A DNA stretch of 32,000 nt. It comes from Paracoccus suum (GTDB taxonomy: Bacteria > Pseudomonadota > Alphaproteobacteria > Rhodobacterales > Rhodobacteraceae). Both the position numbers and the translations under genes were made by a program. Where the stretch lies: positions 2,310,001 to 2,342,000 of the forward strand of contig NZ_CP030918.1 of NCBI RefSeq assembly GCF_003324675.1. Reading direction: 5' to 3'. The notes under the pieces were generated by a model, which was given only the letters and a program-made list of their open reading frames with translations, was not told the DNA's origin and did not search any database. Below, in pieces: positions 1 to 32,000 of the stretch (positions within the stretch are counted from its first letter, which is position 1; every line of letters begins with the position of its first letter).

Positions 1-1
1 C

Positions 2-1459
2 GCCGCCCTCGACCGCATCCCTGGCATGCATTGCGTGCTGGGCCTGCACGAGACGGTCGTGACCGGCATGGCGGATGGCTATGCCCGCATCGCCGGCAAG
101 CCCGCCTGCACCCTGCTGCATTGCGGCCCGGGCCTTGCGAACGGCATTGCCAACCTGCACAACGCCCGGCGTGGCCGCAGCGGCATCGTCAATATCGTCG
201 GCGACCAAGCGACCTATCACCGCCCGCTCGACGCGCCGCTGACCGCCGATACCGAGGCCCTGGCCCGCGTCGTCTCGGCCTGGGTCCGCACCACGCAGAC
301 GCCGCAGGAAGTCGGGCGCGATACGGCCGAGGCAGTGCGCGCGGCGCGCACCCATCCGGGGCAGGTGGCAACGTTGATCCTGCCGGCCGACGCGTCCTGG
401 GGCGATGGCGGCGAGGTTGCGGAGCCGCTGCCTGCGGCGGCGGCGCCGCCGGTCGACCCGGCCGCCGTCGATGGGGCCGCGCGTCTGCTCCGCGGTAAGG
501 GCGAGGGCCGCACCCTGCTGCTGCTGGCGGCGGACGCCTTGCTGGGCGATGGGCCCTCGCTTGCTTACGGCATCGCCGCCGCCACCGGCGCGGATGTGAT
601 GGCCCAGTTCCTGACGGGAAATCTGCAGCGCGGGCAGGGGCGTTGGCCGCTGGCGCGCGTGCCCTATACCGTCGAGGCCGCGCTCGAGGCCTTGGCGCCA
701 TATGATCGGATCATCCAAGTCGGCGCGACCCCGCCGGTCAGCTTCTTCGGCTACCCCGGCAAGCCCTCGCAGATGTTCCCGCCGCAGGCGGTGCTGCATG
801 TCCTCAGCCGCCCCGACCAAGACGGCATCGCGGCGCTACGTGCGCTCGCGGACGAGGTTGGCGCGACCGCCCTGCCGCCGCCGCAGTCGAACGCGGACAG
901 CGCGCCCCTGCCGACAGGCGCGCCCCATGCGGAAGGGCTCGCGCGGGTTCTGGCAGCGTTGGTGCCAGAGGGTGGGATCATCTGCGAGGAGTCCGTGAGC
1001 TTCGGCGGAGGGACCGGCCCGGCCTACGATGCGGCGGCGCCGCACACCTGGATCTCGCTGACCGGCGGCGCCATCGGTGACGGCTTTCCGCTTGCCACAG
1101 GCGCCGCCATCGGCGCGGGCGGGCAGCGCCGCGTGATCTCGCTCCAGGCGGACGGCTCGGGCCTGTACTCGCTGCAGGCGCTCTGGACCCAGGCGCGCGA
1201 GCGGCTGCCTTGCACGACCATCGTCCTCGCCAATCGGCGCTACCAGATTTTGCTCGGCGAATATGCCGGCGTTGGTGCGAACCCGGGTCCGACCGCGATG
1301 GACATGCTGGACCTCGGCAACCCGGTCATAGACTGGATCGCGCTCGCCCGCGGCTTCGGGGTCGAGGCCGCGCGCACCGACACGTTGGAGGGCCTGGCCG
1401 ACCTGCTGCGCGCCAGCCTGCTGCGGGACGGGCCGTTCCTGATCGAACTGGTGATCTAA
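2..1459 (+). CDS. Thiamine-pyrophosphate-dependent enzyme, acetolactate synthase large subunit / benzoylformate decarboxylase-like (5' end outside window)
   Basis: The frame is open from the window edge, with no stop between position 2 and the listed ATG at 26. N-terminal Pyr-domain-like 'GLHETVVTGMADGYARIAGKP..LHCGPGLANGIANLHNARR'. C-terminal TPP-binding-type motif 'LQADGSGLYSLQALWTQARERLPCTTIVLANRRY'. Confidence 0.8.
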   Translation, partial: AALDRIPGMHCVLGLHETVVTGMADGYARIAGKPACTLLHCGPGLANGIANLHNARRGRSGIVNIVGDQATYHRPLDAPLTADTEALARVVSAWVRTTQTPQEVGRDTAEAVRAARTHPGQVATLILPADASWGDGGEVAEPLPAAAAPPVDPAAVDGAARLLRGKGEGRTLLLLAADALLGDGPSLAYGIAAATGADVMAQFLTGNLQRGQGRWPLARVPYTVEAALEALAPYDRIIQVGATPPVSFFGYPGKPSQMFPPQAVLHVLSRPDQDGIAALRALADEVGATALPPPQSNADSAPLPTGAPHAEGLARVLAALVPEGGIICEESVSFGGGTGPAYDAAAPHTWISLTGGAIGDGFPLATGAAIGAGGQRRVISLQADGSGLYSLQALWTQARERLPCTTIVLANRRYQILLGEYAGVGANPGPTAMDMLDLGNPVIDWIALARGFGVEAARTDTLEGLADLLRASLLRDGPFLIELVI

Positions 1460-1462
1460 ACC

Positions 1463-1523
1463 GCAGCAAGTCGAGGCGATCCGCTACTTGCTGCGACGCG
1501 GCGCCCGGCCCCAAGCGGCCGGG
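1463..1523 (+). terminator. Two GC hairpins downstream of the TPP-enzyme gene (candidate transcript end; no clear U-tract)
   Basis: GCAGCAAGT (1463-1471) and ACTTGCTGC (1486-1494) are perfect complements around a 14-nt loop. CCCGGCC (1504-1510) and GGCCGGG (1517-1523) form a second stem. No T-run follows, so this is not a canonical intrinsic terminator. Confidence 0.35.
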
Positions 1524-1663
1524 TGCCCGCATGAGACGTTTTGGATCATTGCGTCCCGCCGCACTCCAAGGCAGAACCCGCGGGTTGCGCTGTGGCCGGC
1601 AGTCGCGACGCGCGCGGCCAGTCCCGCCTGGACGCCCCCTAATTCACGGCACCCAACCGCTGA

Positions 1664-3031
<1,368 letters not shown>

Positions 3032-3038
3032 AGCGACT

Positions 3039-3082
3039 CGGGTGCCCGGCGTTGCGCCGAGCACCCGGTTGCTTGTGTTCTC
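3039..3082 (+). terminator. Rho-independent-type terminator after gdhA
   Basis: Outer stem is CGGGTGC (3039-3045) with GCACCCG (3061-3067). Inner stem is CGGCG (3047-3051) with CGCCG (3055-3059). A T-enriched tail 'gttgcttgtgttctc' follows. Confidence 0.55.
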
Positions 3083-3166
3083 GATCGGGCCACGGGTGCC
3101 CTGTGGGGCTTGCGGCCGGTTGCGACCGCAGTTGTGATGGCTCCCATCGCAAGTGCTGGGGAAGCC

Positions 3167-3973
3167 ATGGCAAACGAAACTCAGGAACGGCAGACGGCGG
3201 TCGCGTTGCTGGAACTCTGGGGCACGGGCCAGCAGCGCCCGGGCCTTCCCGTTTCCGACATGGCATCAGCTTACCGGATTGCCGGATACATCAGATCTCT
3301 GCGCGAGGCGCGCGGGGATCGGGTGGTGGGCCGCAAGATCGGATTCTCGAACACCTCCATCTGGCCGCTCTATGCCGTGGACCGGCCGATCTGGAATTAC
3401 GTCTGGGAGACGACCGTCCGGCCCGCCTCGGAGGGCCGTGCGACCCTTTCGCTGGACCCATTTTCTGAGCCACGGATCGAACCCGAAATCGTCTTCCAAT
3501 TGGCCCGGACCCCAGAGCCCGGAATGAACGAGGCGGCGCTGCTCGGCTGTATCGACCGCGTGGCGCTTGGTTTCGAGATCGTCCAGTCCGTCTTTCCCGG
3601 TTGGAAGTTCTCGGCGCCCGCGGCAACGGCCGCCTTCGGGCTGCACGGCGCCCTCGTCCTGGGGCCTTGGTCCGAAATCGGGGACAATGGCCCCGGGTGG
3701 GCTGACCGACTGCATGACTTCAGCGTAACCCTGTTCAAGAACGGGGCGGCGGTGGAAACGGGCCATGCTCGCAACGTCCTCGGCGGCCCGCTCACGGCAC
3801 TGCGCTTTCTGGTCGAGGCGGTTGGCCAGGAGGGGGCCGGCCCGCAGTTGCAGGCGGGAGAGATCGTGACGACCGGGACCCTGACCGACGCCCATGTCAT
3901 CTCGCAGGGCGAGACGTGGAGCGCGGATCTTGAAGGTCTCGACCTTGGCGGCTTGCAAGTGGCGTTCAGTTAG
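3167..3973 (+). CDS. 2-keto-4-pentenoate hydratase / 4-oxalocrotonate decarboxylase-family (FAA-hydrolase fold) protein
   Basis: 'GRKIGFSNTSIWPLYAVDRPIWNYVW', 'EPRIEPEIVFQL', 'ALGFEIVQS' and 'LQAGEIVTTGTLT' follow the MhpD/XylJ-type hydratase pattern. The ATG at 3167 is preceded by GGGGAAG, and the listed ORF start at 3110 is probably an upstream extension. Confidence 0.75.
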   Translation: MANETQERQTAVALLELWGTGQQRPGLPVSDMASAYRIAGYIRSLREARGDRVVGRKIGFSNTSIWPLYAVDRPIWNYVWETTVRPASEGRATLSLDPFSEPRIEPEIVFQLARTPEPGMNEAALLGCIDRVALGFEIVQSVFPGWKFSAPAATAAFGLHGALVLGPWSEIGDNGPGWADRLHDFSVTLFKNGAAVETGHARNVLGGPLTALRFLVEAVGQEGAGPQLQAGEIVTTGTLTDAHVISQGETWSADLEGLDLGGLQVAFS

Positions 3974-4078
3974 GTTTGCGACTGCGCTGGGCGAGGATTT
4001 CTGGTCCAGCCGGGGCCTGCGATCAGTCTGGCCCTTCCCAACATGATTTCCGGCTATTTCGCTCGCTAGCGGGGTCGC

Positions 4079-4101
4079 TTGACAGCGGATACATCGTGTA
4101 T
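4079..4101 (+). promoter_or_regulatory. -35-like TTGACA next to a 5-3-5 palindrome ATACA-tcg-TGTAT, upstream of the DHDPS-like gene
   Basis: TTGACA lies at 4079-4084. ATACA (4089-4093) and TGTAT (4097-4101) are perfect complements. I could not identify a convincing -10 hexamer at 16-18 nt spacing. Confidence 0.25.
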
Positions 4102-4192
4102 ACCGTATGGCACAAATCAGAAGCTCGCGCAGCGGGCGCCGAGGGTCATCCTAAATTGGGCCACCGGCCAGAACCAGGAGACCGGATCCCTC

Positions 4193-5116
4193 ATGACTCT
4201 GATGACCGCCGAAGCCAGTGGCGTCTATGTGATCGGCGCCACGCCGTTCAGCGATGATGGCGCGATCGACTGGAACAGCCTCGACGCGCTGACCGACTTC
4301 TACCTTGAACGGGGCGCCACCGGGCTGACCGTGCTGGGCATCATGGGCGAGGCGCCGAAGCTGACCCAAGCCGAGAGTGCCGATATCGTGCGCCGCATTC
4401 TCGGGCGGGTGGACGGGCGCGTACCGGTGGTGGTCGGTGTCTCGTCGCCCGGGTTCGCGGCGATGGGCGAGTTGACAGCGGCCGTGATGGACGCAGGCGC
4501 CGGCGGCGTGATGATCGCGCCGCCCCCCACGACGCGCACCGATGACCAGATCTTCGCCTACTACCGCGGCGCCGCCGAGGCGACTGGCGCGGCACCGATC
4601 GTCATCCAGGACTTCCCCCTCGCGACTTCGGTCCAGATGAGCGCCGGCGTCATCGCCCGGATCGTCGAGGCGGTTCCGCAGGTCGTGTCGCTGAAGCACG
4701 AGGACTGGCCCGGGCTAGAAAAGATCAGCACCCTGCGCGCGCCCGGCGGGCTGCCGCGCCGCATTTCCATCCTGTGCGGTAACGGCGGCTGCTTCCTGCC
4801 CGAGGAGATGGAGCGTGGCGCGGACGGCGCCATGACCGGCTTTGCCTACCCCGAGATGATGCGCGACGTGATCGCCGCAGTCGGCGCCGGCAATATGGAT
4901 CGCGCCCTCGATCTGTTCGAGGCCTATTTGCCCTTGGTGCGGATGGAGATGCAGCCCGGCCTGGGCCTCGCCGTGCGCAAGCATATCCTGTGGAAGCGCG
5001 GGATCCTCGGCACGCCGGCGCTGCGCAAGCCGGGCACAAAGCTGGGCGCGGTAGCCGCGGCCGAGATTGACCGACTGATGACGCGGCTCGACCGCAAGCT
5101 GAAGGATTTGTGCTGA
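4193..5116 (+). CDS. Dihydrodipicolinate synthase/N-acetylneuraminate lyase-family (class I aldolase-like) protein, atypical active site
   Basis: Family pattern 'VIGATPFSDDGAIDWNSLDALTDFYLERGATGLTVLGIMGEAPKLTQAE', with a Schiff-base-lysine context 'VVSLKHEDW'. AGGAG (about 4174-4178) precedes the ATG at 4193. The stop TGA is at 5114-5116. Confidence 0.85.
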   Translation: MTLMTAEASGVYVIGATPFSDDGAIDWNSLDALTDFYLERGATGLTVLGIMGEAPKLTQAESADIVRRILGRVDGRVPVVVGVSSPGFAAMGELTAAVMDAGAGGVMIAPPPTTRTDDQIFAYYRGAAEATGAAPIVIQDFPLATSVQMSAGVIARIVEAVPQVVSLKHEDWPGLEKISTLRAPGGLPRRISILCGNGGCFLPEEMERGADGAMTGFAYPEMMRDVIAAVGAGNMDRALDLFEAYLPLVRMEMQPGLGLAVRKHILWKRGILGTPALRKPGTKLGAVAAAEIDRLMTRLDRKLKDLC

Positions 5117-5850
5117 TGGATCTGGGAATTACCGGGCGCCGCGCGCTTGTGCTGGGCGGCATGAAGGGGCTGGGCGGCGCCGTCGCCGAGGCGCTGCGCG
5201 CCGAGGGGGCGGAGGTGATCGCCGCATCGCGCGGCGCCGAAGGGCCGCATCGCGTGGACCTGGCGGACCGCGCCTCCGTCGACGCGCTCGCTGACACGCT
5301 GCTTGCCGATGGCGGGATGGATATTCTCGTCTGCAACACCGGCGGTCCCGCCCCCGGCGCTGCGGCGAGCGTCGCGTCCGAGGAATGGAGCCGCGCCTTT
5401 GAAGCGATGGCGGCGAGTCTCTTCCACCTGACCTCGCGCCTGTTGCCGCCGATGCGCGAGCGCGGCTGGGGCCGAATTGTGACCATTGTCAGTTCCGGCG
5501 TTGAGCAGCCGATCCCGAACCTTGCCGTCTCGAACGGCGTTCGCGCCGCGGTGGTCGGCTGGTCCAAGACGCTGGCCAGCGAAGTCGCCGCCGACGGGGT
5601 GACGGTGAACTGCGTCCTGCCGGGCCGCATCCATACCGAGCGTGTGGACCAGCTGGACGCTGCGGCGTCCAAACGCACCGGCAAGGAACTGGAGGATGTC
5701 CGCGCAGCCTCGCGCGCAACGATCCCCGCCGGCCGCTACGGCCGTCCCGAGGAGTTTGCGGCGGTGGTCGCGTTCCTCTGCTCGGACCCGGCCAGTTACG
5801 TGACCGGCAGCCGCGTGCGCTGCGACGGCGGAATGATCCGCAGCATCTAG
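5116..5850 (+). CDS. SDR-fold oxidoreductase, non-canonical (BKR-like subgroup lacking the YxxxK motif)
   Basis: Rossmann-like 'RRALVLGGMKGLGGAVAEAL' and 'VNCVLPGRIHTERV' are present. The position expected for YxxxK reads 'AVSNGVRAAVVGWSK'. The ATG at 5116 shares one nucleotide with the upstream TGA (5114-5116). Confidence 0.8.
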   Translation: MDLGITGRRALVLGGMKGLGGAVAEALRAEGAEVIAASRGAEGPHRVDLADRASVDALADTLLADGGMDILVCNTGGPAPGAAASVASEEWSRAFEAMAASLFHLTSRLLPPMRERGWGRIVTIVSSGVEQPIPNLAVSNGVRAAVVGWSKTLASEVAADGVTVNCVLPGRIHTERVDQLDAAASKRTGKELEDVRAASRATIPAGRYGRPEEFAAVVAFLCSDPASYVTGSRVRCDGGMIRSI

Positions 5851-5879
5851 GCTTGGGCGCCGTACTGGAAGACATTTTG

Positions 5880-5906
5880 AAGGCGGCGGGGTGATCCCGC
5901 CGCCTT
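5880..5906. terminator. Perfect 11-bp GC hairpin between convergent genes (candidate bidirectional terminator)
   Basis: AAGGCGGCGGG (5880-5890), loop gtgat, then CCCGCCGCCTT (5896-5906). It sits between the SDR stop (5850, +) and the PLP-enzyme stop (5980, -). Confidence 0.6.
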
Positions 5907-5979
5907 TGACTGTCGCGGCGCAGAGGTGATGGTCCACCGCGTTTGATGTGGCGCGAATGCGATCTGCTCTCCGGCCGGC

Positions 5980-6942
5980 TTACTGCTCGAACAGGGATGG
6001 CGTGCCGCCAGTATGCAGAATGCAGGCGGCCTCATCCTTTGGGATCGCGCCGGACCGGACCAGGTTCAGCAGACCGGCAAAGGTCTTGGCCACATAGACC
6101 TGCTCGATCATCAGCGCTTCATTGGCGGCCATGGTCCTCGCGGCAGCAAGCGACGCTTCCGTCACGACGCCGTAGCCGCCGCCCAACTCTCCGGTGTGGA
6201 TCTCGACCCGGTCCATGAGGTCCGTGGGCACAGCTTGGTCCATCAGCGCCGCGGCACCAAGGATGTTTTCGGTCAGCCGCGCCGTCAGTTCGGCAGCATC
6301 ATATTCCACGCTGACCAGATGAAAGCGCCAGTCGCGGTCCAGCAACGCGGCGCCGAGGATCAGGCCGGCCTCGGTCACACCCATCGAGCCAGGCAGGACG
6401 ATATGGCGCAGCCCCGCGCCTTGCTGGAGGTCCTGCGCGGTGAGTTCCTCGGCCGCGCGGACATACCCCAGCGCCCCGACGAAGGGATCGCCAATGAGGT
6501 AGGGTCGCCGGCCAGCTGCGCGCAGCTCCGCCATTGCCTGCTGCGCGAGGGCGCCGCGCTCCTCTTCGCTCACCGGACCCAGGCGACGGATGTCCGCGCC
6601 CAGAAGCTCGGTCAGCATCGCGTTGCCGCGCAGGGGGGCCTCGCTGTCACCGGCATAGAGGACCAGCACCTCGATCCCGAGTTTCGCCCCGGCGGCGGCT
6701 GTCAGGCGGCACTGGTTGGAGGGCAGGGCGCCGGCGACCACCAGCATGTCGCTGCCCTGCGCCTTTGCCTCGCCAATCCAGAACTCTAGGCTGCGCACCT
6801 TGTTGCCGCCGAAGGCGAGCGGCATGCAGTCGTCGCGCTTGACCCAGATGGCGGGGTGCCCGAGGACCTCGCCGATCCGGGACATGCGCTCCAACGGCGT
6901 CGGCGCGCCGACGAGGTCCACCCAAGGAAATGTGTCCAGCAT
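5980..6942 (-). CDS. PLP-dependent ACC deaminase / D-cysteine desulfhydrase-family enzyme
   Basis: 'GAPTPLERMSRIGEVLGHPAIWVKRDDCMPLAFGGNKVRSLEFW' matches the family signature, including the PLP lysine in GGNK. The internal ATG at 6942 (MLDTFPW) lies 4 nt after the upstream permease stop (6947-6949). The listed start at 7044 would overlap that permease. Confidence 0.85.
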   Translation of the reverse strand: MLDTFPWVDLVGAPTPLERMSRIGEVLGHPAIWVKRDDCMPLAFGGNKVRSLEFWIGEAKAQGSDMLVVAGALPSNQCRLTAAAGAKLGIEVLVLYAGDSEAPLRGNAMLTELLGADIRRLGPVSEEERGALAQQAMAELRAAGRRPYLIGDPFVGALGYVRAAEELTAQDLQQGAGLRHIVLPGSMGVTEAGLILGAALLDRDWRFHLVSVEYDAAELTARLTENILGAAALMDQAVPTDLMDRVEIHTGELGGGYGVVTEASLAAARTMAANEALMIEQVYVAKTFAGLLNLVRSGAIPKDEAACILHTGGTPSLFEQ

Positions 6943-6946
6943 GCCG

Positions 6947-7633
6947 TCAGTCGAGGTTGATGGGTTGCGCGCTGCCGAGACGGCGTTCCGCCCAGCGCGC
7001 GAACCTGAGGACGGGGTAGCAGTAAACGAAATAGATCGCAGCAATCAGGCCATAGATGAAAAGCACGTCGCGGGGATGGCGCAGGATCGCGATCTCGCCC
7101 TGTCGGGTCAGATCGGCAATGCCGATGACGGACAGGATCGCGGTGCTCTTGATGATCATGACATAAACGCCGCTCATCGGCGGGACAGTCAGCTTCAAGG
7201 CCTGCGGCAAAAGAATGTACCACAGCCGTTCGATACGGTTCATGCCCAGCGCGGTCGCCGCCTCGGACTGGCCGCGCGGCACCGCGTCGATCGCACCGCG
7301 CACGATCTCTGCCACGTAGCTGGAGGTATAGATGGACAGCGCGACGAGCGCGGCGGTCTGCGAGTTCCAGCTCAGCCACGAGATGTCGGTGTTCGGCAGG
7401 ACGAAATAGAACAGATAAAGCTGCACGAGGAACGGCGTGCCGCGCAGCAGGTGGATGTAGAGGCCGAGGAGCCCGGTCAGCAGGGGCACACGCTGGCTGC
7501 GGATCACGCCGATGACAAAGCCGATAATCGAGCCGGCAATGATGCTGACGAACGAGATCAGCAGTGTCTGCAAGAAGCCCTGCCACAGGAACGGCATCAG
7601 CGACACGGTAATGGACCAGTAACGTTCCAGCAT
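6947..7633 (-). CDS. Polar amino acid ABC transporter permease (His/Glu/Gln/Arg/opine family)
   Basis: It carries several hydrophobic segments. The EAA-loop region 'GQSEAATALGMNRIERLWYILLPQALKLTVPPMSG' is typical of HisM/GlnP-type permeases. Confidence 0.9.
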   Translation of the reverse strand: MLERYWSITVSLMPFLWQGFLQTLLISFVSIIAGSIIGFVIGVIRSQRVPLLTGLLGLYIHLLRGTPFLVQLYLFYFVLPNTDISWLSWNSQTAALVALSIYTSSYVAEIVRGAIDAVPRGQSEAATALGMNRIERLWYILLPQALKLTVPPMSGVYVMIIKSTAILSVIGIADLTRQGEIAILRHPRDVLFIYGLIAAIYFVYCYPVLRFARWAERRLGSAQPINLD

Positions 7634-7636
7634 CCC

Positions 7637-8332
7637 TCAGGCCCCACCATTCCAGGCCGGCCCCGCAAGGCGCCGGCGGACAAAGTGGGAGAGCAGCACC
7701 ATCACGGCATAAATCGCGAGATAGCCTGCGGCGATGGTCAGGAAGCTTTCGTTCGGGCGCACGCGCTCACTGTTCAGAAGGATGCCTGCGCTGGTGAATT
7801 CGAAAACGGTGATGATCGACAGCAAGGATGTGTCCTTGATCAGGACGGCGGTCTGGCCGATCAGCGGCGGCAGGGTGTTGGCAAAGGCCTGAGGCAGCAC
7901 GACATATCGCATCCGTTGGCCGTAGGACATGCCGACCGCCTTGGCGCCCTCGATCTGGCCGCGCGGGACCGAGCCGATGCCGGCGCGGATGATCTCGCCC
8001 ATGTACGGGGACGAGTTCAGCACCAGGGCGGCGATGCCGAAATACATGTCATTCCAGGACTTGGTGACCGGCACCAGCGCGGGCAGGCCGTAGTAGACGA
8101 GGTAGATCTGCACCAGCAGGGGGGTCGAGCGGATGAACTCGACATAGGCCGCGATCGGCCGCGTGATGATCGCCCGGCGCGACAAGAGGGCGATCGCGAT
8201 CAGCGTGCCGAACAGGACAGACAGCACCAGGGCGATGCCGGCAGCCGTCAGCGTGTTCGCCAGACCCTCGGCAAAGCGGTTCAGGTACTGTGCGACGATG
8301 CGGTAATTATAGAATTCGACGATCGGGTTCAT
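7637..8332 (-). CDS. Polar amino acid ABC transporter permease
   Basis: 'VPRGQIEGAKAVGMSYGQRMRYVVLPQAFANTLPPLIGQ' is an EAA loop. Its stop lies 3 nt before the next permease start. Confidence 0.9.
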   Translation of the reverse strand: MNPIVEFYNYRIVAQYLNRFAEGLANTLTAAGIALVLSVLFGTLIAIALLSRRAIITRPIAAYVEFIRSTPLLVQIYLVYYGLPALVPVTKSWNDMYFGIAALVLNSSPYMGEIIRAGIGSVPRGQIEGAKAVGMSYGQRMRYVVLPQAFANTLPPLIGQTAVLIKDTSLLSIITVFEFTSAGILLNSERVRPNESFLTIAAGYLAIYAVMVLLSHFVRRRLAGPAWNGGA

Positions 8333-8383
8333 GCTGCCTGCTGGGCTGAGGCGGGCCGGCGCGAGGCCAGCCCGGTCGGGCGC

Positions 8384-9175
8384 TTACTTGTGGTCCTTGG
8401 CCCAGTCGGTGGTTTTCCACCAGTAGTTGATCTTGGCTTCCAGCCGGTTGTCGGCCGTGATCAGCTCGACATAGTTGTCCAGCCAGAGCTTGAGGTGAAA
8501 GGCGTTCGGCTGGACCGCAAAGGCCAGCGGCTCGCGGGTGATGACACCCTCGAGGATCTTGAGGTTGCCGAATTCGTCCACGAAGCTGGTGACGTTGCCG
8601 AGGTCCGAGACCATCCCGTCAAGACGGCCCGACGACAGCGCCTGCGCGGTCGCGGCGGTGCCGCCCGCGAACTCTTTAAGCGTGGCCTCGGGCATGTATT
8701 TCTTGATCGCCTCGCCATACGAGCTGGCCTGCGTCGCGCCGAGGGTCAGCCCGGACTTGTTCAGGTCCTGCCATTTCGTCGCCGGCGAATCCTTCGGCGC
8801 GACGGCAACCGTCTCCTGGTAGAACATCGGGCGCGAGAACAGCAGCTGCGCCGCGCGCTGCGGGGTCGGGGTCATGTCGGCGGCGATCATGTCCACCTTG
8901 CCCGACAGCAGTGCCGGGATGAGGCCCTTCCAGTCGTAGTCCTGGACCACCAGCTTGACGCCCAGATCGTCGGCCATCATCTGCGCCAGCTCGACCGCAA
9001 GGCCGGTCCGGGCGCCGTTCTTGTCGACGAAGCTGACGGGCGGGCCCTGGGTCTGGACCGCGATCCGCAACTCGCCCCGGCCGAGGATATCGTCCATCTC
9101 GTCGGCCTGCGCGGCGCTGACCGTGGTCATGCAGGCCGCGGCAAGCGCCATTACGCTCTTAAGAAATCGTCTCAT
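8384..9175 (-). CDS. Periplasmic substrate-binding protein, family 3 (polar amino acid type)
   Basis: Signal peptide 'MRRFLKSVMALAAACMTTVSAAQA'. 'LRIAVQTQGPPVSFVDKNG', 'GKVDMIAADMTPTPQR' and the length of about 260 aa are typical of this family. Confidence 0.9.
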   Translation of the reverse strand: MRRFLKSVMALAAACMTTVSAAQADEMDDILGRGELRIAVQTQGPPVSFVDKNGARTGLAVELAQMMADDLGVKLVVQDYDWKGLIPALLSGKVDMIAADMTPTPQRAAQLLFSRPMFYQETVAVAPKDSPATKWQDLNKSGLTLGATQASSYGEAIKKYMPEATLKEFAGGTAATAQALSSGRLDGMVSDLGNVTSFVDEFGNLKILEGVITREPLAFAVQPNAFHLKLWLDNYVELITADNRLEAKINYWWKTTDWAKDHK

Positions 9176-9220
9176 CTGGTTCGCCCCCTTGTTGTGATCG
9201 CGTCGTCGTCGCCGGCGGCG

Positions 9221-9972
<752 letters not shown>

Positions 9973-9976
<4 letters not shown>

Positions 9977-10827
9977 GCGGCAATTCCGTGGTCGGTGGAA
10001 AATCGGCCCGAAAAGGCGATTGCGACGGGTCCGGTGAGGGTCAGGCTGTCATCCTCGTGGACCTCGACGGTGAGGTTGCCGCCCGGCATCTCGACCACCA
10101 CGCGGCGGGCGGTGATCAGCCCGCGACGGCGTGCAGCCAGCACCGCGGCGCAGGCGCCGCTGCCGCAGGCTTGAGTCAGGATGCCCGGCCGTTCCCAGAC
10201 CACGGCGCGCAGGCGGTCATCAGTCACGACTTGCGCAATGCCGATGTTGGCGCCTTCCGGCAGGGCGGGGTTGGCGGCGAGGGCAGGGGCCCAGCGCCGC
10301 ACGTCCACCGCGTCCCGGTCGGGGACGAAGCAGACCAGATGCGGGTTACCGAGGTTCAGTGCCACCGGGTGGGACAGCGGGCCGGATTCCATGTCCAGCC
10401 CGCCGGTGTCCGCCGGCTGCGACAGGGGGATGGCTGCCCAGTCCCAGCGCGGCGCACCGAGGCGCAGCGCCACATCCCCGCCCGCAGCGCGGCGGGCCGC
10501 GATCAGTCCCCCCAGCGTCTCCAGCCGGACCTTGTCGAAGCCTTCCTCAAGCAACAGCCAGCAGACGCAGCGAGTGGCATTCAGGCAGGTCTCGGCCTCG
10601 GTCCCGTCGACATTATAGATTCGCATTCTGGCATCGGCGGTAGGCGCGCTCGGCGGCTCGATTACCAGCAACTGGTCGCCACCCACACCGCGATGCCGAT
10701 CGCAAATCGCCCGGATCGTGTCGGGGTCGGGACGAAACGCATGGCTGCGCCCGTCGACGATGACAAAATCGTTTCCGAGGCCGTGCATTTTGAGGAAGTC
10801 GCGGCAAGGTGCCGAATTTTCAGGCAA
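9973..10827 (-). CDS. dapF: Diaminopimelate epimerase
   Basis: '[15 protein letters not shown]', the first catalytic Cys context 'NATRC', 'LGNPHLV', and the second catalytic Cys context '[12 protein letters not shown]'. Its stop overlaps the ATG of the ABC ATPase (9973-9976). The start is uncertain: either TTG at 10827 (GAGAG 6 nt upstream) or ATG at 10788. Confidence 0.88.
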
Positions 10828-11036
10828 ATCAATCTCTCAGGGCACAATTAAGCCAACCGGTCGAAAGCTGGTCCCAGAACTGCGGCCTGTCAAGCGGGTC
10901 AATTCTCGCGGGTGTGGCGGATGGCGAGCAGTCCGGGGCCATTTGCAAGACGGGATCAGTCACCTGGACCGGTTTGTGGGGCGACCCGTCGTGACGACTA
11001 AAGTCGCCCCCGCGAGGGAGGTGCGGTTCTTTCCAC

Positions 11037-11219
11037 GTCGATTTGGCTTCCGGCGAGGCATTGCCGGTGACCGGCAGAGACATTGATCGCACGAAATTTT
11101 TTCCGATTATCGAAATTCAGTTCCGCATGTTGGAATTATGGACGCTTCCCACGAGCGAAAAAATCTGTCGATTTCTGTACGAGCATCGCCCTTTTTTCTT
11201 GCACGACAGCAGAATCGAC
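11037..11219. promoter_or_regulatory. Divergent control region with a repeated GTCGATT(T) motif (candidate operator half-sites) in an AT-enriched core
   Basis: GTCGATTT lies at 11037-11044 and GTCGATTTCTG at 11167-11177. The inverted copy CAGAATCGAC is at 11210-11219, so the two arms flank a T6 tract. CGAAATT occurs twice (about 11091 and 11111). The region lies between dapF (-) and the TRAP operon (+). Confidence 0.3.
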
Positions 11220-11309
11220 GCAGTATCCCCGCGTCGGGGGACAAAATCATAACCACCATGTGGACGCCGGTGCGGCGAGTTGGCCGCAGTCCCGAGGGGG
11301 AGGACAGTG

Positions 11310-13187
11310 ATGCACCACGCGGATGCGCATGCCGAGGCCGAACTGGCTCTCGGCGGGATCGAATCCCTGGCCGAGCCGAAGCGGGCAGAGGCCTGGATGC
11401 GCCCGGTCGAGATTGCGGCCTCTGCTTTGCTGCTGGTGATGATCGTCACCGTGCTGGCCAACGTGTTCTTTCGCTATGTGCTGACCAAGCCGTTGATCTG
11501 GGGCGACGAGGTCGCCTCGATCAGCTTCATCTGGATGGCCATGCTGGGGGCGGCGCTCGCCGTAGACCGGCATGAGCATATGCGGCTGACCGTCTTCCTG
11601 CCGATGTTGCCGGAGAGGCTGGCCCGCGTGGTCGAGGTCGCCGGCAGTGTGCTGGTCTGCGTCCTGCTGCTGCGCTTGCTGCCCGTCGCCGTCGAATACG
11701 CCTACGAGGAATCGTTCGTCACCTCGCCCGCACTGCAATTGCCGATGTCGTGGCGGGCGTCTGCCCTGCCGGCGGGGATCGGGTTGATGGTGGTGCTGAT
11801 GGTGCTGTCGGTCCTGCGGACTCGCGAATGGTCCACCATTATCGGCACGTTGCTGGTCACCGGAGCAGTCGTCGCCGCCCTGTGGGTCGCCAAGCCCGCG
11901 ATCCTGTCGCTGGGCAACTGGAACCTGCCGCTGTTCCTAGGCCTCTTCGCGGGCGCGTTGCTGATCATGGGCGTGCCCATCGCCTTCTGCTTTGCCCTGG
12001 CGACACTCGGCTACCTGACCTTTGCGACCCACGCCCCGGCCTTCGTCATGATGGGCCGCATCGACGAGGGCATGTCCTCGCTGATCCTGCTGTCGGTGCC
12101 GGTGTTTGTGCTGCTGGGCTGCATCCTTGACGCGACCGGCATGGGCCGCGCCATCGTCGGTTTCCTCGCCTCGCTGTTCGGCCATGTGAAGGCCGGGATG
12201 AGCTATGTGCTGCTCGGCTCGATGTTCCTCGTCTCCGGCATTTCCGGCTCGAAAGTGTCGGACATGGCAACTGTCGCGCCGGCCCTGTTCCCCGAGATGC
12301 GGCGCCGTGGCCATTCCGCGCCCGAGATGACCGCGCTGCTGGCGACCGGCGCGGCCATGGCCGACACGGTGCCACCCTCGATCGTGCTGATCGTACTGGG
12401 ATCGGTTGCGGGCGTGTCCATCGCCGGCCTCTTCACCTCGGGCTTTGCCATCGCCATGGTGCTTCTGGTCGTTCTGGCTGTGCTGGCCCGTTGGAAAGCG
12501 CGCGGCGAGCGGATGGAGGGGGTGCAGCGCGCCTCGCTCGGCGTGATCGGCAAGACCGCCCTGATCGCGGCGCCCGCCTTGGTGCTGCCCTTCATGATCC
12601 GCAGTCTGGTCGCCGGCGGCGTTGCCACCGCGACCGAGGTCAGCACCATCGCGACCCTTTATGCCTTCATCATCGGCTCGGTGCTCTACGGCGGCATCCC
12701 GCTGCGCCGCGTCGGCACGATGCTGGTCGAGACCGCCGCCATGTCGGGGGCGATCCTGCTGATTCTCGGCGCCGCGTCGGCCATGGCCTGGGGGCTGACT
12801 CAATCGGGCTTTGCGCGCGATCTGATGGTGCTGGTGACCGGCCTGCCGGGCGGCTGGCTCGTCTTCATGCTCGCCTCGATCGTGATCTTCCTGTTGCTTG
12901 GCTGCGTGCTGGAGGGGTTGCCCGCCATCGTGCTGCTGGCGCCGATCATGTTCCCGATCTCGCGCGGGCTGGGCATTCACGACATCCATTATGCGATGGT
13001 GATCGTCACGGCGATGAACATCGGTCTGATGGCACCACCAATCGGCATTGGCTTTTACATCGCCTGCAAGATCGCCAACGTGCCCGCCGAACAGGTGATG
13101 GCGAAGATCTGGCCTTATCTCGCCGCACTGCTGGTCGGCCTTCTGGTCATCGCCGCCGTGCCCTGGTTCTCGACCGCGCTTTTGTAA
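11310..13187 (+). CDS. TRAP transporter, fused small (DctQ-like) and large (DctM-like) permease
   Basis: The N-terminal ~160 aa carry 4 hydrophobic helices ('IAASALLLVMIVTVLANVFFRYVLTKPLIWGDEV', DctQ-like). A linker helix 'WSTIIGTLLVTGAVVAALWV' follows. A DctM-like body then begins at 'LPLFLGLFAGALLIMGVPIAFCFALATLGYL'. GGAGGA (11298-11303) precedes the ATG at 11310. Confidence 0.9.
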   Translation: MHHADAHAEAELALGGIESLAEPKRAEAWMRPVEIAASALLLVMIVTVLANVFFRYVLTKPLIWGDEVASISFIWMAMLGAALAVDRHEHMRLTVFLPMLPERLARVVEVAGSVLVCVLLLRLLPVAVEYAYEESFVTSPALQLPMSWRASALPAGIGLMVVLMVLSVLRTREWSTIIGTLLVTGAVVAALWVAKPAILSLGNWNLPLFLGLFAGALLIMGVPIAFCFALATLGYLTFATHAPAFVMMGRIDEGMSSLILLSVPVFVLLGCILDATGMGRAIVGFLASLFGHVKAGMSYVLLGSMFLVSGISGSKVSDMATVAPALFPEMRRRGHSAPEMTALLATGAAMADTVPPSIVLIVLGSVAGVSIAGLFTSGFAIAMVLLVVLAVLARWKARGERMEGVQRASLGVIGKTALIAAPALVLPFMIRSLVAGGVATATEVSTIATLYAFIIGSVLYGGIPLRRVGTMLVETAAMSGAILLILGAASAMAWGLTQSGFARDLMVLVTGLPGGWLVFMLASIVIFLLLGCVLEGLPAIVLLAPIMFPISRGLGIHDIHYAMVIVTAMNIGLMAPPIGIGFYIACKIANVPAEQVMAKIWPYLAALLVGLLVIAAVPWFSTALL

Positions 13188-13220
13188 TCAATCGAATACC
13201 TCAGGGAGGAGGAGGAAATC

Positions 13221-14237
13221 ATGACTATCACCCGCCGCAACATCCTGCTGGGCGCCGCCGTCGGCGCGCTCGCAACGCCATTCATCCGGGTCCGCCCGGC
13301 CATGGCGGCCGAGTTCAGCTACAAGGTCGCCAACAACCAGCCGCTGGACCATCCCAGCAACATCCGCCTGGCCGAGGCGCAAAAGGCGATCCTGGAGGGG
13401 ACCGACGGCCGCTTTGACCTGCAGATCTTCCCGTCGAACCAGCTGGGCGCCGATACCGACGTTCTGGGCCAACTGCGCTCGGGCGGGGTCGAGTTCTTCC
13501 AGCTCTCGCCGGTGATCCTGTCGACGCTGGTGCCCAACGCCTCGATCAACGGCGTGGGCTTTGCCTTCCCGGACTACGACACGGTCTGGAAGGCGATGGA
13601 TGGCGATCTGGGCGCCTATGCGCGCGGTCAGATCGAGGCTGGTGGCCTCGTCGTCATGGACAAGATCTGGGACAACGGCTTCCGCCAGATTACCTCGTCG
13701 AAAAAGCCGATCACGACGCCGGCCGATCTGGAGGGGTTCAAGATCCGTGTGCCGGTCAGCCCGCTGTGGACCTCGCTTTTCACTGCCTTCGGCTCGGCCC
13801 CGGCATCGATCAACTTCGCCGAGGTTTATACCGCTCTGCAGACCGGGATCGTCGACGGGCAGGAAAACCCGCTGGCGATCATGAAGGTCGCGAAGCTGTG
13901 GGAGGTGCAGAAATATTGCTCGCTGACCAACCACATGTGGGACGGCTTCTGGATGCTCGGCAACCGCCGCGCCTGGCAGGCCCTACCCGAAGACGTGCAG
14001 AAGGTCGTCGCCGACAACTTCAACGCCGCGGCGGTCAAGCAGCGGGCCGACATCGCCGAGATGAACAAGACCCTCAAGACCGACCTCGAGGGCAACGGCT
14101 TTGTCTTCAACGACGTCGATCCCAAGGCGTTCGAGGACAAGCTGCGCGAGGCCGGGTTCTACGCGGAATGGAAGAAAACCTTTGGCGACGAGGCCTGGGC
14201 CATTCTGGAAACGGCCATTGGACGCAAGCTGGCCTGA
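13221..14237 (+). CDS. TRAP transporter substrate-binding protein (DctP family)
   Basis: Tat/Sec-like leader 'MTITRRNILLGAAVGALATPFIRVRPAMA'. DctP-type motifs 'NQLGADTDVLGQLRSGGVEF', 'DNGFRQITS', 'PADLEGFKIRVP' and 'YTALQTGIVDGQENPL' are present. A strong SD GGAGGAGGAGGA lies upstream. Confidence 0.9.
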   Translation: MTITRRNILLGAAVGALATPFIRVRPAMAAEFSYKVANNQPLDHPSNIRLAEAQKAILEGTDGRFDLQIFPSNQLGADTDVLGQLRSGGVEFFQLSPVILSTLVPNASINGVGFAFPDYDTVWKAMDGDLGAYARGQIEAGGLVVMDKIWDNGFRQITSSKKPITTPADLEGFKIRVPVSPLWTSLFTAFGSAPASINFAEVYTALQTGIVDGQENPLAIMKVAKLWEVQKYCSLTNHMWDGFWMLGNRRAWQALPEDVQKVVADNFNAAAVKQRADIAEMNKTLKTDLEGNGFVFNDVDPKAFEDKLREAGFYAEWKKTFGDEAWAILETAIGRKLA

Positions 14238-15037
14238 TGCGCGACGCCGTCGCCCCTGCCCATGCGGACACTGGAGGAACGCAGGCGGTGGCGCGTGCGC
14301 TGTCGCTGCTGTCGCTGGTCGGGCGGGGCGGGGCGCAAGGACTGGGGCTGGCGCAGCTTGCGGCAGCCTCGGGTCTTGCGCGGCCCACGGCGCGGCGGCT
14401 GCTGCTGGCGCTGGGCGCGGCGCGCATGGTCGAGCAGGACCGCGCGACGCGCCGCTATCATCTGGGCGCCGAGACCTATCTGCTGGCCGGTTTCGCGGCA
14501 GAGCGCCACGGCATCCTGCACCATGCCCGCGAGGGCATGGTCAGGCTGGCGCAAGAGACGGGCGATACGGTGCTGCTGACCGTGCCGCAGGATGACCACA
14601 CCCTGTGCCTGGAACGGATCGAGGGCGATTTTCCGGTCCGCACCCATGCCCTGATGCGTGGCGACCGCAAACCTGCAGGCCTCGGGGCCGGTGCCTTGGC
14701 GATCCTCGCCGCCCTGCCAGCGGCGGAGGCGGAGGCGCTGCTGACCCGGGCGGCGCCGCAGATCGGCGATCTGATGCCGGCTGTGGTCGCGGATTTGGAG
14801 CAGGCCCGCGCCGACGGTTACGCCCTCAATCCCGGACATGTCATTGCCGGGTCCTGGGGCCTCGGGGTGGTCATTTCCTGGCCGGACGGGCGCCCGGCGG
14901 GGGCGCTGTCCATCGCCGCCATCGAAAACCGCATGACGCCAGCGCGCCAGGTCGATCTGGTCGCCGGCCTGCATCGCGAGGCCGCAGTTATCGCGGCGCG
15001 CCTTTCCGCGCTGGGCACCGAAAGGAACATCCCTTGA
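14237..15037 (+). CDS. IclR-family transcriptional regulator
   Basis: 'AVARALSLLSLVGRGGAQGLGLAQLAAASGLARPTARRLLLALGAARMVEQD' is a winged HTH, followed by an IclR effector domain ('GDTVLLTV..LCLERIEG', 'GAGALAIL'). The ATG at 14237 shares one nucleotide with the dctP TGA (14235-14237). The listed 423-aa ORF is an upstream extension across dctP. Confidence 0.85.
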   Translation: MRDAVAPAHADTGGTQAVARALSLLSLVGRGGAQGLGLAQLAAASGLARPTARRLLLALGAARMVEQDRATRRYHLGAETYLLAGFAAERHGILHHAREGMVRLAQETGDTVLLTVPQDDHTLCLERIEGDFPVRTHALMRGDRKPAGLGAGALAILAALPAAEAEALLTRAAPQIGDLMPAVVADLEQARADGYALNPGHVIAGSWGLGVVISWPDGRPAGALSIAAIENRMTPARQVDLVAGLHREAAVIAARLSALGTERNIP

Positions 15038-16203
15038 CCGAACCCCTGATCGTCGGCTGGGCGCATACGAAGTTCGGCAAGGCCGAGGCGCCCGATACGA
15101 TGGCCCTGATGGCCGAGGTCGCGCTGCCGGCGCTGGACCACGCCGGGGTGCCGCCCGAGGCGGTCGATGGCATCTTTACCGGCGTCTACAACAACGGCTT
15201 TCAGCGCCAGGATTTTCAGGGCGCGCTCGTCGCCATGGGCGCGCCGGAACTGGCGGGCATGCCCTTCATGCGCACCGAAAACGCCTGTGCCACCGGCTCG
15301 GCGGCCCTCTATGCGGCAGCGGATTTCATCGCCTCGGGCCGCGGCAGGATCGCCCTGGTGATCGGCGCGGAAAAGATGACCGCGCTGCCCATTACCGATG
15401 TCGGGGGCGTGTTGCTGACCGCCAGCTATGTCGCCGAGGAAGGGGACACGCCCGGCGGGTTTGCCGGCGTCTTCGGCCGCATCACGGACGCCTATTTCCA
15501 GCGGAACGGCGACAGGTCCGAGGAACTGGCGATGATTGCCGCCAAAAACCACGGCAACGGCGTCAACAACCCTTATGCGCATATGCAAAAGGCGCTGGAT
15601 GTGGCGTTCTGCAACACACCGTCCGACAAGAACCCGCTGGTGGCCGGTCCGCTGCGGCGCACGGATTGCTCGTTGGTCTCGGACGGCGCAGCGGCCATCG
15701 TGCTGGCGGCGTCCGAGGTGGCTGAAGGTCTGGCCCGAGCGATCCGTTTTCGCGCCCGCGCGCAGGCCGGGGACATTCTGGCTCTGTCGCGCCGGGACCC
15801 GACCGAATTTGCCGGCGCGCACCGCGCATGGCGATCGGCGCTGGACCAGGCGGGGCTGGCGATCACCGACCTGTCGCTGGTGGAAACCCATGACTGCTTC
15901 ACCACCGCCGAGATGATCGAATACGAGGCGATGGGGCTCGCTCCGCGCGGGCAGGGTTGGCGCGTGATCCGAGAGGGGACGACCCGCATGGGCGGCGCGC
16001 TGCCGGTGAACCCCTCGGGCGGGCTGAAATCGCGCGGCCACCCGATCGGCGCGACAGGTGTCTCGCAGCACGTCATGGCTGCGATGCAGTTGATGGACGA
16101 GGCTGGGGCCATGCAGGTTCGCGGCGCGAACTTGGCCGGAGTCTTCAACATGGGCGGCACGGCCGTTGCCAATTACTGCTCGATCCTGGAGCGCGCGCGA
16201 TGA
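15034..16203 (+). CDS. SCP2/SCPx-type thiolase-like protein
   Basis: Nucleophile context 'TENACATGSAALY', the SCP2-thiolase fingerprint 'ETHDCF', and 'GHPIGATGV'. No Cys is present in the C-terminal 'FNMGGTAVAN'. The proposed start is TTG at 15034, overlapping the iclR TGA (15035-15037), with AAAGGA 8 nt upstream. The first in-frame ATG would remove the conserved N-terminus. Confidence 0.82.
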   Translation: MTEPLIVGWAHTKFGKAEAPDTMALMAEVALPALDHAGVPPEAVDGIFTGVYNNGFQRQDFQGALVAMGAPELAGMPFMRTENACATGSAALYAAADFIASGRGRIALVIGAEKMTALPITDVGGVLLTASYVAEEGDTPGGFAGVFGRITDAYFQRNGDRSEELAMIAAKNHGNGVNNPYAHMQKALDVAFCNTPSDKNPLVAGPLRRTDCSLVSDGAAAIVLAASEVAEGLARAIRFRARAQAGDILALSRRDPTEFAGAHRAWRSALDQAGLAITDLSLVETHDCFTTAEMIEYEAMGLAPRGQGWRVIREGTTRMGGALPVNPSGGLKSRGHPIGATGVSQHVMAAMQLMDEAGAMQVRGANLAGVFNMGGTAVANYCSILERAR

Positions 16204-17777
16204 CGGACCCCTCAGGCGGCGTTGCCCCTGTCTCGACCCGCGTGATGAATCTTGCGACCTTCCTCGCGCAGGCTGCCCGGCGCGACCCGGACGGGATTGC
16301 CCTTGTGATGGGCGATACGCGCTGGACCTGGGCCGAGTGGAACGCCCGCGCCGATGCGCTGGCCGATGCACTGCAGACGCGGTTCAACCTGCAAAAGGGC
16401 GACCGGGTGCTGTGCCAGTCGCAGAACTGCATGGAGATGATGCAGGCCATGTTCGCCGTCTGGCGCGCCGGCGGGGTCTGGGTGCCCGCCAACTTCCGCC
16501 AGACACCGGAGGAGGTGGCCTATCTCGCCGAGGCCTCGGGCGCGTCGCTGATGTTCTGTAACGCCGCCTTTCCGGCCCATGCGGCGGCCTGCGATCTGCC
16601 GCAGATCGCCATCGGGGCTGCCGATTTCGGCCCCGACATTGCCGCCATCACTGCCGAGCATATGGGCAAGCGACCGCCGGCCGCAGCGGTTGGCCGCGAC
16701 GATCCCTGCTGGTTCTTCTTCACTTCGGGCACCACCGGGCGCCCCAAGGCGAGCGTTCTGACCCATGGCCAGATGGCCTTTGTGGTGACCAATCACCTTG
16801 CCGACCTGATGCCGGGGCTGACCGGCGATGATGCCTCACTGGTGGTCGCGCCACTGTCGCACGGCGCGGGGGTGCATCAGCTGACGCAGGTGGCGCGCGG
16901 GGTAAAGACGATCCTGCTGCCGACCGAGCGCTTTGACGTGGCGCAGGTCTGGGATCTGGTCGCGCAGTGGCGGGTGTCGACCATGTTCACCGTGCCGACG
17001 ATCCTGAAACTGCTGGTGGAACATCCATCGAGCGCGGCGGCCGACACCTCGTCCCTGCGCTATGTCGTCTATGCCGGCGCGCCGATGTACCGCGTGGACC
17101 AGCAAAGGGCGCTGGAGACGCTCGGCCCCGTGCTGGTCCAGTATTTCGGGCTGGGCGAGGTCACGGGCAACATCACCGTCCTGCCCGCGCATCTGCATCA
17201 GGCCGAGGACGGGCCCACCGCCCGCATCGGCACCTGCGGCCATGCGCGGACCGGGATCGAGGTCCAGATCCAGGATGACAATGGCGACGAGGTCGCGCCG
17301 GGCGAGACAGGAGAGATCTGCTGCATCGGCCCGGCCGTCTTTGCCGGCTACTACCAGAACCCCGAGGCCAATGCGAAATCCTTTCGGAACGGCTGGTTCC
17401 GCACGGGCGATCTTGGCCACATGGACGAGCAGGGCTTTTTCTACATCACCGGTCGGCAGTCGGACATGTTCATCTCGGGCGGCTCGAACGTCTATCCACG
17501 CGAGATCGAGGAAAAAATCCTGACCCACCCGGCGATCAACGAGGTCGCGGTCGTCGGCGTGCCGGACCCCCTGTGGGGAGAGATAGGCTGGGCGGTTTGC
17601 GTCGCGAACGCCCCCGTGGCCGAGGATGACCTGGCGGCGTTCCTCGACGGCAAGCTGTCGCGCTACAAGATGCCCAAGCGGTTCCTGTTCTGGGATGCGC
17701 TGCCCAAGTCAGCCTATGGCAAGATCACCAAGAAGATGATCCGCGAAGAGCTGGAAGCCCGCGGCATGCTCGCATGA
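16200..17777 (+). CDS. AMP-forming acyl-CoA synthetase/ligase (ANL superfamily)
   Basis: 'FFFTSGTTGRPKAS' (AMP-binding core), 'GEICCIGP', 'FRTGDLGHMDEQGFFYITGRQSDMFISGGSNVYPREIE', and the C-terminal lysine context 'PKSAYGKITKK'. An ATGA start/stop overlap with the thiolase lies at 16200-16203. Confidence 0.9.
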   Translation: MTDPSGGVAPVSTRVMNLATFLAQAARRDPDGIALVMGDTRWTWAEWNARADALADALQTRFNLQKGDRVLCQSQNCMEMMQAMFAVWRAGGVWVPANFRQTPEEVAYLAEASGASLMFCNAAFPAHAAACDLPQIAIGAADFGPDIAAITAEHMGKRPPAAAVGRDDPCWFFFTSGTTGRPKASVLTHGQMAFVVTNHLADLMPGLTGDDASLVVAPLSHGAGVHQLTQVARGVKTILLPTERFDVAQVWDLVAQWRVSTMFTVPTILKLLVEHPSSAAADTSSLRYVVYAGAPMYRVDQQRALETLGPVLVQYFGLGEVTGNITVLPAHLHQAEDGPTARIGTCGHARTGIEVQIQDDNGDEVAPGETGEICCIGPAVFAGYYQNPEANAKSFRNGWFRTGDLGHMDEQGFFYITGRQSDMFISGGSNVYPREIEEKILTHPAINEVAVVGVPDPLWGEIGWAVCVANAPVAEDDLAAFLDGKLSRYKMPKRFLFWDALPKSAYGKITKKMIREELEARGMLA

Positions 17778-18601
17778 GCCTGCGAATGATCCATCCCGGC
17801 CCGCGCGCGGCCGAGCGCACGGTGGCCGTGCCGGCCGACCTGCGCCGCATTGCGGGGGTTTTGCCGGCCGGGCGCAGCGTGATGGAGGCAGTCGGCGATC
17901 TGTTTGCGGCGAAGGGTTGCAAGGGCGGCGTGGTGTGGCTGGACGGGGCGGTCTGCGATCCGCTGCGCTTTGTGCTGCCGGCGCCATCGACGGATGGCCT
18001 GCACGCGGCATGGTATTCGGACACCCATGCCCCGGACGGCCCCGTCCAGATCGGGCGGGCCACCGCAACCGTCGGCTGGAAGGATGGCGCGCCGTTCCTG
18101 CACTGCCATGGCACATGGGCGGGTACCATGGGCCACCTTTTGCCCTTCGACAGCATTCTGGCCGCCGATGCGCCTGTCGCCGGCATCGGCGCGCCTGATG
18201 CGTGGTTCGAGTCGCTGCCCGACGTGGAAACCGCCTTTACGCTATTCACGCCGCAAGGGAGCGGTATCGGCACTGGCCTGCTGGCTCGCATCCTTCCTGG
18301 CGAGGACGTTCTCACTGCCATCGAGACCCTCTGCGCTGGACACGGCATCACCGATGCGCGGCTGTACGGGGTCGGCAGCATTGATCACATCCGCTTTGTC
18401 GACGGCAGCCGCACGGACTGCCACGCCACGGAACTGCATCTGGTTGGTGCCACCCTCAGGGCGGGCGAGGCGCATGTGCCGATCGAGGTCGTGGACATCG
18501 ACGGCAAGATCATGCGCGGCGTGCTGGAGCGCGGGGTTAACCCGGTCGGCGTGACGCTGGAATTGATAGTCGAGACAGAAGGGGTGCGCGATGACGCATG
18601 A
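17774..18601 (+). CDS. Tandem PPC (DUF296)-domain protein, function unknown
   Basis: There are two PPC-like halves. Half 1 is 'VLPAGRSVMEAVGDLFAAKGCKGGVVWLDGAV...GWKDGAPFLHCHGTW'. Half 2 is 'RILPGEDVLTAIETLCAGHGITDARLYGVGSIDHIRF...LRAGEAHVPIEVVDIDGKIMRGVLERG'. An ATGA overlap with the ligase lies at 17774-17777. Confidence 0.65.
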   Translation: MSLRMIHPGPRAAERTVAVPADLRRIAGVLPAGRSVMEAVGDLFAAKGCKGGVVWLDGAVCDPLRFVLPAPSTDGLHAAWYSDTHAPDGPVQIGRATATVGWKDGAPFLHCHGTWAGTMGHLLPFDSILAADAPVAGIGAPDAWFESLPDVETAFTLFTPQGSGIGTGLLARILPGEDVLTAIETLCAGHGITDARLYGVGSIDHIRFVDGSRTDCHATELHLVGATLRAGEAHVPIEVVDIDGKIMRGVLERGVNPVGVTLELIVETEGVRDDA

Positions 18602-19373
18602 CGCCAAGGTTGCCGTCGTAACCGGGGGATGCCGCGGCATCGGCCTCGCCGCGACACAGATTTTCCTCGAGCAGGGCTGGCGGGTCGCAGTCGTGGACCG
18701 CGACACGGACGAACTACATGCCGTGTGTGACCCGATGGAGAATGTCCTGCCGATCGAGGCAGACATTTCCGAGCCACAAAGCGTCGATGGCCTGATCCGA
18801 ACGGTCGTCAGTCAGTTCGGCGGCGTCGATGCACTGGTCAACAACGCGGGCGTCGCGCTGTTCTCGCGCGCGGACCAGACCAGCTTCGAGGCCTGGCGCG
18901 AGGTCATGGCGACCAACCTCGACGGCGTGTTCCTGTGTACCCAGGCGGCGGTGCCGGAGCTGGCGAAAACACGCGGCGCGATCGTAAATATCGCCTCGAT
19001 CTCGGGCCTGCGCGCCTCGACGCTGCGGGTCGCCTATGGCACCTCGAAGGCCGCCGTCATTCATCTGACCAAGCAATTCGCAGCCGAACTGGGCGAGCAA
19101 GGTATTCGCGTCAACTGCGTCGCCCCCGGCCCGGTCAGGACCAAACTGGCCATGGCGGTGCATGCGCCGGAAATCATCAGCGCCTATTACGACGCCATCC
19201 CGCTGAACCGCTATGGCGAGGCACGCGAGATCGCCGAGGCGATCGTGTTCCTATGCTCGGACAAGGCCAGCTTCGTCACCGGGCAGACGCTGGCCGTCGA
19301 CGGCGGCTTTGACGCAACCGGCGTCGGCCTGCCGGCCCTGCGGCGAGGGGACGGGACGGTGCGCGAGATCTGA
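18591..19373 (+). CDS. Classical SDR-family oxidoreductase
   Basis: 'VAVVTGGCRGIGLA' (TGxxxGxG), 'NNAGV', 'SISG...VAYGTSKAAV' (S/YxxxK) and 'VNCVAPGPVRT'. The start overlaps the upstream stop by 11 nt. Confidence 0.9.
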   Translation: MTHDAKVAVVTGGCRGIGLAATQIFLEQGWRVAVVDRDTDELHAVCDPMENVLPIEADISEPQSVDGLIRTVVSQFGGVDALVNNAGVALFSRADQTSFEAWREVMATNLDGVFLCTQAAVPELAKTRGAIVNIASISGLRASTLRVAYGTSKAAVIHLTKQFAAELGEQGIRVNCVAPGPVRTKLAMAVHAPEIISAYYDAIPLNRYGEAREIAEAIVFLCSDKASFVTGQTLAVDGGFDATGVGLPALRRGDGTVREI

Positions 19374-19417
19374 TGGCGGGCGTCCAGTCATCCGGACAGG
19401 CCGGAGGGGTGCTGTAG

Positions 19418-19879
19418 TCAGATGTTCAGCGTCAGTCCTGTCTTGACGGTATCCATCGATACGAAGGTGCCGAACTTGCGCACGTTGCTGCCTTGGAACA
19501 GAACGAGGCGCGTGAAATCCTCGTAATGCGCCATGCTCTCGACCACCACGACCAGCATGAAATCGGCCTCGCCGGTGACGTAAAAGCACTGCTGCACCTC
19601 GGGTGCGTCGCGGAAGCGACATTTCATCATGTCGATGTCCTCGGGCGTCTCGCTGACCAGTTCTACCTGGCAGAAGATGGTCAGTGGCCGGCCGACCTTG
19701 CCGGGGTCAAGGACTGCGACGGTGGCCGCGATCACGCCCTCGGCCTCCATCCGGCGGATTCTGCGCTGCACCGAGGGCGCGGACAGGTTCACCGCCTCGC
19801 CGATCTCGCGCTGCGGCATCCTCGCGTCGCGTTGCAGGATCCGCAGGATGGCGATGTCGAATGCGTCGAGGGGCGTCAT
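19418..19879 (-). CDS. Lrp/AsnC-family transcriptional regulator
   Basis: 'LDAFDIAILRILQRDARMPQREIGEAVNLSAPSVQRRIRRMEAEGVI' is an HTH_AsnC domain, followed by a C-terminal RAM/ASNC ligand domain. Length is 153 aa. Confidence 0.9.
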   Translation of the reverse strand: MTPLDAFDIAILRILQRDARMPQREIGEAVNLSAPSVQRRIRRMEAEGVIAATVAVLDPGKVGRPLTIFCQVELVSETPEDIDMMKCRFRDAPEVQQCFYVTGEADFMLVVVVESMAHYEDFTRLVLFQGSNVRKFGTFVSMDTVKTGLTLNI

Positions 19880-19978
19880 GGCGTGTGCGGTCTCGTGAAA
19901 CAGACTTGCATGAAGAGCCTCAATTTACAGCGCAACTCTCACGGTGAGTGCAATAGCCTCTCGCAAAAGGGAGTCGTG

Positions 19979-21178
19979 ATGTATCTGATCAATACCTTAC
20001 CGGTATTCGGCCAGCCGCTCGATCCGCGCGATGCCGAGACGCTGGGGCAGACCGGGGCCGACAAGGTTTCGCGCATTTTGGCCCTGCGCGAGAACAACGC
20101 CCCCACGCCGCTGGTCGCGCTGCCGGGCCTCGCGCGAAAGCTGGGGCTCGCCTCGGTGCATCTGAAGGACGAAGGCCAGCGGCTCGGCCTCGGCAGCTTC
20201 AAGGCGCTGGGCGGGGCCTATGCGGTGATGCGGGTCGTGCAGGACGAGGCAAGTCGGCGCCTTGGCCGGGCGATCGAGCCAGAGGGACTGATGGCGCCGG
20301 ACGTGCGCGCGGTGGCTGCGTCCATCACCTTTGCCTGCGCGACTGACGGCAACCATGGCCGCTCGGTCGCTCAAGGGGCGCAGCTGCTCGGTGCGCGCTC
20401 GGTCATCTTTGTCCATGCCGGGGTCAGCCAGGCGCGGATCGATGCCATCGCGCGCCTGGGCGCCGAGGTCATCCGGGTCGACGGCCATTACGACGATTCC
20501 ATCGCGGAGGCGACGCGCGTTGCCTCCGCCAACGGCTGGACCATCCTGTCGGACACGTCCTGGCCCGGCTACGAGGAAATTCCCGGACTCGTCATGCAGG
20601 GCTACACGGCCATCGCCCGCGAGGCGCTGGCGGAGCTGCCCGCGCCGCCGACCCATGTCTTCCTGCAGGCCGGCGTCGGCGGTTTTGCCGCTGCGATCGC
20701 CGGGCACCTGGCTCTCGTCTTGGGCGAGCGACGCCCGCATGTCACGGTTGTCGACCCCGCCCGGGCCGCGAGTCTGTTCGCAAGCGCCCAGGCGGGGCGC
20801 GTCGTGCAGGTCCCGGCGGGTGAGCCGACGGTGATGGCCATGCTCGAGTGCTACGAGCCGTCGCTGGTCGCCTTCCGGGTACTGGAAAGACTGGCCAACG
20901 GATTCATGACTCTGGAGGAGGAGGACGCGATCGCCGTCGTCCGCCGGCTCGCGGAGCCCGAGCCCGGGGACCCGCCCGTTGTCGCCGGCGAGAGTGGCGG
21001 CGTGGGTCTGGCCGGCGCCATGGCCGTGCTGCGCGATGGCGAGCTTGCGCCTCGGATCGGCCTCGGGCCGCAGGCGCGGCTGCTGGTCATCAATACCGAA
21101 GGGGCGACCGATCCGGCGCTGTTCACGCGGATTGTCGGGCGCACACCGGAAACTGTGCTGACCCGCGAAAATGCCTGA
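19979..21178 (+). CDS. dpaL: 2,3-diaminopropionate ammonia-lyase (PLP-dependent, YgeX/DpaL type)
   Basis: 'PTPLVALPGLARKLGLASVHLKDEGQRLGLGSFKALGGAYAV', 'ATDGNHGRSVA', 'SWPGYEEIPGLVMQGYTAIA', 'LQAGVGGFAAA', 'AGESGGVGLAG' and 'INTEGATDP' parallel E. coli YgeX along its whole length (aligned by eye). AAAGGGAG precedes the ATG at 19979. The listed longer ORF runs antisense to lrp. Confidence 0.88.
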   Translation: MYLINTLPVFGQPLDPRDAETLGQTGADKVSRILALRENNAPTPLVALPGLARKLGLASVHLKDEGQRLGLGSFKALGGAYAVMRVVQDEASRRLGRAIEPEGLMAPDVRAVAASITFACATDGNHGRSVAQGAQLLGARSVIFVHAGVSQARIDAIARLGAEVIRVDGHYDDSIAEATRVASANGWTILSDTSWPGYEEIPGLVMQGYTAIAREALAELPAPPTHVFLQAGVGGFAAAIAGHLALVLGERRPHVTVVDPARAASLFASAQAGRVVQVPAGEPTVMAMLECYEPSLVAFRVLERLANGFMTLEEEDAIAVVRRLAEPEPGDPPVVAGESGGVGLAGAMAVLRDGELAPRIGLGPQARLLVINTEGATDPALFTRIVGRTPETVLTRENA

Positions 21179-21245
21179 TACGATATCAATGGACCAATCG
21201 CGCCCGGCCGGTCCGGACGGGCGTCATTCGGGAGGGGAGAGAAGA

Positions 21246-22064
21246 ATGAAATTGCTCGGCAGCCTGATCGTTGCTTCCGCCTTGCTGCTCGCGCCCTTGG
21301 CGCAGGCCGGCGAGACGCTGGATCGCGTCACCAAAAGCGGCAAGATGATGGTCGCGACCAACGCCGCGTGGCCTCCGCAAAGCTATCTCGACGATTCCAA
21401 CCAACTCGTCGGATATGACATCGACGTCGCGAACGAGATCGGAAAGCGTCTTGGCGCGAAAGTCACTTTCGACACGCCCGACTGGGGGTTGATGACCGGC
21501 GGCCGCTGGGGCGGCCGCTGGGACGCGGCGGTCGGATCGATCACGCCGACCAAGCCGCGGGCGCAGGTCCTCGATTTCGCGGGGGTCTATTACTATAGCC
21601 CGTATATCTTTGCCGTGCATGCCGACAGCGCCATCACCGACCAGAAGGACCTGAACGGCAAGAAGATCGGCGTCGAGACCGGCACCACCTCCGAGGACTA
21701 CATCAATCGGCGGCTGGAGATTGATGCGCCGGGCGTCGCGCCGATCCAGTACTGGCTGGAGCCGGGCGAGGTGAAGACCTATGCCAGCTCGCTGCTGCCA
21801 TTCGACGACCTGCGCCTCGGCGATGGCAAGCGCCTCGACGCGGTGATTGCGCCCGAGCAGACGGTGATGGGCGCCATCAAAAGCGGCTATCCGATCAAGG
21901 CACTGGAGGGTGACTATGCCTTCCGCGAGCCCCTAGTTGTGGTGGCCGACAAGGGCGATCCCGAGTGGACCGCGCGCCTTGGCGAGATCATCGAGCAGAT
22001 GCGTGCTGATGGCACTCTCGCGACCTTGACGACCAAATGGTACGGCAAGGATTACTCGAAGTAA
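21246..22064 (+). CDS. Periplasmic substrate-binding protein, family 3
   Basis: Signal peptide 'MKLLGSLIVASALLLAPLAQAGE'. 'GKMMVATNAAWPPQSYLD', 'GYDIDVANEIGKRLG' and 'WDAAVGSITPTKPR' are family-typical. GGGAGGGGAGAG precedes the ATG at 21246. Confidence 0.85.
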   Translation: MKLLGSLIVASALLLAPLAQAGETLDRVTKSGKMMVATNAAWPPQSYLDDSNQLVGYDIDVANEIGKRLGAKVTFDTPDWGLMTGGRWGGRWDAAVGSITPTKPRAQVLDFAGVYYYSPYIFAVHADSAITDQKDLNGKKIGVETGTTSEDYINRRLEIDAPGVAPIQYWLEPGEVKTYASSLLPFDDLRLGDGKRLDAVIAPEQTVMGAIKSGYPIKALEGDYAFREPLVVVADKGDPEWTARLGEIIEQMRADGTLATLTTKWYGKDYSK

Positions 22065-22072
22065 TGACATCC

Positions 22073-22098
22073 CGCGGCGCGACAAGGCTCGCGCCGCG
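22073..22098 (+). other. Perfect 10-bp GC hairpin inside the operon, directly after the binding-protein gene
   Basis: CGCGGCGCGA (22073-22082), loop caaggc, then TCGCGCCGCG (22089-22098), followed by 'ccttgcttc'. The next ATG is at 22117. Confidence 0.5.
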
Positions 22099-22116
22099 CC
22101 TTGCTTCGGGCGCGAC

Positions 22117-23421
22117 ATGACAGAACCAACGACTACCAATTACGCCGACGTCTGGTACCGGACGCGACTGGAATCGAGCGACCTGATTGCCCGTCCGCCA
22201 TTGTCGGGCCCAGCCGAGGCGGATGTCTGCATCATCGGCGGCGGCCTTGCCGGCCTGACCGCCGCGCATGATCTGGCCGTCGCCGGCCGCCGCGTCGTGC
22301 TGCTGGAAGCGCGGCGGGTCGCCTGGGGCGCCTCGGGGCGCAACGGCGGCTTTGTCAGCCCCGGCTACGCCCAGGGCTATGACGCCATCGCCCGGCGCTG
22401 CGGCGCGGAGGGGGCGGATGCACTGCACGCCATGTCGATCGAGGGCATGCGCATCGTCGCGGATACCATCGCCCGGCTGAGCATCGACCGCGCCGACCCG
22501 CGACCGGGCATCCTCGGCGCCGTACGCTACGATGCTGGGCGCGCGCTGCAGGACCGCCGCGACTGGCTGGCAGAGCGGTTCGACTATCACGTCGACTACC
22601 TCGACCGGGCCGCACTGGGCCAGCATCTGACCTCGCCGGTCTACCACCAGGCGCTGCACGACCTGAACGCCTTTCACTTTGACCCGTTGGCCTATGCGCG
22701 CGCCCTTGCGCGCGCGGCCGAAGCGGCCGGCGCCGTGATCCACGAGGGCAGCGCCGCGAGCGTGGTCAGCGGCAGCCCCGCCGGCTGGACCGTGGCCACA
22801 GCCGGCGGCGAGGTAAAGGCGCGCGACGTGCTGATCGCCACCGGTGGCTATACCGGCGGCCTGGTGCCGCAGCTGGACCGCGCGTTCCTGCCCATCGCCA
22901 CCTATGTCATGGTTACCAAGCCCGACCCCGAGCGGATCGCCACCGCGATCCACACAACCTCGGCCGTCGGCGACGACCGCCGGGCGGGGGACTATTACCG
23001 CCTCGTCGATGGCGGCCGGCGCATATTATGGGGCGGCAAGATCACCACCCGCCGCAGCGAGCCGCGCGATCTCGGCCGGTTGCTGCACGGCACCATGACC
23101 TCGACCTACCCGCAACTCGCTGGGATCGAGATCGACAAGGTCTGGTCGGGCCTGATGTCCTATGCCCGCCACCTCATGCCGCAGATCGGTCGCATGCCGT
23201 CCGGCCTCTGGCACTGCACGGCCTTCGGCGGCCACGGAATGAATACGACCGCCATCGGCGGGCGCGTCGTCGCCGAGGCGATCCTCGGCCAGTCCGACCG
23301 CTGGCGCCGGTTCGAGCCCTTCGGGCTGGAATGGACTGGCGGCCTTGCCGGCATGGCGGCCGTGCAACTGACCTATTGGAAGCTACAGGCGCAGGACGCC
23401 TGGCGAGAGCGCCGCGGCTGA
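22117..23421 (+). CDS. FAD-dependent oxidoreductase (DAO family; PuuB/OrdL / opine-oxidase-like)
   Basis: Dinucleotide-binding 'DVCIIGGGLAGLTAAHDLAVAGRRVVLLEA' followed by 'WGASGRNGGFV'. Near the C-terminus, 'GGHGMNTTAIGGRVVAEAI'. Confidence 0.85.
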   Translation: MTEPTTTNYADVWYRTRLESSDLIARPPLSGPAEADVCIIGGGLAGLTAAHDLAVAGRRVVLLEARRVAWGASGRNGGFVSPGYAQGYDAIARRCGAEGADALHAMSIEGMRIVADTIARLSIDRADPRPGILGAVRYDAGRALQDRRDWLAERFDYHVDYLDRAALGQHLTSPVYHQALHDLNAFHFDPLAYARALARAAEAAGAVIHEGSAASVVSGSPAGWTVATAGGEVKARDVLIATGGYTGGLVPQLDRAFLPIATYVMVTKPDPERIATAIHTTSAVGDDRRAGDYYRLVDGGRRILWGGKITTRRSEPRDLGRLLHGTMTSTYPQLAGIEIDKVWSGLMSYARHLMPQIGRMPSGLWHCTAFGGHGMNTTAIGGRVVAEAILGQSDRWRRFEPFGLEWTGGLAGMAAVQLTYWKLQAQDAWRERRG

Positions 23422-23444
23422 TCGGGCGAGCGGGAAGGGAATCG

Positions 23445-24416
23445 ATGCATTATCGGGACAACGTCGACTACCCGCCGCTGCTGACGCGGCCCGTGGTCTA
23501 CCTGCCGCTTCTGGGCGGCCTTTTCGCGGCGCTCGTGGCGATGAATGCCGGGGGCGGCGCATTCGGCCGGCTGACCTCCAGCGTCTTTCCCGCGGTGCAG
23601 GACGGCACGCAACTGAACGTGCTGACCGCGGCACTGGTCACGCTGCTGGCCGGCTTCAACATTTTTGTCGTCTTGCGGCTGCCCCTGCGCCAGCAGGTGT
23701 GGCTGGTCTGGGGCGAGCTGGCCCTGCTGATCCTGCTGTTCTTTTATTCCTTTGATCTCAGCTTCGTCTTCATCCGGCGCAAGATCGGCTTTCTGCTGTC
23801 GCAGGGGCTCGTCACGACCCTCTACATCTCGGCCATTTCCATCGTCATCGCGACGGTGCTGGCGATGATCGGCGCGGTGGCCAAGCTGTCGTCCAATGGG
23901 ATCGCGCTGGGGATCGCCAACTTCTACACTTCGCTGTTCCGCGGCCTGCCGCTGCTGATGCAGATCTACATGATCTACCTGGGCCTGCCGCAGCTCGGCT
24001 ATGTCGTCGATGCAGTGCCAACCGGCATCGCCGCCCTGTCGCTCTGCTACGGCGCCTACATGACCGAGATCTTTCGCGCCGGGATCGAGAGCATCCCCAA
24101 GGGCCAATGGGAGGCGTCGCGCGCCCTCGGGATGCGGCCCGCGGCGGTGATGACGCGCATCATCCTGCCGCAATCCATGCGCGTGATCATCCCGCCGACC
24201 GGCAACCAGTTCATTTCGATGCTCAAGGACAGCTCGCTCGTCTCGGTCGTCGGCGTGTGGGAATTGATGTACCTGGCCCGCACCCAAGGCCAGACTGAGT
24301 TCCGGCATGTCGAGATGATGATCACGGCATCGCTGATCTACTGGATGCTCTCTATCGTGCTGGAGCTGGTGCAGAAGATGATCGAAAAACACTACAACAA
24401 GTCGGTGACCCGGTGA
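23445..24416 (+). CDS. Amino acid ABC transporter permease with an N-terminal membrane extension
   Basis: EAA loop '[39 protein letters not shown]'. About 100 extra N-terminal residues contain hydrophobic helices. GGGAAGGGA precedes the ATG at 23445. The listed ORF start at 23028 overlaps the FAD gene. Confidence 0.85.
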
Positions 24417-25162
24417 GCCCCATGAATGACGAACCCGCGGTCCACATCCGGGACTTGTGCAAGTGGTACGGCGATCTGCAGGTGCTGTATGACGTCGACC
24501 TGACCATTGCCAGGGGCGAGCGGCTGGTGATCTGCGGCCCATCCGGGTCGGGCAAGTCCACGCTCATCCGGACGATCAACGCCCTGGAGGGCTTCCAGAA
24601 GGGCGAGATCACCGTCAGCGGCGTGCGCCTGACGCGCGAGCCGGCGGTCGTCGAAGGTGTGCGGCGGCGCGTCGGAATGGTGTTCCAGCAGTTCAACCTG
24701 TTTCCCCACCTGACCGTACTGGAAAACTGCGCACTGCCATTGCGGCTGGTGCGCCGGTTGCCCGCGGCCGAGGCGCGCGACCGGGCGATGCACTACCTGA
24801 CCAAGGTCCGCATCCCCGAGCAGGCGGCGAAATACCCCGGCCAGCTGTCCGGCGGCCAGCAGCAGCGGGTCGCCATTGCCCGCGCCGTGGCCATGCAGCC
24901 CGAGGTGATGCTGTTCGATGAGCCGACAAGCGCGCTCGACCCCGAGATGGTCAAGGAAGTGCTCGACGTCATGGTCCAGCTTGCAGCCGAAGGCATGACC
25001 ATGGCGGTCGTCACCCACGAGATGGGCTTTGCCCGCGAGGTCGCGGACCGCGTCATCTTCATGGACGATGGCCGAATCGTGGAACATGCGCCGCCGGAGG
25101 TGTTCTTTACGACCCCCCGCAGCGAGCGCACCCAGGCCTTTCTGCGCCAAGTGCTGCACTGA
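24413..25162 (+). CDS. Amino acid ABC transporter ATP-binding protein
   Basis: 'GPSGSGKST', '[15 protein letters not shown]', '[11 protein letters not shown]' and 'VVTHEMGFA'. The start is either GTG at 24413 (GTGA overlap with the permease stop) or ATG at 24422. Confidence 0.93.
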
Positions 25163-25242
25163 AAGCGCGAATGATTATGTGCGTTTCGGGGGCTGGGTTT
25201 GCACCGCCATGATCCCCGTCCGCAAGCGCGCCGTGCGCCCAG

Positions 25243-25623
25243 TTATGAGGGCTGCGCCTCGGGGGCCGGCGGATTCGCCATGATCTCCCGCACGACCTCG
25301 GCTGGCCGGCAAAGCCGCGTGCCGCGCTCGGTCCGCACGAACGGACGGTTCAAAAGAATGGGATGCGCCTCGATTGCGTCCAGCAATTGCGCGTCGGACA
25401 ACGTCGGGTCGGCCAGCCCCAGCTCGGCATATGGTGTCCCCGCCTCGCGGAGTGCCGCGCGCAAGGTCAGGCCTGCCTCGGTCACCAAGGCCATGATCGC
25501 GCTTCGGGTCGGGGGGTCGCGAAGGTAGTCGATCACCTCCGGCGTCTCGCCGCCCTCGCGCAAGGTCGCCAGCACCTTGCGGGAGGTGCTGCACTTGGGG
25601 TTGTGCCAGATGGTCGCGGTCAT
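25243..25623 (-). CDS. arsC: Arsenate reductase, glutaredoxin-coupled type
   Basis: 'MTATIWHNPKCSTSRKVL' (catalytic Cys context), 'HPILLNRPFV' and 'GTRLCRPAEVV' parallel R773/E. coli ArsC throughout. GAGGTGAG precedes the ATG at 25623. The listed 167-aa ORF is an upstream extension. Confidence 0.88.
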   Translation of the reverse strand: MTATIWHNPKCSTSRKVLATLREGGETPEVIDYLRDPPTRSAIMALVTEAGLTLRAALREAGTPYAELGLADPTLSDAQLLDAIEAHPILLNRPFVRTERGTRLCRPAEVVREIMANPPAPEAQPS

Positions 25624-25919
25624 GGTCTCACCTCGCTTGGTGCGCTTTCGGGCGTGGTTGGCAACGGGCTGGCGGCGCATGGCGTTGCGCCGCCCAGAGT
25701 GCTGATGACTGTCGCCGAGACAGCACTGCTGTCCACCCCCGATCAAGCGAGGGCGGCCGCGGCGGGTTCAACGGCTGCCGCTATCGACTATGGGCGCAAC
25801 GGCTTTCCAGCAAGAGCCGTTAATCGCGGGGCAGTAGCGTAGTCCGTAGATCGCTGCGCCGATCTCGGTCGATGGTGAACGAACTGGCCCTCGCTGGCCC
25901 CAAATTCGCAGCGCTGATC

Positions 25920-26579
25920 TCATTGCCCGGCATGGCCCGCGTCGCCGGGCCACACTACGGAAGCTCGCTTGGTATCCAGCCGATAATCCGAATAGCGGCG
26001 GTCCAGGATTTCCGCACCCAGTCGCTCGGCCTGCCCAACACAATCGGCGGGGTCATGGCGAACTTCACAGCGGCTGTTGCCGACACCGTGGACCACGCCG
26101 ACGAAATCGGAATGGGTATAGCGCGAAAATTCCTGCATCTGGTGCACGATGCCCAGCGTGGCGCCCGGATAGGTCTCTTCCGAAGCGAGAACCAGCCCGA
26201 GCCTTTTGCCCGCCATCGCGCGCAAGACGCCCTGCGAGTCCGGTGAGGACGCCGCATAGTGGCAAAAGCACCTGTCGAAGAAGGCCTTGGTCTGCGCCGA
26301 CATGCCGTACCAGTAGATCGGCGAGCAAAAGACGACGGCGCGAGCAGGCAGGAATTCCTGGAAAAAGAGCGCGCGGTATCCGTCATTGATCGTGCATTCG
26401 CCGTCCGGCCCACGGCAGGTGCGGCAGTCGCGCAGGAAGCTGGTTAGGTGATCGTCGAGAAAGCGCAGCGCGACGTCGGTCCCGGCGGCCTCGGCCCCGC
26501 GCCGCACCGCCTCGGCCAGCGTAGCGGAATTTCCCTGCCGGCGGGGGCTACCGATCAGGACTAGAAGTTTGTCGGACAT
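25920..26579 (-). CDS. Flavodoxin-fold NAD(P)H-dependent FMN reductase-like protein
   Basis: 'KLLVLIGSPRRQGNSATLAEAV' and 'FCSPIYWYGMSAQTKAFFDR' are characteristic of the FMN-reductase/multimeric flavodoxin fold. It also carries a Cys cluster 'DCRTCRGPDGEC'. Confidence 0.75.
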   Translation of the reverse strand: MSDKLLVLIGSPRRQGNSATLAEAVRRGAEAAGTDVALRFLDDHLTSFLRDCRTCRGPDGECTINDGYRALFFQEFLPARAVVFCSPIYWYGMSAQTKAFFDRCFCHYAASSPDSQGVLRAMAGKRLGLVLASEETYPGATLGIVHQMQEFSRYTHSDFVGVVHGVGNSRCEVRHDPADCVGQAERLGAEILDRRYSDYRLDTKRASVVWPGDAGHAGQ

Positions 26580-26710
26580 GTCGGGCCATCCTTCACCAAA
26601 ACTCGGGCCTTGAGCCCTTTGGAGTGGAGTGACGCTGCGCGATATGCTTTCTATTTATCAACTACCTACTATTTCCTCATATACTTACGATTTGGTTAGA
26701 ATGGGCGGCC
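26580..26710. promoter_or_regulatory. AT-rich divergent promoter region between the flavoprotein and hxlR-like genes
   Basis: The stretch 'gatatgctttctatttatcaactacctactatttcctcatatacttacgatttggttaga' (26641-26700) is far more AT-rich than its surroundings. It contains CTATTT twice. I could not define the operator. Confidence 0.35.
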
Positions 26711-27058
26711 ATGACCATTCGCAGGCAATCCTACAACGCTGGGCTCGGGCCGGTTTTCGCAATCCTGGGTGGCAAGTGGAAAGGCGTGATCCTGTGGGAA
26801 CTGCATGATGGCGCGGAGCGATTTGGCGCGCTGAAGCGGCGCATCCCCGGCATCAGCGAGAAGATGCTGATCCAGCAGTTGCGCGAAATGGAGGCCGACG
26901 GCTTGGTGCACCGGGAGATGTTTCATCAGGTCCCGCCGCGCGTGGACTATTCCCTGACGCCACTCGGTGCCTCGCTCAACGAGGCCCTGAAGCCGCTGTG
27001 CGAATGGGGGAGGACGCATCTCGGTGAAGGTAGTGCGGAGACTGAGCCCGTTACGTGA
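26711..27058 (+). CDS. HxlR-family transcriptional regulator
   Basis: 'FAILGGKWKGVILWELHDGAERFGALKRRIPGISEKMLIQQLREMEADGLVHR' and 'PPRVDYSLTPLG' form the HxlR winged-helix signature. Confidence 0.87.
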   Translation: MTIRRQSYNAGLGPVFAILGGKWKGVILWELHDGAERFGALKRRIPGISEKMLIQQLREMEADGLVHREMFHQVPPRVDYSLTPLGASLNEALKPLCEWGRTHLGEGSAETEPVT

Positions 27059-27073
27059 CGAGCGGGCGCTTGC

Positions 27074-27961
27074 TTATTCCGAGGACGCTAGAAAGTCGTC
27101 CACTAGCCCACTCGCTCTTTCGCGCATCTCCGGATCAAAGCTCAGGGGCGACAGCGAGGAGCGCTCGTTCTGGTCGAAGCCGTGGTCTGCATCCGCAAGG
27201 AGCGTCACCGTGATGCGCGCTCCGCGGCGCCGGAGGCGGTCGGCGAGATCTTCACAGGCGGGGGTGCTGATGATCTGGTCCTCGGCGGCAAGCAGCATCA
27301 GGATCGGCGGGGCGCGGGTCCAGTCGCCCTGGTCCGCGCCGTTCAGCAGGCCGCAATACGGGTAGAGCAGGATTACCGCGTCCAGGCTGGCAAGCAGCCG
27401 GGGGTGGGTGGCAGGCCAGCTTTGCAAAGCGGGCGAGGGCTGCCCGGTCACTGCCTGGCGCAGGAACTCCATCGCCGCCCAGCCGCCATGCGAGGCGCCG
27501 AGGACGACCCGCCGCCCCGGGGGCAGAACCGGATCGGCCAAGGCGACCGCGACATCCCCCGCACGCTCGGCCCCCGGCAGGGCCTGCCCGGCGCAGACCA
27601 GCCGCCAGGCCTCCAGTCGGTCGAGGCCGCGCGGGCTGTGGCTGTCGAGGACAAGGGCGAGGTAGCCGTGGCTGGCGAGCCGTCCCGCCCAGAAATCCAT
27701 GTTGTCGTGGACACCGTCGCAGCCGGACAGCAAGACGGCGCCCCCGATTTCGGCGACTCCGGCAGGTGGAGGGGTAAGCTGCCAATACGGCAACAGCGCA
27801 GCGCGGCGCTCGGCCGCCGTGTCGGACGCACCCGTCCAGCCGGCCCATTGCCGCCCGGTGTTGACGCCGACGGCCAGCAGCATCAGCAACGCCACGGCGG
27901 CGGCGATCAGGCCCGTGCGCTTCAGCCGTTGTCGCATCCCTGCTGGAACCCTCTGTTGCAA
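27074..27961 (-). CDS. Membrane-anchored dienelactone-hydrolase-like alpha/beta hydrolase
   Basis: N-terminal anchor 'GLIAAAVALLMLLAVGV', nucleophile elbow 'VLGASHGGWAAM', acid context 'LLAAEDQI' and histidine context 'DADHGF'. Alternative start at 27937. Confidence 0.7.
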   Translation of the reverse strand: MQQRVPAGMRQRLKRTGLIAAAVALLMLLAVGVNTGRQWAGWTGASDTAAERRAALLPYWQLTPPPAGVAEIGGAVLLSGCDGVHDNMDFWAGRLASHGYLALVLDSHSPRGLDRLEAWRLVCAGQALPGAERAGDVAVALADPVLPPGRRVVLGASHGGWAAMEFLRQAVTGQPSPALQSWPATHPRLLASLDAVILLYPYCGLLNGADQGDWTRAPPILMLLAAEDQIISTPACEDLADRLRRRGARITVTLLADADHGFDQNERSSLSPLSFDPEMRERASGLVDDFLASSE

Positions 27962-29586
27962 TGGGCGGCGAGGCGATCGCTGTCAGCCTGGGTCCACCCT
28001 TCAGGATCCGTCACGGCGACCCACGGGCCGATATAGTCGCGCGCATAATAGGAATGGCCGTGACCCGCAGGCGCGCTCGTCGCCAGGATCATGTCGACGA
28101 CCAGCTGGAACTGGGTCACGACTGGCGTGAAGGTCAGGTCGGGCGATACGTCCGGGGCAGGGGCCTCGCGCATCCAGACCGGGGGCCGCCAGAAAGAGGC
28201 CGGCTCGTAAAACACGATCGGATCGCTGGAATACTGCAGGAACATCAGCCGCATGTCGCCCCAGCCCTGTGCGCCCCCCGCATCCTGCGTGTGGCTGGCA
28301 AAACGGATCAGACGGCTCTCGCCAACCTGTGGCGCGACATAGGGGGTGCCGGGATTGCGCTCGGCCATGGCCTCGTTCCAGCGAGCGGAAGGGAAGGGGG
28401 GACCGGCCCACAACGCACCGTTGATGGGGCTGTCTAGCAGCGAGAACAGGTCCGTCCCATACATCGACGCCCAGGCCCCGAGGCTGAGCCCGTGGATATA
28501 GAGGCGAGGCCTGCTGTCCCTCGGCAGGCTGCGCCAGTGGCGGTGCACCGCGCGGATCAGCGCCCGTGCCTGGTCCAGTCCGGCCCGCGTTTCCAGAAGC
28601 AGGGCCAATGGCGACTGCAGGTAGGAATACTGTACCGCGACCGATGCGATGTCGCCGTCTTGCATGTATTCGACCACGTCGAAACTGCCCGGATCGAGCC
28701 AGCCAGTGCCCGTTGGCATCGCAACGATCAGCACCTTGCGATCGAACCCGCCGAGGCGGATCAGTTCTTCCAGCGCCCGGTCGGCCCGGGCTTCAGCCGT
28801 GTCGGCCTCGGCCAGGCCGACATAAACGCGGATCGGGTTCTTGGCCGGACGTCCGCTGAAGGCAGCGATAGCCGCCCCATCGGGGCCGCCCGTGACGAAA
28901 TTCCGGCCCGGCTGGCCCATCGAGCCCCAGTCGACCAGCGACGCCGCGCTGCCCGGCGTGCGGGGGTCCGCGGGCGCCGGCGGGGCGGTGTCGAACAACT
29001 CCTGCGCAGTGGTGTAGGATTCGTCCAAGGCGCGGACGACGCGGTCGAGCACGCCGTCCCGTGTGCCGATCGTCAGCGCGACGATCACGATCAGCAGGCC
29101 CGCAACATTCGCCGTCCGCCGCGGCATGTGGCGGTAAAGGCGCGCGCGCAACCGGTCGAACGCGCCCTGCACCAGGCCGCCCAACAGCAACAGCACGGCC
29201 AGCACGGTCACCGCGACGAGGACCATGTTGGGCACGTCGATGGTGTCGATCAACTCCATCCCCATGCGACTGCGGATGCCGTTCTGCCAGCCGCGCGCAT
29301 GCCCGAGGCACAGAACGAGTGCCATCAGCACCGGGATAGCAGCGATCAGATGCCCGTAGAGCGCCGCGCGACCGCGCAGCATGGGCAGTTCCAGCGCGCG
29401 CCACAGCGTCAGCAGGAGGCGACCGATCATGTAGCCCAGCGCTGCGACAAGCCCGCCGAGCGCGCCTTGCACCGCCCAGGCCCGGGGAATCAGCGACGGG
29501 GTCAGCGAAGCCGCAAAGAGCACCAGCCCCAGAAATAGCGGCAGCAGCGACACGCCAAGGGAACGCCCAACGCGCATGTTTGCCAT
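27922..29586 (-). CDS. Polytopic membrane protein with a C-terminal alpha/beta-hydrolase domain (resembles the Abhydrolase_9 family)
   Basis: There are four to five N-terminal hydrophobic helices ('VSLLPLFLGLVLFAASLTPSLIP', 'LIAAIPVLMALVLCL', 'MVLVAVTVLAVLLLLGGL', 'VAGLLIVIVALTIG'). These are followed by 'KVLIVAMPTGTGWLDP' and the nucleophile elbow 'YIHGLSLGAWAS'. Confidence 0.7.
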   Translation of the reverse strand: MANMRVGRSLGVSLLPLFLGLVLFAASLTPSLIPRAWAVQGALGGLVAALGYMIGRLLLTLWRALELPMLRGRAALYGHLIAAIPVLMALVLCLGHARGWQNGIRSRMGMELIDTIDVPNMVLVAVTVLAVLLLLGGLVQGAFDRLRARLYRHMPRRTANVAGLLIVIVALTIGTRDGVLDRVVRALDESYTTAQELFDTAPPAPADPRTPGSAASLVDWGSMGQPGRNFVTGGPDGAAIAAFSGRPAKNPIRVYVGLAEADTAEARADRALEELIRLGGFDRKVLIVAMPTGTGWLDPGSFDVVEYMQDGDIASVAVQYSYLQSPLALLLETRAGLDQARALIRAVHRHWRSLPRDSRPRLYIHGLSLGAWASMYGTDLFSLLDSPINGALWAGPPFPSARWNEAMAERNPGTPYVAPQVGESRLIRFASHTQDAGGAQGWGDMRLMFLQYSSDPIVFYEPASFWRPPVWMREAPAPDVSPDLTFTPVVTQFQLVVDMILATSAPAGHGHSYYARDYIGPWVAVTDPEGWTQADSDRLAAHCNRGFQQGCDNG

Positions 29587-29756
29587 CCTCGGGTTCTACG
29601 CTGCACGTCAGGTTTCCCGATTGTGGGGGGAAAAGACAGTAGGGGTGACTGCGCGCGTCAGCCTAGAGACGAGCACAGCGCCCTGAGGAGCGCGAGGTCA
29701 TGGGGTTGGAGTAAAATTCAAGATTAAAGGACAGATATTCAAGTGACTTAACATAA

Positions 29757-30110
29757 CGGAGTGCCCTGTTCAATATCCTGAATATGGCGGGGCTGAACGG
29801 CCAATATCAAACGAGCGAGCGGCCGGAGCCAGAGCAGTTTGAATCTGTTAAGAACCATCCCAACTTTGTCGCCTCCAGCAGTCTTTCGTGCGAGCACAAG
29901 TACCTGTACTTCCGCTGCAACAAGCCGCCCTTCGACGACGTGCGGGGCCGCCTCGCGGCGGTTCATGCCATCGACCGCGACCAGATCTTGGAACTGCTGG
30001 GCGAATCCGCTTAGGCATTCAACAGCCACATCTCGCCGGTCAAGTTCGGACACACGGATGTGCGGAACTACCCGAGATACGACCTCTTATACTTGTATGT
30101 GACGCGGCGT
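29757..30110 (+). pseudogene. Remnant of a family-5 (peptide/nickel, DppA/OppA-like) ABC substrate-binding protein
   Basis: 'PEQFESVKNHPNFVASSSLSCEHKYLYFRCNKPPFDDVRGRLAAVHAIDRDQILELLGESA' matches the conserved mid-region of family-5 binding proteins. An in-frame TAG lies at 30012-30014, after which the same frame continues 'AFNSHISPVKFGHTDVRNYPRYD'. Only about 110 of roughly 500 expected residues remain. Confidence 0.6.
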
Positions 30111-30112
30111 TA

Positions 30113-30715
30113 ACTGAACCTCCGGGCGGTCGTCGTAGCGGGCGAGCGCGCTCATCTTCGGATGACAAGGCGCCGATATGATGCTGTTGGCGGCGATTGA
30201 TGAGATGAAGGCCGCGGGGGAGGATCCGGCGGTCAATGTCAAGGTATTGCTTGACTCAGACGAGGAGCAGGGCTCGCCCACGCTGGGCGGCGTGATCGAA
30301 CGTAACCTCGATCAGTTGAAGGCCGACGCGCTGGTGGTGCTCGACGGCCCGATGCACGAGAGCAACCGGCCGACGCTGGTCTTCGGGAACCGCGGGCTGC
30401 AGGCTGCAACCTTGACCGTGTTCGGCGGCACGAGTGAACTGCACAGCGGGCACTATGGCAACTATGCACCCACCCGATCCAGTGCGCATCCGCATGATGG
30501 GCGGCACGGTTCCGACCGGCGCGGCGGTCCAGGCGCTGAACGTGCCCTTCGCTATTGTGCCCTTGGTCAACTCGGACAATCGTCAGCACAGCTTTGATGA
30601 GAACATGCGAGTAGGAAATTACCTCGACGGCGTGAAGGGGCTGGTCAGCCTGCTGACGCACCGTTCTGAATGCTGCTTGACGCAGCCCAGGCCAGGACAG
30701 GATCTTTCGCAATAA
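30113..30715 (+). pseudogene. Remnant of an M20-family peptidase/dipeptidase (N-terminus missing, frameshifted, internally deleted)
   Basis: 'SSSDDKAPI' (frame ending at 30181) shifts into 'MMLLAAIDEMKAAGEDPAVNVKVLLDSDEEQGSPTL...RGLQAATLTVFGGTSELHSGHYGNYAP'. It then shifts again into 'PVRIRMMGGTVPTGAAVQALNVPFAIVPLVNSDNRQHSFDENMRVGNYLDGVKGLVSLL'. The central lid/dimerisation region appears absent. Confidence 0.65.
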
Positions 30716-31887
30716 TCGAAATCCTGTCCTCGCAACCAGATTCTCTGCAGTGCAAGACCTCCTTCTCGCAGGAGGTCTTACCGTCCGGAGTGTCCTCCAC
30801 ACCCAGCCTGACGCGCAGGATCGCTGCGAGGCTGCCCTGCAGTTCGATCCGCGGCGGCATCAGGTCGTCGCCTGTCGGCTCGGCGGATCGTGAGGGGGTC
30901 GATAAACCCGCTACCGCCTCCGGAACCTCGCACGCATAACGCCGCCCCATATGACGGCGTTTACCGATCAGGGTGGTCCGCCAGAACTCGCCAACCTGAC
31001 CAGTTCGGGCCAACCCAACACGATTCGAGGGCACTCGCTCCGGGGATCAAGACCATCTACGTGCGCGATCAAGTCGACAAGGAACGACGTGTAGATTTTG
31101 ACGATCGTGACCCCACTAGATCCCCTTCTTGCTCTGCCGTCAGCGGATAGGCCGACATGGCGACAAAAACGGCCATCAAACGCAGCGGCGCGATTAACTG
31201 CTTCGAGCCCTCAGCGCACATTGGTTCATCGAAACCTATATACTCTCGTGCCGAAACTCTGGTGGCGCCCGCTCGGCAGGAAATGCCTTTTAAGAGCCGA
31301 GATTACTTTGGTCGGATGCTGTCGCCCTCCTAGTTCCCGATCCGCAACTGCAAAGGGCTGGCTTTCCGACTGCTCCGAATGTCTGAACGACGGAAGTATC
31401 AACGCGTCCGGGGTTGCCGCCATCCTAGGTAACAGCCGCACCGCGCCGATGGCGGGTTCGGGGTGGTGCGCGCTAGGGGCGCGAAGGGACGTCGGTGTTG
31501 TCCACTTGCGAACTCCGTGTTGTTTCTGGCCAGCGATCAAGCTTCACTGACTACTGGTCAAACTCTATACGTGGAGGGCGGCGCGACTTTTAACTAAGGT
31601 TGCATTCCCGTAGGCTTTGCCCGATCGCGTAAAGCTTTTGGAGTTGGAGCGCCCGAGTGGGCGGATCGGTCCCTAGCGCTCGCTCCTCGAGCAGATCGGT
31701 GCTTGCTGGACTACCGCGCCGCGCTCCACTCGGTCTGCGTTTCGGCTAGTGTCAGGGCTCACCGAAGGAGAGTTCCGTCCCTAACAGGCCCGTTCACGCT
31801 CGCCTCACGGGAACAACTGTCAATTTCGGTCAGGACAGGTCACTTCAAGATTCCGTTCGAGCGCACGGGAGTTGCGCGCAGTTGGTC

Positions 31888-32000
31888 TTACGACGAGGAC
31901 TGCGTGTCCGGGGGTCCGGCGGACGAAAGGGTCTCGATCAGCGTGGCGGCGCGTGTGTTCGACCGGCGGACGAACAATACGATATCCAGTGGAATACGGC
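31888..32000 (-). CDS. Possible 3' end of a gene that starts beyond the window (product unknown)
   Basis: The minus-strand frame is open from the window edge to TAA (31888-31890). It reads 'RIPLDIVLFVRRSNTRAATLIETLSSAGPPDTQSSS' with mostly G/C third positions. It is too short to assign a family. Confidence 0.25.
   Translation of the reverse strand, partial: RIPLDIVLFVRRSNTRAATLIETLSSAGPPDTQSSS

What the first reader, a model, noticed from the sequence alone, without database searches (positions are those of the whole stretch)
11310..19373. Seven-gene translationally coupled operon (fused TRAP permease, DctP, IclR, SCP2-type thiolase, acyl-CoA ligase, tandem-PPC protein, SDR): candidate undescribed organic-acid catabolic route
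The junctions are directly visible in the sequence:
- dctP TGA and iclR ATG share one nucleotide (14235-14239).
- The iclR TGA (15035-15037) overlaps the TTG at 15034.
- ATGA overlaps occur at 16200-16203 and at 17774-17777.
- An 11-nt overlap occurs at 18591-18601.

The enzyme set is CoA ligase, SDR and thiolase. That is a truncated beta-oxidation logic, with no acyl-CoA dehydrogenase or enoyl-CoA hydratase. It suggests a carboxylate that already carries a hydroxyl or keto group is imported by the TRAP system, CoA-activated, oxidised and thiolytically cleaved. A protein of unknown function (tandem PPC/DUF296) sits in the middle of the enzyme block. I do not recognise this combination as a named pathway.
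Basis: partly seen in the sequence, partly recalled or inferred. Interest (0 to 1): 0.72.

Follow-up and report, generated by a model that had tools for sequence, protein, structure and literature searches.

The report
TRAP-linked CoA catabolic operon with PPC enzyme
This is a real seven-gene operon, conserved in many Alphaproteobacteria, that most likely imports a small hydroxy/keto acid and breaks it down as a CoA ester; it also gives the first clear metabolic context for a bacterial protein family (PPC/DUF296) of unknown function.

Summary
Seven + strand genes at 11310-19373 are joined by 1-11 nt overlaps, plus one 33-nt gap with a strong ribosome-binding site. The window is from Paracoccus suum.

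The module is strongly co-conserved. In 70 of 74 usable genome loci from different species, the TRAP genes, thiolase, ligase, PPC and SDR lie together while the flanks differ. No acyl-CoA dehydrogenase, hydratase or other family co-occurs. I found no paper describing it.

New findings:
- DctP matches PDB 4OAN at E 1.8e-140. From memory, 4OAN was solved with co-purified (S)-2-acetolactate.
- The PPC protein folds confidently into two PPC domains, with near-invariant H110/H112/H121 plus E220/E263.
- Its next structural neighbours after single-domain PPC proteins are acetolactate decarboxylases, but weakly.
- Two conserved TCCA-N5-TGGA palindromes upstream are candidate IclR operators.

Best reading: an IclR-controlled route for a small acetolactate-like hydroxy/oxo acid, with the PPC protein acting as a metalloenzyme. 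The substrate and the PPC chemistry remain unproven.

The parts
11122..11134 (.). O1: palindrome TCCGCATGTTGGA, candidate IclR operator about 190 nt upstream of the first gene
   Evidence: TCC[AG]-N5-[CT]GGA occurs, usually twice and 105-130 bp apart, upstream of the DctQM gene in nearly all related loci. Background is 0.11 per 400 nt. Binding by IclR is inferred.
11198..11204 (+). CTTGCAC, a conserved -35-like element between the two palindromes
   Evidence: TTGC(A/C) is conserved in the alignment of upstream regions from 14 loci. The consensus sigma-70 scan found no promoter, so this is tentative.
11252..11264 (.). O2: degenerate palindrome ACCACCATGTGGA, about 50 nt upstream of the start codon
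   Evidence: It aligns with TCCAC-N3-TGGA sites at -55 to -65 in orthologous loci. In the window the first base is A instead of T.
11310..13187 (+). Fused TRAP membrane component DctQ-DctM (625 aa)
   Evidence: Pfam DctQ at residues 44-171 and DctM at 216-620. 52% identical to the fused QM of R. palustris HaA2. GGGGGAGG ribosome-binding site at 11296-11303.
13221..14237 (+). TRAP solute-binding protein DctP with a twin-arginine signal (TRRNIL...AMA/AEF)
   Evidence: Pfam DctP 230 bits; TIGR00787 226 bits against a cut-off of 175. E 1.8e-140 to PDB 4OAN over 311 residues. The signal peptide is read from the sequence.
14237..15037 (+). IclR-family regulator
   Evidence: HTH_IclR plus IclR_C. The best named relative is BhcR at 94 bits, far below its cut-off of 350. 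Present in 69 of 74 loci.
15034..16203 (+). SCP2-type (type-1) thiolase, TTG start
   Evidence: NCBIfam PRK07516 629 bits against a cut-off of 412. The closest solved structures include SCP2-thiolases and BbsB. Cys85, H286-D-C-F and G335-H-P are present.
16200..17777 (+). ANL-family acyl-CoA synthetase
   Evidence: NCBIfam equivalog PRK07470 923 bits against a cut-off of 774. Motifs TSGTTGRPK, TGDLG and the GKITKK lysine are present. The closest solved structures are only about 280 bits: feruloyl-CoA synthetase and FadD13.
17774..18601 (+). Tandem PPC/DUF296 protein, predicted His3-metal enzyme (alternative start 17786)
   Evidence: Pfam PCC in two stretches. AF2 model pLDDT 94.6 with two alpha/beta domains. 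H110/H112/H121, E220 and E263 are at least 95% conserved in 131 distant relatives.
18591..19373 (+). Classical SDR oxidoreductase (orthogroup 'SDR-A')
   Evidence: adh_short/adh_short_C2. TGGCRGIG, NNAG and S136...Y149GTSK are present. The best named model is BudC at 248 bits, below its cut-off of 270.

Best explanation
This is an IclR-controlled, probably single-transcript catabolic module of Alphaproteobacteria.

Proposed steps:
1. The TRAP system (DctP plus fused DctQM) imports a small oxygenated monocarboxylate. It is probably 2-substituted, C4-C6, and of the 2-acetolactate type, meaning a 3-oxo or 3-hydroxy acid that may also carry a 2-hydroxy-2-methyl group.
2. The PRK07470-type ligase makes the CoA thioester.
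3. The SDR oxidises a beta-hydroxyl to give a 3-oxoacyl-CoA.
4. The SCP2-type thiolase cleaves it to acetyl-CoA plus a short 2-substituted acyl-CoA of the lactoyl- or propionyl-CoA kind.

The tandem PPC protein is not a DNA binder. It is a metal enzyme (His110/His112/His121 plus Glu220/Glu263) of the AF0104/acetolactate-decarboxylase superfamily. I place it at the alpha-hydroxy-beta-oxo intermediate, where enediolate chemistry is expected. It could be an epimerase or ketol isomerase that makes the branched intermediate cleavable, or a hydrolase that disposes of the 2-hydroxyacyl-CoA product.

IclR represses through two TCCA-N5-TGGA operators until the substrate or a CoA ester binds.

Shown: gene content, order and packing; conservation; the operator motif; the fold and conserved residues; the binding-protein homology.
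Inferred: the substrate, the order of steps, the PPC chemistry, and the regulation.
For: - Junctions and ORFs are as described.
- The thiolase has its full catalytic set, and the ligase and SDR motifs are intact.
- In 74 genome loci from different species, QM, DctP, ligase and SDR are each present in 73, thiolase in 72 and IclR in 69. All six non-regulatory genes are present in 70. No other family is co-conserved in the flanks.
- The same operon sits on the P. denitrificans plasmid with different flanks.
- The enzyme block IclR-thiolase-ligase-PPC plus the same SDR also occurs with an unrelated, unfused TRAP system. The enzymes are therefore a functional unit.
- DctP matches 4OAN at E 1.8e-140, and 4OAN is 100% identical to the R. 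palustris HaA2 protein. From memory, 4OAN was solved with co-purified (S)-2-acetolactate. A review confirms that 2-acetolactate was found as a TRAP ligand in that study.
- The PPC model has pLDDT 94.6. Its N-domain FLHCHG..MGH motif aligns with the HxH..GH motif of single-domain PPC proteins, including 'metal-containing protein AF0104'.
- Acetolactate decarboxylases are the next Foldseek family, at probability 0.44-0.87, while other hits in that E-value range have probability at or below 0.14.
- Three His and two Glu are at least 95% conserved across relatives 26-48% identical to the window protein.
- PPC persists in variants that lack the thiolase, so it is not merely a thiolase accessory.
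Against: - The ligand of 4OAN is recalled from memory and could not be checked here. It was co-purified from E. coli, so it may only mimic the true ligand.
- The crystallised protein's own locus, and a Bradyrhizobium one, hold only TRAP plus a non-orthologous ligase (31% identity). There is no thiolase, PPC or SDR.
- The similarity to acetolactate decarboxylase is weak: TM about 0.25, rmsd 8-9 A, and no Pfam hit even at E 10.
- The His triad is in the N-terminal domain. From memory, the decarboxylase triad is in the C-terminal domain.
- The SDR is generic.
- Some lineages lack the thiolase or use two other SDR orthogroups, so the step order may differ.
- Acetolactate is chemically unstable and is not a known growth substrate.
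- There are no expression, genetic or biochemical data.
Confidence: 0.55

Rival explanations
1. Ketone-body-type scavenging. The substrate is plain (R/S)-3-hydroxybutyrate, acetoacetate or their 2-methyl analogues. Ligase, SDR and thiolase do ordinary chemistry, and the PPC protein is a dispensable accessory, for example a protective or epimerising helper.
For: - Acetolactate is chemically a 2-hydroxy-2-methyl-acetoacetate, so a binding protein for acetoacetate-like acids could pick it up in E. coli (inference).
- In R. palustris HaA2 and Bradyrhizobium, the homologous TRAP system is followed only by a ligase. That would suffice for acetoacetate.
- In three Cupriavidus-like loci, the 4P8B-type binding protein lies beside ScoAB and a bona fide 3-hydroxybutyrate dehydrogenase.
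- Some variants lack the thiolase, which suggests a housekeeping thiolase can finish the job.
Against: - The ScoAB/BdhA neighbourhood is absent from 35 other 4P8B-like loci.
- The window SDR is well below the 3-hydroxybutyrate dehydrogenase cut-off, 175 against 258 bits.
- PPC is present in all 74 loci by construction, and its active-site-like residues are under strong conservation.
- An SCP2-type thiolase and, in other lineages, two dedicated SDRs are more than this simple route needs.
Confidence: 0.2
2. The PPC protein is non-catalytic. It is either a DNA-binding or co-regulatory protein, as older annotations say ('DNA-binding protein with PD1-like motif'), or a scaffold for the thiolase or ligase, analogous to DUF35 partners of SCP2-type thiolases.
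For: - Database names given by sources.
- Bacterial and archaeal SCP2-like thiolases often need a small partner protein (from memory), and none of the DUF35 kind is in the cluster.
- The PPC gene is translationally coupled to the ligase.
Against: - There is no AT-hook (RGRP) in the sequence. The DNA-binding label derives from plant AHL proteins.
- A dedicated IclR regulator with its own operators is already present.
- PPC is retained where the thiolase is absent.
- The conserved residues are three His and two Glu, with Thr and Ser. That pattern looks like an active site, and it aligns with the metal motif of AF0104-type proteins.
Confidence: 0.1
3. The substrate is a larger aromatic, alicyclic or lipid-like acid, such as a hydroxycinnamate or a hydroxycyclohexanecarboxylate. 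The SCP2-type thiolase then acts as in side-chain or ring degradation.
For: - The closest solved ligases are a feruloyl-CoA synthetase and FadD13.
- SCP2-type thiolases act in steroid, benzylsuccinate and ibuprofen routes (for BbsB; the rest from memory).
- SDR variants give weak hits to cis-4-hydroxycyclohexanecarboxylate dehydrogenase.
Against: - The ligase hits are only about 280 bits and are generic.
- DctP is highly similar to a protein solved, from memory, with a five-carbon ligand.
- No hydratase, dehydrogenase, oxygenase or ring-cleavage genes are co-conserved.
- The SDR hits are far below the cut-offs.
Confidence: 0.07
4. The module works in the synthetic direction. The thiolase condenses acyl-CoAs and the SDR reduces the product, to make a hydroxy-acid-derived metabolite from an imported precursor.
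For: Thiolases and SDRs are reversible (established knowledge). The SDR resembles FabG/BudC-type reductases.
Against: - An uptake system plus an IclR repressor inside the operon is the usual layout of a catabolic unit.
- No exporter, tailoring or polymerising genes are co-conserved.
- The flanks are unrelated in different genera.
Confidence: 0.03

Closest known systems
TRAP solute-binding protein RPB_2686 of Rhodopseudomonas palustris HaA2 (PDB 4OAN)
   Same: E 1.8e-140 and aligned over 311 residues with the window DctP. It is also paired with a fused DctQM (52% identical) and followed by an acyl-CoA ligase. From memory, it was crystallised with co-purified (S)-2-acetolactate.
   Different: Its locus has no thiolase, PPC, SDR or IclR. 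Its ligase belongs to another clade (PRK08162; 31% identity). The physiological ligand was never established, to my knowledge.
Alpha-acetolactate decarboxylase (ALDC; BudA/AlsD; e.g. PDB 4BT2/4BT3)
   Same: It is a two-domain protein and the best non-PPC fold match. From memory, it uses a His3-bound zinc plus two glutamates on an alpha-hydroxy-beta-keto acid, and it sits in the same SCOP superfamily as AF0104-type PPC proteins. The PPC protein conserves three His and two Glu.
   Different: There is no sequence-level match to the family and the TM-score is only about 0.25. The His triad lies in the N-terminal domain. No conserved Arg or Lys could hold a free carboxylate. Its genomic partners are CoA-ester enzymes, not acetolactate synthase and butanediol dehydrogenase.
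Single-domain bacterial and archaeal PPC/DUF296 proteins (PDB 2H6L AF0104, 2DT4, 3HWU, 2P6Y)
   Same: Each half of the protein is a PPC domain. The N-terminal half keeps the HxH...GH motif of these proteins.
   Different: The two domains are fused, and the C-terminal one has lost the His motif. The solved proteins have no assigned function, and I saw no conserved metabolic gene context reported for them.
CoA-dependent 'truncated beta-oxidation' of 3-hydroxy acids, e.g. the acyl-CoA route for 2-deoxy-D-ribonate in Klebsiella michiganensis (Price et al. 2019, from memory)
   Same: The logic is activation to a CoA ester, oxidation of the 3-hydroxyl, then thiolysis, with no acyl-CoA dehydrogenase or hydratase.
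   Different: The enzymes are different and unrelated, the transporter differs, and there is no PPC protein. Here the substrate is unknown.
SCP2-type thiolase systems with DUF35 partners (BbsAB benzoylsuccinyl-CoA thiolase; archaeal thiolase/HMG-CoA synthase complex)
   Same: The thiolase belongs to the same subfamily: BbsB 138 bits and archaeal thiolase 145 bits against the PDB.
   Different: No DUF35/OB-fold partner is encoded in or near the cluster. The thiolase keeps the full catalytic set.
Ketone-body utilisation (BdhA, ScoAB or acetoacetyl-CoA synthetase, PhaA)
   Same: It ends in thiolysis of a short 3-oxoacyl-CoA. Acetolactate is a substituted acetoacetate.
   Different: The window SDR does not reach the 3-hydroxybutyrate dehydrogenase cut-offs. 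The ligase is not the acetoacetyl-CoA synthetase type. An extra conserved PPC enzyme is present.

Membership tests
TRAP transporter (DctP-type) | Periplasmic family-7 solute-binding protein with an export signal | tested here: met
   PF03480 230 bits; TIGR00787 226 bits against a cut-off of 175. Twin-arginine signal TRRNIL...AMA/AEF.
TRAP transporter (DctP-type) | DctQ and DctM membrane components | tested here: met
   PF04290 at residues 44-171 and PF06808 at 216-620 in one 625-aa protein.
TRAP transporter (DctP-type) | Binding of a carboxylate ligand through the conserved arginine | not tested
   No ligand-contact analysis was possible. The AF2 model of DctP failed (pLDDT 48.5).
IclR-family regulator | N-terminal HTH_IclR plus C-terminal effector domain | tested here: met
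   PF09339 and PF01614.
IclR-family regulator | Binds a palindromic operator at its own operon | tested here: inconclusive
   Two conserved TCCA-N5-TGGA palindromes upstream. Binding was not tested.
SCP2-type (type-1) thiolase | Thiolase N and C domains with nucleophilic Cys, HDCF motif and GHP histidine | tested here: met
   (PRK07516, 629 bits against 412). Cys85, H286DCF and G335HP. SCP2-thiolase structures are among the top hits.
Thiolase-DUF35 complexes (BbsAB-like) | Adjacent DUF35/OB-fold partner gene | tested here: not met
   None among the seven genes or the co-conserved flanks.
ANL acyl-CoA synthetase | AMP-binding core motifs and C-terminal catalytic lysine | tested here: met
   PF00501 plus PF13193. 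TSGTTGRPK, TGDLG, GKITKK. NF005676 923 bits against 774.
Classical SDR | TGxxxGxG, NNAG and the Ser-Tyr-Lys triad | tested here: met
   TGGCRGIG at 11, NNAG at 84, S136, Y149xxxK153.
meso-2,3-butanediol dehydrogenase BudC (NF052558) | Score at or above the curated equivalog cut-off | tested here: not met
   248 bits against a cut-off of 270. It is the best named hit, but below threshold.
3-hydroxybutyrate dehydrogenase (NF009093/TIGR01963) | Score at or above the curated cut-off | tested here: not met
   175 bits against a cut-off of 258.
PPC/DUF296 (PF03479) | PCC domain above the gathering score | tested here: met
   58 bits against 25, in two stretches. Both halves align with solved PPC proteins. 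The N and C halves align in register by hhalign (E 9e-4, probability only 23%).
PPC/DUF296 (PF03479) | HxH...H metal motif of AF0104-type proteins | tested here: met
   H110-C-H112...H121 in the N-domain aligns with the motif and is at least 95% conserved. Metal binding itself was not tested.
Plant AHL-type PPC DNA-binding proteins | AT-hook (RGRP) next to the PPC domain | tested here: not met
   No RGRP in the sequence.
Alpha-acetolactate decarboxylase (PF03306) | Sequence membership in the family | tested here: not met
   No hit, even at E up to 10.
Alpha-acetolactate decarboxylase (PF03306) | Same two-domain fold with a His3 metal site | tested here: inconclusive
   Foldseek probability 0.44-0.87 to several ALDC structures, but TM about 0.25. 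A His triad is present but in the other domain. A superposition could not be run.
Canonical beta-oxidation cluster | Acyl-CoA dehydrogenase and enoyl-CoA hydratase | tested here: not met
   Absent from the operon and not co-conserved in 92 loci.

The most novel reading that the evidence does not exclude
The tandem PPC/DUF296 protein founds a new family of His3-metal enzymes that act on alpha-hydroxy-beta-oxoacyl-CoA thioesters, for example 2-acetolactyl-CoA. The operon would then be a previously unknown CoA-dependent pathway for 2-acetolactate or 2,3-dihydroxy-2-methyl-branched acids. That would give the first biochemical function for any bacterial PPC protein and explain the orphan 'acetolactate-binding' TRAP transporters.
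Probability: 0.3. Interest if true: 0.8.

Novelty: new variant of a known kind. Interest (0 to 1): 0.6.

Why it matters
PPC/DUF296 is an ancient domain shared by prokaryotes and plants. Several structural-genomics structures exist, but I found no bacterial function for it in the searchable literature.

Here a tandem form sits in a compact, self-contained catabolic operon. The operon is found in a model organism (P. denitrificans PD1222, PDEN_RS23975-24005), and relatives of the PPC protein occur in about 400 species genomes. The partner enzymes are predictable, the regulator has a recognisable operator, and the transporter family already has a crystal structure with a ligand.

That makes the question 'what do bacterial PPC proteins do?' directly testable with a handful of knockouts and enzyme assays. 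If the substrate is acetolactate-like, it would also reveal a CoA-dependent fate for a metabolite that many fermenting microbes leak.

Tried and rejected
- **Literature.** Ten full-text searches found nothing on this cluster or on bacterial PPC function. One of them was badly framed and wasted. The key paper (Vetting et al. 2015) is not held, so the ligands of 4OAN and 4P8B rest on memory plus one review sentence.
- **Extra pathway genes.** I looked for them in the flanks of 92 loci and found none.
- **Informative fusions of the PPC protein.** I looked among 1.84 billion representatives. All relatives are stand-alone proteins of about 270-310 aa.
- **A second acetolactate-type binding protein.** The variant-D DctP is most similar, among solved structures, to 4P8B. 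However, 4P8B-like loci in metagenomes carry no ligase, thiolase or PPC. Their link to ScoAB and BdhA is confined to three near-identical Cupriavidus-like contigs. I treat this as a weak hint only.
- **AF2 model of DctP.** It failed (pLDDT 48.5), so I ran no structure search on it.
- **Sequence-level link to acetolactate decarboxylase.** No Pfam hit.
- **NCBIfam naming of the three SDR orthogroups.** All generic.
- **Promoter and terminator scans.** Uninformative apart from finding no internal + strand sites.
- **Rfam and tRNA scans of the window.** Empty.
- **PPC as a DNA-binding regulator or thiolase scaffold.** Considered and rejected; see the rival explanations.

Full report
**Observation.** The seven + strand reading frames at 11310-13187, 13221-14237, 14237-15037, 15034-16203, 16200-17777, 17774-18601 and 18591-19373 are all open.
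- a 33-nt gap with a strong GGGAGGAGGAGG ribosome-binding site before dctP;
- a one-base TGATG overlap;
- TTGA;
- two ATGA overlaps;
- an 11-nt overlap before the SDR.

The only uncertainty is the PPC start. The public protein is 271 aa and orthologues begin at MIHPGP. The ATG at 17786 may therefore be used, which changes a 4-nt overlap into an 8-nt gap. No terminator-like or sigma-70-like site lies on the + strand inside the block. The unit is bounded by a divergent minus-strand amino-acid transporter operon ending at 10827 and by a convergent Lrp/AsnC gene at 19418-19879.

**Source and gene identities.** The PPC protein is 100% identical to a Paracoccus suum protein on a 3.25-Mb contig. Pfam and NCBIfam reproduce all seven assignments:
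- fused DctQ-DctM;
- DctP;
- IclR;
- a thiolase of subfamily PRK07516 (629 bits against a cut-off of 412);
- an acyl-CoA synthetase of equivalog PRK07470 (923 against 774);
- a protein with two PCC-domain stretches and no NCBIfam family;
- a classical SDR.

The thiolase's closest solved relatives include SCP2-type thiolases and BbsB. It keeps Cys85, the HDCF motif and the GHP histidine, so it should be catalytically competent. The ligase and SDR motifs are intact. The SDR's best named model is BudC (meso-2,3-butanediol dehydrogenase) at 248 bits, below its cut-off of 270. It is otherwise generic.

**Conservation.** The same seven genes, in the same order and with 1, 4, 4, 4 and 4 nt overlaps, lie on the 654-kb plasmid of P. 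denitrificans PD1222 (PDEN_RS23975-24005) between unrelated neighbours. Neomegalonema has the six non-regulatory genes.

A scan of one genome per species found relatives of the PPC protein in 396 genomes. The 80 best are almost all Alphaproteobacteria (Rhodobacterales and Hyphomicrobiales), plus one MAG labelled only 'Proteobacteria bacterium'. In the 74 loci with enough flank, QM, DctP, ligase and SDR are each present in 73, the thiolase in 72 and IclR in 69. All six non-regulatory genes are together in 70. Clustering all flanking ORFs of 92 loci found no further co-conserved family, and in particular no acyl-CoA dehydrogenase or hydratase. The module is therefore self-contained.

**Variants.**
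- The Paracoccus type has one SDR ('SDR-A').
- Haematobacter, Neorhizobium, Aureimonas and others instead have two other SDR orthogroups, about 40% and 33% identical to SDR-A.
- Chelatococcus, Mesorhizobium and some Microvirga have those two SDRs but no thiolase.
- Alloyangia and P. seriniphilus combine IclR-thiolase-ligase-PPC and SDR-A with an unrelated, unfused TRAP system.

The constant core is therefore ligase plus PPC plus SDR(s) with a TRAP importer. The thiolase is usual but not universal.

**Regulation.** Aligning upstream regions revealed a palindrome, TCC[AG]-N5-[CT]GGA. It is usually present twice, 105-130 bp apart, against a background of 0.11 per 400 nt. A conserved TTGCAC-like element lies between the copies. 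In the window these are 11122-11134 (TCCGCATGTTGGA), 11198-11204, and a degenerate copy at 11252-11264. From memory, the motif resembles the E. coli IclR box. Binding by the operon's IclR is inferred, not shown.

**The transporter and its ligand.** DctP matches PDB 4OAN at E 1.8e-140 over 311 residues. The 4OAN sequence is 100% the R. palustris HaA2 protein. From memory, this entry (RPB_2686, Enzyme Function Initiative) was modelled with co-purified (S)-2-acetolactate. The original paper is not held, but a review confirms that 2-acetolactate was one of the new TRAP ligands found in that study.

There is an important caveat. In HaA2 and in a Bradyrhizobium, the homologous TRAP genes are followed only by a non-orthologous acyl-CoA ligase (PRK08162 type, 31% identity), with no thiolase, PPC, SDR or IclR. 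Both contexts point to CoA activation of the imported acid, but the substrate need not be identical.

The unrelated DctP of the Alloyangia-type variant is most similar, among solved structures, to 4P8B (E 2.3e-67). From memory, 4P8B is the second acetolactate-bound TRAP protein (R. eutropha H16_A1328). That would be a striking coincidence, but 4P8B-like loci in metagenomes carry none of the enzymes. Only three near-identical Cupriavidus-like contigs place it beside ScoAB and a true 3-hydroxybutyrate dehydrogenase. I therefore treat it as a hint that these binding proteins recognise acetoacetate-like acids, of which acetolactate is the 2-hydroxy-2-methyl derivative.

**The PPC protein.**
- AlphaFold2 with 43 sequences gives a confident model (pLDDT 94.6) of two alpha/beta domains.
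- Foldseek finds single-domain PPC proteins first, including 'metal-containing protein AF0104'. Acetolactate decarboxylases come next, as several structures at probability 0.44-0.87, where unrelated hits of similar E-value have probability at or below 0.14. The TM-score is only about 0.25.
- A profile of the family aligns its N-domain motif FLHCHG-W...MGH with the HxH...GH motif of the solved PPC proteins. The C-domain lacks it.
- The two halves align in register.
- A search of 1.84 billion representatives finds 253 clusters at E<1e-30. All are stand-alone proteins of about 270-310 aa.
- Across 131 of them, 26-48% identical to the window protein, the residues at least 95% conserved include H110, H112, H121, T153, S202, E220 and E263. 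No Arg or Lys is conserved.
- There is no AT-hook.

From memory, acetolactate decarboxylase uses a zinc held by three histidines plus two glutamates, and an arginine for the carboxylate. SCOP groups AF0104, ALDC and the zinc esterase PTD012 in one superfamily. The pattern here fits a metal enzyme whose substrate lacks a free carboxylate, which would be true of a CoA thioester. Because PPC persists where the thiolase is missing, it is not a thiolase accessory.

**Mechanism proposed.**
1. TRAP uptake of a small oxygenated, probably 2-substituted acid.
2. CoA activation by the ligase.
3. Oxidation of a beta-hydroxyl by the SDR.
4. Thiolysis by a thiolase type that, from memory, tolerates 2-substituted 3-oxoacyl-CoAs.
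5. The PPC metalloenzyme handles the alpha-hydroxy-beta-oxo (enediolate-prone) intermediate or its 2-hydroxyacyl-CoA product.

I put about 0.55 on this general scheme, about 0.4 on an acetolactate-like substrate, and about 0.6 on PPC being a metal enzyme. Its exact reaction (epimerase or ketol isomerase, C-C or thioester hydrolase, or decarboxylase) cannot be decided with these data. The main rival is plain ketone-body-type scavenging with PPC as an accessory (0.2). Non-catalytic PPC (0.1), a larger aromatic or alicyclic substrate (0.07) and a biosynthetic direction (0.03) are less likely.

**Comparison with the known.** The module works like other CoA-dependent 'truncated beta-oxidation' routes for hydroxy acids, so it is a known kind of system. 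It is not a member of the canonical beta-oxidation, ketone-body, butanediol or BbsAB-type systems, because defining features of each were tested and not met (see the membership table). The new element is the conserved tandem PPC enzyme and its link to an orphan TRAP family. No paper in the searchable library mentions the cluster. That includes the approximate Pden_481x-482x locus tags, estimated from pden4830.

**Verdict.** It is a new variant of a known kind, of moderate to good interest (0.6). The operon is compact, widespread and present in a genetically tractable model organism, and it offers a direct route to the first function for bacterial PPC/DUF296 proteins.

Noticed in passing
window 5980-10827 (- strand): A divergent operon: a diaminopimelate-epimerase-like protein (9973-10827), an ABC ATPase, a family-3 binding protein, two permeases and a PLP-dependent enzyme. 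It looks like an amino-acid uptake and racemisation unit, unrelated to the finding.
   Followed up: partly
window 19418-25162: An Lrp/AsnC regulator (19418-19879, -) lies divergent from a PLP enzyme, a family-3 binding protein, a DAO-type FAD oxidoreductase, a permease and an ABC ATPase. This is probably a (D-)amino-acid catabolic unit.
   Followed up: partly
window 19493-21178 (+): This ORF is over-extended. The PALP match starts at residue 201, and the 5' part overlaps the Lrp gene on the other strand. The real start is probably near 20090.
   Followed up: no
window 14818-16371 (-) and L011 9952-11592 (-): Long antisense ORFs run across the operon. One such 'family' recurs in 27 loci. With no domain hits, these are most likely artefacts of high GC, not genes.
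   Followed up: partly
L092 9906-10866 (- strand), Agrobacterium tumefaciens pAt plasmid: Two small single-domain PPC/DUF296 genes and an Lrp/AsnC regulator sit immediately downstream of the cluster, which already contains the tandem PPC gene.
   Followed up: no
P0182 (MAG contig also seen as L054): A called 438-aa protein carries both AMP-binding_C and PCC domains. It is either a true ligase-PPC fusion or a frameshift or gene-calling artefact at the overlapping junction.
   Followed up: no
L009 8064-8843, Skermanella mucosa plasmid: An orphan tandem PPC gene with none of the partner enzymes. It lies next to parAB-like genes and a GNAT/glycosyltransferase cluster.
   Followed up: no
L101 5020-15210 (Cupriavidus-like metagenome contig): The TRAP system whose binding protein is 95% identical to PDB 4P8B lies between ETF-ubiquinone oxidoreductase and an SDR on one side, and 3-oxoacid CoA-transferase ScoAB plus a bona fide 3-hydroxybutyrate dehydrogenase on the other. 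The arrangement is not conserved in more distant relatives.
   Followed up: yes
L001/L006 versus the window: The operon is on the 654-kb plasmid in P. denitrificans but on a 3.25-Mb contig, presumably the chromosome, in P. suum. Many relatives lie on large non-mobilisable plasmids or chromids.
   Followed up: no
window 29000-32000: GC content falls from about 0.68 to 0.59-0.63. Few long ORFs start beyond 29600. No tRNA or Rfam match was found anywhere in the window.
   Followed up: no

Follow-up and report, generated by a model that had tools for sequence, protein, structure and literature searches.

A Two-Domain PPC/DUF296 Protein as a Candidate Metal-Dependent Enzyme in a CoA-Dependent Catabolic Operon of Paracoccus suum

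The window analyzed here, a stretch of 32,000 nucleotides from Paracoccus suum, holds an operon in which a protein that we call PPC2 is encoded among the genes for a transporter, a regulator, and enzymes of CoA metabolism. The PPC2 polypeptide is a fusion of two different PPC/DUF296 subunits. We tentatively favor the view, to which we give somewhat less than an even chance, that PPC2 serves as a catalytic subunit in a conserved catabolic operon of Alphaproteobacteria, acting as a metal-dependent lyase and not as a structural helper of the thiolase. By analogy with characterized zinc enzymes, the lyase proposed would probably be a decarboxylase.

DUF296/PPC is a large family common to prokaryotes and plants; several structures have appeared since 2006, and no reaction has been assigned to it. 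In plants the PPC domain is regarded as nothing but an interaction module within AHL transcription factors. The original prediction held that the prokaryotic DUF296 structures lack an established biochemistry, and the literature searched bears this out: beyond papers on plant AHL proteins, it yielded a functional claim for EHEC LmiA only, and no measured activity for any prokaryotic DUF296 protein. The operon offers a testable entry to the family, since it combines a fixed gene set that includes a transporter, a ligand-bound crystal structure for a close homologue of the transporter, genetically tractable hosts, and a histidine triad as a target. Its features, all on the + strand, are as follows.

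11280–13187, +, fused TRAP membrane subunit (DctQ-DctM); start codon uncertain; orthologues named "TRAP transporter large permease subunit"
13221–14237, +, TRAP solute-binding protein of the DctP family, a close relative of PDB 4OAN
14237–15037, +, IclR-family regulator; ATG at 14237; orthologues annotated IclR
15034–16203, +, SCP2-type thiolase, NCBIfam PRK07516; TTG start overlapping the IclR stop; catalytic motifs complete
16200–17777, +, acyl-CoA synthetase, NCBIfam PRK07470 equivalog; ATG overlapping the thiolase stop
17774–18601, +, PPC2 reading frame, 275 residues, two PF03479 (PPC/DUF296) domains
17774–18244, +, N-terminal PPC/DUF296 domain of PPC2, residues 1 to about 157; putative catalytic half; PF03479 at residues 26–121
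18245–18601, +, C-terminal PPC/DUF296 domain of PPC2, residues about 158–275; degenerate half; PF03479 E = 5e-9
18591–19373, +, SDR; Pfam adh_short_C2 E = 3e-67; translationally coupled to PPC2

Operon, Domain Architecture, and Histidine Triad

The genes are tightly packed in the order TRAP transporter, IclR regulator, SCP2-type thiolase, CoA ligase, PPC2, SDR. The flanks of PPC2 are those originally described, an acyl-CoA ligase and an SDR, and its reading frame overlaps both. The stop codon of the synthetase lies within an ATGA at 17774–17777 that overlaps the PPC2 start; the ATG of the SDR, at 18591, stands 11 nt ahead of the PPC2 stop and is preceded by a GAAGGGG ribosome-binding site. An alternative PPC2 start, the ATG at 17786, gives a product of 271 residues, which is the protein-database form. 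As had been predicted, there is no DUF35 gene here; none fits in the tightly packed operon.

The thiolase matches NF005704 (627 bits, cut-off 412) and Pfam Thiolase_N and Thiolase_C_1, and it has the cysteine of NACATGS, the histidine of GHP, and the HDCF loop of SCP2-type thiolases. Its closest PDB matches are the trypanosomatid and zebrafish SCP2-thiolases; enzymes of this type act as standalone dimers. The acyl-CoA synthetase is assigned by NF005676 (922 bits, cut-off 774) together with Pfam AMP-binding and AMP-binding_C. For the SDR, the NCBIfam scores are 248 bits for a BudC-like model, below its cut-off of 270, and 238 bits for a glucose 1-dehydrogenase subfamily with a cut-off of 215; the closest PDB match is FabG 4nbu.

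That PPC2 consists of two PPC/DUF296 halves, as originally read, is supported by the Pfam scan, by the AlphaFold2 model, and by Foldseek matches to PPC proteins. Pfam places PF03479 in two stretches of the entire protein (E = 1.4e-15, 58.1 bits against a 25-bit cut-off). Scanned by itself, the C-half scores 36.9 bits (E = 5e-9) and the N-half, at residues 26–121, 24.3 bits (E = 4e-5), marginally under the cut-off. PF03479 is the sole Pfam family found in PPC2 at E ≤ 1, with no PF03306, DUF1907, DUF35-type, or HTH domain, and no NCBIfam model matches the protein. The AlphaFold2 model (pLDDT 96, pTM 0.92) comprises two modules rich in β-α-β, each module being predicted to have the AF0104/PH0802-type α/β fold. 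Its best PDB matches in Foldseek are all single-domain PPC proteins (2h6l, 2dt4, 3hwu, 3htn, 2nmu, 2p6y, and 2hx0), with probability 1.0 over about 146 aligned columns, that is, one domain, and target-normalized TM values of at most 0.76. In a profile search of the PDB the C-domain aligns with VCA0587 (2p6y), 2hx0, and 2nmu.

The two halves are only distantly alike. BLASTP of one against the other gave no meaningful match, and profile–profile comparison with hhalign gave only a local match of 39 columns (P = 3e-4). The segments aligned, LPAGRSVMEAV and LPGEDVLTAI, are a shared β-α start and bear out the "LP" motif that had been noticed at the head of each half. Because the halves are so diverged, an ancient pairing must be supposed and not a recent internal duplication; of the duplication proposed earlier, the common PPC nature of the halves stands. 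Rosetta-stone fusions of PPC2 with other enzymes were absent from the best 150 representatives. Most of the best representatives (123 of 149) have 255–330 residues, and the shorter ones span part of the query; since even the longest, at 346 residues, is too short, no enzyme domain has been added in these relatives. PPC2 is acidic (pI 5.08; family median 5.5), and a motif check found no AT-hook (RGRP or GRP) in it.

The N-domain contains a histidine triad formed by H110 (18101–18103, + strand), H112 (18107–18109, +), and H121 (18134–18136, +), invariant in alignment A1. The original prediction had pointed to a histidine-containing strand in each half. In half 1 this is correct, the "FLHCHGTW" segment being the HxH part of the triad; half 2 is different, in that neither the family alignment nor the alignment to PDB sequences reveals an HxH or a His triad in the C-domain. 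The spacing in PPC2 is H-x-H-x8-H, and the last gap varies from 8 to 17 residues across the family. Mapping of the conserved histidines, an approach already suggested in the original prediction, was carried out on 124 representatives (clusters at 50% identity, reaching down to about 31% identity to the query): H110 and H112 are conserved at 100%, H121 at 99%, and S82, D150, E152, T153, E220, and E263 at 92–96%, with E220 and E263 at 95%. The motif D150-x-E152-T153 of the N-domain lies at 18221–18232, and the C-domain keeps E220 (18431–18433) and T261-x-E263 (E263 at 18560–18562).

The PDB profile search aligns the triad of the N-half with the HxH..H of PH0802, AF0104, and 3hwu, and D150-x-E152-T153 with the "DEQT" of AF0104; the PDB title of 2h6l is "metal-containing protein AF0104". 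In EHEC LmiA, a DUF296 protein, the equivalent three histidines have been proposed as a Zn site. A conserved triad accompanied by acidic residues marks a catalytic or metal site and not a passive scaffold. From this sequence pattern we infer that the His-x-His...His of the N-domain may bind a divalent metal ion. The C-domain, its own metal site lost, probably serves to complete the fold or the pocket of the active site; E220, E263, or R15 may be close to the triad.

Gene Neighborhoods and the Transporter Ligand

The neighborhood was compared in 76 complete related loci. The ligase is present in 74 of them, TRAP genes in 74–75, with the membrane subunit in 75, the SDR in 72, the IclR gene in 70, and the thiolase in 68, the thiolase being less constant than the ligase, TRAP, or SDR. 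PPC2 adjoins the ligase in 63 loci, an SDR in 60, and the thiolase in none. The thiolase is absent from 8 loci; six full clusters contain TRAP, ligase, SDR, and PPC2 and lack it. Many clusters carry two SDRs. The cluster occurs in P. denitrificans PD1222 (PDEN_RS23975–24005) and in S. meliloti, and orthologues of the TRAP membrane subunit occupy the same place in P. denitrificans, Chelatococcus, and S. meliloti.

Thiolase–ligase pairs that are 60% identical to those of the operon exist in Rhodococcus and Cupriavidus (loci L091 and L092), and tblastn at E ≤ 1e-3 found no PPC gene in them. A gamma-carbonic-anhydrase-like protein follows or adjoins the thiolase–ligase pair in such PPC-free clusters, an arrangement that could hint at a thioesterase role.

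A second type of module, seen in Microvirga, consists of TRAP, SDR, an alpha/beta-hydrolase resembling enol-lactonases, and PPC2; this set of genes mirrors the logic of a lactonase, a dehydrogenase, and a decarboxylase acting together. In Roseomonas, Variovorax, Microvirga, and Xanthobacter the N- and C-halves are separate genes that overlap each other. Overlap of the split genes in four lineages indicates that the halves are obligate partners of each other, and it suggests a heteromeric arrangement in place of a homotrimer.

A hint of the substrate comes from the binding protein of the transporter. In a phmmer search of the PDB it matches 4oan_A, the DctP of R. palustris HaA2, with E = 1.8e-140 over 311 residues; the next-best match reaches only E ~ 1e-40. 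Identity to 4OAN, counted by eye on the alignment, is about 68%. We take the ligand of 4OAN to be acetolactate-like from its PDB title, the density of the heterologously expressed protein having only been "modelled as" acetolactate. 2-Acetolactate is the substrate of acetolactate decarboxylase (ALDC). An EFI study, according to a review, found a cluster of TRAP binding proteins with 2-acetolactate as ligand. The R. palustris 4OAN locus has no PPC gene, only TRAP genes and a PRK08162-type ligase that is 31% identical to the ligase of the window and belongs to a different family; the ligand of the binding protein thus need not be the substrate of PPC2.

Possible Reactions of PPC2

The analogy with ALDC and C11orf54 begins with structure. 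Foldseek pairs the PPC2 model with acetolactate decarboxylases (4bt3, probability 0.92, E = 0.019; 4bt2, 0.91; 5yho, 0.77, E = 0.015) and with PTD012/C11orf54 (1xcr, probability 0.63, E = 0.011), these fold matches being weak, with TM values of 0.24–0.30 and rmsd of 9–13 Å. Neither ALDC nor PTD012 chains came up in the PDB profile search with PPC2. A Zn-dependent decarboxylase of beta-keto acids, C11orf54 acts on beta-keto-L-gulonate, and its triad, H266/H268/H278, superimposes on that of ALDC; it is functionally coupled to the dehydrogenase that makes its substrate and is fused to it in rotifers (PMC12337341).

The steps that we infer would begin with uptake of a small hydroxy- or oxo-carboxylate by the TRAP system. 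The ligase would then make a CoA thioester, and an SDR would turn a hydroxyl group into a ketone. The metal of PPC2 may hold the resulting alpha-hydroxy-beta-oxo acid or carboxy-thioester, which would be cleaved through a metal-stabilized enediolate; decarboxylation would be the likeliest outcome, as two zinc enzymes, acetolactate decarboxylase and C11orf54, suggest by analogy. Where present, the thiolase would take the carbon chain on to acetyl-CoA units. How these steps follow one another is a matter of speculation, and several chemistries would suit the data equally well. A more specific proposal is possible and distinctly doubtful: the fused or split PPC pair would be a metal-dependent decarboxylase or lyase of heteromeric type whose substrate is an alpha-hydroxy-beta-oxo acid or its CoA half-thioester. 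A decarboxylase of free beta-keto acids has no obvious need for a CoA ligase and a thiolase.

It is also conceivable, though unlikely, that PPC2 works as an acyl-CoA thioesterase or esterase that depends on a metal. Such an enzyme would free a second, probably alpha-hydroxylated, acyl-CoA product, or would dispose of dead-end CoA esters, the part that PaaY plays in phenylacetate catabolism. PaaY belongs to the gamma-carbonic-anhydrase/LbH family, which has a three-His metal site, and it is a protein of this family that the Rhodococcus and Cupriavidus thiolase–ligase pairs carry in place of PPC2. The adjacency of PPC2 to a CoA ligase in 63 of the 76 loci would suit such a role, the deoxyribonate CoA pathway is likewise without an identified enzyme for its glyceryl-CoA product, and weak esterase activity was seen in PTD012 before its decarboxylase function (PMC12337341). 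However, the gamma-carbonic-anhydrase-like gene and PPC genes share one operon in three Microvirga-type loci, so the two are not simple substitutes, and simple non-orthologous displacement of the one by the other was rejected on this ground. Moreover, both characterized proteins with a comparable triad and a weakly similar fold are decarboxylases, and no thioesterase has been described for DUF296.

An isomerase or epimerase is less probable again. It would use the metal for a ketol/enediol rearrangement or for C2 epimerization of an alpha-hydroxy-beta-oxo acyl intermediate, and so provide the form that the thiolase or SDR accepts. The conserved metal-site residues speak for this chemistry as they do for a lyase, and ALDC itself also rearranges (R)- to (S)-acetolactate via the same Zn-bound intermediate. 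The two SDRs of many clusters would fit the handling of stereoisomers. Clusters that have no thiolase nevertheless retain PPC2, and this fold family has no known isomerase.

The original prediction put PPC2 forward as an alternative partner, scaffold, or accessory catalytic subunit of the thiolase in the absence of a DUF35 protein. The last of these wordings is nearer to the data. We consider it improbable that PPC2, itself noncatalytic, takes the place of a DUF35/OB-fold subunit as a partner or as a scaffold for the SCP2-type thiolase (or the ligase). The thiolase does occur in 68 of the 76 loci, the head-to-tail overlaps of the reading frames suggest co-translation, the packing of the operon leaves no room for a DUF35-like gene, and PPC domains are known to act as modules for oligomerization in plant AHL proteins. 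Nevertheless, the surrogate idea is disfavored by gene order, as thiolase and PPC2 are nonadjacent in all 76 loci and the thiolase is missing from 8, and by the PPC-free thiolase–ligase orthologues. In addition, the thiolase lacks none of the catalytic motifs of the SCP2 type and is similar to SCP2-thiolases that stand alone; Pfam, AlphaFold2, and Foldseek show neither a Zn-ribbon nor an OB fold in PPC2; and a scaffold would have no need of a His triad conserved at 99–100%.

It is very improbable that PPC2 regulates or senses a ligand, whether by binding DNA or as a co-regulator in the manner of EHEC LmiA and the plant AHLs. In favor are the names given in databases, for instance "predicted DNA-binding protein with PD1-like motif", the report of LmiA, a DUF296 protein, as a transcriptional activator, and a gene next to Lrp/AsnC regulators in Xanthobacter and Azorhizobium, away from the enzymes. 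These are outweighed by an acidic protein (pI 5.1) with no AT-hook and no HTH in Pfam, by the IclR regulator already present in the operon, and by a position between enzyme genes with a reading frame that overlaps both.

On the more specific and doubtful reading, in which the fused or split PPC pair is a metal-dependent decarboxylase or lyase of heteromeric type, that pair would count as the first enzyme among prokaryotic DUF296 proteins, DUF296 would be a third catalytic branch of the acetolactate-decarboxylase/C11orf54 superfamily, and the operon would define a new, CoA-dependent route by which Alpha- and Betaproteobacteria catabolize small acids resembling acetolactate. Were PPC2 a decarboxylase or lyase, DUF296 would have a chemistry, the recent finding on C11orf54 would be carried over to bacteria, and a catabolic pathway that is common among rhizobia and roseobacters and has lacked annotation would be filled in. 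Should that activity prove mistaken, the idea of a DUF35 surrogate would still fall to the comparative data.

Comparison with Known Systems

The deoxyribonate pathway of Klebsiella michiganensis follows the same logic of CoA synthetase, beta-hydroxyacyl-CoA dehydrogenase, and thiolase, clustered with a transporter. Its cluster, however, encodes MFS transporters together with a CoA-transferase and glycerate kinase; since the paper mentions no DUF296 component, the pathway was set aside as an explanation of the operon.

LmiA (Z4267) and the plant AHL proteins share the DUF296 domain with PPC2, and LmiA also has three conserved histidines. These have been described as transcription regulators or chromatin proteins, whereas PPC2 is acidic, AT-hook-less, and encoded among enzyme genes.

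The DUF35/OB-fold partners (those of the archaeal thiolase/HMG-CoA synthase, BbsA, and ChsH2-DUF35 with Ltp2) are likewise small proteins encoded beside a gene of the thiolase superfamily in a CoA pathway. A protein of this kind would possess an N-terminal Cys4 zinc ribbon and an OB-fold, both absent in PPC2, and would be obligately paired in the genome with a thiolase-like gene, while PPC2 is neither adjacent to the thiolase nor dependent on it.

ALDC/BudA and C11orf54/PTD012 have a metal-site pattern, HxH-x(n)-H on a β-hairpin, that the putative site of PPC2 resembles; their zinc site is HxH-x(9–10)-H, and the pattern in PPC2 is HxH-x8-H. The substrates of both enzymes are alpha-hydroxy-beta-keto acids, and each enzyme has a genetic link to a dehydrogenase (CRYL1 for C11orf54, BudC for ALDC), as PPC2 has to the SDR. 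Unlike either, PPC2 belongs to a CoA-dependent operon and matches neither the PF03306 nor the DUF1907 profile; we do not claim it as a member of these families, and the resemblance would be mechanistic only.

The single-domain PPC proteins (AF0104, 2H6L; PH0802, 2DT4; Reut, 3HWU; VCA0587, 2P6Y; BT_1116, 3HTN) have the same Pfam family and fold as PPC2. We know of no reaction for any that has been solved. They have in common with the N-half of PPC2 the HxH...H triad and the C-terminal D/x-E-T strand motif. The single-domain prokaryotic proteins crystallize as homotrimers of chains of about 140 residues, whereas PPC2 joins two highly diverged domains in one chain, only one of which carries the triad.

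Two PPC modules in one chain

The two-domain protein PPC2 is encoded between the genes for an acyl-CoA synthetase and an SDR.

17774-18601, + strand, PPC2 open reading frame, 275 aa

A second ATG, at 17786, gives the 271-aa form used by the protein-collection entry, and a search of that collection finds the closest homologues among Paracoccus proteins (82–83% identity). PF03479 (PPC/DUF296, renamed 'PCC') matches PPC2 in two stretches (Pfam, E=1.4e-15); by itself the N-half (residues 1 to about 157) scores 24.3 bits (E=4e-5), slightly below the 25-bit cut-off, and the C-half (about 158–275) scores 36.9 bits (E=5e-9). The AlphaFold2 model built from alignment A1 (n=46 sequences) is very confident (pLDDT 96, pTM 0.92). 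Its top PDB matches in Foldseek, 2h6l (AF0104), 2dt4 (PH0802), 3hwu, 3htn, 2nmu, 2p6y and 2hx0, are all single-domain PPC structures, matched with probability 1.0 over about 146 columns, the length of one domain. The profile and fold matches thus bear out the original prediction of two PPC/DUF296 halves. The halves are only remotely related: BLASTP of one against the other found no similarity, and profile–profile alignment recovered only a shared beta-alpha start (P=3e-4), the very segment in which an 'LP.G...A(I/V)' motif had been noticed at the start of both halves. The pairing of halves therefore stands, and the proposed internal duplication holds only as an ancient event.

Four lineages encode the halves individually, in two genes with overlapping reading frames.

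Split PPC gene pairs in related loci (L numbers denote loci from other genomes)
L090, 9811-10750, Roseomonas mucosa p1, 184 aa + 130 aa, annotated as two coding sequences
L093, 5193-6138, Variovorax, 184 aa + 132 aa
L063, 7229-8165, first of three Microvirga-type loci, with the same layout in L070 and L074
L073, 10925-11876, Xanthobacter

The N-type gene (about 184 aa) retains HxH...H and D-x-E-T, and the C-type gene (about 130–153 aa) retains T-x-E. The split genes constitute their own orthologous group, in which the C genes are 67–76% identical across classes; in the Microvirga-type loci and in Xanthobacter, a split pair and a fused gene lie side by side. The overlapping genes, the retained motifs and the co-occurrence of the two forms show the N and C modules to be obligate partners of each other, and the Paracoccus protein to be a fusion of two distinct subunits.

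A conserved histidine triad

The PPC2 family comprises 386 clusters at E<=1e-3. Among the best 150 of these cluster matches, 123/149 are 255–330 aa long and no protein is long enough to hold an additional enzyme domain. Mapping of conserved histidines, as the original prediction had proposed, singles out a triad in the N-half that is invariant in alignment A1. Across 124 full-length sequences, each standing for a cluster at 50% identity, conservation reaches 100% at H110 and H112 and 99% at H121. In the same set Gly101 and Gly120 are 100% conserved, and Ser82, Asp150, Glu152, Thr153, Glu220 and Glu263 92–96%. In a profile search of the PDB, the triad lines up with HxH...H in PH0802, AF0104 and 3hwu, and D150-x-E152-T153 with 'DEQT' in AF0104, an entry whose title describes it as metal-containing. 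In both A1 and this search the triad is lost from the C-domain. The same three histidines have been proposed as a zinc site in LmiA, a DUF296 protein of EHEC.

Since PPC2 is acidic (pI 5.1) and its sequence, when searched for an AT-hook, yielded none, the name 'DNA-binding protein with PD1-like motif' given in databases seems to have been carried over from plant AHL proteins. A regulatory role is one alternative reading of PPC2; a scaffold is another.

The operon and its partners

PPC2 belongs to a run of head-to-tail genes.

11280-13187, + strand, DctQM
13221-14237, + strand, DctP
14237-15037, + strand, IclR
15034-16203, + strand, thiolase, TTG start, matches NCBIfam PRK07516
16200-17777, + strand, acyl-CoA synthetase (ligase), matches the PRK07470 equivalog
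18591-19373, + strand, SDR

A gap of 33 nt lies between DctQM and DctP; every later junction, up to that with the SDR, is an overlap of 1–11 nt. The operon boundaries are set by flanks that are unrelated to it and differ from those of the P. denitrificans operon. Upstream lie an ABC ATPase and DAP epimerase; the downstream genes encode an Lrp regulator, a PLP enzyme and an amino-acid ABC system. The IclR gene, its start overlapping the DctP stop and its stop the thiolase TTG, sits between transporter and enzyme genes, an unusual position for a regulator that is kept in most related loci. Directly downstream, at 19418-24416, is an unrelated-looking amino-acid module with an Lrp/AsnC regulator (minus strand), a PALP-family PLP-dependent enzyme, a family-3 solute-binding protein, a DAO-type FAD oxidoreductase and ABC permease-like ORFs. 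An 840-aa ORF at 6716-9238 (+) has no Pfam match and overlies three ORFs on the minus strand (6786-7586, 7637-8332 and 8384-9175); it is probably a shadow ORF of GC-rich DNA, not a gene.

A scan of one genome per species gave 80 loci, to which three plasmid loci were added; the 76 with enough flank were scored.

Partners within 10 kb of PPC2 in 76 loci
Ligase: present in 74, adjoining PPC2 in 63
TRAP: present in 74–75, adjoining in 0–1
SDR: present in 72, adjoining in 60
IclR: present in 70, adjoining in 0
Thiolase: present in 68, adjoining in 0

The clusters of Chelatococcus and of locus L077 read TRAP, SDR, IclR, ligase, SDR, PPC2, without a thiolase. Microvirga-type loci have TRAP, SDR, an alpha/beta-hydrolase and PPC2 opposite a divergent unit of IclR, ligase and SDR. 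The hydrolase, which resembles 3-oxoadipate enol-lactonase and lies between the SDR and the fused PPC gene (L069 8890-9966; L063 9047-9928), suggests that these clusters may handle a lactone form of the substrate. In locus L084, ligase, PPC2 and SDR are followed after 0.5 kb by a CitE-like lyase, and in L085 a KdgT-type permease, a PucR-type regulator and a threonine-dehydrogenase-like MDR take the place of the TRAP system.

A search that starts from the thiolase complements this: Rhodococcus and Cupriavidus encode 60%-identical pairs of thiolase and ligase. In these loci tblastn (E<=1e-3) found no PPC gene; in lieu of one they carry a gamma-carbonic-anhydrase/LbH-family gene (hexapeptide repeats), which also occurs together with PPC genes.

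L091, 9882-10412, Rhodococcus, without PPC
L092, 3623-4159, Cupriavidus, without PPC
L063, 6687-7229, Microvirga-type, together with PPC genes; same layout in L070 and L074

The recurrence of this gene points tentatively to a CO2-related or thioesterase reaction in the pathway, and its association lends support to the alternative that PPC2 itself is a thioesterase.

The original prediction had cast PPC2 as a stand-in for the DUF35 partner of the SCP2-type thiolase. Four lines disfavor this: the thiolase is the least constant neighbor and never adjoins PPC2; it is found elsewhere without PPC; it has the NACATGS, HDCF and GHP motifs, like standalone SCP2-thiolases; and the conserved PPC2 site looks, in its sequence pattern, like a catalytic metal site.

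Substrate and possible chemistry

The operon DctP matches PDB 4OAN, which is DctP from R. palustris HaA2, at E=1.8e-140; a count by eye puts their identity at about 68%. The 4OAN title reportedly describes density modelled as (S)-2-acetolactate, a ligand that came from heterologous expression. According to a review, 2-acetolactate was among the TRAP ligands identified in the EFI study. Besides DctP and DctQM, the 4OAN locus (L088 10001-14616, CP000250) encodes only an acyl-CoA synthetase, which belongs to another family (PRK08162) and shares 31% identity with the ligase of the window; thiolase, SDR and PPC gene are all absent from that interval. The pairing of TRAP and CoA ligase therefore predates the link to PPC, or is the more general of the two. 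Both the make-up of this locus and the heterologous origin of the ligand call for caution: at most, the ligand suggests a small branched alpha-hydroxy or beta-oxo acid.

Upstream of the operon, at a distance of about 10 kb, is an acetolactate-synthase-like thiamine-diphosphate enzyme (26-1459, +; its Pfam N-domain match starts at profile position 40); the Roseomonas cluster has another, 1.8 kb downstream (L090 12579-14120). The fit with the acetolactate-like ligand is suggestive and may be coincidence; the neighbor by the operon is not conserved in P. denitrificans.

We tentatively favor, at somewhat short of an even chance, the reading of PPC2 as a metal-dependent lyase that probably decarboxylates its substrate, which would be an alpha-hydroxy-beta-oxo intermediate supplied by the SDR, the ligase or both. 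A further rival to this lyase is a ketol isomerase or epimerase. In the literature searched, no bacterial DUF296 protein with an assigned biochemical function and no description of a fused or split two-module PPC form was found; we regard PPC2 as a variant within a family that is known but uncharacterised, its operon being a conserved orphan. The operon is readily testable in P. denitrificans PD1222 (PDEN_RS23975-24005).

In SCOP, the AF0104-like (DUF296), ALDC-like and PTD012-like families belong to the same superfamily. Borderline Foldseek matches of PPC2 include the acetolactate decarboxylases (ALDC) 4bt3 (probability 0.92), 4bt2 (0.91) and 5yho (0.77), and PTD012/C11orf54 (1xcr, 0.63), with low TM-scores of 0.24–0.30. 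C11orf54 is a zinc-dependent beta-keto-L-gulonate decarboxylase whose triad, H266/H268/H278, overlies the one in ALDC; the protein is evolutionarily coupled to the dehydrogenase that makes its substrate and is fused to it in rotifers (PMC12337341). Both characterised branches of this putative common fold are thus metal-dependent decarboxylases of alpha-hydroxy-beta-keto acids. Both act downstream of a dehydrogenase; PPC2, whose triad has the same sequence pattern as theirs, is persistently linked to an SDR.
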